From assembly GCA_041746255.1 (NCBI GenBank), contig JBGTHM010000053.1, positions 32,001-96,000 on the forward strand: a stretch of DNA of 64,000 bases. Reading direction: 5' to 3'. The notes beneath the pieces were generated by a model. The model saw nothing but the letters and a program-made list of their open reading frames with translations. It did no database searches and was not told the origin of the DNA. Source of the stretch: Fibrobacteria bacterium (GTDB lineage: Bacteria; Fibrobacterota; Fibrobacteria; UBA11236). Below, piece after piece: positions 1-64,000 of this stretch. The position numbers and the translations under genes were made by a program. Position 1 is the first letter of the stretch. The number at the start of each line of letters is the position of its first letter.

Positions 1-671
1 GAGGCGGCTCCGAGTTTCCGTATATGATCCCAAAACCCGGTACCCGGCTTTTCCCATTCGCGCTTGACGCGGTAAAACTCCTCGTCCGTGGTTCCCACCA
101 GCCTCCGGTCGAAGCGGATGCGGTAGATGTATTTGACGGCCAGGCCCCAGCGCATGGCATAATAGGGGTCGGTAAAGCCACGGCCGAAACTCAATATGAA
201 ATCGGAAAGCATGCCCACCCCGGGAACCGGGGTGATAACGGCTTTGCCTACCGTAACGCTATAGCGGATATCCTCGACTACGCTCAAGGCATAATCGTCG
301 AATTGCGCGCTTAAGGTGAAGGCATTGGAAAACGTCGCCCATTTATTGTCCACGGGTTCGATGCGCGCCAGCAAGGAATCCATGTCGTTGAGATGCTGGT
401 AATTGTCCGCTCCCCACCGGGCATAATCGATAAGGGTTCCGTTGATTCCCAGATAACCGGTGGTTTCCATCCGCAGCGGAGGGCCTCCCACCAAGCCCGC
501 TGGATTGATGAACAAGGCATGAGGACCTTGGACGGACGCAGTTCCTGTAAGGCCTTGGGCTTCGGCGCGAAGACCGCGGTAGGTAGGCCCCCTTTCAACT
601 GCCAGCGAAGGGTAAACCCCCAGCCCTAGCACACCGATGAGCAATAACCGGAAGTAAGCCGCGGTTACCAT
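1..671 (-). CDS. Outer-membrane beta-barrel protein, TraF_2/PorV/FadL-like; runs off the left edge of the window
   Basis: Manual translation from ATG 671, which overlaps the upstream stop: MVTAAYFRLLLIGVLGLGVYPSLA signal peptide, then YRGLRAEAQGLTGTASVQGPHALFINPAGL, the N-terminal motif of this barrel class. Open to position 1. Not in the supplied ORF track. Confidence 0.7.
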   Translation of the reverse strand, partial: MVTAAYFRLLLIGVLGLGVYPSLAVERGPTYRGLRAEAQGLTGTASVQGPHALFINPAGLVGGPPLRMETTGYLGINGTLIDYARWGADNYQHLNDMDSLLARIEPVDNKWATFSNAFTLSAQFDDYALSVVEDIRYSVTVGKAVITPVPGVGMLSDFILSFGRGFTDPYYAMRWGLAVKYIYRIRFDRRLVGTTDEEFYRVKREWEKPGTGFWDHIRKLGAA

Positions 672-2611
672 TTCACATCCTCATCGACCCAGCCGTCACC
701 GTCGTTGTCCACTCCATCCAGGTATTCTTCATCGACACCCAACACTCCCCCAGACCATTCGGAATGCGGGGGCCGAGGCGCAATCCAGATATGCTTGTAG
801 GTGCAAGCCGTATTTTTCTCGATTTGGGTATAATTCTCGGCCGCCAGAAATTCGGGGTCGAGTTTTTCAATGTCATCCAGACAATCCGCATCGGAAATCT
901 GATCAGGAAAGGGAGAGTAAAGTTTGGGAAGGGAGTCGCTAGCGGTGCGGGCTAGATGCAAGCGATTTTCCAAGCTCCCGAGGCATCCTCGTCGGGGGTT
1001 GCCCGGAATCATCGCAATCGTCGTGTCGATATCCGGGCATTGATTGACGTGGGTGGAAACGTCCTTCCATTGCATGGGAATGATTTCTTGTCCCAGGTGC
1101 TCCAAATCTATGGCTGAATCGTCGTCATCGTCCATGCCTACCGCATTGCGGGTATCTTCATCCCGAAGTCCGTCCAGGTCATTATCCCTGCGGTCGAGCA
1201 TTTCTTCGTCAATTCCGAAGGTTCCGGAAAGCCAATCGCTGCGTGGGGAAGGTCTGACTTCGGGGCGTAACACGCTGGTTATTTCGGGGCAAGTATTTGC
1301 AGAGAGGGAATCGAGCAAAGCCGAGGTTACATTCCCTTCCTGGGGAATGGCGCTCACTAGCTCACGACAGTAACGAATCATCAATTCCATGCGGGAATTC
1401 TCGGATGAATCCGCGGCCAGTTGCGGGTATCGGGCCCGGAATTGCTGGTGGGAAACGTATAGATCCGGATTGAAGTAACGGTGTAGGGGGTGCCCGATGT
1501 CGCCGGCCGTTTCCGGATAACCCTCATAAGTTCGGTCATAATCGAAGCGAATGCGCCCGTCGCGGTTATAGTCGTGCCAAACCATGATGTCTCCCTTGAC
1601 GCTGGGCCCGACGCTTTGGCGGTCGAAATCGTTGTCCAGACTGTCGTTGTGGCGCATGTAGGCCAGGAAATTATTGAGGTCCTTGATGCTGCCTACGATT
1701 CCGCCAATCTGGCTCTGGAGCTTTTCTTCGTTATGGGAGGCGAGCGCGTTGTTTACCGAATCGAGGTTGTTGTTTGAACCGGCCATCGGACCGGCCATGG
1801 CGTCCAAGAAGCCATTGATGTCGTTGGGGTTGGTGGATACATATCTTGCCTCCAGGTCATTGCTGTTGATATTGTCGATGTCCAAATTCTGCGTGAGCTG
1901 CTTAAAGGTTTGAAAGCGCTTTACCTCGCTCAACGGCCCTGTTTTGCAGGTCGCCTTGTAAACATCGGTGCGCAAACAGTCCGGAGCCAGCGTGGGACAG
2001 ATATTTCTTCCACAAGTCGAATCCACGCGGCCGTTACCGTCCATGTCCAGGGGAGCCAACATGGCTTTGACCGCCTGCAGCAGTCCTAGATCGAGGCGCG
2101 CCACACCCTCCGACACCTTGCCGTCGCTGGCAGTATCGCCGTTGGGGAGCAGGAATTGCTTTTTATCTTGTGACAAGAAAAGCGTGTCTTTGGAGTGGCG
2201 GAGAATTTGTTCCAAATCGGCTACCGCCGAGTAAACTGGAAAATAAACGCTATCTATGCCCGACAAGGTCGTGGTCGAGTCGAGGAAAGGAATTCCCTTT
2301 TGTTGCCCCGCTTTTTTGGAATTGAATTCATTATTGAAGCTGGTGAAGTCGTGTCCGTAGTCTGCCATGATGGCCTTGGCATGGAAAAGGTGGGCTTCGG
2401 AACCGGCGGGATATTTCGCTTTGGCCCGTTGGAAAAACTCGCGCGCACGCGAATAATCGCCTTTGTTTACGGCCTGTTTCCCCTCTTCCAACAGGATTTC
2501 GTAGCTGGCGTCTTTGGAGTTATCCGAGGTCAATGGGGAAAAAAGATTGCATCCCCATAAAACCAAGCTGGCGGCGAAAGCCAATCCCATAAACCGGTGG
2601 AGCTGATTCAT
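665..2611 (-). CDS. Lipoprotein with N-terminal TPR and acidic DxDxDG Ca-binding-like repeats
   Basis: Lipobox LVLWGC; TPR-like LLEEGKQAVNKGDYSRAREFFQRA; two GxDEExLDxxDNDxDGxxDED repeats; several Cys pairs. Start 2611 preferred over TTG 2635. Confidence 0.75.
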   Translation of the reverse strand: MNQLHRFMGLAFAASLVLWGCNLFSPLTSDNSKDASYEILLEEGKQAVNKGDYSRAREFFQRAKAKYPAGSEAHLFHAKAIMADYGHDFTSFNNEFNSKKAGQQKGIPFLDSTTTLSGIDSVYFPVYSAVADLEQILRHSKDTLFLSQDKKQFLLPNGDTASDGKVSEGVARLDLGLLQAVKAMLAPLDMDGNGRVDSTCGRNICPTLAPDCLRTDVYKATCKTGPLSEVKRFQTFKQLTQNLDIDNINSNDLEARYVSTNPNDINGFLDAMAGPMAGSNNNLDSVNNALASHNEEKLQSQIGGIVGSIKDLNNFLAYMRHNDSLDNDFDRQSVGPSVKGDIMVWHDYNRDGRIRFDYDRTYEGYPETAGDIGHPLHRYFNPDLYVSHQQFRARYPQLAADSSENSRMELMIRYCRELVSAIPQEGNVTSALLDSLSANTCPEITSVLRPEVRPSPRSDWLSGTFGIDEEMLDRRDNDLDGLRDEDTRNAVGMDDDDDSAIDLEHLGQEIIPMQWKDVSTHVNQCPDIDTTIAMIPGNPRRGCLGSLENRLHLARTASDSLPKLYSPFPDQISDADCLDDIEKLDPEFLAAENYTQIEKNTACTYKHIWIAPRPPHSEWSGGVLGVDEEYLDGVDNDGDGWVDEDVKW

Positions 2612-2767
2612 TATCCGTCCTAGGGTGAAAGACAAATGCCTACCGATAACCTGCGAAACCTATATAATATGCCGACATTAGAGAACGTAGGGCCGAAAAG
2701 ATTGTTTTTTTCCACCGGTTTCACCGGTCTTGCCGGAACCCGGGGGCCATATGGTATGATTAGCCAT

Positions 2768-2986
2768 ATGCTTGAATGGATGCTTTACGGATTTCTGGGA
2801 GGGTTTCTCCTTTTTCTTCTGGGAATGTCGATTTTCATGTACCATGAGAATCGGAAATTCGAAGATAATCAACACATGGTGAAGTTGCTTCCCCCGCCAT
2901 TGCCTGCCCGCGCCGAACGCAAACAGGTGAACATCGAGGAAGATTTGGTGCTGGTATCCGAAGTCATCCCTGGCCGGTTTCCCTGA
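2768..2986 (+). CDS. Small single-pass membrane protein, hypothetical
   Basis: MLEWMLYGFLGGFLLFLLGMSIFMY hydrophobic helix followed by a soluble tail; start uncertain. Confidence 0.5.
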   Translation: MLEWMLYGFLGGFLLFLLGMSIFMYHENRKFEDNQHMVKLLPPPLPARAERKQVNIEEDLVLVSEVIPGRFP

Positions 2987-4550
2987 GATAATCGTTTTCG
3001 GCCCTGCGGTATTTTTCCATCAGGGCGGACAGGGCGATATGCGCTGCACGGTCCGGTTCCACCGTGGCCGAATCCAGACCTAGAAAAGGGCTAACCAGGG
3101 TTTCCCAAGCGAGCGTTCTCCCCTGGGCTGTAGCTTCGAAGTGAACGGCACGCAAGGCCGCTCCCAGCGCCGCGGCATTAGCCGTTTCCTGGCGGGCGAC
3201 GGGGACCCCGAAGGTATCGGCCATCACTCGCAGAATCGAAGGGTTGGTTGACGCTCCTCCGGTTACGTAGATGCGGCTGGGCTTTTCCCCCATCCATTCG
3301 CTGTGAAGGCGCATGCTTAGCATTTGCGCCTCCACTACTGCGCGTACCTCGGTAGCTTTGTCTTCCTCGGTATATCCGAAGCGGCGCACCTCCGGCTTGC
3401 TGACCCGCGGGATGATTTCGGTATCGAAATAGGGAAGCATGAAGCATCCTTTGTTTCCCGGCTCGCCGCTATCGAGCAAGTCGGAGAATTGTCGCCAGTC
3501 CAGGCCGCATCGCTTGCGCACTGCCTCGCGCGCCAAACTGCCGTTTTTATACACCGAAATGGCCATATAATCGCCGGTGGGGCTGCCAAAAACATGGGAT
3601 TGCCCCATAGGATCGGTTTTCACCTGTGACAGAAAAGCGAAGAGGGTATCGCTGGTGCCCAGGGAGATGCCGATACGGCCGGGCCCAACGAGGCCGAGTC
3701 CCACCAGGCTGCACGGGTTATCCCCACTTCCGGGTAGAATTTGGCATCCGGCGTTCAAGCCGAAGCGTTTGACGAAGTAATCGGAAACCGGTCCCGCCGT
3801 GGCTTCGGGCGAAGTGATGGGAAGCAGCTTTTGGCCTAAATCCGGCGCGGTGGCCTGAAGGGCCTTTTCGCTCCATTTGCGCGCAGTGATGTCCATTAAG
3901 TTCATGCCGGCGCCGTCACCGGTGTCGATGGGCACGATATGTCCGGCCAACAGACTGGGTAAGAAGCTGGAAACCAGGCATATGTGGCGGGTCTGGGAAT
4001 AATTTGCAGGCTCGCTTTTGAAAAACTTCCGGATTTGCGGGCCGGTGAATCTTTCATAGGCCCGGGAGCCGGTCAAAGCGCAAAGGGCATCGTCTCCCCC
4101 TAAGGCGGCGGTGATTTCGCGGCACTCCTCCGAGGTGGTGGCATCCATCCAAATCGGAGAAGTGGCCCGACTGTAGATACCCTCGATTTGCGCAGCCAAG
4201 CGCTTGGCCGGATCGAGAGCGAGCAGCGCCGCCTCGGCGGATGCATTGAGATAGACCGATCCATGCTGTTGCCCCGAAGTTCCAATGGCAACCACGTCTC
4301 CCAACGGCAATTTTTTGGCATGCAGGGACGCGAAAATTTTTTCCAAGGCCTTGACCCAAAGTTGCGGCGGAGTGTGGGCTTCGCCAGGAGCCCCCGGTAA
4401 TACCCCGTTACGGGTTCCGAATTCCGGAAGCTCCTGGTCGAAATTAAGGCTTTCCTCATGTAAAATCCGCACCCCTTCACCGCTCTTTTCCAGCAGGACG
4501 GCAGTAAGGCTTTGAGTGGAACAGTCGAGTCCGAGGTACTTATTTGGCAT
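2964..4550 (-). CDS. xylB: Xylulokinase (FGGY family), eukaryotic-type subfamily
   Basis: LGLDCSTQS, GQQHGSVY, PIWMD, TGSRAYERFTGPQIRK, DGAGMNL, GDNP, SLGTSDT, KNGSLARE and TGGAS motifs. Confidence 0.85.
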   Translation of the reverse strand: MPNKYLGLDCSTQSLTAVLLEKSGEGVRILHEESLNFDQELPEFGTRNGVLPGAPGEAHTPPQLWVKALEKIFASLHAKKLPLGDVVAIGTSGQQHGSVYLNASAEAALLALDPAKRLAAQIEGIYSRATSPIWMDATTSEECREITAALGGDDALCALTGSRAYERFTGPQIRKFFKSEPANYSQTRHICLVSSFLPSLLAGHIVPIDTGDGAGMNLMDITARKWSEKALQATAPDLGQKLLPITSPEATAGPVSDYFVKRFGLNAGCQILPGSGDNPCSLVGLGLVGPGRIGISLGTSDTLFAFLSQVKTDPMGQSHVFGSPTGDYMAISVYKNGSLAREAVRKRCGLDWRQFSDLLDSGEPGNKGCFMLPYFDTEIIPRVSKPEVRRFGYTEEDKATEVRAVVEAQMLSMRLHSEWMGEKPSRIYVTGGASTNPSILRVMADTFGVPVARQETANAAALGAALRAVHFEATAQGRTLAWETLVSPFLGLDSATVEPDRAAHIALSALMEKYRRAENDYLRETGQG

Positions 4551-4663
4551 GGGGGGAAATATAATTCCTGACCCCCTGAGCGAAAAGCATAGCCGACTTG
4601 GAGCGGGCCTGCGGCGGGTGTCTTGGCATGAATCCGCCGGTAATGTAAATTATCCGCCACCGA

Positions 4664-4740
4664 GGTGGACGTAGCTCAGTTGGTAGAGCAGTGGTTTGTG
4701 GTACCACTGGTCGCGGGTTCAAGTCCCGTCGTTCACCCCA
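4664..4740 (+). tRNA. tRNA-His (GTG)
   Basis: G-1; acceptor stem GTGGACG/CGTTCAC; D-arm AGCTCAGTTGGTAGAGC; anticodon stem GTGGT/ACCAC with loop TTGTGGT; GGTTCAAGTCC T-arm; discriminator C and encoded CCA. Confidence 0.97.
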
Positions 4741-5375
4741 CCAAGCCCGAACCGCAATCCCATGATCGTTCCCAGGGGCGCCGCGAACAGAACGCTCATC
4801 CCACCGGTAACCGGCGCCAGCACCAGCCCTGTTCCGAAGCCCACGGCCGTTCCGGTATGTGCCAGGGAGAAATGGGACATACCGGTTTCGAAGGCCATTC
4901 CATGGCGTCGGCTGAATCGAAACTCGATTTCGACATCACCAGTGGATAAGAAAATTCCCCCCCAGACCTTTTGGGTTCCGGATTTTTCGTACATGAGTTC
5001 TTGGAATTCTAGTTTTGTAACATATTGAAGGTCTTCATAAGGCGCGTCCGTAATAATTGTTATGTCTTTTTCACATACACATTTGGAAGAGATCGAGGCG
5101 GAGTTTTGTACCACTTGGATCAATTCATTTTCCAGATAGGTGGAATAGGAAGCATCGGAACTGCAGTGCACGGTCGCTATAAAGCTGATTTTTGATCCGG
5201 ATTCAGCCTGCTCAAGTTGGAAGGTAGGTGTTGTACTTACTTTAGCTACCAATTGATCGGATTTGCAGCTGCTGAAACTAAACTCACCTTTGAGATCTTT
5301 GCTTGTTATTGGGCCGTTGGCATTGCACGAGATTATTAAAGGCAAGCCAATTGCAATTATGAAAAAAAACCTCAT
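4719..5375 (-). CDS. Hypothetical lipoprotein, probably chimeric or truncated
   Basis: AAGGAG SD, MRFFFIIAIGLPLIISC lipobox. AT-rich 5' part, GC-rich 3' part. The stop codon lies inside the antisense strand of the tRNA T-loop. Confidence 0.5.
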   Translation of the reverse strand: MRFFFIIAIGLPLIISCNANGPITSKDLKGEFSFSSCKSDQLVAKVSTTPTFQLEQAESGSKISFIATVHCSSDASYSTYLENELIQVVQNSASISSKCVCEKDITIITDAPYEDLQYVTKLEFQELMYEKSGTQKVWGGIFLSTGDVEIEFRFSRRHGMAFETGMSHFSLAHTGTAVGFGTGLVLAPVTGGMSVLFAAPLGTIMGLRFGLGGVNDGT

Positions 5376-5458
5376 TTTTATTCTCCTTCTTACGCAATGA
5401 CCGCCAAGCGAGTGAAACCCCCTCGACTTTCGCGCCACCCATCTTCATTTTCAAGTTT

Positions 5459-5524
5459 TGGAACAAAAACAGGTACTTTTTTGTTCCATTTTTTTGCAAC
5501 AAAAATAGCCTATTATTTGTTTCG
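5459..5524 (+). promoter_or_regulatory. Two tandem inverted repeats, probable antitoxin autoregulatory operators
   Basis: TGGAACAAAAA-N8-TTTTTGTTCCA (5459-5488) and TGCAACAAAAA-N8-TATTTGTTTCG (5495-5524), immediately before the DUF6088 ATG. Confidence 0.65.
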
Positions 5525-5526
5525 AA

Positions 5527-5997
5527 ATGGGCAAGCATGTTCAATCGGTGGATCACCAGGTCCAAAAACGTATTGAGGACAATCCAGCCGGATGGGTTTT
5601 CACGCCGGCGGACTTCTACGACTTGGGATCGCGACAGGCAGTTGCCTCCGCCTATGCCGCCAACCTGCTGGGGCTTTCCGAGCAGGTGCCGGCCAAAATC
5701 ATCAATCTGACGGACGGCAAAACCCGGACCATCAAAGCGGGTCCCATGCGAATCCTATTGAAGCGGACCACCCCGCGCAATATGGCCGTTGCAAGAAAGT
5801 TGAGCGGCCTGCTCATCCAAGCCTTCCGGAACCTGGGCCAGAACCATGTCGAAGCCCACCATATCGAGCGCTTGAGGAAAAATCTGCCGGCCGAAGAACG
5901 ACAAAAAATCGTAGAAGATCTCACATACGCTCCCATCTGGATGCACAAACATTTCCGGGAGGTGGCTCTAAGCCATGAACCGGACGCCAGGATCTGA
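5527..5997 (+). pseudogene. DUF6088/AbiEi-like type IV antitoxin with apparent in-frame internal deletion
   Basis: GWVFTPADFYDLGSRQAV is joined directly to AYAANLLGLSEQVPAK..LTDG. The intervening wHTH segment usual in this family (L.RL...G.I.R..RG.Y) is missing. Confidence 0.7.
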
Positions 5998-6097
5998 ATC
6001 GACCTCGGCATTCCTGTCCCTTACCGACGAGGATAGGCGCGACGCGTTTTCCGATGCCGCCCTGGACAAGGTGAGAGCCTCGACTCGCGCGGCGTGA
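5975..6097 (+). pseudogene. N-terminal remnant of an AbiEii-type nucleotidyltransferase toxin
   Basis: 40-aa ORF MNRTPGSESTSAFLSLTDEDRRDAFSDAA.. overlapping the antitoxin 3' end; resembles the FL.L..E.R...F..AA start of DUF6088-associated toxins. Confidence 0.5.
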
Positions 6098-6100
6098 GCG

Positions 6101-7177
6101 CTAATTCCGCAGTTTATATGTCCGGTTGTCCTGTGGCGACGTTATCCGGAGAATGGTAATTCCCGGTGATAAAGATTCAGTCATAAGCTCCATCGGGCCT
6201 CGGATGTTTTCATACGTGGCGATCTTCCGCCCGGTAAGATCGCTGGTTTCCAAGCGAGCCGGGTAGTTCCCAGGTGTTATCCGGTAATGGTTGCCGCGGC
6301 GTGTTACGCCTGTACCCATACTTCCCGAATGCAACAGGCTTGATGGACGAGTGGTAACTTCAGCTTCTTCGTAGGCTGATGCAATGCGCATCTCATCAAA
6401 GTAGGTGCTGACCGCATAAGCGCAAGATTCGGTATTATAGGACCCCCATCTAGCGTCGCAATTGGTGGCGTCCCAGGTTTTATGCCACGCTCGCGTATTA
6501 TTATCGGACAAATTCACTTTGTACTTTTGAAATTCCATGTTCGTTAAGGTTTGCTTGGTTCCGTTATACCAAAACTCCACAAAACCAACCTTGTCGTCCC
6601 GCGACACCTTCACGCGAATAAGCAATGTCATCCAGGTGTCCTCGGGAATTTCTTTTCTCCATATCGTGGTTCTTCTGGTCGTAGGCGAACTGGTGGACCA
6701 ATGAGATCCTCCCGATCCGTAACAATTAAGCCTCAGATATTTTCCGTCATATCCCATGCCGAACGGATAATTTTGCGTGGAGGGATATTGATTATTGCCC
6801 GTGCTGCTCTTCCATTGAAAGACCGCTATGTTATTCTTTACCGCGGGTGAAGAGGTTATTTTCCAACGCCAGCCCAAGTAGTATTCTTTGCCTTCTTGAA
6901 ATGTGAGTCCTTTCGTGCCTCCAAATTCCCCTCTTTTCCTTTTTTGGGGTTTAAGAAGTTTCCAAACCTTACCATGGGTTTCATCGATCGGGTTTGAAAT
7001 CACCGGTAGATTGCCTGAGTTGGCTGAGCATCCCGACCCTGAGCCTCCGTCACCAATATGGTTAAAAGCAGCGGTGTGTGGTTTCTCGGGATCCGCATAC
7101 CAAAGTACTTCCGCCTGTGCGTTATGAAATGAAAAAAGCACAAGCAGCGGCCCAAGTCCTGATGATAGAATTTTCAT
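6101..7177 (-). CDS. Secreted polysaccharide lyase-like (jelly-roll) protein with T9SS-like CTD
   Basis: Signal peptide; KRGEF, YYLGWRW, VFQWKS, GFVEFWYNG, RWGSYN and YFDEMRIA pattern; C-terminal DLTGRKI..LSPGITILRI. Confidence 0.7.
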   Translation of the reverse strand: MKILSSGLGPLLVLFSFHNAQAEVLWYADPEKPHTAAFNHIGDGGSGSGCSANSGNLPVISNPIDETHGKVWKLLKPQKRKRGEFGGTKGLTFQEGKEYYLGWRWKITSSPAVKNNIAVFQWKSSTGNNQYPSTQNYPFGMGYDGKYLRLNCYGSGGSHWSTSSPTTRRTTIWRKEIPEDTWMTLLIRVKVSRDDKVGFVEFWYNGTKQTLTNMEFQKYKVNLSDNNTRAWHKTWDATNCDARWGSYNTESCAYAVSTYFDEMRIASAYEEAEVTTRPSSLLHSGSMGTGVTRRGNHYRITPGNYPARLETSDLTGRKIATYENIRGPMELMTESLSPGITILRITSPQDNRTYKLRN

Positions 7178-7248
7178 GATTATTTCCTCTTCATGAAGGA
7201 ACGGATGGTTTCTGATAGAAGCATCTATGTTACCTCGGCCGAAGCGGA

Positions 7249-9015
7249 TCAACGCCCTATGAAAATAGGATTTGATAAATTTTGGATGTCGCTGGTAAAT
7301 TTCAAGATATAGATGCCGGTTTTGACTTGAGGAACAGCGAATTTAAAATCCGATTGGTTGGAGAGGTCTTGCACAAATACGTTCTTCCCATTCAAATCGG
7401 CCAGCGCCAAGGTTCCGTCGACTTGCTGACTGAAAACGATATTGAAATCAGGCCCATTTTGGACGACTCTCATCCCGGTTACGGATCTCCGATGCGAATC
7501 AGACAAGGAGACGACCTCATCCCGATCGGAAATCGCATTCAGGGTATACCGGAACTCCCCCGTAAAAGGAGGTTTTCCCGTCGCCGATACGAAGTCCTTG
7601 TGGAAGCGCACCCCAACTACTTTTCCCTTTGTGAGCCCCTGGATTTGGAGTCGGATTTGTTTGCCGGACGGGTCCGCCGTTACTTGGGTGACTTTCAACT
7701 TTCCCACACCTTGGGCGGGGCCGCCATACGCTTTGGTGGGAACATAATGCCAATGGGTCACCTCAAAATTATCAGGAGTAAGCGAGGTCGAAGACACGGG
7801 TTCGGTAAAATTGAGCATGAACCCGTCACGCAAGGAATTCACCGAATGGACTTCGAAAGCCGGATCTTCCGTATAGGTCACCGCCTGAATGCCGTATTCC
7901 TTGCCATTCCACATCCAGGTCCCGCCACCCCCTTTGGCTCCAATTCCGCCCAGGTAAAGCGTTCCGGTTTCATCCTGGAGGATACGGTGGATACCCGCGG
8001 ACTGGCCGGCGGAAAAATTGAAATGCGCTCCTTGATATTCCCCGGCTACTTTTTCGACGTAGACGCGATGGATGTTTCCGTAGAATACATCCCCGATGAT
8101 AAATTGCCCTTGATAGGGTCCATGGGACATCAGCAACGGTTGGGTGGGAGATTTGCTCGTACTGCCGAAGGGTATGTGAACCGCCGGAGGAGTTTCTTTC
8201 TCTTTGCCGTTTTCCTGGTATTGCTGGCCGTAAAACGCGCCGGCTTTAAGGTGAATGAGTTTACTACTGGGACTCCAGGCGCCTTGATTTGTGGTACACC
8301 AAAGCTCTCCCTCAGGGCCCCAGGCAAGGCCGTCCGGGCTGCGCAAACCCGTCGCGAAGAAATCCTTTGCGCCTGTAGCCGCATTGACCTTGAAAATTGC
8401 TGATTCGGAGCGGAGCGGGGGATATTGAAATCCAGCCCCACTTGCCGTAAAACCCGTGCCGGTATAGAGATAGCCGTCTTTGTACTTTAAGTCGTAAACA
8501 AACGTATTGGGATGCATTCTATCCGGATTCTGCTTCCATCGCGAGAATTCGAAAGTGGTCAGCACTTTATGCGATTCGGCCACATCATCCTTATTCGCGT
8601 CCGTCAATTCAGTAATAGCATGCTTATGGGCGACGTAAACCCTTTCGTTTACGCGCTTGATACCCAGCGGTTCAGGTATGCCTTGGTCATAATATTTTTT
8701 ATAAGTGACTTTGGTCTTATCGCGGGTCTTCACGCCTTCCAATAACCACACCGAACCCTCGTTACGATCCCAATGGGCGAATATAATGGTATTGGCGTCA
8801 TACCAGTCCCAGGCGCCGATTCTAAACTTGAAATTATCGGGCATGAGATCATGGAACTTCAGACTGGGGTGGACCGCTTTGAGTTCACCGGTATTTTCCG
8901 CCGAGACCCAGGGTTTTTGGGCCATACTTGCATTTGCCATCATAAATATTGCGGATAGAATCGACAAAATATTCAGCCCGGATTTCGAATCGTGCAGGTT
9001 ATCCGCTATTTTCAT
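7249..9015 (-). CDS. Secreted beta-propeller (sorbosone dehydrogenase-like) protein with Ig-like domain and T9SS-like CTD
   Basis: FATGLRSPDGLAWGPEGELWCTTNQGAW, SPTQP, GPYQGQFIIGD; LNFTEPV..PDNF Ig-like segment; DLNGK..KTGIYILKF tail. AGGAAG SD before ATG 9015. Confidence 0.7.
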   Translation of the reverse strand: MKIADNLHDSKSGLNILSILSAIFMMANASMAQKPWVSAENTGELKAVHPSLKFHDLMPDNFKFRIGAWDWYDANTIIFAHWDRNEGSVWLLEGVKTRDKTKVTYKKYYDQGIPEPLGIKRVNERVYVAHKHAITELTDANKDDVAESHKVLTTFEFSRWKQNPDRMHPNTFVYDLKYKDGYLYTGTGFTASGAGFQYPPLRSESAIFKVNAATGAKDFFATGLRSPDGLAWGPEGELWCTTNQGAWSPSSKLIHLKAGAFYGQQYQENGKEKETPPAVHIPFGSTSKSPTQPLLMSHGPYQGQFIIGDVFYGNIHRVYVEKVAGEYQGAHFNFSAGQSAGIHRILQDETGTLYLGGIGAKGGGGTWMWNGKEYGIQAVTYTEDPAFEVHSVNSLRDGFMLNFTEPVSSTSLTPDNFEVTHWHYVPTKAYGGPAQGVGKLKVTQVTADPSGKQIRLQIQGLTKGKVVGVRFHKDFVSATGKPPFTGEFRYTLNAISDRDEVVSLSDSHRRSVTGMRVVQNGPDFNIVFSQQVDGTLALADLNGKNVFVQDLSNQSDFKFAVPQVKTGIYILKFTSDIQNLSNPIFIGR

Positions 9016-9129
9016 TGCTACTTCCTGTAATTCAAAATTCAAAAGGGTAAGGGGCAGCCAGCCACAACCAGGGAATAACGCGCATCCTATATCAATACTA
9101 GCGGGTATCAGCCGATCCGGCTTGAAGCG

Positions 9130-9169
9130 GGGGAAAAGAATGTTCCCAATCCGGAACATTCTTTTCCCC
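9130..9169. repeat. Perfect 17-bp inverted repeat with 6-nt loop
   Basis: GGGGAAAAGAATGTTCC-CAATCC-GGAACATTCTTTTCCCC in an intergenic region; extends imperfectly to about 9122-9178. Confidence 0.85.
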
Positions 9170-9207
9170 GCCTCCAATCGGCTTACCTAACCGGAACATC
9201 TAGAGCT

Positions 9208-9993
9208 TCAGAGCATATCCAGGTACTTTTGGAAAAATTCCGGGGAGATATCGCCCTTCTTGCGCCCCACGATGGCGAAGTAAAACAAGGGCTCTCCTTC
9301 CACGCTCAAGCGATGGCGGTAGCGTTCCAAATGGTATAGATCCAGGTATTCCGAAAAGATGAGTTCTCGAATCATGCGCGAAAAACCGCTGGAGTCGGTG
9401 TTCGCCAAAAAAGATTCTTTGATATTGAAGGCTACCCACCCCTGGGGCTGGATGATGTTAAAGGCCTGGATGAAAGCCTTGGGAGGAATATCCCCAAAAC
9501 CCAAGGCAGCTACCGTGATTAGGCAATTCAGCGACCAGGATTCCAACTCTTCTTTTTCATCCTCATTGAGATTGCAGAAATCGGCAATGTAATAGGCATC
9601 ATAAACCGCCGGTCTATCCCTTTCGGTAGCCTCCTTTGCCTCGGTGATGATGTCCACGCCTACCATGCGCGATACCCCGAGCTTTTGCAGGGATTCCCCC
9701 ATCATTCCGTTGCCGGCGCCCAAATCCAACACCCTCATTTCAGAAAAATTTTCCTGGGCATGATCCGTAGTGGATTTCAGGATTTTCGTTACGACCTCCG
9801 GTGAGTTGCATTTGAGCCTGTCGTAAAAAACCTGCTCATACAATCCCGGAAACTTGAATATTTCCGAGTAATCATGAAAGCGGATTTTTCGTTTTCCGGA
9901 GGATTCGTGGAGGTAAAAAAAGACTTCGTTTTGCATGAGGTCGTGCGACCCTATTTGGGGGAACTGAATCTTGTAGCGTTTGTTGTTGACCAT
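9208..9993 (-). CDS. Class I SAM-dependent methyltransferase
   Basis: RVLDLGAGNG motif I; VGVDI motif II. Confidence 0.85.
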   Translation of the reverse strand: MVNNKRYKIQFPQIGSHDLMQNEVFFYLHESSGKRKIRFHDYSEIFKFPGLYEQVFYDRLKCNSPEVVTKILKSTTDHAQENFSEMRVLDLGAGNGMMGESLQKLGVSRMVGVDIITEAKEATERDRPAVYDAYYIADFCNLNEDEKEELESWSLNCLITVAALGFGDIPPKAFIQAFNIIQPQGWVAFNIKESFLANTDSSGFSRMIRELIFSEYLDLYHLERYRHRLSVEGEPLFYFAIVGRKKGDISPEFFQKYLDML

Positions 9994-10305
9994 GCGACTC
10001 CTATTAAAGGGTTATACAGAACTTGGAAATCCGGTTCGGATGCGATTGTTGTTATTTCCCCCGAGGGGATGGCTTTCCGGTGCTATCGCAGATTAATATG
10101 GCGAATACCGAGGCAGGGGGGTATCCGGTGGGTGAAAAAAAAGAAATTTGGGCGAGAAGTGCAAGTTTTTACCAAATATGCCGATTACTGCGTGAAAAGG
10201 CTTCTAGGCGACGAATTTTTACAATATCTCCCGGTGAAACCTTACAAGCGAGGTTATTATCAAGGGAAGCTTTCTAGACTAGGGGTTCAAAGGCGCCATC
10301 GTATC

Positions 10306-11016
10306 ATGCAAAATGAACTGAAAATCCAAGTCGCAGAATTACGGAGACGCTTGCAGCAGTCGCCCGGCGATGCTTCCCTCCTGGGTGAATTGTCGGATTT
10401 ACTCCTCGGGGCGGGAAAAATCGCCGCCGCTATGAATATTTTGGAGCGGAATTGGGTGAACGGTGATTCCGCCCCTGCTTCGGTTTCTGCAAGTGAAAGG
10501 GGAGAGGAGCGGGCGCGCCGGGCTTTTGAGCAAGGGTTGGATTTCGCCGATGCCTACCTTTATGAAGAGGCGGTATCGGCTTTCGAGAATGCCTTGCGGG
10601 AAGGTATGGACAGTTTCGAATTGCATTATTGTCTGGCTGGAGTGTGTAAAAGCCTTGACGATATCGCTCGCGCCATGACCCATTGCCGTAAAGCCATTGA
10701 CTGCAATCCGGCTTTCCCCCCCGCTTTCATCCTCCTGGGCGGGCTCTATCGCGAGAAAGCCCGCTATTCCGAATCGATTCAGGCCTGTAAAAAGGCTATT
10801 CTCCTCGATCCGGACTGTGTAACGGCCTATTATGACCTAGCCTGCTATTACACCCTGTCGGGTGAATATGAAAAGGCTCTCGCTGCTCTCGAAATGGCGT
10901 TATGCAAAGGCTTCAGCGACTTCGACTGGATTCAGCGCGACGTGGATTTACAAACCTTGCGACCCCGGCCGGAATTCGAGCTGCTTCTAAAAACCTACCG
11001 TTCCAGCGCCGCCTGA
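10306..11016 (+). CDS. Tetratricopeptide repeat protein
   Basis: Several TPRs ending in YYDLACYY..G..EKAL..LE.AL..GFSDFDWIQRD.DL. Start at 10306 avoids overlap with the divergent methyltransferase gene. Confidence 0.8.
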   Translation: MQNELKIQVAELRRRLQQSPGDASLLGELSDLLLGAGKIAAAMNILERNWVNGDSAPASVSASERGEERARRAFEQGLDFADAYLYEEAVSAFENALREGMDSFELHYCLAGVCKSLDDIARAMTHCRKAIDCNPAFPPAFILLGGLYREKARYSESIQACKKAILLDPDCVTAYYDLACYYTLSGEYEKALAALEMALCKGFSDFDWIQRDVDLQTLRPRPEFELLLKTYRSSAA

Positions 11017-11234
11017 AATCCCGCCCGCGTCTTCGGGGCATCGCAAACTTCCGCTCCCACTTACAATCCCGGCTCACTTTGCTATATTGGTGCCGCTTTC
11101 GTCTATTTGCGCTCTGGGTCGTCGGGTTGAGGCGGCCATGGTCTGTGCGGAATGCAGACTTTAAGCGCTTTTTTCGCGTCAGTCTTTCGAGATTGCACTT
11201 ACATTCAGCCGTAAAATGAAAAGGTCCGTCTTGC

Positions 11235-13982
11235 ATGAAAAGAGATAACCGGCTTCGCATTGTGGTGATTTTAGCGGTTCTGGCCCTTTCGGTCTGGAGC
11301 CTTATCCCCAGCATTCGGGTTTTCATGAAACCCGCAGAACCCACCCTCCCACTTGAAATGCGTGAGCGTGAAATTTTCAAGCGCGAGAATCCGAATATCG
11401 CCAACAAGTCCATCAACCTGGGATTGGACCTCGCGGGCGGCACGCATATCATCGTTGAGGTTCAAAAAGACCAGGTTTCCGAAGACGAACGCTTCGACGT
11501 GGTCGATCGGTCCCTGGAAATCCTGCGCAATCGTGTCGATCAATACGGATTGAGCGAACCCATTATCACCCGTTCGGGCGAAAACCGCATTATCGCCTCG
11601 CTGGCGGGAATGGGCGCCGAGGAGGCGCGCAGCCTCATCGGAGCGACGGCACAGCTCGAATTCAAATTATTGGTCGAACCGTCCGAATTTCGCAGCGTGT
11701 TGAACAGGGTTGATGCCCATCTGACTCGAAACCCCGGATTGATCAGCGGGTTGAAAATCGATCCCGGTTCCCCCGTCCGCACTGAAGTCGAGAGCGTATT
11801 CGGCCGCGTAGTCGAAGAAGATGAGAGCAGGCCAACCACCATCGGCGATGCGGACTCCCTTTCCGGCGCCGACTCCCTCACCGCAACCGACACCAGCGCC
11901 CTGGCAAAATCGGCGCAGGACGTCACCGACTCCCTTGAGGGGGCTTTCGCCGACGAGGACGAAACCGCCGAGGAATTTTATCAAAACCGCCCCTTCGGCT
12001 CATTGCTCATGGGCGTGGGTCGCGATATCGGAGTCCGGGCCGACAATGTCTCCAAGGTGGAGCGTATCCTCAAAGAACCGTCGGTCAAGCAAGCCGTACC
12101 GCATCGTTATCAATTCGTTTGGGGCCGCGAGTTGGAGACCCTCGATGACGGCACCAAATACAAACGCCTTTACCTGTTGAAAGCCCGTCCGGAGATGACC
12201 GGGTCTTATATCGCCAACGCCGAATTCAACCGCATCACTTCCGGCCTGAATGCGGGCGAGATGGAAGTGGGACTCTCCTTCAAAGGATTGGGGCCTAAGG
12301 AATTTGCGCGCATCACCGGCGCGAACGTGGGCCGTCAATTGGCTATCGTACTGGACTCGGTGGTCTATTCGGCGCCGGTCATTCAGGGGCGAATTTCCCA
12401 GGGGCGGGCCTCTATCACGGGAATCAACGATTTCAACGAGGCCAAACGCCTGGCGGTAACTTTACGCGCCGGCTCCCTGCCGGCTCCCATGGAAATCGTG
12501 GAGTTGCGTTCCGTCGGGCCCACCTTGGGTGAAGAGAATATTCAAAAGGGAATGAATGCCGGTCTCATCGCCATGTTAATGGTGGCGGCTTTCATGCTCA
12601 TTTATTATCGCGGCGCGGGTTTGGTCGCCAATATCGCGCTGTTCTTCAACATCGTCATCATCGGCGCCGTGTTAAGCGCTTTTCACGCGACCTTGACTTT
12701 GCCCGGCATAGCCGGCATCGTGCTGACCATCGGCATGGCCGTAGATGCCAATGTCATTATTTACGAACGTATCCGGGAGGAGTTGGCCACCGGTCGTTCG
12801 GTACGGGCGGCCATCGACGCCGGTTACCAAAAAGCATTTTCCGCCATTTTCGATTCGAATATTACAACCTTGGGAACGGCGGCCGTGTTGTATTATATCG
12901 GCGTGGGTCCCATCAAGGGATTCGGCCTTACCCTGATGATCGGTCTGGCCGCTTCCATGTTCACCTCCATCTACGTCACACGGGTCATTTTCGACATCGC
13001 GGTGGAAAAAACGGGAGCCAAATCACTCTCGCTCGGCAATGGTCTTCCCTTCCTGAACAAGGTCAATCTTTCCGTTATACCGAAGGCCAAAATCTGGGCG
13101 GGGATATCCGGGGCGGTTTTATTGGGTTGTTTCGTCGCGGTCATCGCGCGCGGCGGCCTCAATTATGGAATCGACTTCACCGGCGGAAATCTGTATCAAG
13201 TGGCTTTTGAACAGACTCCCGATGTTGAATCCATTCGCTCACAAATCGAGGCGAAAGGCTTGGCTTCGCCCAAGGTGCAAACCCTGGGTGGTGGAGATGC
13301 CAACGAGCTGCTTATCAGCCTACCCAAGGCGGATGATGACGCGCAAGCCCGTCGAATCGTGCAAGAGGTGGTGGGCAATGCGCAAATCGTCAATGAAGAA
13401 ACGGTAGGCCCGACCATCGGCGCGGATTTGAAAATGGCTGCGATTTGGGCCACCATCATCTCCTTGATCATCATCGTACTTTATGTTTGGTTCCGCTTCG
13501 GCCGGGTCGGGCTTGGGTTCGGAATCGCGGCGGTGATCGCCTTGGCTCACGACGCTTTGTTCACTGTGGGATTTTTCAGTCTCATGGGGAGAGAGATCTC
13601 ACTGACCTTCGTCGCGGCGGTATTGACCATCATCGGTTTTTCGCTCAACGACACCATCGTCATCTTCGACCGTATCCGCGAAAATACCGGTACGCTGGGT
13701 AAGGACAGTTATGCGAAAAGGGTCAACGATTCGGTGAATCAGACTTTCAACCGTACTATCATTACTTCATTGACCACATTTATGGCGGTTGCGGTGCTGT
13801 ACTTCTTCGGAGGCTCAAGTATCCGGGACTTCAACATCGCCATGATGGCGGGAATCATCTCGGGCGTATACTCGACGCTCGCCGTGGCCTCCCCCTTCGT
13901 AGTTTGGTGGCATAGACGCAACGTGGCCTCCGCCGCTTCGGCTCCTTCCAAGGCGGCGATAGCAGCCGCCAAAAAGTCTTAG
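11235..13982 (+). CDS. secDF: Protein translocase subunit SecDF (fused)
   Basis: LGLDLAGG, RVDQYGLSEP, GMAVDANVIIYERIREE, GIDFTGG, GFSLNDTIVIFDRIRE. Confidence 0.97.
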   Translation: MKRDNRLRIVVILAVLALSVWSLIPSIRVFMKPAEPTLPLEMREREIFKRENPNIANKSINLGLDLAGGTHIIVEVQKDQVSEDERFDVVDRSLEILRNRVDQYGLSEPIITRSGENRIIASLAGMGAEEARSLIGATAQLEFKLLVEPSEFRSVLNRVDAHLTRNPGLISGLKIDPGSPVRTEVESVFGRVVEEDESRPTTIGDADSLSGADSLTATDTSALAKSAQDVTDSLEGAFADEDETAEEFYQNRPFGSLLMGVGRDIGVRADNVSKVERILKEPSVKQAVPHRYQFVWGRELETLDDGTKYKRLYLLKARPEMTGSYIANAEFNRITSGLNAGEMEVGLSFKGLGPKEFARITGANVGRQLAIVLDSVVYSAPVIQGRISQGRASITGINDFNEAKRLAVTLRAGSLPAPMEIVELRSVGPTLGEENIQKGMNAGLIAMLMVAAFMLIYYRGAGLVANIALFFNIVIIGAVLSAFHATLTLPGIAGIVLTIGMAVDANVIIYERIREELATGRSVRAAIDAGYQKAFSAIFDSNITTLGTAAVLYYIGVGPIKGFGLTLMIGLAASMFTSIYVTRVIFDIAVEKTGAKSLSLGNGLPFLNKVNLSVIPKAKIWAGISGAVLLGCFVAVIARGGLNYGIDFTGGNLYQVAFEQTPDVESIRSQIEAKGLASPKVQTLGGGDANELLISLPKADDDAQARRIVQEVVGNAQIVNEETVGPTIGADLKMAAIWATIISLIIIVLYVWFRFGRVGLGFGIAAVIALAHDALFTVGFFSLMGREISLTFVAAVLTIIGFSLNDTIVIFDRIRENTGTLGKDSYAKRVNDSVNQTFNRTIITSLTTFMAVAVLYFFGGSSIRDFNIAMMAGIISGVYSTLAVASPFVVWWHRRNVASAASAPSKAAIAAAKKS

Positions 13983-13986
13983 GCTT

Positions 13987-14006
13987 TTCCCGCGGCTCGG
14001 CGGGAA
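13987..14006. terminator. Hairpin between convergent genes, possible terminator
   Basis: TTCCCGC-GGCTCG-GCGGGAA just after the secDF stop. Confidence 0.45.
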
Positions 14007-14023
14007 TCTTCGGTGGCCGCTTC

Positions 14024-14584
14024 TTACTGTCTTTGCAGAAGACGGAAGAAGCGGATGGCGAACCGCGTTATTTCGGGATCCAGGGCGCTCGGGAATCGGT
14101 TGGCTTTAATGAGGCCAAGGCCTTCCCGCGCATAGGTGTCGCTGCTTTCGTACTGGTCCATCAATTGATGGATCTCACAAATAATCAAATCGATTTCCAG
14201 CCATGCCATCAAGGCCTTGGTGAGCCGGTGCTCGGTGGTCAGGGATTCCGCCACTTGGCGCGCACGGCAGTAGTAGGCGAGCGCTTCTTCCTTGTCCGAT
14301 TGTTTTCTCGCCAGAGTCAGATTATCGCGAATAAGCTGGGGACCGTATTCCCATTCCTTTTGGTGGAAAAAAAGGTTATGTCTCAGTTCAACCAATTGTT
14401 CCAGGTTGTCGCAATTCTCGGATTCAGCGCAGGGGTCACCTGCCCAATCGGATTGATCGGCTCCCGCGAAAATTTCCATGTTTTCCGAATGCGGCGCACC
14501 CGGAATCCAATCCGTATCCTTAACGGTGGCGGGGATGTCTTCTAGCAAGCTGAGCCAGGTGGCTTTGCTGGAAAAATAGCTCAT
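14024..14584 (-). CDS. Hypothetical protein, helical/TPR-like C-terminus
   Basis: 186-aa ORF with AAGGAG upstream; no family recognised. Confidence 0.6.
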   Translation of the reverse strand: MSYFSSKATWLSLLEDIPATVKDTDWIPGAPHSENMEIFAGADQSDWAGDPCAESENCDNLEQLVELRHNLFFHQKEWEYGPQLIRDNLTLARKQSDKEEALAYYCRARQVAESLTTEHRLTKALMAWLEIDLIICEIHQLMDQYESSDTYAREGLGLIKANRFPSALDPEITRFAIRFFRLLQRQ

Positions 14585-14822
14585 GGGTTTTGTGGCTCCT
14601 TCAACATGAGGATACCATGTATAGTGGTCGCCGCGTCAAGACATCCAGGAAGATGAATTTACGGTTTTTACCGTACCTACCCTTAATTCCTTATAAGACA
14701 GCCACTTGGAGGGCTTAAGGAGCTTGGGGATTTGGGGATTCGCTTGGGGAGTTCGGAAAAATTGAGGCTGCTTTGACGCGGATCATGCTGGGGGAGAGGT
14801 CTTTCCGGCGGGTCTCCGCTGG

Positions 14823-15353
14823 TCATTCCTCCAATTGCATGCGCCGACGATAGGTTTGATGACCGCTCATGATGATCTCGTAGGCGGCTTGCTTACCGTA
14901 CCAGCCGTCGATTTCGACGGATTTACCTTCCAGCTCTTTGTAGTACTTGAAAAAATTCCGGGTTATCTTCAAGAACATGGGATCGATATCTTCGATATCC
15001 GCATAGCGATTGGGATTGAAGACGGGAATTCCCAATAACTTGTAGTCCTTTTTGCCTCCGTCCGTCATATTCAACACACCGACAACCCGGCAGGTCACAA
15101 CCGTTCCGGTCAGCAAGGGAGCGGAATTGAAAACGAGCATGTCCAAGGCATCACCATCGTCGGCATGGGTACTGGGGATGAAGCCGTAACTTGCGGGATA
15201 GTTCATGGAGCTGAGGAGGCACCTATCCAGCCGGAAAATATTCAGCTTTTCATCGTATTCGTATTTGGTGTTGGTGTCTTTGGGAACTTCCACGACGCAC
15301 TCCACGCATTCCGGAGCATTCTCGCCTATGGGTAGATTGAGGTAGTTGGTCAT
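14823..15353 (-). CDS. ppa: Inorganic pyrophosphatase, family I
   Basis: KYEYD, YPASYGFIPST, DGDALD, DGGKKDYK, FFKYYKELE. Confidence 0.95.
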   Translation of the reverse strand: MTNYLNLPIGENAPECVECVVEVPKDTNTKYEYDEKLNIFRLDRCLLSSMNYPASYGFIPSTHADDGDALDMLVFNSAPLLTGTVVTCRVVGVLNMTDGGKKDYKLLGIPVFNPNRYADIEDIDPMFLKITRNFFKYYKELEGKSVEIDGWYGKQAAYEIIMSGHQTYRRRMQLEE

Positions 15354-15416
15354 GGTGTTTTCCTTTTACAATGGCCCTACGGAAAGTATCCTAATTTCTC
15401 AGTGTCAGGTTCCGAA

Positions 15417-16028
15417 TTATTCCGCAGGCTTGCGGAGAATCCAAATCTCCTCCTTGCCGACTCTGTCTTTGAGGCTTTTTTTAGGAGCAATCCTTTCGGT
15501 CACTTCAAATACCCCGTCGAGACGCGCGAGCAATTCTCCCTCCGAAGTGGGATGGGGGGGGCCTGAGAGGGAAGTGGAATTAATAAGGGGGTAGAAAATC
15601 GCGATGATCATGCCATCGGGTTTGAGCATCTTGTCCCATACCTCGAAATATTCGTCCCGTCGTCCCGGATGGATGGCGTTGAAACAGCAATATTCATAGA
15701 TGATGTCGACCGGTTCGGTGCTCTTGGGCGATAAATCGAAAATGTCGATATTGAGAGCCGAAAGCTTGGGGGTCTTTTCCGCCAGGGTGGTCAGTGCCTG
15801 GAAAGCGGTTTGGGAAAAATCCACCGCGAGGGTTTCATGGCCCTTTTTGGTCCAGGCCGTCGCGTCATAGCCGCGACCCGCGCCGGGCACCAGTACGCGC
15901 CCGCTGGACGGACACGAAGGATGTTTGAAAAATTCAAGGAGGGGAGGACTTACTTTGCCCTGGTCCCAGTCGTCTTTTTTGTCCTGGTACATTTTTTCCC
16001 AATATTCGGGTAGGTTCTGTGTCAGCAT
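15417..16028 (-). CDS. Thiopurine/thiol S-methyltransferase (TPMT family)
   Basis: WDQGKVSPPL, RVLVPGAGRGYDA, GPPHP; TGATG coupling to rlmN. Confidence 0.85.
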   Translation of the reverse strand: MLTQNLPEYWEKMYQDKKDDWDQGKVSPPLLEFFKHPSCPSSGRVLVPGAGRGYDATAWTKKGHETLAVDFSQTAFQALTTLAEKTPKLSALNIDIFDLSPKSTEPVDIIYEYCCFNAIHPGRRDEYFEVWDKMLKPDGMIIAIFYPLINSTSLSGPPHPTSEGELLARLDGVFEVTERIAPKKSLKDRVGKEEIWILRKPAE

Positions 16029-17074
16029 CAAGCCACCTTCTTCTGTTCTTTTGCGAGTTGTCCGCATGCGGCGTAAATATCCGGTCCGCGGGCTTTTCTT
16101 CGTAAAACCTGAAAACCGCCTCGATTCAACTCTCGCTCGAAAGCCTCGATTTCCTCTTCGGAAGGGGCTACGAGTCCGGCATTATCACCCTTGTTCAGGG
16201 GAATGAGATTGATCTTGCAATTGCGATGCGAGGCGATATGCCTCAATTCGCGCGCGGCTTCGGTAGTGCAGGTTTTGTCTTTGATAAGAATATATTCGAA
16301 TGTCAGTTTCTGGCCGGTCAGGCGGATGTATTCATCGGCCGCGGCAAATAATTTTTCCAGGGGATAGCGCCGATTAATCGGCATCAGTTCCGACCGCACG
16401 GCATCATTACTCCCGTTGAGGCTGATGGCGAGCTTGATTTCCGGGGCTTTCTCCGCCCATTCCAGGATTTTGGGAACGATTCCCGAAGTGGAAACGGTGA
16501 TTTTACGACGGCTCAAATTGAATCCCGAGGGAGAGATGAGACGTCGGCAGGCACTGACCACGATATCGAGATTTTGCAGCGGCTCTCCCATACCCATGAA
16601 TATGACATTGGTGACGCGCGAGCCGTCTTTATCGCGTAAATGGCGATTTACGAAATGGACCTGCTCCAGGATTTCGCCCAAGGTCAGGTTCCGGATAAAT
16701 CCCATGGTGGCGGTGCGGCAGAAAGTGCAGCCCATGGCGCAGCCGATTTGTGAAGAAACGCAAATGGAGCGACGGCCTTCGCTGGGAATCATCACGGTTT
16801 CGAAAAAATGTCCATCCGGGGTTTCAAAAGCCCACTTAATGGTCCCATCACGGGATTCCTGTACCGAGGCGGTTTTCAAGACCGTGCAAACCGCGCTATT
16901 CCGTAATTTTTCCACCAAGCTCTGCGGTAGGTTGGTCATGCGGTCGAAATCGACTTCCAGATGCTGAAAAAGCCAGTCCTGCAATTGCGCCGCCCGAAAG
17001 GCCGGTTCACCTACCTCAAGCATCAAGCCCTTAAGCTCCTCGGATTCCAAGGCTAACAAATGAGCAGGTTTCAT
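16028..17074 (-). CDS. rlmN: Dual-specificity rRNA/tRNA methyltransferase RlmN (radical SAM)
   Basis: CVSSQIGCAMGCTFC, FMGMGEP, AACGQL. Confidence 0.97.
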   Translation of the reverse strand: MKPAHLLALESEELKGLMLEVGEPAFRAAQLQDWLFQHLEVDFDRMTNLPQSLVEKLRNSAVCTVLKTASVQESRDGTIKWAFETPDGHFFETVMIPSEGRRSICVSSQIGCAMGCTFCRTATMGFIRNLTLGEILEQVHFVNRHLRDKDGSRVTNVIFMGMGEPLQNLDIVVSACRRLISPSGFNLSRRKITVSTSGIVPKILEWAEKAPEIKLAISLNGSNDAVRSELMPINRRYPLEKLFAAADEYIRLTGQKLTFEYILIKDKTCTTEAARELRHIASHRNCKINLIPLNKGDNAGLVAPSEEEIEAFERELNRGGFQVLRRKARGPDIYAACGQLAKEQKKVA

Positions 17075-17205
17075 GACAAAAGCAATGTAGCAAATTTTGC
17101 CCCCCTAACGGGCCTTGAGTGAGTAGGGATTCCCATTGGACGGGCTTTTTAGACCGCCAGTGGATACATTATAAACAAACCCCGAGTGAATTTTATCGAG
17201 ATGCC

Positions 17206-17727
17206 ATGAACAAATTGGAACAACCACAGGCGGCCGTGGCGGTCATCCGTCTACGGGCTTCCACGCCCGAGTATCTGGTCTTGAAAAGAGCGGAGAATCC
17301 CTTGGATCCCTGGTCGGGTCATTTCGCCTTGCCGGGCGGCCGTCGTGATACCGACGATGCCGATTTGCTCGCCACCTGCGTCAGGGAAACGCGGGAAGAA
17401 TGCGGATTCGATTTGCAGGCTTCGCAACTGGTGCGGGAACTCCCCCCTTGGCATGCCGGACGCGCTTCCAACCGAACCACGCTGGTGGCTCCCTATTTAT
17501 TCGAATTGGAGGAAAGGCCCGAGGTAAATATCGATACGCGGGAGATCTGCGCTTACCATTGGGTCTCATCCGCTTATTTTTTGGATGCGTTGAACCATGT
17601 CGAGCATTTTCCTTTTCTGCCGGCATCGACTCTCGCTGTACCCGGTATCCGTCTCGACGGGGGTTATTTATGGGGCTTCACCTACAAGGTACTCTTCGAG
17701 TTGTTGCGGGAAGAAATTTCTCCCTAG
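17206..17727 (+). CDS. NUDIX hydrolase, CoA pyrophosphatase-like
   Basis: DPWSGHFALPGGRR..RETREECG Nudix box; LWGFT. Confidence 0.85.
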   Translation: MNKLEQPQAAVAVIRLRASTPEYLVLKRAENPLDPWSGHFALPGGRRDTDDADLLATCVRETREECGFDLQASQLVRELPPWHAGRASNRTTLVAPYLFELEERPEVNIDTREICAYHWVSSAYFLDALNHVEHFPFLPASTLAVPGIRLDGGYLWGFTYKVLFELLREEISP

Positions 17728-17742
17728 GAATTATCTTTAGGG

Positions 17743-18504
17743 ATGTTCATGAAAAACCCAAGTGTTCCGACCATCCTCCTTTTCGATTTCGACCAAACGC
17801 TCTACCCCTGCACCCTGACCACCCAGGGTGAGGTGGACAAACGCATCTCCTTGTATATCCAAAACTTTCTCGGGCTCTCACCGGAGGGGGCGAACGCCTT
17901 AAGGCGCGAGATGTGGGACGAATTTGGCACCACGCTTCGTGGTTTACAATTGCGGCATGGCGTGGATCCCGATCATTATTGCGATTTCGTGCACGCCATC
18001 GAGGATCACCATCTGCCGCCCCCCGATCCGGCCATGCGCGAGTGGCTCGCGAGACTGGCAAGCCCCGCTTATATTTTTACCAATGCGCGCATGGACTGGA
18101 CGCACAGAAGCTGGCGTTCCATGGACATGGGATCTTTGCCGCCGGGTTTTCCTTATGGTTCCGGGAGACCGGATGATAAACACAGAGATCGGAGCGAAAC
18201 TACCGGGAACTCCCTGCCATTGCCGTCGCCGATATTAGGCATACTCGACATCGCCTTCACCGGTTGGCTGGGTAAGCCGCATAAACAATCCTATGCCATG
18301 GTGGAAGAGCTTCTCAAGCAAATCCATGGCCCGGACATACGCATCGTTTTCGCCGACGATCACCCTGTGAATCTGGTATCCGCCCAGGAAAGGAATTGGT
18401 CGACGGTTTGGATCAGGCCCGAAGGGGCGCTGGCGGAAGCCTGGCGAGGGCGCTTCGATTGGGAGAGCGCTTCCCTGCTCGATCTCGATCCCGGCCGGTG
18501 GTGA
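17743..18504 (+). CDS. HAD hydrolase, pyrimidine 5'-nucleotidase-like
   Basis: FDFDQTLY, GTTLRGL, FTNA, KP, ADD..NL motifs. Confidence 0.85.
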   Translation: MFMKNPSVPTILLFDFDQTLYPCTLTTQGEVDKRISLYIQNFLGLSPEGANALRREMWDEFGTTLRGLQLRHGVDPDHYCDFVHAIEDHHLPPPDPAMREWLARLASPAYIFTNARMDWTHRSWRSMDMGSLPPGFPYGSGRPDDKHRDRSETTGNSLPLPSPILGILDIAFTGWLGKPHKQSYAMVEELLKQIHGPDIRIVFADDHPVNLVSAQERNWSTVWIRPEGALAEAWRGRFDWESASLLDLDPGRW

Positions 18505-19619
18505 TGCGCCTCTTCGTTTCCGCGGGAGAAATTTCGGGCGACCGTATGCTTGCCGCCATCCTCGACCGCTTGGCGAAGGAGTATCCCGGACTGGAACTGC
18601 AAGGGCTCGGGGGCCCGGCAAGCGCCCGCAGGGGGCTACGCTCCTTATTCCCTTTGGAAAAACTTGCTCTCAACGGCATCCTGGACGTGGCCTTATCCGC
18701 GGTTTTCTGCCTGAGGCTTTATCGGACAACGGTAATGCGCATGGTGGAGTTCCGTCCCGACCTGGTTTTGCTGGTGGATTACCCCGGCCTTAATCTGCGG
18801 CTGTTACGCGAGGCCGTAAAACGAGGGTATCGCGTACATTACGTATCGCCCCCCCAGTGGTGGGTTTACCGCGACGTCAACAGGCGTATGCGCCGACACG
18901 GCGCTTATCTCGCACAGGCTTCGTTGCAGACGCTGTATGCTTGCGAATCGGCTCCTTACGCGCAAGCGGGAATGCCGGTAAGCACCGGGCATTTTCTGGA
19001 GGGGCCGCCTCAGCCCGCCGTGGAGGGAGAACGCGACTTGGAAAAGGCGGTGGGAAGGTGTCTGTTGCTGCTGCCGGGGAGTCGTCCGCGGGTGATGCGG
19101 CGCAATCTGCCGGAATGGCTGGCCTCGCTTCCCGTTCCGGAAATCGAAGGAGATGCGTTGCCGCTGAAAATCCTGCTGCCGGATTACTTGGCCGACCAAG
19201 GAAGAAAAATTCTCGCTGCCTCGGGCCGCTCGGGTGAAATTCTCACCGACCGCGACGAGGCTTTCTCCCAGGCCCGCATGGCCCTGGCCTTTCCCGGTAC
19301 CATAACCCTGGAGTTGGCCATGGCCGGCATTCCCGCTGCGGTGGCCGCCGTGGTGGATGCCATCACGATTTTCGCAGCGAAGCGCGTCCTCAGGCAAGGC
19401 CCTCTGGCCTTGCCCAATCGCATATTGGGGAGAATGGTATTTCCGGAATGGGTGGGGCGGTCAAAACACTTTTCCCATGATGCGCTGCGGGGTTTGCTGG
19501 AGAAAATGCCTTCCCTTGCGACCGCGGCCAAGACGCAGGAACAATTGCAGGCCCTATTGGGGCCGCCTCGGGGAGTCGAGACGGCTTTCGAGCAATGCCG
19601 GAGGTTGTTGGCGCGCTAA
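18504..19619 (+). CDS. lpxB: Lipid-A-disaccharide synthase
   Basis: SAGEISGD, VDYPGLN, YVSPPQWW, LLPGSR, GTITLELA, LPN. Confidence 0.85.
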   Translation: MRLFVSAGEISGDRMLAAILDRLAKEYPGLELQGLGGPASARRGLRSLFPLEKLALNGILDVALSAVFCLRLYRTTVMRMVEFRPDLVLLVDYPGLNLRLLREAVKRGYRVHYVSPPQWWVYRDVNRRMRRHGAYLAQASLQTLYACESAPYAQAGMPVSTGHFLEGPPQPAVEGERDLEKAVGRCLLLLPGSRPRVMRRNLPEWLASLPVPEIEGDALPLKILLPDYLADQGRKILAASGRSGEILTDRDEAFSQARMALAFPGTITLELAMAGIPAAVAAVVDAITIFAAKRVLRQGPLALPNRILGRMVFPEWVGRSKHFSHDALRGLLEKMPSLATAAKTQEQLQALLGPPRGVETAFEQCRRLLAR

Positions 19620-19625
19620 CCTGCG

Positions 19626-20957
19626 CTAAACGTTCCGTCCGCCCAAAGCGACGTCAGGGGGAAGGCCTGTGATAAGAACTTTGTCCACCCGGTTGCCGTC
19701 CATGTCCATCACTTCGAAGGTGAGTCCGTCCGATTGGAATTTGTCGCCGGCGCGGGGTATATGTCCCAGCAAAGTCATGACGAATCCGCCAACGGTTTGG
19801 TATTGGTAGGTATCTTCCTCGGCGAGCTCCCGTAATTTAAGAAGGTCTTTCAAATCCTCCACCGGCAGCATGCCGTCCACCAACCAGGATCCGTCGTCGC
19901 GCTGAAAAGCCTCGGCATCTTCTTCCGGGTTATACATGGTGGCCAAATCACCGACGATATTGTCGAAAATATCGTTCAGCGTCACCAAGCCCTGGAGCCC
20001 GCCATATTCGTCGAATACCAGGGCAATGTGGAATCCGGATTGACGGAATAGTTCGAGGCACTTCAAGGCCGGTATGGTTTCGGGTATGGCCAGGGCTTTT
20101 TTGATATGCGGTTCAATTTCGAAGGGTTTTCCGGAAAGGCAGTCTCCCAGTAAATCCTTGGTGTAGACGATTCCGAGGGTGTTATCGAGATTGTCCCGGC
20201 ATACGGGAAAGCTGGATAGGTGATTGTGCAGGATTTTGCTCCGGTTTTCTTCCGGAGAATCCTCCAAGTCGAGCCAGACCAGGTCGGGCCGAGGAGTCAT
20301 CAGGGTGTTGACCCGTCTTTCGCTCAGTTCGAAGACGCTTTCCACCATGTTTTTCTGGGCCTCATGAAAAATGCCGGCCTGGGTGCCCTGGGCCATCATC
20401 ACATTGATTTCATCTTCGCTGACCGGCGGCTCTTCCGCGGCCTTGACCCCCAGAAGTTTGAGAATCAACTCGGTGGAAAAGCCGAGCAAGCCGACCAACG
20501 GCGCAGCGATGCGCGATAAGGTCCGCATGGGTTTAGCCACGTTGCGGGATATTTGTTCCGAATAGGTGAGCGCCAGGCTTTTGGGCACCAACTCTCCCAG
20601 CACCACCTGGAAGTAGGTAACCAATGCCACCACCAGGATAAGGGACATGCCGGTGCTGTATTCCGCCACCAGCGGGTATTGCGCGAACTTCGCTTCCAGG
20701 GTTTTCGCAATGGTGGCGCCGCTGAAAGCGCCTGCCAAGGTGCCGATAGCCGTAATGCCTACCTGGATGGTGGCCAGGAACCGGCTGGGCGAAGTGGCCA
20801 AGTCGAGCGCGACCTGGGCTTTCTTGTCGCCGTCATTGGCTCGTTGCTGAAGCCGGGCTTTGCGTGAAGAGACCACGGCGATTTCGGACATGGCAAAGAC
20901 GCCATTGGCCAATACCAGCAAAAGGATGAACAGGATTTGAAAGGAGATATTTTCCAT
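19626..20957 (-). CDS. HlyC/CorC (CNNM, DUF21-CBS-CorC) family membrane protein
   Basis: NGVFAMSEIA, GELVPK, MTPR, DEYGG..GLVT, TVGGF. Confidence 0.92.
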   Translation of the reverse strand: MENISFQILFILLLVLANGVFAMSEIAVVSSRKARLQQRANDGDKKAQVALDLATSPSRFLATIQVGITAIGTLAGAFSGATIAKTLEAKFAQYPLVAEYSTGMSLILVVALVTYFQVVLGELVPKSLALTYSEQISRNVAKPMRTLSRIAAPLVGLLGFSTELILKLLGVKAAEEPPVSEDEINVMMAQGTQAGIFHEAQKNMVESVFELSERRVNTLMTPRPDLVWLDLEDSPEENRSKILHNHLSSFPVCRDNLDNTLGIVYTKDLLGDCLSGKPFEIEPHIKKALAIPETIPALKCLELFRQSGFHIALVFDEYGGLQGLVTLNDIFDNIVGDLATMYNPEEDAEAFQRDDGSWLVDGMLPVEDLKDLLKLRELAEEDTYQYQTVGGFVMTLLGHIPRAGDKFQSDGLTFEVMDMDGNRVDKVLITGLPPDVALGGRNV

Positions 20958-21237
20958 CAGGCCTGAACTCGAAGGTCAGGTCTGCCCGAACCGGCAGGAT
21001 AGGAAGAGGAAGGCATGTTGGGACTCAGAGTGCGTTTTTGCCTTTGCAAGGCTGTTTTTCAAAGCCCATAGACGTTTCCGGAGCGAGAAATGTAACTATT
21101 ACCCCCTCTCTCTTGCAAGCTGCCTCCCGCCTATCTGGGGAACATTCCATTGGGATACCGGCCTATTTTGCTATAATTATGCGTTTTCCCCTCACATTCT
21201 GCCAAACCTCTGCTCAGAGTGTTAATCGAAGGACCTT

Positions 21238-23061
21238 ATGCATCCGTTTCGGACCCATACCTGCGACCAGTTGAGAAAAGCCCAAGTAGGCGAGACCGTG
21301 CGAATTTCGGGCTGGATTTTCCGCAAGCGCGATCATGGCCAACTCTTGTTCCTGGATATTCGCGACCATTTCGGTATCACCCAGGTTGTCATCCATCCCG
21401 AAAGGGCCTTCTTCGATGAGGCTACCCGGTTACGCTATGAAAGCGTCATCACTATCACGGGTCATGTTGTGGCCCGCACGGAAAACACCATAAACCCCTC
21501 CATGCCCACGGGCGAAATCGAAGTGGTGGCCGACGAGCTGTCGGTACAGTCCTATGCCGATTCCCTGCCATTGCAGGTGGACAGCCTGGAAGATGGGCCC
21601 GAAGAGACGCGTCTGCGCTACCGCTTTCTCGATCTGCGCCGCGAACGCCTGCATCGGAACATTCTCCTTCGCTCGAATATCATCGCCAGCTTGCGCCGGC
21701 GTATGATTGAGGAGAACTTTACCGAATTTCAAACTCCGATTCTGACCAGCAGTTCTCCCGAAGGCGCGCGCGATTACCTGGTGCCCAGTCGCGTGCATCC
21801 GGGCCGGTTCTACGCATTGCCGCAGGCGCCTCAGCAATTCAAGCAATTGCTGATGGTCTCGGGCTTCGATAGGTATTTTCAAATTGCGCCCTGCTTCCGC
21901 GACGAGGACGCGCGCGCCGACCGGTCCCCCGGCGAGTTTTATCAATTGGACATGGAAATGTCTTTCGCCACCCAAGAAGACGTTTTCGCCGTGGTGGAAC
22001 GAGTGCTGCATGGGGTGTTCACCGAATTCTCTTCCAAGAAAATGGACGCTCCGGCTTTCGAGCGCATTCCCTTCGCCGACGCATTGCTCAAATACGGTAC
22101 CGACAAGCCCGACTTGCGCATACCCATTGAGATTCGGGACTTCAGCGCGCTTTTCGCGGAGTCCTCGTTCAACGCTTTCAAAACGGGCGTAGCGCATGGC
22201 GCCGTTGTCCGCGCCATACCCGTCAAGTCGGTGGCGAACCAGCCGCGCAGCTTTTTCGACAAGCTGGTGGAATATGCGCAGTCCATCGGGTCCAAAGGCC
22301 TGGCCTATCTGGTATGGAGCGACGAGGCGGTCAAGGGTCCGCTCAACAAATTTCTCACGCCGGAACAGCTCGAAACCCTTCGCGTCGGGAACGGCGTGGA
22401 TAAAGGCGACGCGGTCTTTTTCGTCTGCGACAAGCCCGACGTGGCCGCGAAAATCGCAGGCTTGATCCGCGTCAAACTGGGACGCGACCTGGGCCTTATC
22501 GACGAAGACGTTTTTCGCTTTTGCTGGATCGTGGACTTCCCCATGTTCGAATGGGATGAAGAAACCAAACAGGTGACCTTTTCCCACAATCCTTTTTCCA
22601 TGCCTCAAGGTGGAATGGAAGCCCTGGAAAGCAAGAACCCTCTCGAAATCCTCGCCTATCAATACGATATCGTCTGCAACGGAATTGAATTGTCGAGCGG
22701 CGCGATTCGAAACCACCGTCCCGACATCATGTACCGGGCTTTCGCCATCGCGGGTTACGACCAGGACGCGGTGGAAGCCAAATTCGGGGGCATGCTCAAT
22801 GCCTTCAAGCTGGGCGCCCCTCCGCACGGCGGGATCGCTCCGGGCGTGGACCGCATCGTAATGCTCCTGGCGGGCGAGTCGAACATCCGCGAGGTCATCG
22901 CTTTCCCCATGAATCAAAAAGCCCAGGACTTGATGATGGGTGCGCCCAGCGATGTTGCCGAAAGGCAGCTACGCGAACTGCACATCCAAATCGACCCCAA
23001 GGTGAAGGAACAGCTGCGCAAAGCCAAGGAAGCCGAGGCGGAGGCCGAAGCGGCGCGGTAA
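21238..23061 (+). CDS. aspS: Aspartate--tRNA ligase
   Basis: [49 protein letters not shown]. Confidence 0.98.
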
Positions 23062-23102
23062 AGGGCGGCGGGACGGTGCGTTGAAGCCTTCCGCAGTTCC
23101 TT

Positions 23103-23438
23103 TCAGCGGATGCGATGGACTTCGTCCACCTTTTCGGCGGTGGCTTGAAAAAGATAGCGCCGCTCTTCGCTGTTTACACGGAAGGTATGCACTACCGTGA
23201 AGCGGATCGAGTCGACGGGGCTGATCTCATTCCATTGCAAGGCCTCATAGGCGCACAAATCCGTAGGCGCACATATTTCCCGCTGAATACGTTCGACCAC
23301 TGCCTTTTTAACCTCAGAAATCCGCCGTTCGTTTCCTCTTTCGGATAAAATATTCCCCACCATTTCCGCTCTACGGGGCAGGAAATAAAAGACCACGACG
23401 GCGCCAGCTAACAGGGCCACGATTAGTTTACTCGGCAT
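23103..23438 (-). CDS. Small hypothetical protein with N-terminal membrane anchor
   Basis: TAAGGAGG SD; hydrophobic N-terminus. Confidence 0.6.
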   Translation of the reverse strand: MPSKLIVALLAGAVVVFYFLPRRAEMVGNILSERGNERRISEVKKAVVERIQREICAPTDLCAYEALQWNEISPVDSIRFTVVHTFRVNSEERRYLFQATAEKVDEVHRIR

Positions 23439-23535
23439 TTGGGCCTCCTTATTCCGGATCGATTATAGGGTAGGCCCGTCCTTAGTTCAATTCGGTTTGG
23501 CGGGAGAATGACCCATTTCCGAATCGAAACGGCTA

Positions 23536-23564
23536 TTGACTTTACTTTAGAATCATTCTAAATT
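23536..23564 (+). promoter_or_regulatory. Sigma70-like promoter overlapped by a PerR/Fur-like palindrome
   Basis: TTGACT-17-TAAATT. Perfect palindrome TTTAGAAT-C-ATTCTAAA (23546-23562) resembles the PerR box TTATAATnATTATAA and lies upstream of ahpC-dps. Confidence 0.7.
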
Positions 23565-23592
23565 TGGAGAAAACCCAACCTCGGAGGAATCC

Positions 23593-24180
23593 ATGAGCCT
23601 TGTCACGCAAACCGCTCCTGACTTTACCGCCAAAGCCGTCATGCCCGATAACTCCATTCGAGAAATCGCATTGTCGGAATACCAGGGTAAATACGTGTTT
23701 CTGTATTTCTTTCCCCTGGCCTTTACTTTCGTCTGCCCGACCGAAATCATTGCTTTCGATAAAAAACTTAAAGAATTCAAGGATCGCAACTGCGAAGTGA
23801 TCGGAGTTTCCGTGGATTCGCACCATACTTTGCTGGCTTGGAAGAATACCCCCATAAATGAGGGTGGTATCGGCAATATCAAGCATCCCGTCGTAGCGGA
23901 CTTAAGCAAAAATATCGCCCGGGCTTATGGGATCCTCTACCAGGATGAGGTGGCTCTGCGGGGACAATACCTCATCGATAAAAACGGGGTGGTGAGGCAT
24001 GAATTGGTCAATGATTTACCCCTTGGCCGCAGCGTGGACGAAGCCTTGCGTCTGGTGGACGCCTACCAGTATTTCGAGGCTAACGGCGAAGTTTGTCCGG
24101 CAAATTGGCATAAGGGCGACGAGGCCATCCAGGAATCCCGTGAAAGCGTGGCAAAGTATCTCGCCAAGGCTGGATCCTGA
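23593..24180 (+). CDS. ahpC: 2-Cys peroxiredoxin
   Basis: FTFVCPTE and GEVCPANW. Confidence 0.95.
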   Translation: MSLVTQTAPDFTAKAVMPDNSIREIALSEYQGKYVFLYFFPLAFTFVCPTEIIAFDKKLKEFKDRNCEVIGVSVDSHHTLLAWKNTPINEGGIGNIKHPVVADLSKNIARAYGILYQDEVALRGQYLIDKNGVVRHELVNDLPLGRSVDEALRLVDAYQYFEANGEVCPANWHKGDEAIQESRESVAKYLAKAGS

Positions 24181-24209
24181 GCCCTGAATTAACCAATTTA
24201 TAAGACGAT

Positions 24210-24235
24210 GGCGGGTGAGCGGATGCTTACCCGCC
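24210..24235 (+). other. Intergenic stem-loop between ahpC and dps
   Basis: GGCGGGTGAGC-GGAT-GCTTACCCGCC with no U-tract. Confidence 0.5.
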
Positions 24236-24263
24236 GGTAAAGGAAATACGAAAGGTACCCATC

Positions 24264-24731
24264 ATGGAAATCAATGTAGGCATAGCAGAAAAAGACCGCA
24301 AGGAAATCGCGGACGGTCTCTCGCGTCTTTTGGCCGATAGTTATACGCTTTATCTCAAAACCCATAACTTCCATTGGAACGTAACCGGAAAGATGTTTCA
24401 AACATTGCATTTGATGTTCGAAAAGCAATACCAGGAGTTGGCGCTGGCGGTGGATACCATCGCCGAACGCATCCGAGCCCTGGGTTTTCCGGCCCCGGCC
24501 ACGTATGGGGCCTTTACCCGTCTTTCCAAAATCAAGGAACAGGACGGAGTTCCTCCCGCCGAGGAAATGATCAAGTTGTTGGTGCAAGGGCATGAGGCCG
24601 TGGTATCCACCGCGCGGGAATTGTTTCCGGTTTCCGAAAAAGTGCATGACGAGGCTACCGTCGATTTGCTCACGCAGCGCATGCAGATTCACGAAAAGGA
24701 AGCCTGGATGCTGAGAAGTCTGTTGGAATAG
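24264..24731 (+). CDS. dps: Dps family DNA-protection/ferritin-like protein
   Basis: KTHNFHWNVTG, LHLMFE, DTIAERIRALG, HEKEAWML. Confidence 0.97.
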   Translation: MEINVGIAEKDRKEIADGLSRLLADSYTLYLKTHNFHWNVTGKMFQTLHLMFEKQYQELALAVDTIAERIRALGFPAPATYGAFTRLSKIKEQDGVPPAEEMIKLLVQGHEAVVSTARELFPVSEKVHDEATVDLLTQRMQIHEKEAWMLRSLLE

Positions 24732-24765
24732 GGCCTATCGCCGCCAGGCGGAAGAGTCCGGAGGA

Positions 24766-25434
24766 TTAAACCTCGTCCGGACTCACATGCTTCACATTGC
24801 GCGCCTCGACCATGTAAATGACGTCTTCGGAAACGTTGCAGGCATGGTCGGCGATGCGCTCGACGCAACGTGCGGCGCGGATCAGATGGTCCCCGCTCTG
24901 CACGTTTTTTTTGTCTTCGAGCATGAAGTCGATGAACTCGTTGTGTAATTGGTCGAAATATCCGTTTACCATCGATTCGTCCTGGATGACCGACCTCGCC
25001 ATGGCCACGTCGCGGTTGGTAAAGGCCTGGGCGGCTTTTTTGCACATGCGCAGCACATGCTGGGTCATTTTCAAGAAGTTGCCGGAAAGGGAAACGGGGG
25101 GCCTGGAATGCAGGTATAGCGCGCGCTTCGAAAAGGAAACGGCCTCGTCGCCCATGCGCTCCATATCGGTGATGATTTTCTGTACGGTCAATACATAACG
25201 TAAATCGACGGCCAGGGGTTGCTGGAGGGCGAGAATGGAGAAGCATAAGTCGTCGATTTTTACTTCGAGATTGTCGATGATCTCGTCGTTGTAGATGATG
25301 GCCATGATTTCCTCATCGTCCTTGAAGGAGAACATGCACTCGAAGGCTTTTTCCACCTGATGGAGCACAGCCGTATTCATTTCGGTCTGGAGCCGGGTGA
25401 GTTCGTTCAACTTCTCGTGCATTTTGTCTTTCAT
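24766..25434 (-). CDS. phoU: Phosphate signalling protein PhoU
   Basis: QQPLAVDLR, DMERMGD, ERIADHACNVSE. Confidence 0.95.
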   Translation of the reverse strand: MKDKMHEKLNELTRLQTEMNTAVLHQVEKAFECMFSFKDDEEIMAIIYNDEIIDNLEVKIDDLCFSILALQQPLAVDLRYVLTVQKIITDMERMGDEAVSFSKRALYLHSRPPVSLSGNFLKMTQHVLRMCKKAAQAFTNRDVAMARSVIQDESMVNGYFDQLHNEFIDFMLEDKKNVQSGDHLIRAARCVERIADHACNVSEDVIYMVEARNVKHVSPDEV

Positions 25435-25562
25435 GACCTAATCCCCTGCGGACGGCTTGGGTAACCGCTCCGCGTCAATATAAATAAATGCACGACCGCC
25501 GTTCGCTCGATGCGTGGACGGCCTAACTTGTCGCGCTCAGTTAGTAACGCCGCCGGGGCTGT

Positions 25563-26423
25563 TCAACCGAATCGACCGGTGATGTAGTTCTCGGTCAGTT
25601 CTTTATCGGGTTTGCGGAACAGCTGCTCGGTGGTATTGAATTCTACGATTTCCCCGTTCAGAAAAAAAGCCGTATAATCCGAAATACGTCCGGCCTGTTG
25701 CATATTGTGGGTAACGATGATGATGGTATAACGCTCTTTCAGCTCGAGGATCAGGTCTTCGATTTTGCTGGTGGAAATGGGGTCCAACGCCGAAGCCGGT
25801 TCGTCCATGAGGATGATTTCGGGTTTGTTGGCCAAGGTGCGGGCGATGCATAATCGCTGTTGTTGCCCTCCCGAAAGCGACATGGCCGAAGTATGCAACC
25901 TATCCTTGACTTCGCGCCATAAATCGGCTTGCTTCAAAGCCGTTTCGCAAATTTCTTCCAATTCGGCCTTAGTGTGGCTGCCGTGCAGTTTGGGCCCGAA
26001 AGTGATATTGGCGAAAATACTGGTGGGAAAAGGGTTGGAGCGTTGGAATACCATGCCTACCTGTTTGCGCAATTGTTCCAGGTTCAAGGTAGGCACATTG
26101 ATGTCGCGCCCTTCCACTATCACTCTGCCCTGGGTGCGGACTCCTGGAATCACGTCGTTCATGCGGTTGAAGCACCGCAAAAAGGTGGACTTTCCGCACC
26201 CGGAGGGACCTATCAGAGCGGTTACCTTATTGGCAGGAAACCGGACGCTGCAATCCGTGAGGGCATGGTTGTCCCCGTAGTATAAATTGAGGTCCACCGC
26301 CTCCAAGATGGGATTTTCGATTTGGCGCGGCAGGAACGAGTTCTTCGCATCCTGGCGCCGCATTTTCTCCTTATGGGGAGAAGATTCGGTATCGACGGTG
26401 GGTTTGGAAAATTCAGAGTTCAC
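25563..26423 (-). CDS. pstB: Phosphate ABC transporter ATPase
   Basis: [29 protein letters not shown]. Confidence 0.97.
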
Positions 26424-27937
26424 AGTACGGCTCCCTTGTTACGGGTCTTTAAATATTGGCGTAGGAAAATGGCGGCGAAATTGAGGATGAGGACCACTAA
26501 AATAAGAAAGAAGGCGGTGGCGAAAACCATGGGGCGGGCGGCTTCCGCGTTGGGTGACTGGAATCCGGCGTCAAAAATATGGAATCCCAAATGCATGAAC
26601 TTTCGGTCGAGGTGCAAATAAGGGAAGATGCCGTCGAGGGGCGGTTCGCTAACCAACTTGACCACACCCGTCAGCATGAGCGGCGCCACTTCTCCCGCGC
26701 CGCGGCTGATGGCGAGTATAACGCCGGTTAAAATGCCCGGTAAGGCGCCCGGTAGGGTTACCTTCATAAGGGTTTGCAACTGGGTTCCGCCTAAAGCATA
26801 GGAGCTGTCGCGCAAACTACGGGGAACGCTGCGGAGGCCTTCTTCGGTGGAAACCACGACAACGGGAATGGTTAACAGCGCCAAGGTGAGGCTGGCCCAG
26901 AAAAGTCCGCCGGTGCCGAAGGTTGGCGCCGGCAACGTACCGGAATAAAAAAGGTTATCGATGGATCCGCCCACGGTATAGACGAAAAAACCCAGCCCGA
27001 ACATGCCGAATACGATGGAGGGTACGCCCGCCAGATTGTTCATGGCCATGCGCACGAAGCGCACCCAATAGAGGTTGCGGGCGTATTCATTCATGTAAAC
27101 CGCAACCAATACGCCGATGGGAACCACTACCACCGTCATAATCATAACCAGCATGACGGTGCCTATGAGGGCGGGATAGATGCCGCCTTCGGTATTCGAC
27201 TCGCGGGGTTCGTCCCAGATGAATCTCCAGAAATTGGCGAGGAAGGAAGCCGATTTTGCCAAGACGTTCATCCGGTTGGGCGCCTCCAGCGACACGACGT
27301 TTCCCAGGGCGATGATTTGTTCCTCGCCCTTGCTGGTGGTCATTACCAATTGGAAGGCGCGGACTTTTTCGTCGATAACCGCCATTTCCCTTTCCAGGTT
27401 TCCGAGCTTTTCAGGGTCCGACTGGTTTTGGTAAAGAGGAACGGCTTTGTGCAACAGGTTTTTCCGTTCCGCAATCAAGTCGTGAACGAGTGCCAACTGC
27501 TCCCGCATCGGTTTCGTAACCGGTTCCGTTCGCGCCGAAAGTTCGATGTCGTTGCCGGGGACTATCAGGCGCAGGGGAATGCCGTAGAAATCGCCGTGGG
27601 TGCGGCGCTCCAAGCGCATCAAGTGATCGAGGGGCTCCATGGACCTGACCTGGTCGCCGGGAATCCAAATATAGTCGGCTCCCAATAAATCGCGGTTGCC
27701 GACCTTTACCTGGTATTCCACTCCGGTTTGGGTTTCCAGCGTCCGGCTCAGGCTACCGATATGCGTTTCGCCCTCGGCGGTTTCGAATTGATAGATGGTA
27801 TTGGGCCAAAAGTGCATGAAGGTCTGGGCGGTGATTAGCAGCAGCGTGGCCGCCATCAGTAAGATGCAGGCGAATACCGCGAAGCTCAGCATCGAGAGCG
27901 AGCCGAACTGCCTTTGTCTGGGGGAAAGTAAGCGCAT
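26420..27937 (-). CDS. pstA: Phosphate ABC permease, long form
   Basis: [29 protein letters not shown]. Confidence 0.93.
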
Positions 27938-27948
27938 GCGATGGGCCT

Positions 27949-30384
27949 TCAGGTCGAGCTGCCGAATCTCTTCTTAAGGTGATTGGAATAAACGTCGGCG
28001 ATAAGGTTCAAAACGAAGGTGAAGCAGAACAGCAGGAACCCTACCAGAAATAGGATGCGATACAGGGTTTCTCCATGGGGCGCTTCCGGAATCTCGATGG
28101 CTATGGTGGCCGACATGCTGCGCATGCCGGTGAAGAGGCTGGGATCAAGAATCGGGGTATTGCCCGAAGCCATGAGCACAATCATGGTTTCGCCGACCGC
28201 CCGGCCGAGTCCGATGATAATGGCGACAAAGATGCCCGGCGACGCGGCAATCAATACCACGCGTACGATGGTTTGCCATTTGCTTGCGCCCAGGGCCCTG
28301 GAGGCCGAAATGAGGCTGGGCGGAACATTGGACAAGGCATCTTCGGCCAGGGTAAAAATTACGGGTATGACGGCGAATCCCAGGGCTATTCCGATGAGCA
28401 CGCCATTGCGGGTGTCGAAACGAAAACCTAGGGTTTCTGCGAGAAAGTTGGAAAAACTGCCCTTAAAGTAAGCGGCGTCCAACGCCGATTCCAGAGGAAA
28501 GCAAAGCAGGAACAAGGCCGTGAAGGAACCGAAGAAAACCCAGGTGCTGAGCACGGGATCGTTGAGCCAGCGCGCCAATTTCGGCCAGAACCCCTGCGAG
28601 CGATTTTCGTCTCCGAGCGACAGAATGGCCCCGAGACCGAAAAGCAGCAGGGGCGCCAGGCCGAAGAACAGGAAGAACCATAATAAATGGTCTTTGAGCC
28701 AGGGGGCGAGGACGATTCCCGCCAGGAAACCGATGACCACGCTCGGTACGGAACCCGTTAACTCGATGGCCGGCTTCACCACGCTCTTGAGCCGCTTGGG
28801 CGCGAAGTGACTGATATAAATGGCGGCCCCGACCGAGAGCGGTACGGAAAAGAGCAGGGCGAACAGGGTGCCTTTCAGAGTTCCGAATATAAGCGGAATG
28901 AGACTGACTTTATGTTGGAACTCATCGTTGCCGGCGGAGGATTGCCAGGAAAGTTCCCGGGAAGCGTACCCTTCATATTGTACGGGAGAGAATATCGCCG
29001 CCAGGGTGAAATCGGGATGGGGATCGTGGATATCGACCAGCAAAACCTCTTCGGCGGAGGCTTGGGTCGCGCGCGGAAGCCCCATGATTCTTTTGCCCTG
29101 GGGATCAAGAATAACCGGACCTTTTAAGCCTTCCAGAAATTTTTCCAGGCGTTTTTTTCCCGTGGTCGTTTCATAAATCGAGGCGGTACGACCGTTTTCT
29201 TCGGTTGTAAGCAGGATGAAATTGCGGGATAAGGGATAAGGAAGGATGTGAAAGCCTCCGGGTTGCATTTCCGTATCGGACTGGCTGGGCGTCCAGCGAT
29301 GAACGGCTTCGTAACGACGGCCTCCGTGCGGCTGGGCTATGGGCGATAGGGCGGATAGCTGCAGATTACCCTGGTGTTTGGCGGCGACGACGAAGGTTTG
29401 ATCTCCGAAAATCGGGGTGAGGGAAAGAATTTCGCCTTGAAATTTCCACTTATCCTCGAGCTCGATTCCGTCTTCGTTGATTTGATAGAGGTAAAGCCAG
29501 TCCTGGTTATCGGAAACCAGCAGACGGACTCCGGATTGGGTAAGGGCGGCAAGCTTGATTCCGCTCACCTCTTCCAGTACGGTTTGATCGCGGACGCCTT
29601 CCATGTCGTAATCGAAAAAAAGCAGGGTGGAAACCGTTTCTTCGGCATGCTTATAGGCCACGAATAACAAGGGTCCGGCCGCCTCGGACTCCCTCGCCTG
29701 CAGCGTAATAGGCTCTACCAGAGACGCTCCAATTGCGAGCGAGTCTCTCCCGCCGGCGAGTAAGTCGATGGTTTCGCTGGCATGAAACTCTGGAAATATC
29801 AAAGTGGCCGATTCGGCGAAATCGTTCCGGTAGCTCACTTTCACCAGCCCTACCCGCCCGTTGTCGGTAAGATAGGCGAAAAGAGATTGCCGTGAATCCG
29901 CGTATCCACGCACCAGCCGCTCGTTTTCCTCCAGTTCAATCTGGAAGCTGGAAGCCTGGCCTTCTACGGGCAGTAGGTGAGCGCTTCCCGGACCTCTTTT
30001 ATTGGTGACAGGCCGAACTTCGAGCTTCCCATCCGAAAAAAGTTGTGCGATCAGACTTTGCTGCGGTCCCATGGCGAAGGCGAGGGAGGCATCGGATGGC
30101 ACGGACTCGAGTGGCACCTCCGTCTCCGCCGTGGGGCCCAAGAGAGCGGTACGCGGCTGAGCTAATTTGGGACCCTTGAATAAGGGTATTACCTGCATTC
30201 CCATATAGACGAAAATCGCCAAAACGCATAAAACCGTGAAGCTACCCCCGACTTTTATCACTCCGGTGAAAACCCGGTCGAGATAATGTCGGGGAGACAA
30301 CTTGTGGGATATTTCCGGTCCCTTTCCCTTTTCGGGGGACGCCTGGGGCGATGGGGCCGAGGTAGTGTTTTCGGGAGCGGTCAT
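27949..30384 (-). CDS. pstC: Phosphate ABC permease with large beta-rich insertion
   Basis: SLIPLIFGTLK, PSVVIG, GRAVGETM, MASGN. Confidence 0.9.
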   Translation of the reverse strand: MTAPENTTSAPSPQASPEKGKGPEISHKLSPRHYLDRVFTGVIKVGGSFTVLCVLAIFVYMGMQVIPLFKGPKLAQPRTALLGPTAETEVPLESVPSDASLAFAMGPQQSLIAQLFSDGKLEVRPVTNKRGPGSAHLLPVEGQASSFQIELEENERLVRGYADSRQSLFAYLTDNGRVGLVKVSYRNDFAESATLIFPEFHASETIDLLAGGRDSLAIGASLVEPITLQARESEAAGPLLFVAYKHAEETVSTLLFFDYDMEGVRDQTVLEEVSGIKLAALTQSGVRLLVSDNQDWLYLYQINEDGIELEDKWKFQGEILSLTPIFGDQTFVVAAKHQGNLQLSALSPIAQPHGGRRYEAVHRWTPSQSDTEMQPGGFHILPYPLSRNFILLTTEENGRTASIYETTTGKKRLEKFLEGLKGPVILDPQGKRIMGLPRATQASAEEVLLVDIHDPHPDFTLAAIFSPVQYEGYASRELSWQSSAGNDEFQHKVSLIPLIFGTLKGTLFALLFSVPLSVGAAIYISHFAPKRLKSVVKPAIELTGSVPSVVIGFLAGIVLAPWLKDHLLWFFLFFGLAPLLLFGLGAILSLGDENRSQGFWPKLARWLNDPVLSTWVFFGSFTALFLLCFPLESALDAAYFKGSFSNFLAETLGFRFDTRNGVLIGIALGFAVIPVIFTLAEDALSNVPPSLISASRALGASKWQTIVRVVLIAASPGIFVAIIIGLGRAVGETMIVLMASGNTPILDPSLFTGMRSMSATIAIEIPEAPHGETLYRILFLVGFLLFCFTFVLNLIADVYSNHLKKRFGSST

Positions 30385-30394
30385 ACCGGTATGA

Positions 30395-31354
30395 TTATTT
30401 GATTTTCGCCAATTCTTCGGTAGCTACCTTGGCCGTGACCGGAAGATAACCGTCTTTGATCACCACCTTCTGGCCTTCTTTGCTGAAAACGAATTTGACG
30501 AACTCGGTGGTCAAATCGTCCAAAGGCTTGCGGGGATCCTTGAGGATATAAACGAACAGGTAACGCGCCAGCGGATAGCTCCCATCGAGAACGTTGGCAT
30601 AGCTCGCATCCACGAATTTTTCTCCCGGTTCCACCGAAACGGGAAGCGGCTTGACGCCGGAGGTCAAGTAGCCGATGCCGCTATAGCCGATGGCGTATTT
30701 GTCCACGCCGATGGAGCTGACCACCGAAGAGGAGCCCGGCTGCTCTTTCACTTGATCCTTGAAATCGCCTTTGTTCAGCGCGACATCCTTGAAAAAACCG
30801 TAGGTTCCCGAGGCGGAATTACGTCCATAGAGTTGGAAGGCTTTTCCGGCATAATCGCCGGTCAAGCCGAGCTTTCCCCAGGTGTCTATGCTTTCGGGGT
30901 TGCCTCGTTTGCGGGTTTTGGACATGACGGCATCCACTTCTTTCAAAGAGATTCCGGCGAGGGGGTTGTCTTTGTGGACGAAAACGGCCAAGGCATCCAG
31001 GGAGGTACGCAATTCGGTTGGTGCATAACCGTATTTGCTTTTGATTTTTTCGATTTCGCTGCGTTTCATATCGCGGCTCATGGGTCCTAATTGGGCGGTG
31101 CCCGCGATGAGGGCCGGCGGGGCGGTGCTCGAACCCTTGCCTTCAACCTGCACGGTGACACCGGGGTGAAATTTGCGGAATTCTTCCGCCCAGAGGGTCA
31201 TCAGGTTATTCATGGTGTCTGAGCCGATACTATTCAGATTACCGGCCACGCTTTTGGTCTTTTTATAGGAGGGAAGTTCGGCGTCGACTTGCAAGGGCTG
31301 GGCGATAAGCGCCGAATTGAGGCCCAGGGTGAGCAAAATGAGTGATTTGCGCAT
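30395..31354 (-). CDS. pstS: Phosphate-binding periplasmic protein
   Basis: GSDTM, EGKGSST, GRNSASGT, YPLARYL. Confidence 0.95.
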   Translation of the reverse strand: MRKSLILLTLGLNSALIAQPLQVDAELPSYKKTKSVAGNLNSIGSDTMNNLMTLWAEEFRKFHPGVTVQVEGKGSSTAPPALIAGTAQLGPMSRDMKRSEIEKIKSKYGYAPTELRTSLDALAVFVHKDNPLAGISLKEVDAVMSKTRKRGNPESIDTWGKLGLTGDYAGKAFQLYGRNSASGTYGFFKDVALNKGDFKDQVKEQPGSSSVVSSIGVDKYAIGYSGIGYLTSGVKPLPVSVEPGEKFVDASYANVLDGSYPLARYLFVYILKDPRKPLDDLTTEFVKFVFSKEGQKVVIKDGYLPVTAKVATEELAKIK

Positions 31355-31401
31355 AGAATTCCTTTCCGATTTAAAATCCGGTTAGTCCCGGTTTTCGGGA
31401 A

Positions 31402-31435
31402 AAAATACACGCCCTGCGTGACAATCCCATGACAG
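31402..31435 (-). promoter_or_regulatory. Pho box with -10 element upstream of pstS
   Basis: Minus strand CTGTCAT-GGGA-TTGTCAC (31435-31418), then 10 bp and TATTTT: the canonical PhoB promoter geometry. Confidence 0.85.
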
Positions 31436-31590
31436 CCCCGCGAAAGTAAACACCTCCGGCGTTCTTTGCAATTGGTGCAGTGGAATAATAGGGGAAGAAA
31501 TGCCGATTTTCTGTTATTTTGGAGAATAAGCGTAAATCAATCGGCAACCCTGTCCGGATACCGAAAGGTTTGGATGGATGAAAAAGGGAA

Positions 31591-33129
31591 ATGGGCGTTT
31601 GCTTGCATAATCACGAGCGCTATATCGAGAAAAGGGAAATCGGCAGCGGCGCCACGGCCCGGGTTTTCCAGGCGGACGATGTGAAGTTGCGCCGAGAGGT
31701 CGCCCTTAAAAAGATCCACCCGCATTTGCTGCGTGAAGAGGCCATCCGGGAACGGTTTCTCGGAGAAGCTCGATCCATAGCCCGCCTGGTGCATGAAAAT
31801 ATCGTCGGTATCTATGATGTGGACGATTCCGAAGCTTTCCTGGTGATGGAATTGGTGGAAGGCTGCGACTTGGATTCCCTGCTGACAGGGGGTCGGCCGC
31901 TCCCACCTTTGCTTACTCTGGAAATCGCCCGGCAATTGTTCGCAGGCTTGTCGGCCGCGCATGCAAGCGGCATCACCCACCGCGACATCAAGCCCGCACA
32001 CCTGATGATCGATGCCCGGGGATGCCTTAAGATCACGGATTTCGGCATTGCCCACCTTTTGGACCGGCAGACCTTAACTTCGGATGGCCAATTTTTAGGC
32101 ACGCCCCGCTATTGCTCGCCGGAAATGGTGCAAGGCGGAAAAACCCAGACCCGGAGCGATGTATTCTCGGCGGGATGTCTACTCTACCATTGCGCTACGG
32201 GCCGCTCCCCATTCGAGGGAGAAAACCCGCATCAAACCCTGCGTCAGGTTTGTGAAACCGATCCCGAGAGGCCGGGTAATTTGCAACCTATGCTTCCCCC
32301 TTTTCTGGAGGAATTGATTCTCACCTGTCTTCGCAAGCTTCCGGAAGAACGGCCGGGCGCGGCAGAGCTGCAGGCCAGTATCGAAGCCTTCGCCGTGGAG
32401 TGGCGTCTGCAATTGGGCAAAGCCCGGTTGGCCGGGTATTTGCAAAGCCCGGAGGCCTATGCCCTAGAGGAGAAGGCGCAGTTGGGCGAATTGTTTCTCC
32501 GGGAAGGTCGGGCGCTGCTGGAGAAAGGAAAGAGGGTTGCTGCGGAGAGAAGTTTCCATCGCGCCGCCCTATGTGGGATGACCGCGGTCGCATCCCCGGG
32601 CCCTGTGTCACGCAAATTTTCCCGCGCCCCCCTCTTGGTTTTAGCCGCCGGTATCGTGATGGCCAGCGGACTTATCACTGGGTTCTATATGAAGCATTCC
32701 CGCTCGCAACCCCAGCCCATCGCTTCGGAGGCGCTTGAACCCGAAATCGGTGCTACGGTTTCTACTCCCGTCACCCAAGTCATGCCGGACTCGGTAATCC
32801 CACATAGGCCCCATCGCAATGAGGCGAATCCTGCTCAAGTCACTCCGGTTTCCGGGAAAAAACTCACGGTTAAAACCCTCCCGCCAACCTCTGCGGCACC
32901 CGCCACTTCTTCCGGCGGCTTGCAAGTGCGTTCGCGCCCCCCCTTCGCCCAGGTTTTTCTGGGAGACCGGAAAATCGGCGACACCCCTTTTGACCGCGTC
33001 CAGTCTTTGCCGGCCGGCGAATATGAATTAAGGCTGGAGAAGGAAGGCTGCGAAGTGGTAAGACGTAACATCCGTATTACTCCCGCGGAAACCCTGTTTC
33101 TGGCCGTGGATTTACCTCGCTCCCATTGA
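31591..33129 (+). CDS. Hanks-type Ser/Thr protein kinase with TM helix and C-terminal PEGA domain
   Basis: IGSGATARV, VALKK, HRDIKPAH, DFG, GTPRYCSPE; TM LLVLAAGIVMASGLITGF; PEGA LQVRSRPPFAQVFLG..GDTP..GEYELRLEKEG. Confidence 0.9.
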   Translation: MGVCLHNHERYIEKREIGSGATARVFQADDVKLRREVALKKIHPHLLREEAIRERFLGEARSIARLVHENIVGIYDVDDSEAFLVMELVEGCDLDSLLTGGRPLPPLLTLEIARQLFAGLSAAHASGITHRDIKPAHLMIDARGCLKITDFGIAHLLDRQTLTSDGQFLGTPRYCSPEMVQGGKTQTRSDVFSAGCLLYHCATGRSPFEGENPHQTLRQVCETDPERPGNLQPMLPPFLEELILTCLRKLPEERPGAAELQASIEAFAVEWRLQLGKARLAGYLQSPEAYALEEKAQLGELFLREGRALLEKGKRVAAERSFHRAALCGMTAVASPGPVSRKFSRAPLLVLAAGIVMASGLITGFYMKHSRSQPQPIASEALEPEIGATVSTPVTQVMPDSVIPHRPHRNEANPAQVTPVSGKKLTVKTLPPTSAAPATSSGGLQVRSRPPFAQVFLGDRKIGDTPFDRVQSLPAGEYELRLEKEGCEVVRRNIRITPAETLFLAVDLPRSH

Positions 33130-33905
33130 TGGGTGATTATCTTTACGTTATGCGCTTTCTATGGATCCTGCTTTCCGGTTTCACCTGCGTCGTGGCGGCT
33201 CCGAACCTGAACGCCTTGCGCCTCCATTTTGAATGGGCGGAATACGACAGCCTGTTGGTGAAAGCTCCCCCGCTCGCGGATGATCCCTATTTGGCGCCGG
33301 AAGAGAAGGCGAAATTATGGAATTATTTGGGGGTGGCGCGGTTTATGCGCGGCGATAGCCTCTTGGCCGTTAAGAATTACCACCAAGCCCTGGAATGGTC
33401 GGACGAGGTGCGCCTCGATCGGTTTTTCGTCAGCCCCGAGGCCCACGCCCATTATTTACGCGCGCTGGAAACTTATATAAGCCGGGAGGAAAAAAGTGAA
33501 GCGAATGCTTCCATTCCGACCCTGGCCCCTTCTCCTTCCGCTCCGAAAAATGCATGGATAGCCTCGCCTTTTCTCGCCGGATTCTGTTTCGCGGCTTCGG
33601 CGGGATTGGGCTATTTCTCTTATGCCGCCTACCAACGCGGCGAAGACATGATGCCCGAATGGAGAACTACCCAGGACAGGGAACGGTGGAACGAGTTGCT
33701 GGCAGCAGTGCGCAGGGAAGATACCCGGGCGTTGGTCTTTGGCGGAGCTTCGGTGCTGGCCTTCGGAGCGGGAAGTTATTGGGTGATACGCCGCATGTTT
33801 AGGGAAAAACCGGAGGCCTCCCAGGTTTCCTTAGGCCCGGAGATTAAATCCTCATTTCGCTTATATGGCGCGGGTACCGGCTGGGAATACACTTTCGTTT
33901 TTTAA
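33129..33905 (+). CDS. Exported TPR-like protein with two C-terminal hydrophobic segments
   Basis: Signal peptide; LWNYLGVARFMRGD..AVKNYHQAL TPR; LD.FFVSP; two Gly/Ala-rich helices. TGATG coupling to the kinase gene. Confidence 0.7.
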   Translation: MGDYLYVMRFLWILLSGFTCVVAAPNLNALRLHFEWAEYDSLLVKAPPLADDPYLAPEEKAKLWNYLGVARFMRGDSLLAVKNYHQALEWSDEVRLDRFFVSPEAHAHYLRALETYISREEKSEANASIPTLAPSPSAPKNAWIASPFLAGFCFAASAGLGYFSYAAYQRGEDMMPEWRTTQDRERWNELLAAVRREDTRALVFGGASVLAFGAGSYWVIRRMFREKPEASQVSLGPEIKSSFRLYGAGTGWEYTFVF

Positions 33906-33925
33906 CTTTTCGCGCGAACTTCAGC

Positions 33926-33966
33926 GTCCCAAAATTGAGATGGGTTTTCCTAGCGCCGGGATTCCC
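33926..33966 (+). promoter_or_regulatory. Tandem palindromic sites, putative enhancer (UAS)
   Basis: GTCCCA-N4-TGAGAT and TTCCTA-N4-CGGGAT, 21 bp apart; 27/41 ungapped identity to 40088-40128. Confidence 0.6.
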
Positions 33967-34042
33967 CTGGGCTTTTCTCCGCCTGATCTTTTCGTACCTC
34001 CTTTTTTTTGCAAAAATCCCCCGATTCCACCTCGCACCTTTT

Positions 34043-34058
34043 CGGCTTGGCTTTTGCT
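34043..34058 (+). promoter_or_regulatory. Putative sigma54 -24/-12 promoter
   Basis: CGGCTTGGCTTTTGCT (GG-N10-GC, TTGC) about 50 bp upstream of the VIT-domain gene. Confidence 0.6.
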
Positions 34059-34107
34059 TTTCCCTTGGACAAATCGCGGCGATTCGCCGTAACCCAAGGA
34101 GAAAGAC

Positions 34108-35742
34108 ATGAAAAAGTTCCTATTCCTCATTGCCGTAATCGGCTTGACGTTTTCACAAGCGGAGTTGTCCTGGAAAACCACGCATGGGACCTATGGCGAG
34201 GGGGAGGTGCGACTGCAATCGAATAAAATCAAGGTTACGGTGTATCCGGGATATTTGGATGTCGAGGAAGAGGCGGAAATCCAGACCTTGGGCGAAACGC
34301 CTTGGGGAGGCGATGCCAACAGCTTGGAAATATTCGGGGATTTTTCCCTTCCGAAGGGAGCGGCCGTGGTGAGTCTGTTGCTCTGGAATGGCCAGGATTT
34401 ACTCAAGGCGCGGCTCAAGGATAGGGCGCTGGCCAGGCAGCAATATGAGAAAGTGGTCGACCGCAATACGCCTCCGCCTCCCAGGCCATGGGATCCGGCG
34501 CTGGTGGAATTCTTGGGAGGGGGGCGCTATGGACTTTCCATTTATCCGGTGCGTCAGGGCTTCTCCCGGAAAATCCGTCTGCGCTACCATGTGGCGGCCG
34601 AAGTAACGACCCGGGGAGTGGAGCTACCCTTTTCAACGGTCATTGCGCGGGCGATACCCGGTGATCGGAATGCGGTGATTGAGACTTCTTTTCACCCAGG
34701 GTCGCGAAAAGAGGGCTTCACTTTGGGAACTGCGACGGGACTGGTAAAGCCACTTGCCCTGCCCGCTACCTACCTGTTCGCGACCCCTCAGGATTTACGC
34801 ATCCTAAGTCAAAATAACGCGGTGGGAATCACCACTTCCTTTGCGGAAGGGGGTTACCAAGGCCATTACATTTCGTTGCATGCGCCGCTTCCGGCCGCGG
34901 TTAAAAATTCTTTGCAAAGTTTCGCTTCGCTCAAGCAAAAGCCGTCGTTGACGGCGGAAATCCGCAAAGGCAATGAAACCATGCATATCGACATGACCTG
35001 TAGCGGGAAGCTGGATCTCTGCCGGGGACTGGCTTTCACAGGCAAAGCATCCGCGCCTTTTTCGGCTCGGGTGGATTGGGTGGTTCATTCAGGGGGTTCG
35101 GAAAAGCTTCGCCACACGCAGGAGTTTCCCATGGCGGATCAGGCTAAGGACTCGATATTGGCGATACTCTGGGCCGCGAATCCCGCCTCCTATACCGAGA
35201 AAACCGAACTTCAGCGCGGCACTCGCTATGGATTTGTTGACGCTACCGCCAGTCTTTTGGCTTTGGAAGAAGATGTGATGAACGCGGAAGATACCCGGCG
35301 CTATTGGGATGCGGGTGTGCCCCGGCTGACTGATGCGGAAATCTTCCCCAGCGATACCACTACGGGGTTTTCCGCCAATGAGATCCTGTTCCAATTCAAT
35401 CCCAATCAAAATCCGAATCCAAACCCTAACCAGCCCTGGGTTACATCGCTGGCAGCTCCCGAGGTTCGCTCGGAGAAGGGTATTTCGGGGCTGCTCCGTG
35501 GGGGTAATGCCTTGCAATTCCACCTGCCGGAAAACTGGCGCTCCGAATCGACCCGGGAAGCGCTGATCACGGTGGTTCTCTTTGGCCTGGACGGCCAGGA
35601 GTTGGGAAGATGGACTTTGCAAAACCCCAGTGAAGGCTTACTGGAATTGCGAATACAGGGACAAGTTATGAAGCCCGGTCTTTATCTGTTACGGGTGGAA
35701 GGCGCCTCCTTGCGCACCAGCCATAGGTTGAAATTGATGTAA
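34108..35742 (+). CDS. Secreted VIT-domain protein with T9SS-like CTD
   Basis: AAGGAG SD; signal peptide; FSLPKGAAVVSLLLWNG..ARQQYEKVV..DPALVEF..IYPV..RKIRLRY VIT pattern; NPNQNPNPNPNQP linker; GLDGQ..KPGLYLLRV tail. Confidence 0.75.
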   Translation: MKKFLFLIAVIGLTFSQAELSWKTTHGTYGEGEVRLQSNKIKVTVYPGYLDVEEEAEIQTLGETPWGGDANSLEIFGDFSLPKGAAVVSLLLWNGQDLLKARLKDRALARQQYEKVVDRNTPPPPRPWDPALVEFLGGGRYGLSIYPVRQGFSRKIRLRYHVAAEVTTRGVELPFSTVIARAIPGDRNAVIETSFHPGSRKEGFTLGTATGLVKPLALPATYLFATPQDLRILSQNNAVGITTSFAEGGYQGHYISLHAPLPAAVKNSLQSFASLKQKPSLTAEIRKGNETMHIDMTCSGKLDLCRGLAFTGKASAPFSARVDWVVHSGGSEKLRHTQEFPMADQAKDSILAILWAANPASYTEKTELQRGTRYGFVDATASLLALEEDVMNAEDTRRYWDAGVPRLTDAEIFPSDTTTGFSANEILFQFNPNQNPNPNPNQPWVTSLAAPEVRSEKGISGLLRGGNALQFHLPENWRSESTREALITVVLFGLDGQELGRWTLQNPSEGLLELRIQGQVMKPGLYLLRVEGASLRTSHRLKLM

Positions 35743-35750
35743 ACCTCAAA

Positions 35751-35776
35751 AAAGGAGGGGGTAATCCCCCTCCTTT
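35751..35776 (+). terminator. Rho-independent terminator-like hairpin
   Basis: AAAGGAGGGGG-TAAT-CCCCCTCCTTT directly after the stop codon. Confidence 0.8.
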
Positions 35777-35848
35777 GCCAGCCAAAAATTAGAGAATGGT
35801 TTAGATTTCAAATGAGACAAGGTATTACAACCGAACCCGGCCCATTTT

Positions 35849-36922
35849 TTGCAGCGCAAGTCAAAAACATTGTCCCTTCTGGGCTACGTGTGCCTACTTA
35901 TGGGTAGCGTGGTGACTTTTTCCTGTCTGCATGAGCCGCCGCCTAAGCCGCCCCTGCCGGTGTTTCCTCCAGTCGACAGTACAAACATTTTGGATTCACT
36001 TTTCCCCGGCGGCATTATCGTTGATTTACCCTATCCGGATTCCCTGATAGGCCAATACGATTTGAAGCAAATTCAGAAAGCCGGATGGGAATGGGATCCC
36101 ACTTCCTGGCCTGGAAAATGGGGATGGGGAGAAAAGGAGCGGCTGGACCTTTATTGGGAGGGTCGCGTAACCGGACATAAATTGAGATTGGGTATATTCG
36201 AAGGATATGTATCGATAACCCGGCCCTCCGACGATTCCATCGCGGAATTTCCCTATCGGATTCATCGACGGTTCAAAAATTTCTGTCCAGCGGGCGACTC
36301 GCTTTCTGAATACTGGGGTGTGACAACCCAACCGAAGGATTTTTCCGGCGACCGGCAATTGTTGGCGCAAGTAGTTGATGCCGCGACTCCGATTGAGAAC
36401 CAGGTACGGGGGATTCGCAGCCGCTTTGCTTTCGTGGGCGATTATGTTTTCGATATTCACTTGCGGCTGCCTGCGACCGTAGCTTCCGGTTATACCGTGG
36501 CTCTGTTCCTATCGGAGGTGGAAGCGCCTCTCTTTCAAAATATTCTGACTGGTAAGGGAGAGCAGAAAGGGTTTCAGGTATTTTCGGAGGGGGCTGGGAT
36601 TTTCTTTAATGCCGAAAAGGGCCAGAACCCCGTAAAGGCTTTTGGGCCGGGCGATCGTTTTAGTGGACTCGGAATACGACTTGCGAATGACGTGACATTC
36701 CGGTTTATCCGAAAAGAAGGTCGTATCTCATTTGCCTCCAAAGGGCCCACCGAATCTGATTTCACCGAAATTCAGGGATGGTTTTACCCGGATTTATCTG
36801 CCCTCGATGCCGGGCTTTTTCTGCATATGATGGTAGGCGTATTCGAGGCTCCGACCCGCACACTCAACGTGGAATGGGATCGGTTTGTCATCCACGAGGG
36901 AGAAGTGGAGATGCGCCCATGA
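35849..36922 (+). CDS. Hypothetical lipoprotein with Pro-rich linker and beta-rich domain
   Basis: Basic N-region, hydrophobic stretch, TFSC lipobox-like site, EPPPKPPLP. TTG start uncertain. Confidence 0.65.
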   Translation: MQRKSKTLSLLGYVCLLMGSVVTFSCLHEPPPKPPLPVFPPVDSTNILDSLFPGGIIVDLPYPDSLIGQYDLKQIQKAGWEWDPTSWPGKWGWGEKERLDLYWEGRVTGHKLRLGIFEGYVSITRPSDDSIAEFPYRIHRRFKNFCPAGDSLSEYWGVTTQPKDFSGDRQLLAQVVDAATPIENQVRGIRSRFAFVGDYVFDIHLRLPATVASGYTVALFLSEVEAPLFQNILTGKGEQKGFQVFSEGAGIFFNAEKGQNPVKAFGPGDRFSGLGIRLANDVTFRFIRKEGRISFASKGPTESDFTEIQGWFYPDLSALDAGLFLHMMVGVFEAPTRTLNVEWDRFVIHEGEVEMRP

Positions 36923-38697
36923 TGGAATTACGCCTTATCTCCGCAAGTGAAACCCGGACTTTTCCGTTGCAAGGGAGTTTGGTCCTGGTGGGCGCCGCCC
37001 CGGATGCCGATATCCATCTCGACGAGGCGGGAATGGCCGAGGTGGCGCTGCGGATGGAAAAATCAGCACAGGGCTTCCGCGTAACCAATGTGGAAAACGA
37101 CTCGCGTATCCGTCTGAACGGAGCCCGGTTTCAACAGGCGGAATTGGGCCTGGGCGATAGATTGGAAATCGGATCGCAAATAGGCGTTCTGGATCATGGG
37201 CAAGGGAAAAACGTTTCTGTCCCGAGTAAGAACGTGGAGGCCGGATTAACCCAGGATAACCGACTGCGGGAAATTCTGGAAGCTTTCGCCGCGTTGGTTT
37301 CGAGTGAAACCGATTTGCAAAAAGTTGCCGAAGGGGCGGTGGAGACCATGGCCAAGGCCTTTCGCGCCACCGAAGCCTTTCTTTTCGCTTTGGATAGGGA
37401 GGGTAATCCCACCGTAAGCGCAGCAACGGGCCCGGCCTCGGCGCAAGAACGTTTTAGCGACACTTTGGTTCAAGATGTTTTGCAATCCGGAAAAGGCAGG
37501 GCGATTCCCCATGCCCTGACGGATCCGCAATATGGGTCGGCGCAAAGTATTGTGGAATTGAAATTACAAACCGTGTTGGCCGCACCGATTCGCCTGGCGG
37601 GTCGTGTCGTAGGATTGATTTATCTGGGATGCCGCAAAGGCGACGTGTCCTATTCCGAGACGGATCTCGCCGTACTGGAAACCTATTCGGTGGTATTGGG
37701 CATGTTGCTCCATAGCGTCGATTATATTTCTCAGCAAAGGGAGGCCATTCGGCGGCTGGCGGGTGCGGATACGGAAGATGGAATCGTAACCCAGTCGCCG
37801 GTTATGCAGAATTTATTGGAGCAGCTTCGCAATGTTGCTCCCTCCGAAATCACGGTGTTGATTCAGGGAGAAACCGGTACGGGCAAGGAAGTGCTTTCCG
37901 AATATTTGCATCGCAAAAGCGACCGAGCAAAAAAATCTTTCGTGGCGGTCAATTGCAGCAGTTTGCGCGGCGAATTGCTCGAAAGCGAATTGTTCGGATA
38001 TAAAAAAGGAGCTTTCACGGGAGCGCAATCCGATCGGCGGGGCCTCTTTCAGGCGGCGCATCAGGGAACTTTGCTGCTCGACGAAATCGGTGAAATGGAT
38101 TTGAATCTGCAGGCGAAATTATTGCGGGTACTGGAGTCGGGCCGAGTCCGCCCGGTCGGTGCGGTGCAGGAAGAGGAAGTCGACGTGCGAGTGGTGGCGG
38201 CGACCCACCGGGATTTACAGAAAATGGTCAGCGAGGGGGTATTCCGCCAAGACCTTTACTTCCGTATCGCCCAGGTTACGCTGGTGATTCCACCTTTGCG
38301 TGAGCGTGCGGAAGACATCCTTTTGCTGTCGCACCATTTCCTGGAAAAATTCCGCGCCAAATATCCCCATAAAGACGTACGCGATTTCCATCCGGATGCC
38401 TGGGGCGCTTTGATGGCGCATGAATGGCCGGGCAATGTACGCGAATTGGCCAACGTAGTGCACCGCGCGGTACTTTCGGCTTCCTCCGCTTTGGTGACCT
38501 TGGAGGCCGGCGCCTTTTCTCCCCGCTTTGCGGAAATGGAAGAGGCGACCTCCCGCTTCCAGAAATCCTATTTGGAGCGGGCTTTGGTCTTATCCAAAAA
38601 CAACAAGGAGGATGCGGCGCGATTATTGGGTATGAGCCGCAGCACATTCTTCCGGTACCTCTCGCAATTGGGAATACAGACGGGAGCGCAGTCATGA
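36919..38697 (+). CDS. Sigma54-dependent activator (FHA-like, GAF, AAA+, Fis HTH)
   Basis: GETGTGKE, ESELFG, GAFTGA, LLDEIGEM, FRQDLYFRI, WPGNVREL, AARLLGMSRSTFFR; GAF LAAPIRLAGRVVGLIY. ATGA overlap gives start 36919. Confidence 0.92.
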   Translation: MMELRLISASETRTFPLQGSLVLVGAAPDADIHLDEAGMAEVALRMEKSAQGFRVTNVENDSRIRLNGARFQQAELGLGDRLEIGSQIGVLDHGQGKNVSVPSKNVEAGLTQDNRLREILEAFAALVSSETDLQKVAEGAVETMAKAFRATEAFLFALDREGNPTVSAATGPASAQERFSDTLVQDVLQSGKGRAIPHALTDPQYGSAQSIVELKLQTVLAAPIRLAGRVVGLIYLGCRKGDVSYSETDLAVLETYSVVLGMLLHSVDYISQQREAIRRLAGADTEDGIVTQSPVMQNLLEQLRNVAPSEITVLIQGETGTGKEVLSEYLHRKSDRAKKSFVAVNCSSLRGELLESELFGYKKGAFTGAQSDRRGLFQAAHQGTLLLDEIGEMDLNLQAKLLRVLESGRVRPVGAVQEEEVDVRVVAATHRDLQKMVSEGVFRQDLYFRIAQVTLVIPPLRERAEDILLLSHHFLEKFRAKYPHKDVRDFHPDAWGALMAHEWPGNVRELANVVHRAVLSASSALVTLEAGAFSPRFAEMEEATSRFQKSYLERALVLSKNNKEDAARLLGMSRSTFFRYLSQLGIQTGAQS

Positions 38698-40046
38698 AAA
38701 CGCGCCATATGTTCACTTTGCTGCGGATGTGGCTATTGGCTGGGATGGTTTCCGCCGCAGGCCTTTTTGCGGCGCCGATGCATCTGGGTTCGCGCGATAT
38801 TTATGCAGGGGGCAAGACGCATGTCGAGGCGCCCATTCTCCTAACCAATTTTGACCAGCAGGTGGTGAAGCGGGTGGATTTCACTTTGCGCTACCCTACC
38901 GCTGCTTTAGGCTCCCCAGCTCTTCCCGCTGCTTCCATCATGGAGGGTTGGACGGCGAATATCGTTTCCTCCGGCGCGGGATGGGTGCGAATTTCGGCGG
39001 AAAACGGCGGGGAAGGGACGGAAGTATCCTGGTTACATCTGCTCAACCTGCGTTTCCCAACGACGGGTACTTCTACGCAGTCGCTCGAATTCGAGGAAAT
39101 CCGGATAAACGGGATTATCCTGGCTGGTCTTGAAACCACCCCCTTTCGTATCCGGAATACTTCGCTTCCAGCCAAGGGCGATATCAATGGGGATGGCCGT
39201 ATCGATATTGCCGATGTCGATGCGGCATTGGAGGCGTTGACTGCGGGAACGGCTAACTCCACTTTTCCGGACTTCAACCAAAGTGGCTCCTTCGATGCTC
39301 ATGACGCGGGGTTGTTGCACCGCCATGTGGTGGGATTACTGCCAGGCTTGTTGAGCGCAGCTGCCGGTAATACCTACCCTCCGGCATTGGTACCGAAACT
39401 GACTATGCAGGCTCCGAAAGCATTGGGAAACAATATCTATTCCTACGTTGTCCGGGGCGAAAATTTGCGGGGGATCATTTCCGCGGATCTGGTGTTTCAA
39501 ATAGATGGGAATATCATTGCAAATATCAACTCTACCCGTTTCGCGCAAACCTCGGTTATCAGCAAGGAAGCGACCCTAGGGGGCCGGAGGCATATCCGGT
39601 TCTCGACTCCCCATGCCGTGGATAGTTCGCCACTGGATTGGCTGGAAATCATTGCCGTTCACAAACCGGGCCAAACGGGACAGGGGATTTCCATTCCGAA
39701 CTACTATGAGGTTAAAACCCAGTCTGCAAGTTCACCCGCAATGAACGCTGTCGGCATTACCTATGGTCTGCAAATATTTAATAATCCCCCAACGACTCGG
39801 GTCCACAATCCTAACGCTCCTCATGTTCCATTCACCAACTTGACCCTGGATAACTATTTATGTGAGTCGTATCGATGGGGTGAGGCCTATCCCTATTTAA
39901 TTTATAGCATGCAGGGCCGCCTCCTCCGGCGCGGTTTCCTCACGAGTGGCACCCCTGCCGTGCTCCCTGTGTTGCCCCCTGGAAAATACCAGCTCCGGCT
40001 GAATGGGCCCGAAGTCCTGAATTTCTCTCTCGACGTTCAGAAATAG
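38694..40046 (+). CDS. Secreted cohesin-like/dockerin/cohesin-like protein with T9SS-like CTD
   Basis: Signal peptide; VDFTLRYP..LLNLRF cohesin-like pattern; GDINGDGRIDIADV and PDFNQSGSFDAHDA dockerin EF-hand pair; YSMQGRLL..LPPGKYQLRL tail. ATGA coupling to the activator gene. Confidence 0.72.
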   Translation: MKTRHMFTLLRMWLLAGMVSAAGLFAAPMHLGSRDIYAGGKTHVEAPILLTNFDQQVVKRVDFTLRYPTAALGSPALPAASIMEGWTANIVSSGAGWVRISAENGGEGTEVSWLHLLNLRFPTTGTSTQSLEFEEIRINGIILAGLETTPFRIRNTSLPAKGDINGDGRIDIADVDAALEALTAGTANSTFPDFNQSGSFDAHDAGLLHRHVVGLLPGLLSAAAGNTYPPALVPKLTMQAPKALGNNIYSYVVRGENLRGIISADLVFQIDGNIIANINSTRFAQTSVISKEATLGGRRHIRFSTPHAVDSSPLDWLEIIAVHKPGQTGQGISIPNYYEVKTQSASSPAMNAVGITYGLQIFNNPPTTRVHNPNAPHVPFTNLTLDNYLCESYRWGEAYPYLIYSMQGRLLRRGFLTSGTPAVLPVLPPGKYQLRLNGPEVLNFSLDVQK

Positions 40047-40087
40047 TCCACCCCACTAATCCATACCACCCACTCTACATCAAAGCC

Positions 40088-40128
40088 ATCCCAACTTTGG
40101 GACAGGCCTTCCCATTTTCCGGATTCCC
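40088..40128 (+). promoter_or_regulatory. Tandem palindromic sites, putative enhancer (UAS)
   Basis: ATCCCA-N4-TGGGAC and TTCCCA-N4-CCGGAT, 21 bp apart. Confidence 0.6.
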
Positions 40129-40216
40129 GCCTAAGGTTATCCTTTTCCTCAAACCCTGCTTCCACCGGATTCGCAGGAATCACCCAATAATATTCCCATC
40201 CCTCACTTCAAACCTT

Positions 40217-40232
40217 TGGCCCGTACTTTGCA
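40217..40232 (+). promoter_or_regulatory. Putative sigma54 -24/-12 promoter
   Basis: TGGCCCGTACTTTGCA, one mismatch from TGGCACG-N4-TTGCW. Confidence 0.75.
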
Positions 40233-40244
40233 GTAGCACTAGGT

Positions 40245-40955
40245 ATGAATACAACCACTTCCTCCCGTCCCGCACGTTGGTTGGCGCATGAACTGGGCAA
40301 TTACCTGGCGGCCTTGCGCACGAATCTGAATCTGCTGTATGGTCGCGGTGAGGATATTCCCTCCCGCGATCGTCCTCGGTGGGAGCGTGTGCTCAACTCA
40401 TGCGAGAAGCTGGAGGCCATGACGAAGGATATGCTGCAATTGGGAAAAGAAGCCGATACGGATTCGCAGCCCCCTCTCCAATCCGGCTTCCGCACAGTGG
40501 ATTTGCCTACCCTGGTTAAACGCATTTGCCTCCGTGAGTTCTCTGATGCATTCGGGTCTATCCTCTTCTCGAGGGCCGGCGCATCCGGTAGACAGGTATT
40601 TGGAAATGAAACCTTGCTGGAGGGAGCTTTCTCCAACCTGTTCCGCAATGCCTTCGCGGCGGGAGCGACACGCATCGAGGTGGATTTTCGTTTGCTGGCA
40701 GGTAAGCTGGCGGTTTCCGTCGAGGATAACGGACATGGCTGTGGAGAAGAAATTCTCGATAAAATATTCGAAGACGATTTCACCACAAAAAAAGATGGCG
40801 CCGGGTTGGGAATGGGATTGGTACGCGAAATCGTGCATGCCCATGGGGGTGAGATAACAGCCTTTTCCAAAAACGTCCTGGGAAACGCTTCCGGGCTTAT
40901 CATCCTTTTGTCTTTTCCAATTAAGGGTGAAGGCTCCAAGCCAATAAAGCCTTGA
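40245..40955 (+). CDS. Histidine kinase without a sensor domain (HisKA + HATPase)
   Basis: LAHELGN H-box at residue 15; NLFRNA, EDNGHG, FTTK, GAGLGMG. Confidence 0.85.
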   Translation: MNTTTSSRPARWLAHELGNYLAALRTNLNLLYGRGEDIPSRDRPRWERVLNSCEKLEAMTKDMLQLGKEADTDSQPPLQSGFRTVDLPTLVKRICLREFSDAFGSILFSRAGASGRQVFGNETLLEGAFSNLFRNAFAAGATRIEVDFRLLAGKLAVSVEDNGHGCGEEILDKIFEDDFTTKKDGAGLGMGLVREIVHAHGGEITAFSKNVLGNASGLIILLSFPIKGEGSKPIKP

Positions 40956-41334
40956 GTTCGGAAGCCTGCGAAGCCTCTCCCTCCAACGGCTCCAGGCAAA
41001 GGTGCCGTCCTCCTGACCGACGCCAGTAGGCCGAATTGGGCAAATCTCCTTCGCGTTTATGGAAGATGGCATGCAATAAATCGAAATCCTTTTCGCCTTC
41101 GTGGGCCTGGGCGATTTCGTGGGCGGGTTCGCAGCGATCGTTCCACAGTAGGGCGATGGCGAGGACCAATTCTTGCAGCCGGGAATCCCAGTTCGCTTGG
41201 CGGCCCAGCAAGGATATTTTTTCGCGTAGGGCTTTCTCGGTGAATGCCTCCGGCCGGGACGACAAATCCGGCGAAGGTGCGCCCGAGGCGAATAATTCCC
41301 AGCCAACCCGGTTCAGGTCTACGGACTTTTCCAT
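40921..41334 (-). CDS. Conserved hypothetical protein
   Basis: AHEIAQ..LHAIFHKREGD..NSAYW pattern; co-oriented downstream of the phoR-like gene. Confidence 0.65.
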   Translation of the reverse strand: MEKSVDLNRVGWELFASGAPSPDLSSRPEAFTEKALREKISLLGRQANWDSRLQELVLAIALLWNDRCEPAHEIAQAHEGEKDFDLLHAIFHKREGDLPNSAYWRRSGGRHLCLEPLEGEASQASELKALLAWSLHP

Positions 41335-41346
41335 TACTGGGCGACC

Positions 41347-43110
41347 TCAGGTTTTCGGTGACACCAAAACATCGGGAGGGAACTCTACCAGGAAACGGCT
41401 GCCTTTGCCCACGGTGCTTTCCGCGCGCACATTGATGCCGTACCGGTGCGCCGCATGCTTTACGATGGAAAGGCCAAGCCCCGTGCCCTCGAACTTGGGC
41501 CGGGCCGCGTCGGCGCGGTAAAAACGTTCGAAAATACGGTTGAGAATCTCGGAGGACATCCCCTTGCCGGTGTCCTCCACCACCAATACCGCACCGTCTT
41601 TTTCCGTCAGGGTAATATTCACGCGTCCGCCACGCTCATTGTATTTGATGGCGTTGCTGATCAGATTATTGATTATGAGATCCAGATCATGCTGTTCCAT
41701 GCATACCCGCAGGTTTTTCGGAACGCGACAGTCGATACTCACCTCCATCTCTTCCTGGGCGTGCCGGTGCATGTGTAATGCGGCTTGCAGGCAGTCGTTC
41801 AGGTTCAATTCCTGAGGGTCGAGAGGGACATGACTGTATTCCAATTGGGAAAGATGCAGAAGGTTGAGTATCAACTTTTCCAGGCGCAAGGCGTTGACAT
41901 GGATTTTTTCCACGAAGGAGCGGCGAACCCGGTCGTTGTCCAGGGCGCCGTCGAGCAGGGTTTCCGAATAGCCTTTTATCGAAGACAGCGGGGTTTTGAG
42001 CTCGTGCGAGGCATTGGCCACGAATTCGGTTTTCATGCGATCGAGGTTGCGGAATTCGCCGATGTCGGTAAGAGTGATGAGAAGTTCGCCGATGTCGCGG
42101 GGCCCCAGCGGTCTTATGTGACAAGAGATATCATGATCCGAAAAGGGGCCTTTATCGAAGCGGACGGAAGCAGGGTTTCCGGTTTCCCTCACGCGGAGGA
42201 CGGCATCGAGCAAAGGTTTCACCTGCACTTGTTCATGCAGCGCTTTGCCGTGCAAGGATCTTTCCGCCTCCAACCCCAGCAAATGGCGGAAGGCCGGATT
42301 CGCCACGCGTATGCGACCTTGATTGTTCACTATCACGATGCCCTCATGCAATTGGTTGAGGATGAGGAGCAGATTGTCTTTTTCCAATTCCAAATCGTGG
42401 TGATTGCGTTGCAAACCACGGGCGTACAAATTCCAAGATTCGCCCAGGAAGGCGGTCTCGGAAAATCCTTCCTCAGACTTCGGTTCCAAAGGTTTGCGGT
42501 TTCCCGGCGGAACCATGCCTTGCAGCGAAACCAATATTCTGCGATTCATCCATCCACCGGCGAGGAAGGAAATTCCCAATACCGCAAAAGGAAACGCGAA
42601 GAGCAAGGCGACTCCGTAGGTTCGATAGGAGTTCAATAAAGCCTGTTCGTTGGCGAGACGGACATAGTGTCCGGATTTGAGGCGTTGGGCCACATAGAAC
42701 ATCTGCCGTCCCAGCGTATGAGAAAACCGTTGCGATACGCCCCAGCCTCGGTTGCGCGCCATTTCCAATTCAGGGCGATGGAGATGATTGGCTGTTTCCC
42801 CCAGGCCGATGGCGGGAATGTGGGAATCGGCAAGCACCCCTCCCGCTTCGTCGATGAGACTGACCCGATGGCCGCTTACGGCGGAAATCGCCTTGGCGAA
42901 AGAATCGGCAACGGCGGTATGGAAGAGCAAGCCGGGGTTCTCTTCCAATTCACCGCGTATCCACTGCAAATGACTATTAAGGTCGCCTTCGAGGGAGGCG
43001 GATAACCGCGCCTGTCCCAAACGAAAAAGACCGATCATGAAAATGAACAGCACCGCTCCGAATAGAAGGTAGGAGATGAGAAGGCTATGTCGGAGGGAGC
43101 GCCAAGGCAT
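41347..43110 (-). CDS. phoR: PhoR-like sensor histidine kinase
   Basis: Two TM helices, NHLHRPE periplasmic motif, PAS, EFVANASHELKTPL, RIFERFYRAD, GTGLGLSIVKH. Confidence 0.8.
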   Translation of the reverse strand: MPWRSLRHSLLISYLLFGAVLFIFMIGLFRLGQARLSASLEGDLNSHLQWIRGELEENPGLLFHTAVADSFAKAISAVSGHRVSLIDEAGGVLADSHIPAIGLGETANHLHRPELEMARNRGWGVSQRFSHTLGRQMFYVAQRLKSGHYVRLANEQALLNSYRTYGVALLFAFPFAVLGISFLAGGWMNRRILVSLQGMVPPGNRKPLEPKSEEGFSETAFLGESWNLYARGLQRNHHDLELEKDNLLLILNQLHEGIVIVNNQGRIRVANPAFRHLLGLEAERSLHGKALHEQVQVKPLLDAVLRVRETGNPASVRFDKGPFSDHDISCHIRPLGPRDIGELLITLTDIGEFRNLDRMKTEFVANASHELKTPLSSIKGYSETLLDGALDNDRVRRSFVEKIHVNALRLEKLILNLLHLSQLEYSHVPLDPQELNLNDCLQAALHMHRHAQEEMEVSIDCRVPKNLRVCMEQHDLDLIINNLISNAIKYNERGGRVNITLTEKDGAVLVVEDTGKGMSSEILNRIFERFYRADAARPKFEGTGLGLSIVKHAAHRYGINVRAESTVGKGSRFLVEFPPDVLVSPKT

Positions 43111-43167
43111 GGCAGGAAATTAGTAAAAACCCGGTGCGGGCCCGTTTTAAGCGGGAGTCCGGTTCGA

Positions 43168-46100
43168 CTAAAATTCCCGCAAAGGCAGGGATTGACTCCA
43201 GGCGGTGTTGGGGCCGCGAGCCTCCAACAATAGGAAGGCGGCTTGGGATGCACGTCGGGAGGGTGCCAAGGTGGAAAGGCTAAGCCGGTAATTCCCTGCC
43301 GGCCACTCCGCTTTCCCAATCCGGTTGAGCCGCACTCCATTCGCGTTATAGAGCGAGATTTCCAATCGCGTGGCATGAGGCAGGGAAAAGTGAAGCAGGG
43401 TTTCGGCGTTGTTGTGGGAAAGGTGGGCGGAGAATTTATCCGGTGAGTCATTGCGGTTTAGCCAGTGACCGGCCATCAATGCCGAAGGCCCTGCCCAGAT
43501 TTCGAGGGTATCACTGGCAACCGGCGGCAGCGCTATCGCAAAAGCGGTATCGATGCGGCGGGCTGGACCGGTGGAGGAGACCATCCATACTTGCCAATCG
43601 AAAGGCAGGTCCTTGGTTAAAATGGACAGGCTGTCCGGGGCCTCGCTCCGACTGCGTTGGGAAATTACCCGCCAACGCAGGATGCTCTCTCCCTCGAAAC
43701 GGACCACGTCGGTTCCCAACTTACGGCCCTCCCGGTGCGACCAAATGGCCCCGGGAATTTGAGCGGTATTGGCCGGAGGGAAAAATTCGTCTTCAATGGA
43801 TAATCCCGTGCCCGCGCCGGGCGTCGCGCCCAGCAGGAGAAAATTTCCTCGTTTCAGCAAAAGGTGCATCCGGTTTCCCGAGCCTGTCTTGCGCATGGCT
43901 ATGGGCTTGGCGGAGAAGGGCTTTTCCAACAAGGTAACGGAGGCTTCTTTGTTGTAGCAATACACGAAATAGCCGCGCCAGGGCTCAAGCGAATCGCTGG
44001 GGAAATAGTTCCCGCTATTCGCGTCGTAAATCCAAGGGTTTTTGATGGGGTTGTAGAAGTACGTTTCCAGATCCTGGCGTGATCCCGGCCAGTAAAGGGT
44101 TTTTTCCCGGGTATTCGAAACGAGGTTCCAGCCTTCCCGCAGATTGATCTTGACGCTGCCGTTTAGGGTGGTGGATGCGGAAGTGACTTCGTGGAAAAGG
44201 GCGCTTTTGAGGCTCGAGGGGCTACTCAACCAAAAAGCCTGGTGGGCAGGCAGCGTGTCTTCGTCCCGAAGATTACGATATGCCTGCTTGGCCGCGTCCC
44301 AGGCCGTTCCTTTGAGCGAGGCGACCCCGTTGTTTTTCCGCAGTCCGCCGAGAGTCAGGGGCGGATCGAGCGCGATGGGCACACTTACCAAATCCCAGGG
44401 CGCGCCCCCGTTCACGCCCACTTTCCAGGAGGAGGGGCTTCGGTAATTTGTAAGCCGTCGTTTCGGGAGAAAGGTGGAGTTGGAGTCGGTCGGAAACAGG
44501 GAAAGCTGCCTACCGTCGCCGACCTGGATATTTATCCGCACCGGGTCGGATGCGTTGTCCCCGTTTTCAACCAGCAGAACCAAGTCCTTGCCGGTTGTCC
44601 ATTCGAGATATTGCCATTCGGGCGATGCTGCGTCCGACCTTTTTATCGCGACCTTAAGATTCGAGGTATTGTCTTGTAAGGTGAATTCCAGTTCGGTATG
44701 ACCGTCCGCGTTCACTTGTTCTTTTTCGAGCTTGATAAGCGGAGCGAGCGTATCGCGGGCGCGGAAGTAGACTCCGGACCCGGGGAGCGTCACGGTGGCT
44801 GCGGAGGTGAGATTGAGGGTGCGATTTCCGTCCGCTACCCAGTACAGTTCCCCTTCATTGGAACCGGTGTAATGGAATCGCGCCAGGGAGGAATCGTTCA
44901 CGCTGGGCAAGGTCAGTCGGAATGCGCATTCCGGCGCCGCGAAGCCCGGATAAGTCTTCAAGCTGTCTTCCGGCAGGGCTTTAAACTGGGCGGTTGATCC
45001 GGCCGACTCCCAGGTAACCCGGCAATGGTTGCTTAAGCGGAATTCTCCGCCGGGAATCAAGCTTACGGGGCCGGTAGGGGCGAAACGATAATTTGTCGAT
45101 ATTATCGGACTGGCGCGGCGGAGATCGCCGTCACCGATAATGGCAACGGCGCGGAGAGTGGTTTCCTGCGAGATACGCAGCGGTGCTTGATAGATTATGC
45201 CCGAATTCATATCCGGAGCAGTTCCATTCAAAGTATATCGGATGACGGCATTGGAATCCGCTGCGTGCAAAACCACTTCGGCTTCCGATGCGAAGAGCCC
45301 GCCGCCCGGTGAGACGACGGGCGGGGCGGGAATGCGGGCGTAGGCCTGGTCCATGATGGCGCTCGGCTCCACCCCTGGAGCATATGCGATGGCGCGAAGC
45401 CGCACACCCTGTTTAAGCACAAGCCTTTTTCCATAAAGCGCAGAAGCTTGGGTAGGCAGGGAACCGTCCAGGGTGTAATGCACGGAGACATCTGAAGCCG
45501 TAGCCGAGAGTGTCACTGCCAGCGAGTCCGTGAAATCCCGGCTTAAAGGCGAGGCTGTGGGTGGAACCAGACGCCGGGTGTAGAGGGCTTCCACCGTATC
45601 GCTGGTTTCCGCGTCGCGCGTACTGAAAGCCCAGATGCGCGTCGTAGTCCGCAGGATAATCGGGCTTTCGTAAAAACGCACCAGACCATCGCTTTCCAAT
45701 TTGTAATAGAGAGCCGCATTAGGCGCCGCGCCGCTCAAGGTAACTATGATGAGACTATCGGTGAATTCCGTGGCGCCCGGAGTGAAAATGGGCTTGGGCA
45801 GGGTTCCCGGCGAAGGAGAATTACGGATATAGAAGGCCTTGCCTATGACGCTGGTGTCGCCCTTTAGCACCGCGAAGGACTGGAGGTCGGTGGTGTTTCG
45901 CAACACGATAGGTTGGGAGTAGGGTTCCGGGTCGCCGTTGTCGCGCATGAAAAAAATGTCGGCCTGGAGGACTGCGACGCTTAAGGAAACCGTCACGCTG
46001 TCGTCGAAGTGCGATCCGGAAGGCGTGGCTGTAGGCGCGGGAAAAGAAACGAGAAGACGGGCGGCGGCGCTTTGCGCTTGACCGGAGGAGTTTCCCACGC

Positions 46101-47124
46101 GGCAGAAGAACAAGGATCCGCTATCCTTGAGCCCGGGCGATTCCAGGGTAAGCACCGCTGATTCGGCTCCCTTGATGGGAGTTCCGTCCTGGAACCACTG
46201 GTATTTCAAGATTCCAGAGCCTTGCGCGGAAATTTCGAAAACCGTTTTTTGCGCCACCAGCGCGCTCCGGTTTTCCGGATTTTTAAGGATGTTGGGCGCG
46301 CCCGGAAAGACCCAATTCTGGTTGCCGCCGGCATTGATACTTTCGTCGGCCTTGCCTTGGGCTTGCAGGGCTTTATTATTCGCCAGCACAATGTACTTGG
46401 CCGTCAGACTTCCCACGACGTTCAGATTCCAGGGCGCGTCCGGGTTGAGCAGTAAAAATGCCTGTTCGGCTCCCTGGAAATAAGCGTCGCCGCCGACGCC
46501 GAGTGTACGGCCGGCGAGGCTTGCGACCACGAATGAGCCGCCTTTTACTTCCAGGTTTTCCTGAATCGAGAGGTTATAGCCGTTGAGATCGAATGCTCCG
46601 GCGATTAGGTTCAAGTTGAGGCAAATCAATTGCGAAGCCAGGCGAACCGTTCCTTTTCCGGAGTGAATCAATTCCGGAGCGAGAATCCTTTGCGTGGGTC
46701 CTCGCAGGAGTTGCAGTGTCTGGGCGGTGAAATGAATTTCGCCATCGGAGGATCGGAAACGGGCGCCGGTGAAATCGGCGTTACCTGTTATTGTCAAAAC
46801 GCGTCCCCGTAAATCCCAATCGCCTTCGTAGGAGCCATTCACTACCAAGTCTTGGATGGATGCATGGCGCTGGAAGGAAACGTTTTTGGAACTGGTCTTA
46901 TCGAAAAGCACCTTGTCTCCGACTTCAGGAACCGTCAGGGAACTCCAGTTGACGGGGTTGTGCCAGCCGTTATCCGTGCCATTTCCCGTCCAGAGTATAT
47001 AGCCGTCTTTCAAGTATCCCAATCCAGGATTGATAGTTCCGGGGGATTGTCCAAATGACATCCCGGTGACGACGAGCCCAATGCATAGGCCCAAGGCGCG
47101 GAGAAGGGGGAAGTAATTATTCAC
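43168..47124 (-). CDS. Large secreted multidomain protein (beta-helix-like N-terminus, Ig, four chitobiase/Fn3-associated repeats, CTD)
   Basis: Signal peptide; WTGNG..WHNPVNWS..VP; Ig LKYQWFQDG..DSGSLFFC; four P..SP....F.DS..VTL..YTLDG.P repeats; GWNLVSN..PWRGYFVY; LYNANG tail. Confidence 0.8.
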   Translation of the reverse strand: MNNYFPLLRALGLCIGLVVTGMSFGQSPGTINPGLGYLKDGYILWTGNGTDNGWHNPVNWSSLTVPEVGDKVLFDKTSSKNVSFQRHASIQDLVVNGSYEGDWDLRGRVLTITGNADFTGARFRSSDGEIHFTAQTLQLLRGPTQRILAPELIHSGKGTVRLASQLICLNLNLIAGAFDLNGYNLSIQENLEVKGGSFVVASLAGRTLGVGGDAYFQGAEQAFLLLNPDAPWNLNVVGSLTAKYIVLANNKALQAQGKADESINAGGNQNWVFPGAPNILKNPENRSALVAQKTVFEISAQGSGILKYQWFQDGTPIKGAESAVLTLESPGLKDSGSLFFCRVGNSSGQAQSAAARLLVSFPAPTATPSGSHFDDSVTVSLSVAVLQADIFFMRDNGDPEPYSQPIVLRNTTDLQSFAVLKGDTSVIGKAFYIRNSPSPGTLPKPIFTPGATEFTDSLIIVTLSGAAPNAALYYKLESDGLVRFYESPIILRTTTRIWAFSTRDAETSDTVEALYTRRLVPPTASPLSRDFTDSLAVTLSATASDVSVHYTLDGSLPTQASALYGKRLVLKQGVRLRAIAYAPGVEPSAIMDQAYARIPAPPVVSPGGGLFASEAEVVLHAADSNAVIRYTLNGTAPDMNSGIIYQAPLRISQETTLRAVAIIGDGDLRRASPIISTNYRFAPTGPVSLIPGGEFRLSNHCRVTWESAGSTAQFKALPEDSLKTYPGFAAPECAFRLTLPSVNDSSLARFHYTGSNEGELYWVADGNRTLNLTSAATVTLPGSGVYFRARDTLAPLIKLEKEQVNADGHTELEFTLQDNTSNLKVAIKRSDAASPEWQYLEWTTGKDLVLLVENGDNASDPVRINIQVGDGRQLSLFPTDSNSTFLPKRRLTNYRSPSSWKVGVNGGAPWDLVSVPIALDPPLTLGGLRKNNGVASLKGTAWDAAKQAYRNLRDEDTLPAHQAFWLSSPSSLKSALFHEVTSASTTLNGSVKINLREGWNLVSNTREKTLYWPGSRQDLETYFYNPIKNPWIYDANSGNYFPSDSLEPWRGYFVYCYNKEASVTLLEKPFSAKPIAMRKTGSGNRMHLLLKRGNFLLLGATPGAGTGLSIEDEFFPPANTAQIPGAIWSHREGRKLGTDVVRFEGESILRWRVISQRSRSEAPDSLSILTKDLPFDWQVWMVSSTGPARRIDTAFAIALPPVASDTLEIWAGPSALMAGHWLNRNDSPDKFSAHLSHNNAETLLHFSLPHATRLEISLYNANGVRLNRIGKAEWPAGNYRLSLSTLAPSRRASQAAFLLLEARGPNTAWSQSLPLREF

Positions 47125-47208
47125 AATTCTATTTTAGCGTAAATAGAGGGAAGAAAGGGAAGATAAATCTGTGCCTCCGATGTCCCGGATATACGGAGAC
47201 CCATCCCT

Positions 47209-47706
47209 TCAGTTTTCGGGAAATACCACTCCCAAGCGGAATTTCCAATGGAGCGGGGGATCGAAAAGTCCCTCGAATTCGCCAAATAGGCGATTGGCGA
47301 AGCGTAAGGAAAGGGAATAGAAGGGAGAATGGATGCGGATGAATTTCCGCTCCGGGGTGAGGTCCCCATCCCGATAGCGCAGCCGATTGTAGCCGGTATG
47401 GGCGAATCCCGCGCCAATTGCCGGCTCCAAATCCCAAATAGGCACAGTGGCGAAGGCATGCAGACTGCCGTTGGCGGAATAAACGGGCCGCTGGTTGAAC
47501 CTTCCGATTTCCCCCGTGATACGCGGCCTGAGGAACATAAGGTTCTTTTCAAGCAGCAGGGCAACCTGATAAACCGCCTCAACTCCCTGCTCGTCCGGTC
47601 CGAATTCGGATTCGATTTCGCCCCGGGTGAAAGCCGCCCCCATACGCAGGCGGATATCGGCTTGGACGCAGCCAACGAAAATCAAAGTAAAGCAAAGGAG
47701 GCGCAC
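47209..47706 (-). CDS. Small exported protein, probable outer-membrane beta-barrel
   Basis: Signal peptide, amphipathic strands, C-terminal WKFRLGVVF. Confidence 0.55.
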   Translation of the reverse strand: MRLLCFTLIFVGCVQADIRLRMGAAFTRGEIESEFGPDEQGVEAVYQVALLLEKNLMFLRPRITGEIGRFNQRPVYSANGSLHAFATVPIWDLEPAIGAGFAHTGYNRLRYRDGDLTPERKFIRIHSPFYSLSLRFANRLFGEFEGLFDPPLHWKFRLGVVFPEN

Positions 47707-47808
47707 GAGCGAAATATAACTATCGGATTATCTTACCAAAGTCCATGGCCCAGTCACGGCACTGGGAAACGACTCTTAAGGCGGAATAGTCCCTCAATCG
47801 CCGAGACT

Positions 47809-47842
47809 GTTTACAAAACAAAATGCTTCGTTTACAAAGCAA
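47809..47842 (+). promoter_or_regulatory. Direct repeat with 21-bp period upstream of the RND operon
   Basis: GTTTACAAAACAA (47809) and GTTTACAAAGCAA (47830). Confidence 0.55.
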
Positions 47843-47881
47843 GGTAGCCCAAAGTTGCGCTCCTTGATACATTCTTTGGCT

Positions 47882-48970
47882 ATGAGCACAGTCAATCCTC
47901 CCCGGTCGCGTCGCCCCTATTTGTGGCTGGCAGTTATCGTCGCCTTCGGCATCGGCCTATTCGTCATCCGGGCTACCTTGGTACCCGCTCCGGCGGCGCC
48001 TCCGGCTCGTGGAGGGCCCGGAGGCGGCGGACCACCCCTGCAGGTTTCGGGCCTCTTGCTCAAAAACGAAAGGGTGGAGCGTATCATCCGTAGTTCGGGT
48101 ACGGTGCTGGCCGGAGAAGAAGTGGAATTGCGCAGCGAGACGGCGGGGCGCATAACGGGGATTCATTTCAAGGAAGGCCGTCCGATAAAGCGCGGCGACT
48201 TGCTTTTCAAAATTCACGACGCTGAACTGAGAGCCCAATTGGAAAGGGTGGAACCCCGATTACATTTGGCCGAAGAAAGGGAAAGCCGGCAGAAAATTTT
48301 GCTGGAACGCGAGGCGGTCAGCCGTGAGGAATATGATCTGGCCGTTCAGGAAAAGCGAAGCTTAACGGCCGAAAGAAATCTGCTTAAAGCCCAGTTGGAT
48401 AAAACCGAGATTCGCGCCCCCTTCGACGGAGTCGTGGGGCTCCGCAGCGTGAGCGTCGGCAGTTATGTTTCGCCGGGAACCCAATTGGCGGGCTTCTACA
48501 GCCTGAACCCTCTCAAAATCGACTTTTCCATACCCGAAGTCTACTTTTCGCGTGTGCGCGTGGGCGATACGGTGGCCGCTCAAATCCAGGGTTTGGAAGG
48601 AAAGGTAAGCGCCGTAATCGAGGCTTTGGAGCCTCGCCTTGACAGGGAAACGCGCATGTTGCGCATCCGGGGTCTGCTTCCCAATCCGGGCGGCAGAATT
48701 CCGCCCGGCGCCTCCGCCGGAATTGAATTGCCATTGTCTGGCGCCGTGGAATCCATCATGGTTCCCAGTACGGCCGTGCTTCCCGACATCAGCGGACAGA
48801 CGGTCTTTATGTATCGCGGCGGCAAAGCCGTACCGGTTTCCGTGATCGCGGGATACCGCACCGACGAAAAGGTGGAGATCGAAGGGGTTAACCCTGGTGA
48901 TACCCTCATTCTCTCCGGGCTTATCCAGATGAGGCCGGGAGCTTCGGTCACCTTGGGCGAGTTACAATAG
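47882..48970 (+). CDS. RND efflux membrane fusion protein
   Basis: N-terminal TM; SETAGRITGIHF.EG; IRAPFDGVVG. Confidence 0.93.
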   Translation: MSTVNPPRSRRPYLWLAVIVAFGIGLFVIRATLVPAPAAPPARGGPGGGGPPLQVSGLLLKNERVERIIRSSGTVLAGEEVELRSETAGRITGIHFKEGRPIKRGDLLFKIHDAELRAQLERVEPRLHLAEERESRQKILLEREAVSREEYDLAVQEKRSLTAERNLLKAQLDKTEIRAPFDGVVGLRSVSVGSYVSPGTQLAGFYSLNPLKIDFSIPEVYFSRVRVGDTVAAQIQGLEGKVSAVIEALEPRLDRETRMLRIRGLLPNPGGRIPPGASAGIELPLSGAVESIMVPSTAVLPDISGQTVFMYRGGKAVPVSVIAGYRTDEKVEIEGVNPGDTLILSGLIQMRPGASVTLGELQ

Positions 48971-48981
48971 GCCGGTAAAGC

Positions 48982-51900
48982 ATGACTCTTTCTTCCCTAT
49001 CCATCCGACGCCCCGTACTCGCGCTAATGCTGAACACGGTAATCATCCTGTTCGGCGTGGTATCGATGAGTTCGCTCGGGGTGCGTGATTACCCGGCCAT
49101 CGATCCGCCCATCATCACGGTATCCACCACCTATACGGGTGCAAATGCGGACGTGATGGAATCGCAAATCACCGAGCCGTTGGAAGAGTCGGTAAACGGG
49201 ATTGCGGGGGTGGTATCCATTACATCGGTAAGCCGTGATGGGCGTAGCACCATCACTCTTGAGTTCGATTTGGAGATGGATCTGGAGGCGGCCGCCAACG
49301 ATGTGCGGGACCGGGTGTCGCGTGCCATGCGGAATTTGCCTCCCGACGCCGAAAATCCGGTAATTTCCAAGGCCGATGCCAATGCCAGCCCCATCGTTTT
49401 TTTAAACGTGCAAAGCCAGACGCGCAATCATCTCGATTTGACCGCAGTCGCCAACGATCTTTTCAAGGAAAGATTACAGACCATCCCGGGAGTCAGCGAA
49501 GTGCGCATCTGGGGCGAAAAACGTTATTCCATGCGGCTTTGGCTCGATCCGCTCCGGATGGCGGCGCGCAATGTCACGGCCCAAGACGTAAAAAGCGCCT
49601 TGGACCGGGAGAACCTGGAATTGCCTTCGGGCCGGGTGGAAGGTAATCAAACCGAGTTGACGGTGCGCACGGTCAGCCGGTTGCAGAACATCGAGGAGTT
49701 CAACAACCTTATCATTCGCGAAGAAGGGGGGCAGGCGGTTCGTTTGCGCGATATCGGAAGCGCGACTCTCGGCGCGGAAAATACGCGCACGGTGCTAAAG
49801 CGCGATGGACGACCGATGATAGGCGTGGTACTGGTTCCCCAACCCGGCGCCAACCACATCGCCATATCGGACGAATTCTACAAACGGCTGGAATTTATAA
49901 AAAAGGATCTTCCGCAGGATATCGAATTGGGAATCGGCTTCGATACCACCGAATTCGTCCGACACTCGCTGAAGGAGGTGCGGAACACCATTTTACTGGC
50001 ACTATGCTTGGTGGTGCTGGTGATATTCATGTTTTTGCGAAATTGGCGCACGACTCTCATCCCCCTTTTGGCAATACCCATTTCTTTGCTGGGTTCATTT
50101 TTCATCATGTATATGGCCGGATTCTCCATCAACATCCTAACCTTGCTTGCGATTGTTCTCGCCACGGGTCTGGTGGTCGACGATGCCATCGTGGTGTTGG
50201 AAAATATCTACGCCAAAATCGAAATGGGTCTGGACCCTGTCGAGGCGGGCCATCGGGGAGCGAAGGAGATTTTCTTCGCCGTGGTTTCCACGACCTTGAC
50301 CTTGGCCGCCGTTTTTCTGCCCATACTTTTTCTGGCGGGTACTACGGGAAGATTGTTCCGGGAATTCGGAACCGTATTGGCGGGCAGCGTTATCATCTCC
50401 TCCTTCGTGTCCCTTAGCCTTACTCCAATGCTCTGTACCCGCATCCTCAAAGCGGGCGCCAAGCATGGCGCCTTTTATAATAAGACCGAAGCCATATTCC
50501 TGCGAGCCGTGGAAGGCTACCGCGAAGCTTTGACGTCTTTCATGCGGATTCGGTGGGTAGCCATCCTTTTGCTTGGTCTCTCGACTCTTCTGGTTTACGG
50601 GCTTTTTACGAGTCTGCCTTCGGAATTGGCTCCACTTGAAGATAAGGGGAGAATGAATATCATGGCTTCCGCGCAGGAAGGCGCCACGTTTGAATACATG
50701 GACGCAGCCATGGATAAAATCATCGATGTTATCCAGCGCACCGTACCGGAGAAGGACGGAATCATATCGGTTACCTCACCCGGGTTCGGAGCATCGGGAG
50801 GCGTGAATTCCGGATTTGTGCGCCTCATTCTTAAACCCGCGTCCGAACGTACGCGCACGCAGCAGGAAATCGCCGCGCAACTCGGCAGGGAGATGCGTTC
50901 CTTTTCGGATATACGGGTATTCGTAGCTCAGGAACCTACTCTGGGTGGCCGCCGTTTCAGCTTGCCGGTGCAATTCATCCTGCAGGCGCCTGACTTCGAA
51001 AGGTTGCGCGAAAAATTGCCTCTGTTCTTAGAGATGGCGCAGGAAGATCCGGTATTTCAAGGCGTGGACGTAGACTTGAAATTTACGAAGCCCGAATTAC
51101 GTCTCGAAATCGATAGGGAGAAGGCCCGTGCTTTGGGCGTTACTGCCGCCGAAATCGCGCAAAGTCTCCAGCTCAACTTGAGCGAAAGCCGGTACGGCTA
51201 TTTCGTCATGAATGGAAAACAATATCAAGTAATCGGTCAGTTGGAGCGCGAAGATCGGAACAAGCCGATAGACTTGAAATCGATTTATGTTCGTGGCCGT
51301 TCCGGGAGCCTAATTCAAATCGACAATCTCGTTCAATTGACCGAACAAAGCAGTCCACCCAGTCTTTATCGATATAACCGCTATTCGGCGGCCACGGTGT
51401 CGGCCGGGTTAGCTCCGGGCAGAACGCTGGACGAAGGCATCAAAGCGATGGAGCGTATCGCCGAAGAGGTGCTGGACGAGTCGTTCACGACGGCTTTGGG
51501 GGGTACCGCGCGCGATTTTTCAGAAAGCTCTTCCACTATGGTTTTTGCCTTTGTGTTTGCATTGATTCTGGTTTATATGGTTTTGGCCTCTCAATTCGAA
51601 AGTTTTCGTGATCCCTTAATTGTGATGCTTACGGTCCCCCTGGCGTTGGCGGGGGCGCTTTTCACCTTATGGTATTTCCGGCAAACCCTCAACATTTTCA
51701 GCCAAATCGGAATCATCATGTTAATCGGATTGGTTACTAAGAACGGTATCCTCATTGTGGAATTCGCCAATCAACGCAAACTGGCAGGCATGGCCTTTCG
51801 GGAAGCCATCATCGACGCGGCCGCCACCCGCTTTCGGCCCATTTTGATGACCAGTTTCACGACGGTACTGGGAACCTTGCCGATTGCCCTAGCGATCGGT

Positions 51901-52074
51901 GCGGGATCCGAAAGTCGGATGTCGATGGGTATCGCGGTTATCGGCGGGTTGCTGTTTTCCCTGGTGCTGACTTTATTCGTCATCCCGGCCATGTACAGTT
52001 ATTTGTCCAAAGACACCGGTAAGATGGAGATCGCCCCCGTCCAATCCGAAGCCGTCCACTCGGAGCGGGTATGA
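48982..52074 (+). CDS. RND efflux permease (AcrB/MdtB-like)
   Basis: SIRRPV, GLVVDDAIVVLENI, KNGILIVEFAN, RFRPILMT. Confidence 0.96.
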   Translation: MTLSSLSIRRPVLALMLNTVIILFGVVSMSSLGVRDYPAIDPPIITVSTTYTGANADVMESQITEPLEESVNGIAGVVSITSVSRDGRSTITLEFDLEMDLEAAANDVRDRVSRAMRNLPPDAENPVISKADANASPIVFLNVQSQTRNHLDLTAVANDLFKERLQTIPGVSEVRIWGEKRYSMRLWLDPLRMAARNVTAQDVKSALDRENLELPSGRVEGNQTELTVRTVSRLQNIEEFNNLIIREEGGQAVRLRDIGSATLGAENTRTVLKRDGRPMIGVVLVPQPGANHIAISDEFYKRLEFIKKDLPQDIELGIGFDTTEFVRHSLKEVRNTILLALCLVVLVIFMFLRNWRTTLIPLLAIPISLLGSFFIMYMAGFSINILTLLAIVLATGLVVDDAIVVLENIYAKIEMGLDPVEAGHRGAKEIFFAVVSTTLTLAAVFLPILFLAGTTGRLFREFGTVLAGSVIISSFVSLSLTPMLCTRILKAGAKHGAFYNKTEAIFLRAVEGYREALTSFMRIRWVAILLLGLSTLLVYGLFTSLPSELAPLEDKGRMNIMASAQEGATFEYMDAAMDKIIDVIQRTVPEKDGIISVTSPGFGASGGVNSGFVRLILKPASERTRTQQEIAAQLGREMRSFSDIRVFVAQEPTLGGRRFSLPVQFILQAPDFERLREKLPLFLEMAQEDPVFQGVDVDLKFTKPELRLEIDREKARALGVTAAEIAQSLQLNLSESRYGYFVMNGKQYQVIGQLEREDRNKPIDLKSIYVRGRSGSLIQIDNLVQLTEQSSPPSLYRYNRYSAATVSAGLAPGRTLDEGIKAMERIAEEVLDESFTTALGGTARDFSESSSTMVFAFVFALILVYMVLASQFESFRDPLIVMLTVPLALAGALFTLWYFRQTLNIFSQIGIIMLIGLVTKNGILIVEFANQRKLAGMAFREAIIDAAATRFRPILMTSFTTVLGTLPIALAIGAGSESRMSMGIAVIGGLLFSLVLTLFVIPAMYSYLSKDTGKMEIAPVQSEAVHSERV

Positions 52075-53381
52075 GGCCTGGACTTTTGCCGCAGCTTTTT
52101 TTCGCTAAATCCAAGCGGCGGAGAGCCCTGGTTACCGTTATTCCATTTTTGCTGGGAGGATTTTATTCCTTCAGTTTGGGAGAGCAATCCGTCCTTACCT
52201 TGGATGAAGCGGTTCGTATCGGTTTGGCGCAGAATTTTTCCATTTCCTTGGCTAAGGACGCGGCGGAAATCGCGGGAAACGACAGGTCCTTTTCGCGAGG
52301 GGCTTTTCTCCCCGAGGTAGCGGCGGGCGTTACCCATGGTCGGGAACCGGGAAGGGATGAGAGCGTTACTTCGGCGGGACTTACCGCGAACTGGATAATC
52401 TTCGATGGTCTGCAAAATTACCATGCCTATGGACGGCTTAAGGCGCGCGAACGGGCGGCGCATTTGGCGCACAAGGATAGAATGGAACGGGTACTGGAGG
52501 AAATCGTTGCTGCCTATTACGGAATCGTGCGCGAGAAGCAGGTGCGCGAAGCCCTGAAGGAATTGCTCTCGGTATCGGAGCAAAGGGCGAAGGTGGCGCA
52601 AGCGCGCCTGGAATTAGGTTCCGGATCCCGCCTGGAACAATTGCAGACCTTGGCCGATTTGAATGCCGATTCTTCCGCCCTCATCGATCAGGCGGCGCGC
52701 CTCCACGAGGCCGGCGTGCTTCTCAACTCCCTTTTGGCCCGTGACGCCGAAACGGTATTCGAAGTGTCCGACACCATACCTTTGGATTACGCTTTGCCCG
52801 TGGCGGCTTTTGCAAACGCGCTTCCACGGGATAATACCCTGTTGTTGCTGGCGGCCGTGGATCGCGACGCCGCTGAAAAGGCGGTCAAGGAAAGTCGCGC
52901 GTTGTGGTATCCCCGCATCAACGCGCAGGTTTCTTATTATGACACTCCCGAGGCATGGAACCCCGAAGGGGCGGACACGCGTGACGGTTTGGGTTTTGGC
53001 ATAAGCGCGTCGGTTCCGCTCTTTAACCGACTGCAGACATTGCGTCAGACCCGTAATGCGCGAATCGATTTGCGCCGCAGCGAAACGGGCTTGGCGGCAA
53101 CGGAACAGGCGGTATTGGCCGAGTTCTCTTCCTTGACCCAGCGTCATGCGGCGGGCATCATGCGGGTGCGGCTGGAGGAGCGCAACCTCGAGGTGTCGCG
53201 CCTTCAGGCCGAAGCGGCCGAGGAGCGCTATCGGGTCGGTACGACCACCTATTTGGAATTCCGGGATGCACAGCGTCGCCAACTCGATGCCCGTAGTCGA
53301 TTCATCGCCGCCCGCTTCCAGACCAAGGTGGCTGAAACGGCGCTAAGACGGTTGGGCGGTGATTTGGTGCGGGAGCAATGA
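52071..53381 (+). CDS. TolC-family outer-membrane channel
   Basis: LTLDEAVRIGLAQN, two helical/strand repeats, ERYRVG..LEFRDAQ. Confidence 0.9.
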   Translation: MRPGLLPQLFFAKSKRRRALVTVIPFLLGGFYSFSLGEQSVLTLDEAVRIGLAQNFSISLAKDAAEIAGNDRSFSRGAFLPEVAAGVTHGREPGRDESVTSAGLTANWIIFDGLQNYHAYGRLKARERAAHLAHKDRMERVLEEIVAAYYGIVREKQVREALKELLSVSEQRAKVAQARLELGSGSRLEQLQTLADLNADSSALIDQAARLHEAGVLLNSLLARDAETVFEVSDTIPLDYALPVAAFANALPRDNTLLLLAAVDRDAAEKAVKESRALWYPRINAQVSYYDTPEAWNPEGADTRDGLGFGISASVPLFNRLQTLRQTRNARIDLRRSETGLAATEQAVLAEFSSLTQRHAAGIMRVRLEERNLEVSRLQAEAAEERYRVGTTTYLEFRDAQRRQLDARSRFIAARFQTKVAETALRRLGGDLVREQ

Positions 53382-53684
53382 ATGGCTCTCAATCATTTCC
53401 GGCCGATTCTTTTCGCATGCGCCTTCGGAGCCCTGGGTTTATCCGCATTTGCCGATAAAGGCATTCCCGTGATTCCGGACCAGACATCCGCCTATGAGAC
53501 CCCTGAAAGGGTGCGAGTCGAGGCGGCTGCAAGTTCCGCTCCCAAGGGGCATCCTCGCTACAACGTCGGCGAAACCACGATGGGAGCGTTGGTTTTCTCC
53601 CTGCTGTTTATGCTCATTGTTATTCCGGCCATGTACCTCTATTTTACCAAGGTTTCGAACCGGAGGATTCCCCCTCCGGAGTGA
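53382..53684 (+). CDS. Small exported membrane-anchored protein resembling the RND C-terminal helix
   Basis: Starts immediately after the tolC stop; signal peptide ending SAFA; TM GALVFSLLFMLIVIPAMYLYFTK. Confidence 0.65.
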   Translation: MALNHFRPILFACAFGALGLSAFADKGIPVIPDQTSAYETPERVRVEAAASSAPKGHPRYNVGETTMGALVFSLLFMLIVIPAMYLYFTKVSNRRIPPPE

Positions 53685-55365
53685 AGGTTTCGCCCGTCTT
53701 TAAGTCCTGCTCCATATGCGACAAGATCTCGGAAGGCTCATGCGCATCTTTTACCAGTGTATCCCTTCGCTCCAGCTTACGCAATAATCCATCGGCTTGC
53801 ACCAATTGTTGAACCAACCGGCGAGTCATGCTCAGATTATCCAATAAAGATTCGGTGCGCGTAATGGAGACATTGCGTCCTACGGCTGCGGTTAACAGTC
53901 CGGTTTTCGCCTTTTCATAAGTTTCTTCGAAGCCCTCATAAAGTTCCAGCCGTAGCGAAAAAGCCTCATGAGCCGAATCGGCTTGCTGCTGCAGGGAAAT
54001 GTATTCAATGGCATTCTCCAAAACCGCCTCGATTCCGGATTTAGCCTCGGAATATTCCAATGCGGCGAGATCCTGGCGCAAAGCGTAGGCGTAAGGAGCC
54101 AGTCGCGCGGACTGATCGAGGTATCTCCAGATTTGCAATCCCTGCGTCAAATCGTTTCCCACCTCTTCGGCCATCTTTTCCGTACGCACTCCGGCCACGA
54201 ACTTGACGATGGCTTCGCCCAAATGCCGGACGGATTCGGATTGACGTTCAATGTCATCGGCCGATTTGACCGTTCCCAGCAAGGCGACGGACGAAATTTG
54301 GGTGACGATATCGCGTAGACGCCTGAGTTCGGCCTGTAGTGCCGAAACGGCGAGAGTGGGCGTGGTAGAGAGAGTGGAGTCGAGATGTCTCGGTTTCCCC
54401 AAATCCTCTTCGGCGCTACGAAAAGCCCTCTCCAATAAGCCTGCGAATTTTCCTGTGAAGGGAAGCAGCAAGGTTACTCCGAGGATTTTGAAGGTAGTAT
54501 GGAAAAGGGCAAGCGTGACGATGGGATTTTTCTCCAAGTCGAGCCATTCCGATAGATTGCTGATTAACAGCATGAGCAAAGGGAGAAGGAGCAATGCGAC
54601 CGCACCGGTAATCACATTGAAGAGAATATGCCCGAGCGCCAATCTTTTCGCATTGGATGTGGCTTTGATTACCGCGAAGGCCGCCGTAGTGGTGGTCCCC
54701 AGGCTGGCTCCGATTATCGCTCCCGCCGCGGGTTCGATCCCTATGACGCCACCTCCAACCGCGGTCAGGATGATGGCGATGGCGGCACTGGACGATTGTG
54801 TCAATAAGGTGGCGATAAAGCCAATGATGAAAAAAGCCGGCAGGCCGCCGCCATCCGCTACACCGGCTCCATAGGCTTCCGCCATGCCGCTGAAGGCGTC
54901 TTTGAGAATGGATAAGCCCAGAAAGAACAGGCCGAAACCGGCGAGGGCTGCGCCGAGCCCTTTATATTTTTTGCCCGGCGCCGTAAGGCCGAGGGCGACG
55001 CCCACCGTCAAAATCGGCATGGCAAAGGCATCGATTTTGAAGCCGCCGCCCACCAGGCTCACCAGCCAACTGGTAATAGTCGTGCCGATATTGGTTCCGA
55101 AAACCACGCCTAAGGCTTGCCGAAGCGATAGGATTCCCGCGTTGACGAATCCTATCGTGGCTACCGTAACCGCGCTGGAGGATTGTACCAGTCCCGTAAC
55201 CAGCACTCCCGAAAGGACACCACGCAACGGAGTGGACGTCCACCGGGCGAGCAATTTCCGGAGACCTCCGCCGGCGAAGATTTTCAGCCCGTCGGTCATC
55301 ATTTGCATGGCGAGCAGAAACAAAGCCAGGCCGCCGAGGGCGTTCAGTATGGTGGGCAAGGACAT
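53644..55365 (-). CDS. Na/Pi cotransporter family protein
   Basis: GGLALFL, VQSSSA, GTNIGTT, second repeat TQSSSA..GASLGTT, helical PhoU-like tail. Confidence 0.92.
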   Translation of the reverse strand: MSLPTILNALGGLALFLLAMQMMTDGLKIFAGGGLRKLLARWTSTPLRGVLSGVLVTGLVQSSSAVTVATIGFVNAGILSLRQALGVVFGTNIGTTITSWLVSLVGGGFKIDAFAMPILTVGVALGLTAPGKKYKGLGAALAGFGLFFLGLSILKDAFSGMAEAYGAGVADGGGLPAFFIIGFIATLLTQSSSAAIAIILTAVGGGVIGIEPAAGAIIGASLGTTTTAAFAVIKATSNAKRLALGHILFNVITGAVALLLLPLLMLLISNLSEWLDLEKNPIVTLALFHTTFKILGVTLLLPFTGKFAGLLERAFRSAEEDLGKPRHLDSTLSTTPTLAVSALQAELRRLRDIVTQISSVALLGTVKSADDIERQSESVRHLGEAIVKFVAGVRTEKMAEEVGNDLTQGLQIWRYLDQSARLAPYAYALRQDLAALEYSEAKSGIEAVLENAIEYISLQQQADSAHEAFSLRLELYEGFEETYEKAKTGLLTAAVGRNVSITRTESLLDNLSMTRRLVQQLVQADGLLRKLERRDTLVKDAHEPSEILSHMEQDLKTGETFTPEGESSGSKPW

Positions 55366-55369
55366 GCCT

Positions 55370-56218
55370 TTAAGTTTTTCGGTGGTATAAATACATGGTG
55401 ATGGGGCCGAATATCGCTATGAGCAAGGCGGAAATCAACATCACCCATCCGATTTGACCCGCGGTAATTGTTCCGTGCATCAAACCGCGAGCGGCCGTAG
55501 TCGCATGTGAAATGGGATTGGCGGCTACGAAACCCTGTAACCATCCCGGCATGGTGGCGGGGTCCACGAAAATATTGCTGGCGAAAGTCAAAAAGAACAG
55601 GATCATGGAGCTCATCATCATCACCGACTCTTGCGATTTGAGAATAAGTCCGAGCATTATCCAAATCCAAGACACGCTGAACGAGAATACTTGAACCATT
55701 GCCAGGGCGATTAGGACTCCAAGTATTCCACCTCCGGGACGGAATCCCAAGACCACACCCAATACGAGCACCACGCTACCCGCCAGGGTATAACGCACCA
55801 CATCTCCGAGCAAGGCGCCCACCAGCGGAGAAGGGCTCCAGATGGGTAGGGAACGGAAACGGTCGAACACTCCCTTGGCGATGTCGGTATTGAGGGCGAT
55901 GCCGGTATACATGGTGATGAAGACGATGGTTTGCACCAGGATCCCCGGTAAAAGAAATTGCAAATAGTCCTGCGTCGACCCGGCAAGGGCGCCGCCGAAC
56001 AGGTAGGTAAACATCAAGGTGAACATGATGGGGAAGGCGGTGACGTCGAACAGTTGCATGGGAACATGCTTTATTTTCAACATGGCGCGCCACCCAAAGG
56101 TGAGCGAAACGGATATCGGGCCCGGTCGCGCCGGACGGGTTCGGGCCGAGAGGGCTTTCCGGAGCGAATCCGAAACTCCGGAAGGGGTGACGCTGGTTTT
56201 ATTCGGGGCCGCGGTCAT
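55370..56218 (-). CDS. ABC-2 type permease, DrrB-like
   Basis: [38 protein letters not shown]. Confidence 0.9.
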
Positions 56219-57198
56219 GCTGACTTCTCCTCCACCGGCGATTTATTTTCGGGAGTCCGGCCGGTCAAAGCGAGAAATACCTCGTCCAAGCTGGGTTGCC
56301 CCAAGGCGAAATCGGTGACCGCAATGCCGGAACGCGTGAGTTCGACCAGGGCATGAGCCACTTTTTCGGCATTGGAAACGCGGGCCGAAAGCGCCAAAGG
56401 ATCCGCTTCGAAATGCAGGGAGACGCCCAAAGCCTGCGCTAATATGCGTTCGGCATTCGGACGATCCTGCGGATCGCTCAGCCGGATATGCAAGGCGCCC
56501 GCTCCTACCGAAGCCTTCAGCTCCTTGCTGGTACCTTCCGCGATAACCTTGCCGTAGTCGATGACGGCGATGCGTTCCGCAAGCTGATCGGCTTCTTCCA
56601 AATACTGGGTGGTCAGCAACACCGTGGTGCCGTCGGCGGCGAGAGCGCGGACAATTTCCCAAACTTGATTGCGGCTGCGCGGATCAAGACCGGTAGTGGG
56701 CTCGTCCAGAAAAAGTAAATCCGGCGTGATCACGATGCTGGCCGCGACGTCAAGTCTACGGCGCATGCCACCCGAATAGGTTTTCACCAGGCGCCCTCCG
56801 GCTTCGGACAAATCAAACGCATCCAGGAGTTCTTGGGCGCGTACCCGGGCTTGCTTTCTGCCATGGCCCAAGAGGCGCGCCAACAACACGAGGTTTTCCA
56901 CTCCGGTCAGTTCTTCGTCGACGGAGGCGAACTGCCCGGTGAGGCTTACCCGTCCGCGTACTGCGTCCCCTTCGTTTACGATATCATGTCCGAAAACCCG
57001 GGCCATTCCGGAGTCGGGCGTAATCAGGGTGGCAAGCATTCGGATGGTGGTGGTTTTACCGGCGCCATTGGGGCCTAAAAAGCCATAGACGGTGCCTGCC
57101 CGCACGGACAAGTCGACTCCGTCTACGGCGCGAGTCTCACCGAATACCTTCACCAACCCCGAGGCTTCGATGGCAAGGGTGGAATTGGATGCAGTCAT
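56215..57198 (-). CDS. ABC ATPase, DrrA-like
   Basis: [40 protein letters not shown]. Confidence 0.93.
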
Positions 57199-57278
57199 GA
57201 CAGTTCCGTTCGGGGGAAAAATGCGATTTGATAAAATTCGAATTTGTCTATGGAATTGTCAAAATGACTGATGCCTAT

Positions 57279-57794
57279 TCAGGTATTTAAACCTTTCTTG
57301 ATTAAGGCGACCAGTTGATCGAGAGCGGCGCCCCAACCTTCATGGAAACCCATTTCCTCATGTTTTTTACGGCTCTCAGGGCCGTCATGGATAGCGGTAG
57401 CGGTGTATTTAGTGCCCTGTCCGTGGGTTTCGAAGCGGATGATCGCAGTCATATACCCCATTTCTCCACCCGTCATGGATTTCCGCTGCGCCGGCCGATA
57501 GCCCGGTAACAAAGCATCGGTCCAAACCAGTTTTTCCATGGGTACCACTTCGAGGAAACAGCCGTCATTGGAGAATTCCTCTCCCTCGGGTGAGCGCATG
57601 ACGGTGCGGAAGAGACCGCCCGGTCTTAAATCGATTTCGCATCCGGGTGTGGTCCAGGGAGCGGGCGTAAACCATTGCTTAATCTGTTCCGGGGTCGTCC
57701 AGGCTTTCCACACCAACTCGCGAGGAACGTCTATCACGCGCTCAAGCACAAGGTCCAGTTCGGGGTCGGGCTGAAAATGTCGGGAATCGTTCAT
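57279..57794 (-). CDS. SRPBCC/AHSA1 domain protein
   Basis: [35 protein letters not shown]. Confidence 0.92.
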
Positions 57795-58132
57795 GATTTT
57801 TTCTCCTTTTGGGTTTTGAGGTAGAGGTCCAATTGATCAAGCCGCCGCTCCCACAGCGTGCGACGATTTTCTATCCACTTTCCGGCCAATGCCAGTCCAT
57901 TCGGTTCGATACGACAGGTGCGAGTCCTTCCAATTTTCTCAGTACGAACCAATCCACTGGTTTCCAGCAATTGTAAATGTTGAACTACTGCCGCCAGCGA
58001 GATATTGAGAGGTACGGCGAGTTGCGTAACGGATACGGGTTTTTCGCTAAGAATTTCGATGATTTCCCTCCGCGTGGGATCGCCCAACGCCCGGAAGATG
58101 AGGTCAATGGAAGGCTTGTCAAACTGTTTCAA
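57791..58132 (-). CDS. ArsR/SmtB family transcriptional regulator
   Basis: [31 protein letters not shown]. Confidence 0.92.
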
Positions 58133-58148
58133 TGGAGCCCTCGGACCA

Positions 58149-58196
58149 ATACTTAAGCATTCACTTAAGTATAAAGATTTCGAAAGTGAATGTCAA
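58149..58196 (-). promoter_or_regulatory. Sigma70 promoter with overlapping palindromic ArsR operator
   Basis: TTGACA-17-TATACT (58196-58168); ATACTTAAG-N6-CTTAAGTAT (58149-58172). Confidence 0.85.
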
Positions 58197-58219
58197 ACGC
58201 CCAATTTTGGGCCCCGATT

Positions 58220-58819
58220 TTAGGCCCCGTTTTTGGTAACCTGCAGATCGCGCAGCAGTCCGTCCTGAAGGTCGTAGATCCATCCGTGAATCGACAATTC
58301 CTGCCCTTCTTTCCAGGCTTCGACGATGATGGGAAGTTTTTCCAACACGCCCACATGGGAAATCACGTTGAGTTCGCAAAGGCGTTGCCAACGGGCCGCC
58401 TCGTCCGGAAGGGAATCGAGTTCCTCCGCATGTTTTTTTCTCAAAGTACGTACCGGAGTCAACCACCCTTCCAAGGGCTCGGTGGTGGGAGGCCCGAAGG
58501 CGGCTTGTACTCCACCGCAACGATAGTGACCGCAGACGATAATATGGGAAATCTTGAGGACTTCAACCGAATATTGCACGACGGCCAGACAATTTGGGTC
58601 GTCGGGTCGCACCACATTTGCGACATTGCGGTGTACGAAAAGTTCGCCCGGAGCGAGCCCCACGATATCGTTCGCGGGCACACGACTATCAGAACAGCCG
58701 ATCCAAAGATAGTCCGGTCTTTGAATCGCGCAAAGACGCTGGAAAAATTTCGGATCTTGGGCGGTTTTTTGCGCTGCCCAGGCGCGATTGCTGTCAAATA
58801 GATTGGAAAGTAAACGCAT
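58220..58819 (-). CDS. can: Beta-class carbonic anhydrase
   Basis: WIGCSDSRV, FVHRNVAN, CGHYRCGG. Confidence 0.93.
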   Translation of the reverse strand: MRLLSNLFDSNRAWAAQKTAQDPKFFQRLCAIQRPDYLWIGCSDSRVPANDIVGLAPGELFVHRNVANVVRPDDPNCLAVVQYSVEVLKISHIIVCGHYRCGGVQAAFGPPTTEPLEGWLTPVRTLRKKHAEELDSLPDEAARWQRLCELNVISHVGVLEKLPIIVEAWKEGQELSIHGWIYDLQDGLLRDLQVTKNGA

Positions 58820-58917
58820 TTTAGTCCTTGGTTTTTCGCAAAAAATAACATAAAAGCCGGAGGGGCCCGGGATTTACTTGCCACGGATAATGGGGGAGGC
58901 AGAGGCAGGGCTTTTCT

Positions 58918-59391
58918 CTAATTCAACCGCCAAATTGCGGCATTTAAGAGAGTCGCGAAGGTAACCCAGAGCAAGTAGGGAATTTGCAGGTAGGCGGCGG
59001 TTTTATTCACCCGCAAGAAAATCCCAATTTGAATCGCTATGACAACCCAGAGCAGAATAATCCACGCCAAGGCCGCGCCAAGCCACTGGAAGGAGAAGAA
59101 GATGAAGCTCCATCCGAAATTGAGAGCCAGTTGCAATGCGAAAATTCCAAGGGCCTTGGTGCGAGCCGTTCCGGACGGAGACTTCCAAATCAGGTAAAGG
59201 GAAATCCCCATGAGAATATAGAGTAGCGTCCATACCGGCCCAAATAGGTAATTGGGTGGTTGGAAGATGGGTTTCTCCAGCGAAGCATACCACGGTTCCA
59301 GGTTGCTTGTCGTGGCTCTGCCGGCAATTCCACCGACGGCGAGGGGAATGGCGATGCTGATGATGAGAGCGGGAATATCCCTGGGTTTCAT
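58918..59391 (-). CDS. tspO: TspO/MBR family protein
   Basis: WYASLEKP.FQPP..FGPVWT.LY, QLALNFGWS, PYLLWVTFA. Start at MKPRD after GAGGT. Confidence 0.93.
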   Translation of the reverse strand: MKPRDIPALIISIAIPLAVGGIAGRATTSNLEPWYASLEKPIFQPPNYLFGPVWTLLYILMGISLYLIWKSPSGTARTKALGIFALQLALNFGWSFIFFSFQWLGAALAWIILLWVVIAIQIGIFLRVNKTAAYLQIPYLLWVTFATLLNAAIWRLN

Positions 59392-59429
59392 ACCTCGAAT
59401 ATAAGTTGTAGCGGCAAGAGGAGTGAAAT

Positions 59430-60290
59430 TCAATCTTGAATATTCTTCAGCATGAGTGCCGCCAAACCAATGGAGATGATGTTGAAAACGGGAATGATGA
59501 ATATAACCGGTATGATATTGTAACCCAGAAAACCCATGGCCACGACTTTGGCGGTGAGGGCCGTCATCAGAAACGCCAGGAATATCAAGTAAACCGGAGC
59601 GAGAAGAAAACCCAATGGTTTTTTCCGCAAAAGTAATAGTCCGGAGACGAATGCCAAGGGAAGCAGAAGCCCCAAGTCCAATCCCTGTACCACAAGGGTG
59701 GTATAATGCTCGACTTCTGGAGGAATAACAGTCCCGCTCAAAAGGGGAGGAAAAACGATTCCCAACCAGAGAAAGGCAATGGCGATGGAGCTGAAAAGAA
59801 GAAATCCGCCGGCAGCCCGGATGGGAGAACGGGAATGAAAGGCCGCTGGAAGCTGGGCGGGGACGAAAGAAAGGAGGGTGAGAGACAAGGCAAAGAAAGT
59901 GCAAGTGAGTAACGACACATAGACAAGAAATAATTCATTGTACATGGCCATCACCAAATAGAAAAGATAGGTGACGAAAAAATAGCCGAGAGTGCCCGCG
60001 AGGAGGAATCGTCCCTTTGTAGACCCTTTCCGAGCCCACGCGAGAGCGATTAATAAAAGGGGGATTCCCAAAAAAAGCGTGACATAGTCTTGGGCGATGC
60101 CTTGCGGAGCTACCTCCGCCGACATATGCCTATAAATACCGAAACCGTATAAAGTTATGGTTTTCCCGCGGACGGTTTCATGTTCGGTGGGACCGGGTCC
60201 GTTGTCGGAAAAAATTCCCAGACTGGTTGCGAGTCCTGCCAAGAGGGCTATGAGGAGGGATAAAAGGGTCAGGGCTTTCTGATGCATCAT
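59430..60290 (-). CDS. Multi-pass membrane protein, hypothetical
   Basis: About eight hydrophobic segments; AQDYVTL and QGLDLG motifs; GGAGG SD. Confidence 0.75.
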   Translation of the reverse strand: MMHQKALTLLSLLIALLAGLATSLGIFSDNGPGPTEHETVRGKTITLYGFGIYRHMSAEVAPQGIAQDYVTLFLGIPLLLIALAWARKGSTKGRFLLAGTLGYFFVTYLFYLVMAMYNELFLVYVSLLTCTFFALSLTLLSFVPAQLPAAFHSRSPIRAAGGFLLFSSIAIAFLWLGIVFPPLLSGTVIPPEVEHYTTLVVQGLDLGLLLPLAFVSGLLLLRKKPLGFLLAPVYLIFLAFLMTALTAKVVAMGFLGYNIIPVIFIIPVFNIISIGLAALMLKNIQD

Positions 60291-60329
60291 CCCTCCGGAA
60301 ATTAATTTATACACCTTAGGAATGCACGA

Positions 60330-60977
60330 CTAGTCGGATAGCCCCGCTTCAAAGTTTTTAAAGGCGGTCAGAACTCGTTTTACCCTGTTTTCGATAATCA
60401 GTTTGTTCGGGGTATTATCGGAGTCATCGGGTAAAGTCAAAAATACTCGATACACCTTGATGGCAACTACCGCTTGTTGGGTAGGATTGGAGGGAAGGAA
60501 CCCCTCGGGAAAATATTCGGCAAAATCACGAATGAATTTTCCCGCCGCTTGAACGGCGGCGAAACTTCGACTGTCTTCAACCGAGTCGACATCGAATTTC
60601 CAACGGACCGTCTGTTCGGCGATGCGCTTTTTATCCTCATCCACCGCAATTCCCGTAGCGGTAAAAATCCGGCAGTCGTAATTACGGCAAGTCTGGGGTC
60701 GAACATCGTAGATGGAGCATTTGTTATCGATAAACATGGGACAATGGCCATTTTGGTCATAGCCCAGTAATACGTGACCTTTGGGGAGTCCGGGTGCTCG
60801 AAATTGAAGCGACTTGGGAATTCGGGCGAGAGTTTTTGTTTCATCGGGTTTAATATGGATGAAATAGGAAGAAGTACAACAACCTCTACAATCGCCGCAG
60901 GGAACCTCGACGTCTTCACCCGAAACCAAGGCTCGCCGTGTACTGTTCAGCCAGGATGAGAAAGTTTCGTCGCGCAT
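60330..60977 (-). CDS. YkgJ-family cysteine cluster protein
   Basis: CGDCRGCC..CPMF..KCSIYDVRPQTCRNYDC. Confidence 0.88.
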   Translation of the reverse strand: MRDETFSSWLNSTRRALVSGEDVEVPCGDCRGCCTSSYFIHIKPDETKTLARIPKSLQFRAPGLPKGHVLLGYDQNGHCPMFIDNKCSIYDVRPQTCRNYDCRIFTATGIAVDEDKKRIAEQTVRWKFDVDSVEDSRSFAAVQAAGKFIRDFAEYFPEGFLPSNPTQQAVVAIKVYRVFLTLPDDSDNTPNKLIIENRVKRVLTAFKNFEAGLSD

Positions 60978-61069
60978 TTTCGGTTAATCAAGATAGCCAA
61001 ATAACCCCTTACCCTGGAACCACCCCCTTTGGAGGTGACGACTGACGGGGTAAAATGGCATAATCGAGT

Positions 61070-62269
61070 ATGGAATTTTCTCGAACCCTTCGAAATACCC
61101 CAACGTTAAGGGGAGATTTCATTTTGTGGGTCTGCTTGGGTGCCTATGTCGCAACGATATACGCTACCGTTCCATTCGTTACCGCTTGGAGAAAGACCCT
61201 GGTCGAAGCATTTGGATACGGCATATACGATTGGATCCTGTGGATTTTCGTCCCACCGGTGCTTGCCGTTTTGGTAGTGGTGTTACGCTATCGCCGCGGT
61301 CAGGATTTGGCGCGTAGTCTCATAATCCTGCTTGTGGTAGCCATTGCTTTCGGAGGCTATATGCTGCAGCTCAAATACCCTATTGAGCGGCTGCATTTCG
61401 CCCAATATGGATTATTGGGAGGATTTGCCTACTTCATCTCCCTCCGCAGGGGTGGGCCCGCATTTTCCGGTATTCTGGCCTTGTTGGTGACCTATCTGGC
61501 GGGGCTGGGAGACGAGTGGATACAAAGTCTCTCTCCCAACCGAGTGGGGGAAATCAGTGATGCCGGCTTGAACGTCCTTTCAGGCTTATTTGGAATTATT
61601 TTCGCGCAGGAAATATTCCAACCCAAAAAGTTCCAGGTTCGGAAAGGTTGGGTCTTGCGCGTGCGATTATTGCAGGGCATAGGCGTTGCGGCGGTGGGCC
61701 TAACCCTGCTGTTTATGGTCTCGGTGCATGGGTTCGGTTATCGCATTGAGAGTTTGGAGTCGGGAATATTTTATTCTGCTTTCTCCGAATCGGAATTAAA
61801 GTCGGGAAAAACCAGCGCGGGAAAGCCTTTGATAACTCATCCCGCCTATCTCAACGAAGGGGATCGTCATCTTTTCCAACGCGAGTTTTATTGCGAAAAC
61901 GATTTTTTAGCGGCGGATGGATCCTTTTATCGCAATTGGTCCCATTGTTGGATGGAAAATGCCGTGCTGGCGCGCTATTATGCAGGGTATTTGGAAAAAT
62001 TTTCCGAAGCGAAGGTGGGAAGCCGGTTAAAAAAAATCGATCGGAAATTTTCCGAAAAGGTAGCCGATAACCCGGTGGTGTGGAGCGAAGAAACCGCCCA
62101 GGCCATGCAAAGCGCGCGTCCTCAAACGTATTTAATTACTTCCCGAGTCAAGGGCACCTTGCTAACCGAAACCACTTTCCACGAGCTGGCCTTATTCAGC
62201 CTGATGGCTTGGATGGTTATCGCGTGGGCCGGCGCACAGGTTATCCGCCTTATTCCGAACGAAGATTGA
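61070..62269 (+). CDS. VanZ-like membrane protein with extracytoplasmic extension
   Basis: ERLHFAQYGLLG, DEWIQSLSPNRVG..D..LN. Confidence 0.8.
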   Translation: MEFSRTLRNTPTLRGDFILWVCLGAYVATIYATVPFVTAWRKTLVEAFGYGIYDWILWIFVPPVLAVLVVVLRYRRGQDLARSLIILLVVAIAFGGYMLQLKYPIERLHFAQYGLLGGFAYFISLRRGGPAFSGILALLVTYLAGLGDEWIQSLSPNRVGEISDAGLNVLSGLFGIIFAQEIFQPKKFQVRKGWVLRVRLLQGIGVAAVGLTLLFMVSVHGFGYRIESLESGIFYSAFSESELKSGKTSAGKPLITHPAYLNEGDRHLFQREFYCENDFLAADGSFYRNWSHCWMENAVLARYYAGYLEKFSEAKVGSRLKKIDRKFSEKVADNPVVWSEETAQAMQSARPQTYLITSRVKGTLLTETTFHELALFSLMAWMVIAWAGAQVIRLIPNED

Positions 62270-63164
62270 GGGGAAGCACCCGGTTCGATTCCCGTCCATA
62301 ACCCTTTATCACCACACTGTCCGAATAGAGGCTCATGAAGGCAAAGGCATTTTCTTCAGGGGTTTCTACCATGGCCTTCAGAGTCAGAAAATGGATTCCT
62401 GCGTATTCCCCGTATCCTCCCTGATGATTATGACCCGCCAAATAGGCTACGACTTGGGGGTGACGCTTTAAAAGCGAAAGTACCTCATCGTCATTCCACA
62501 GGTTGTAGATGCTTTCGGGAAAAATTGGAAAATGGCAAAAGACCATAACCCTTTGTTTTTTCTTTTCCGCCAAGGCCAGGGTTTGTTCCATCCAGGCCAA
62601 CTGCTGTTGACCAATACCGCCATTCCAAATTTTGGCTTGGGGTAGACTGGAAGCCTTGGTTTTTTCGAAAAGGCTGTCCCGCTCGACACTTTGGGAAGAA
62701 CCGGCTTGGGTTGCGTAAAAACTGAGATCGTTTCCGTCGAGTACGATAAAACGCCAATCCTTCCGCACGAATGTGTAATAGGCATGCGGCATTTGCAGAA
62801 TTTCGACGAGGCTGTCCTTCTGAGGTAAATCGACTTCATAATCGTGGTTTCCCAGCACATGGAATACCGGGAAATTCAGATTCTCAAAGGTGGCTAGGGT
62901 CGGAACAAAGTTTTTCCCGTCCCTTTCGATAAGGTCTCCCAACTGTATGAGGAAGGCCGGTTTTTCCATGGCCAGGGTCTGGACGGCTTCGCTCAGCTTA
63001 CCCAACGACGCGCTGTAATATCGAGTATCATTTGGATCACAAGGGCAATACTGGGCGTCCGCAATCAGCCCTATGCGAAGCGGTTTCTCGGGATGCCTGC
63101 ACCCTACGATGGTGAAGACCGTTACTAAAAAGTAGGGTAGCCGGAATAGAATGGGAAAGGTAAT
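62250..63164 (-). CDS. Calcineurin-like metallophosphoesterase lipoprotein (ADP-ribose/CDP-alcohol diphosphatase-like); non-canonical start
   Basis: GLIADAQY, QLGDLI, VLGNHD, CHFP and AGHNH motifs. The frame extends 53 codons upstream of TTG 63005 to an ATT preceded by GAGGGG. Confidence 0.8.
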   Translation of the reverse strand: MTFPILFRLPYFLVTVFTIVGCRHPEKPLRIGLIADAQYCPCDPNDTRYYSASLGKLSEAVQTLAMEKPAFLIQLGDLIERDGKNFVPTLATFENLNFPVFHVLGNHDYEVDLPQKDSLVEILQMPHAYYTFVRKDWRFIVLDGNDLSFYATQAGSSQSVERDSLFEKTKASSLPQAKIWNGGIGQQQLAWMEQTLALAEKKKQRVMVFCHFPIFPESIYNLWNDDEVLSLLKRHPQVVAYLAGHNHQGGYGEYAGIHFLTLKAMVETPEENAFAFMSLYSDSVVIKGYGRESNRVLPLNLRSE

Positions 63165-63304
63165 GGGTTATCCCCTCAGTTTCCGGTTGCGCCGAAAAGG
63201 ATGACTTTTTGAGATTCCATGGCCAAAATGTAAAAATTCCCGGGTTTGGACTCTAGATTTAAGCCGCTCCAACTCAATGGTTTTTATGGCTATTATTCCC
63301 TTCC

Positions 63305-64000
63305 ATGCCCCGTTCCGTCAGGCCCCCTGAACTTCTCGCCCCCGTCGGCGATATGGAAATGTGCCGGGCCGCCATCCACAACGGCGCGGATGCCATATAC
63401 GTGGGCTATCCCGGAGTTAATGCCCGCGGGCGTACCATTGACCATGACTGGGATGATTTGGATACGATGGTGGCCCTTTGTCATGGGTATGGCGTAAAAG
63501 TATTCCTGGCCATGAATGTGCTTATTTTCGAAAAGGAATTACGGCAATTGCTGGAAGACCTTCCCCGGGCCTTGGCCTTGGGAGTCGACGCTTTCATTGT
63601 CCAGGATTTGGGTTTGGTAAGGCTGTTAAAATTTTTGTGTCCCGAGCAAACCGTCCATGCCTCGACGCAAATGACCGTTACCAACCACGAGGCTATTTCC
63701 CTCACGGCTGATTTGGATATGGCCCGCTACGTTTTGGGTCGGGAAGTGTCGTTGACGGAAATGGAAGCCATACGCAACGGTACCGAAAAGGAATTGGAAG
63801 TTTTCGTCCACGGCGCTTTGTGTGTGGCCTATTCGGGGCAATGCCTGACCAGCGAGGGCTTCGGGGGCCGCTCCGCGAATCGCGGCCAATGCGCGCAATC
63901 GTGTCGCATGGAATACGATTTGATGGTGGACGGTGAGAGACGCGACTTGGGAGATAAGCGCTATCTGGTATCGCCCAAAGATCTTTGTGGACTGGAAGAC
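63305..64000 (+). CDS. Peptidase U32 family protein (RlhA/TrhP-like); runs off the right edge
   Basis: Manual translation: PELLAPVG..GADAIYVG..NAR, HASTQM, HGALCVAYSGQC..SANRGQCAQSCR, SPKDL. Confidence 0.9.
   Translation, partial: MPRSVRPPELLAPVGDMEMCRAAIHNGADAIYVGYPGVNARGRTIDHDWDDLDTMVALCHGYGVKVFLAMNVLIFEKELRQLLEDLPRALALGVDAFIVQDLGLVRLLKFLCPEQTVHASTQMTVTNHEAISLTADLDMARYVLGREVSLTEMEAIRNGTEKELEVFVHGALCVAYSGQCLTSEGFGGRSANRGQCAQSCRMEYDLMVDGERRDLGDKRYLVSPKDLCGLED

Follow-up and report, generated by a model that had tools for sequence, protein, structure and literature searches.

The window, a 64,000-nucleotide stretch of a Fibrobacteria genome, holds a run of genes that pairs a membrane kinase with a sigma54 activator and with secreted proteins. 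We asked whether these genes form one signalling module across the envelope, which of them belong to it and what it would control.

The locus and its conserved core

All seven open reading frames were found between 31591 and 40955, co-oriented on the plus strand as a preliminary description had claimed (Table 1). Its view of the locus as an insertion between the pst operon and phoR is supported by G003, a genome without the module, where pstS sits right beside phoR; a single contig carries both genes in G004, G007 and G009, with 13-28 kb between them. We rejected a link to phosphate regulation, since pst and phoR mark the insertion site and a pstS neighbour is common only to G001, a genome of the same genus, among the fetched loci.

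Three junctions had been described as translationally coupled. Two of these stand as ATGA overlaps, lipoprotein/activator at 36919-36922 and activator/dockerin protein at 38694-38697, the likely starts being 36919 (592 aa) for the activator and 38694 (450 aa) for the dockerin protein. For the third, where the kinase and TPR genes of the window do overlap (TGATG at 33127-33131), coupling is uncertain because the TPR gene of the nearest relative begins at the equivalent of ATG 33150, after a 36-base gap. The hairpin that follows the VIT gene has its T-run on the minus side and three T only on the plus side, so it is possibly a leaky terminator. A sigma70 scan of 31200-41500 returned 0 sites against 6.2 expected and did not reveal where the kinase-TPR and lipoprotein-activator units have their promoters.

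Table 1. Genes and regulatory features of the locus, in window coordinates.
Feature	Position	Strand	Remark
PEGA Ser/Thr kinase gene	31591..33129	+	core
TPR protein gene	33129..33905	+	core; start 33129 or 33150
Tandem palindromic enhancer, VIT promoter	33926..33962	.	pattern and matrix
Sigma54 -24/-12 site, VIT promoter	34042..34058	+	GG-N10-GC
VIT protein gene	34108..35742	+	output
11-bp hairpin 3' of VIT gene	35751..35776	.	possible terminator
Lipoprotein gene	35849..36922	+	core; candidate sensor
FHA-GAF sigma54 activator gene	36919..38697	+	core
Cohesin-dockerin protein gene	38694..40046	+	output
Second tandem enhancer, histidine-kinase promoter	40088..40124	.	pattern and matrix
Sigma54 site, histidine-kinase promoter	40216..40232	+	sequence pattern
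Sensorless histidine kinase gene	40245..40955	+	passenger

Comparison of gene neighbourhoods across the phylum agreed with the idea of a co-located kinase-TPR-activator core with varying passenger genes. Of 296 genomes of the phylum, 38 have a member of the activator family, a count that, like the other genome counts given here, overstates significance because the genomes are kin and not independent. The kinase (or its PEGA tail), the TPR protein and the activator share one contig in 30 of these 38, and contig ends interrupt the locus in the remaining 8. These three genes are arranged in four gene orders, and a lipoprotein also belongs to the core. A ConA-family lipoprotein is present in 26 of the 38 genomes and an Ig-repeat lipoprotein, which replaces the lectin-fold form in one lineage, in 5 more; this core member was absent from the title of the preliminary description. 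Neither a scan of genome contigs with the GAF alignment (5 loci, apparently all already in the set) nor a scan of metagenome contigs (0 of 129 candidates) sets a limit to the range of the module.

The histidine kinase, by contrast with its earlier inclusion in the module, has an adjacent copy only in the 4.6-Mb window genome (G000) and in G001. At 1e-25 we found matches to it in 10 of 61 genomes, those outside G000 and G001 being longer ordinary kinases, and rejected it as a core member. Its HATPase_c match lies above and its HisKA match below the Pfam cut-off, and neither Pfam nor hydropathy revealed a sensor region or a hydrophobic segment.

Kinase, TPR protein and lipoprotein

Both Pkinase and PEGA exceed the Pfam cut-off in the kinase. 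Hydropathy, alignments and Pfam together give a Hanks-type Ser/Thr kinase domain (aa 11-261), a conserved cytoplasmic helical extension (about aa 270-330), one transmembrane helix (aa 343-367), a Pro-rich linker and a periplasmic PEGA domain (aa 442-510). Assignment as a PknB/PASTA kinase was rejected: PEGA stands in place of extracytoplasmic PASTA repeats, and the match to NF033483 covers the kinase part only, with 273 bits against a cut-off of 450.

The Gly loop, VAIK Lys, alphaC Glu, DFG and APE are all present, as is HRDxKPxN except for its Asn, the catalytic loop of the window reading HRDIKPAH with His at that position. We therefore considered whether the module is decaying in this genome with a dead kinase, a reading that also draws on the loss of most of the VIT gene from one of the two module versions in G001. 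Asn, however, occupies the position in 31 of the 31 orthologues that have the catalytic loop, and public contigs from runs X1 (possibly the source sample) and X2 (from the same study) read A, not C, at 31999, which gives the Asn codon, so the His codon is probably an assembly error. With all reading frames open and both enhancers and promoters intact, we rejected the dead kinase and regard decay as highly implausible.

The TPR protein matches its Pfam family below the cut-off (E 0.0014). Its alignments show an exported protein with a near-invariant W-[GA]-E-Y motif, a linker, Gly/Ala-rich C-terminal helices and a terminal Phe. These helices fall below the hydropathy threshold; they probably hold the protein at the outer membrane. 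A word-based homologue search recovered only the protein itself and its same-genus copy (2 of 667 candidates), while a profile search collected 264 proteins at E<=1e-10. In the Atlas its look-alikes are Myxococcota clusters (feature score 0.94, 199 of 256 features), a likeness at the level of features.

Binding between PEGA and the TPR protein found support in a controlled structure model, which scored 0.66 against 0.01 for the best of 3 controls and so reached a mark that 116 of 157 solved pairs attain, as against 2 of 215 mismatched ones. Model runs agreed in 100% of contacts, with a partner pLDDT of 90. The modelled interface, which involves E35-A37 and F99-P103 on the TPR side, coincides with the most conserved motifs in both alignments, and the TPR protein is thus predicted to be the PEGA receptor.

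The lipoprotein, with its lipidation Cys at Cys26, has no Pfam family. Its model (pLDDT 84.9) combines a small beta-stalk with a ConA/legume-lectin/GH16-type jelly-roll, matching 5dzg (VIA Z 17.4, rmsd 2.8, 176 aligned) and the legume-lectin domain 5zbt (Z 15.4), and the jelly-roll is also backed by Foldseek. ConA folds are common, and the fold alone shows no function. In an Atlas search all scores were under 0.9. The fold would fit a GH16 glycoside hydrolase, for which E-x-D-x-(x)-E is the catalytic motif, but this motif was found in 0 of 25 lipoprotein sequences and we rejected that identity. From its modelled structure we propose the lipoprotein as the best sensor candidate of the module.

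The activator, its putative enhancer and its predicted targets

Four domains of the activator exceed the Pfam cut-off: an FHA-like domain (Yop-YscD_cpl), GAF, Sigma54_activat and HTH_8. The Walker A, GAFTGA, Walker B and arginine-finger motifs of the AAA+ domain are intact, the recognition helix of the Fis-type HTH (SRSTFFRYL) is nearly invariant across the family, and the window genome contains rpoN. The top NCBIfam matches are NorR, NifA and FhlA, all below cut-off.

In the classical route, which has been proposed for FHA activators of myxobacteria, the kinase would autophosphorylate and the FHA domain of the activator would dock on the phosphothreonine, a link that the preliminary description had implied. 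Retention of the FHA fold, seen in profile matches to the solved FHA domains of FhaA and GarA, fits this route, as do the RD loop and activation-loop threonines kept by the kinase. However, of the FHA phosphate-binding residues, G-R and S-x-x-H, the first is found in 3 of 37 activators, the second in 0 of 37 and both in 0 of 37, whereas planctomycete relatives keep both motifs. Because the family has lost these residues, phospho-docking is unlikely and the obvious connection between kinase and activator is removed; we consider the classical route very unlikely.

The same loss favours a different reading, in which a small molecule at the GAF domain rules the activator while kinase, TPR protein and lipoprotein are a co-inherited separate device or serve another substrate. 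Conservation of the GAF domain far exceeds that of FHA, by profile comparison this domain resembles cGMP-phosphodiesterase GAFs, and G002 carries a third activator copy whose 10.5-kb contig (L047) has no kinase. But kinase and activator have stayed together through at least four rearrangements, among them convergent orientation and direct kinase-activator overlaps, and no small-molecule synthase or transporter recurs in the gene maps examined, so we judge control by a GAF ligand improbable and prefer a route from the kinase to the activator. We had also taken the GAF motif FSDT at 179, with S-D-[TS] in 36 of the 37 sequences covering the site, as a possible phosphosite; it may be structural, as a planctomycete relative has S-R-T there, and this candidate was dropped.

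A sigma54 site and the same enhancer precede each of the predicted targets, the genes at 34108 and 40245, in line with the earlier prediction at the level of sequence. The enhancer is a tandem palindrome, RTCYCR-N4-YGRGAY, with two sites 21 bp apart. At the VIT promoter, 118 bp separate the GG from the start of the enhancer and 64 bp separate it from the ATG downstream, and sigma54-type sites also precede VIT orthologues. At the histidine-kinase promoter, whose enhancer is also present in G001 (L027), only 27 bp separate the GG from the ATG, which would leave the mRNA almost without a leader.

With a matrix built from 13 sites of other classes, the two enhancers of the window rank 3rd and 4th in the 4.6-Mb genome. 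A sigma54-like site lies near 5 of the top 6 matrix sites, compared with about 2% of random stretches; the top-ranked site (C95) has none. A loose pattern of one palindrome with minimal sigma54 letters did not discriminate, since the 119 genomes (of 296) in which it was found included many that lack the activator; it was replaced by the tandem pattern, which has no sigma54 term and is present in 25 of 38 activator-positive genomes versus 23 of 258 others. It is absent from the other 13 of the 38, and matches 11 of the 23 activator-positive genomes not used in writing it. Across the phylum this enhancer lies in front of VIT and cohesin-dockerin genes, a single genome having as many as about 15 sites, and unlinked VIT genes share it along with the promoter in G000, G033, G037, G038, G134, G139 and G140; the VIT genes of activator-positive G004 and G009 have a sigma54 site and no enhancer. 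The activator is thus predicted to bind tandem palindromes that precede sigma54 promoters by about 65-130 bp.

Proposed secreted outputs and mechanism, and known systems

The VIT protein has, by eye, a signal peptide, followed by an ITIH-like beta-sandwich and a C-terminal tail like a T9SS-type sorting domain. Its VIT match lies below cut-off (21.9 versus 26.5 bits) and those of a paralogue and an orthologue above it; the model (pLDDT 84.6) has ITIH1 as best Foldseek match, with E 1.3e-6 but a TM of only 0.27. Neither a Pfam match nor an alpha/beta domain of the size of vWA/MIDAS was found in it, and longer VIT-vWA proteins occur in the regulon of relatives. Of the earlier assignment of the next output as a cohesin-dockerin protein, the dockerin half holds in the window, where Dockerin_1 exceeds the cut-off; a Cohesin match is missing from the window protein itself and present in homologues, which carry a single cohesin beside a single dockerin in one chain; a cellulosome scaffoldin system would have multiple cohesins and enzymes that bear dockerins. 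This secreted protein also comprises an additional beta-rich domain and a tail at its C-terminus, and its gene, coupled here to the activator without an enhancer of its own, has its own enhancer and sigma54 site in many relatives. TIGR04183 has 70 matches in G000, including the VIT paralogue on C37 and neither of the window's two outputs, and PF18962 matches several homologues.

Taken together, we think it reasonably probable that the locus encodes a trans-envelope signalling module through which secreted proteins are induced as a sigma54 regulon. The lectin-fold (or Ig-repeat) lipoprotein would meet a surface cue, most likely a glycan to judge from its fold. The exported TPR protein would grip the periplasmic PEGA domain, as modelled with controls, and by analogy with PpkA this contact may cluster and activate the kinase. 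The kinase would then act on the activator by direct phosphorylation or phosphate-independent contact instead of phosphothreonine-FHA docking, and the activator would bind the tandem palindromes, whose site and geometry come from comparative genomics. VIT/ITIH-like and (LamG)-cohesin-dockerin proteins with T9SS-type tails would be the recurring outputs, the histidine kinase a second-tier output added in the genus of the window. The lipoprotein-TPR and kinase-activator links are putative and drawn from gene clustering. In its fullest form, which we advance only tentatively, the module would be a distinct way of signalling from the cell surface: an exchangeable lectin-like lipoprotein and an outer-membrane TPR adaptor would signal through the PEGA kinase to the activator, by direct Ser/Thr phosphorylation or phosphate-blind docking, and in Fibrobacterota build an inducible T9SS-exported ITIH-like/cohesin-dockerin surface layer.

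The same wiring could instead answer envelope stress or proteolytic attack, for example in predation or competition, with a protective inhibitor-like or scaffold coat as its product and the lipoprotein as a structural part. The regulon suits such a role: beside VIT (inter-alpha-trypsin-inhibitor-like) genes it includes a gene weakly resembling TIMP (found in G000; E 0.002, below cut-off), along with a BsuPI proteinase-inhibitor domain, a C25 peptidase and astacin-tectonin lipoproteins, and no glycoside hydrolase family was named among 22 further enhancer-preceded genes, 9 of them without a family match. The analogous TagQR-PpkA senses membrane damage, according to the available part of its description (PMC10482370). 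Yet the fold of the candidate sensor is of lectin type, LamG or tectonin lectin-type domains are found in many of the outputs, CBM96 matches one lipoprotein weakly, and the short VIT proteins lack vWA, leaving the inhibitor role putative. A stress cue is possible, although we do not expect it; for the trans-envelope module we keep a glycan as the working cue.

A literature search found no paper describing a kinase-TPR-lipoprotein-activator module. That Hanks kinases feed sigma54 activators is a long-standing proposal from myxobacterial work, and Jelsbak, Givskov and Kaiser reportedly described in 2005 FHA-domain sigma54 enhancer-binding proteins of Myxococcus xanthus with a Ser/Thr kinase proposed as input. 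The module shares with these the fusion of an FHA-type domain to a sigma54 AAA+ activator and the proposed kinase input, but its FHA is degenerate family-wide and followed by GAF, a TPR protein and a lipoprotein accompany the kinase, enhancer and targets are defined by comparison, and the host is Fibrobacterota. NorR, NifA and FhlA have the same GAF-AAA+-HTH architecture, and NorR uses multiple upstream enhancer sites; small molecules or soluble partners control them and, unlike the module, they have neither an FHA domain nor a linked membrane kinase. Bacteroidota sense glycans through SusC/anti-sigma/ECF and hybrid two-component systems. The proposed job, in which a surface cue crosses both membranes to turn on secreted proteins, is similar, whereas the module core is without TonB-dependent transporter, anti-sigma factor or His-Asp relay.

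EcfP-PknT of Vibrio is a Hanks kinase and ECF pair of the PknS-EcfK type. In PknS-EcfK of Xanthomonas citri a transmembrane Hanks kinase is needed to activate the neighbouring transcription factor, but the output is an ECF sigma factor rather than a sigma54 activator, and the available part of the account mentions no PEGA/TPR/lectin-lipoprotein input (PMC6653060). In TagQRST-PpkA-Fha1 of Pseudomonas aeruginosa, as far as the available text goes, a membrane kinase receives its activation from an outer-membrane protein and a partner in the periplasm, and its target is an FHA protein; that system is post-translational (T6SS assembly), with an ABC complex, a phosphatase and no sigma54 activator (PMC10482370). 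Neither the ABC complex nor the phosphatase recurs in the module gene maps examined.

If the proposed module is real, the idea of Hanks kinases acting on sigma54 activators would become a test with residues to mutate in the predicted PEGA-TPR contact, an enhancer of defined sequence and promoters for reporters. Bacterial kinases would gain a binding partner for their PEGA domains, and the FHA of such activators would not need to read phosphothreonine. For Fibrobacterota, a phylum of mostly uncultured polymer degraders, the orphan families of secreted VIT/ITIH-like and single cohesin-dockerin proteins would be joined in one inducible regulon.

Gene content and chromosomal setting

All seven co-oriented genes claimed in the preliminary description are present as open reading frames on the plus strand. 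The same description had them inserted between pst and phoR; in G003, a compared Fibrobacterota genome without the module, pstS adjoins phoR directly, and the block therefore entered a pst-phoR region that predates it. The window's own genome (G000) contains rpoN. T9SS has been described for the FCB superphylum, and G000 has 70 T9SS-type tail matches. Homologues carry the source labels Fibrobacterota, Fibrobacteria, Chitinispirillaceae or Chitinivibrionales; loci L091 and L093, which carry the Fibrobacterota module under a Bifidobacteriales label, are probably mislabelled.

Features of the module and its downstream flank (window coordinates)
Feature	Position	Strand	Family or other observation
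Kinase	31591-33129	+	Pfam kinase and PEGA above cut-off
TPR protein	33129-33905	+	Pfam TPR below cut-off
VIT protein	34108-35742	+	Pfam VIT below cut-off
Lipoprotein	35849-36922	+	no Pfam family
Activator	36919-38697	+	Pfam FHA-like, GAF, sigma54 AAA+ and HTH above cut-off
Dockerin protein	38694-40046	+	Pfam dockerin above cut-off
Histidine kinase	40245-40955	+	Pfam HATPase above, HisKA below cut-off
137-aa ORF	40921-41334	-	no family; 35-base overlap with histidine-kinase end
1318-aa secreted protein	43168-47124		Fn3-associated/CHB_HEX_C repeats; upstream of phoR

Besides its RD loop and the threonines of its activation loop, the kinase carries a conserved helical extension and a single TM helix. 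Its catalytic loop reads HRDIKPAH in the window, and the final position is Asn in 31/31 orthologues. Base 31999 is A in every contig covering it from two public sequencing runs of one study, X1 (possibly the source sample) and X2, and one 5.5-kb X1 contig differs from the window solely there, which makes the window's base a probable assembly error.

Distribution and gene order across the phylum

Of the 296 genomes of the phylum, 38 contain the activator family according to a profile of its FHA-GAF part (E<=1e-25), among them G000 and an unpublished genome, G021; the largest family searched gave 0/151. The activator loci of all 37 other positive genomes were collected and gene-mapped. As the preliminary description had anticipated, the core genes are neighbours: kinase (or PEGA tail), TPR protein and activator share a contig in 30/38 genomes (29/37 when G021 is excluded; the TPR match is weak in G290 and G295), these and the presence counts coming from related genomes that are not independent trials. 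In the remaining eight (G001, G015, G027, G033, G038, G128, G131 and G141), a contig end lies within a few kb.

Four gene orders were found: kinase-TPR-lipoprotein-activator, kinase-activator-TPR-lipoprotein, kinase-TPR-activator-lipoprotein, and kinase-TPR-(lipoprotein) facing a convergent activator. The window-type lipoprotein family occurs in 26/38 activator genomes, in five it is replaced by an Ig-repeat lipoprotein, and seven have neither type. The passenger genes vary: a cohesin-dockerin gene lies within the module in 19/38 genomes and a VIT-type gene in 4/38. The histidine kinase, initially counted as part of the system, has to be set aside as a core member, since G000 and G001 alone have it beside the module. 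The G001 assembly holds two versions of the locus (L024 and L028), one with the VIT gene and the other with most of that gene deleted and the promoter and lipoprotein kept. Elsewhere in G000, C129:22023-23744 (L173:7024-8745) encodes an FHA-GAF-adenylate/guanylate cyclase, with FHA above the Pfam cut-off, that has the same input architecture as the activator and a different output.

Enhancers and the predicted regulon

Both genes predicted to be activator targets, VIT and histidine kinase, carry a putative sigma54 site (GG-N10-GC) and a shared palindrome (RTCYCR-N4-YGRGAY) 118 and 130 bp upstream of it, with a weaker copy 21 bp on. Strict palindromes number just 14 in the 4.59 Mb of G000, two of them being these target sites, which also rank third and fourth in the genome by an enhancer matrix built from 13 sites that lie next to the module in other classes. 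A sigma54-like site lies within 45-150 bp of 5/6 top matrix sites, versus 0.55/28 random stretches; the top site, C95:2990, has none nearby. A tandem pattern that contains no sigma54 term occurs in 25/38 activator-positive versus 23/258 other genomes, and in 11/23 of the positives not used for writing it. A looser pattern failed to discriminate genomes and was dropped. Among the fetched loci, 51/76 tandem sites lie near a sigma54-like site, mostly 86-89 bp apart, a share inflated by loci chosen with a sigma54-containing pattern.

Genes preceded by the enhancer are mostly exported: LamG-cohesin-dockerin, VIT and VIT-vWA proteins, and also astacin-tectonin lipoproteins, a C25 peptidase and a BsuPI-domain protein. 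G130 and G131 have 25 and 30 strand matches, or roughly 13-16 enhancer sites each; this large expansion (L131-L150) stands before diverse secreted proteins, 86-92 bp from sigma54 sites. In G009:C20 (L044, L159), several tandem enhancers about 1.1 kb apart accompany a gene array for astacin-tectonin lipoproteins close to the kinase. Candidate further members of the G000 regulon are a VIT paralogue and a weakly TIMP-like gene. The former (C37:21559-23307, L174), located in a region for polysaccharide synthesis, has a strong sigma54 site and an enhancer of which one half is perfect; the latter (C86:18613-19412, L171:4614-5177) follows a tandem enhancer and a sigma54-like site and encodes a secreted protein of 188 aa, which begins with C-T-C in its mature form and matches TIMP weakly (E 0.002). 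A high-scoring enhancer-like site with a sigma54-like site also precedes a 405-aa gene at C34:67837. Counting against a strict enhancer rule, the VIT genes of G004 and G009, and likewise those of activator-less G003, G017 and G029, have the sigma54 site and no enhancer.

The predicted activator/dockerin coupling is present in G000, where no separate enhancer precedes the dockerin gene. Read-through from the VIT promoter past a hairpin at 35751 into lipoprotein-activator-dockerin is possible and would give positive feedback. The histidine-kinase ATG falls about 2-3 bases past the expected sigma54 start (window 40216-40247), which suggests a leaderless mRNA; the G001 leader is longer. The window's VIT protein, which has no vWA domain, gave a model with pLDDT 84.6 and a weak ITIH1 match (TM 0.27).

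Input side and proposed signalling route

The lipoprotein model (pLDDT 84.9) combines a small beta-stalk with a ConA-type jelly-roll, best matched by a GH16 enzyme (Z 17.4, rmsd 2.8, 176 aligned) and also by a legume-lectin domain (Z 15.4). None of 25 lipoprotein sequences contains the GH16 catalytic motif, which makes binding a likelier role than catalysis. The TPR protein carries a signal peptide, a W-[GA]-E-Y motif that is nearly invariant, and a C-terminal part rich in Gly and Ala; the Atlas entries that resemble it are TPR clusters from myxobacteria. Since its C-terminal helices fell below the hydropathy threshold used, we only infer outer-membrane anchoring. The complex model called for in the preliminary description supports binding of the PEGA domain to the TPR domain: it scored 0.66 versus 0.01 for the best control, with 100% contact agreement over three runs and a partner pLDDT of 90. 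The score mark was reached by 116/157 solved and 2/215 mismatched pairs, counts that hold only roughly here because alignments were supplied by the analyst. Modelled contacts join TPR E35-A37 and F99-P103 with PEGA R447-F452 and T465-P466; in both families these columns are the ones conserved most strongly.

The kinase/FHA step did not survive in its classical form. In the 37 activators covering FHA, G-R is kept in three and S-x-x-H in none; planctomycete relatives retain both, and the activator's N-terminal fold is still FHA despite the loss. The kinase must therefore act by activator phosphorylation, by phosphate-independent contact, or not at all. Control of the activator by a ligand of its GAF domain remains a rival to the kinase route.

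For the kinase route, we propose that the lipoprotein would detect a surface cue, the TPR adaptor would bind PEGA, as modelled, and the kinase would become active and turn on the activator non-classically. The activator would then bind the tandem palindromes and fire sigma54 promoters, for which the comparative evidence is strong, so that secreted VIT and cohesin-dockerin proteins would be produced. We moderately favour the whole chain, from lipoprotein cue to secreted proteins; its activator-enhancer-target part is very probably correct.

FHA-bearing sigma54 activators are reportedly present in Myxococcus and are a precedent for the activator part. PknS-EcfK, in which a membrane kinase activates a transcription factor, is a precedent for the kinase-to-transcription-factor part (PMC6653060), and TagQR-PpkA-Fha1, in which envelope proteins activate a kinase acting on an FHA protein, for the part from envelope proteins to kinase (PMC10482370). 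Searches of the accessible literature, which covers few subscription papers, gave no description of the four-gene module, enhancer or regulon; the present analysis adds its distribution over the phylum, its enhancer, the predicted regulon and a receptor candidate with a lectin fold.
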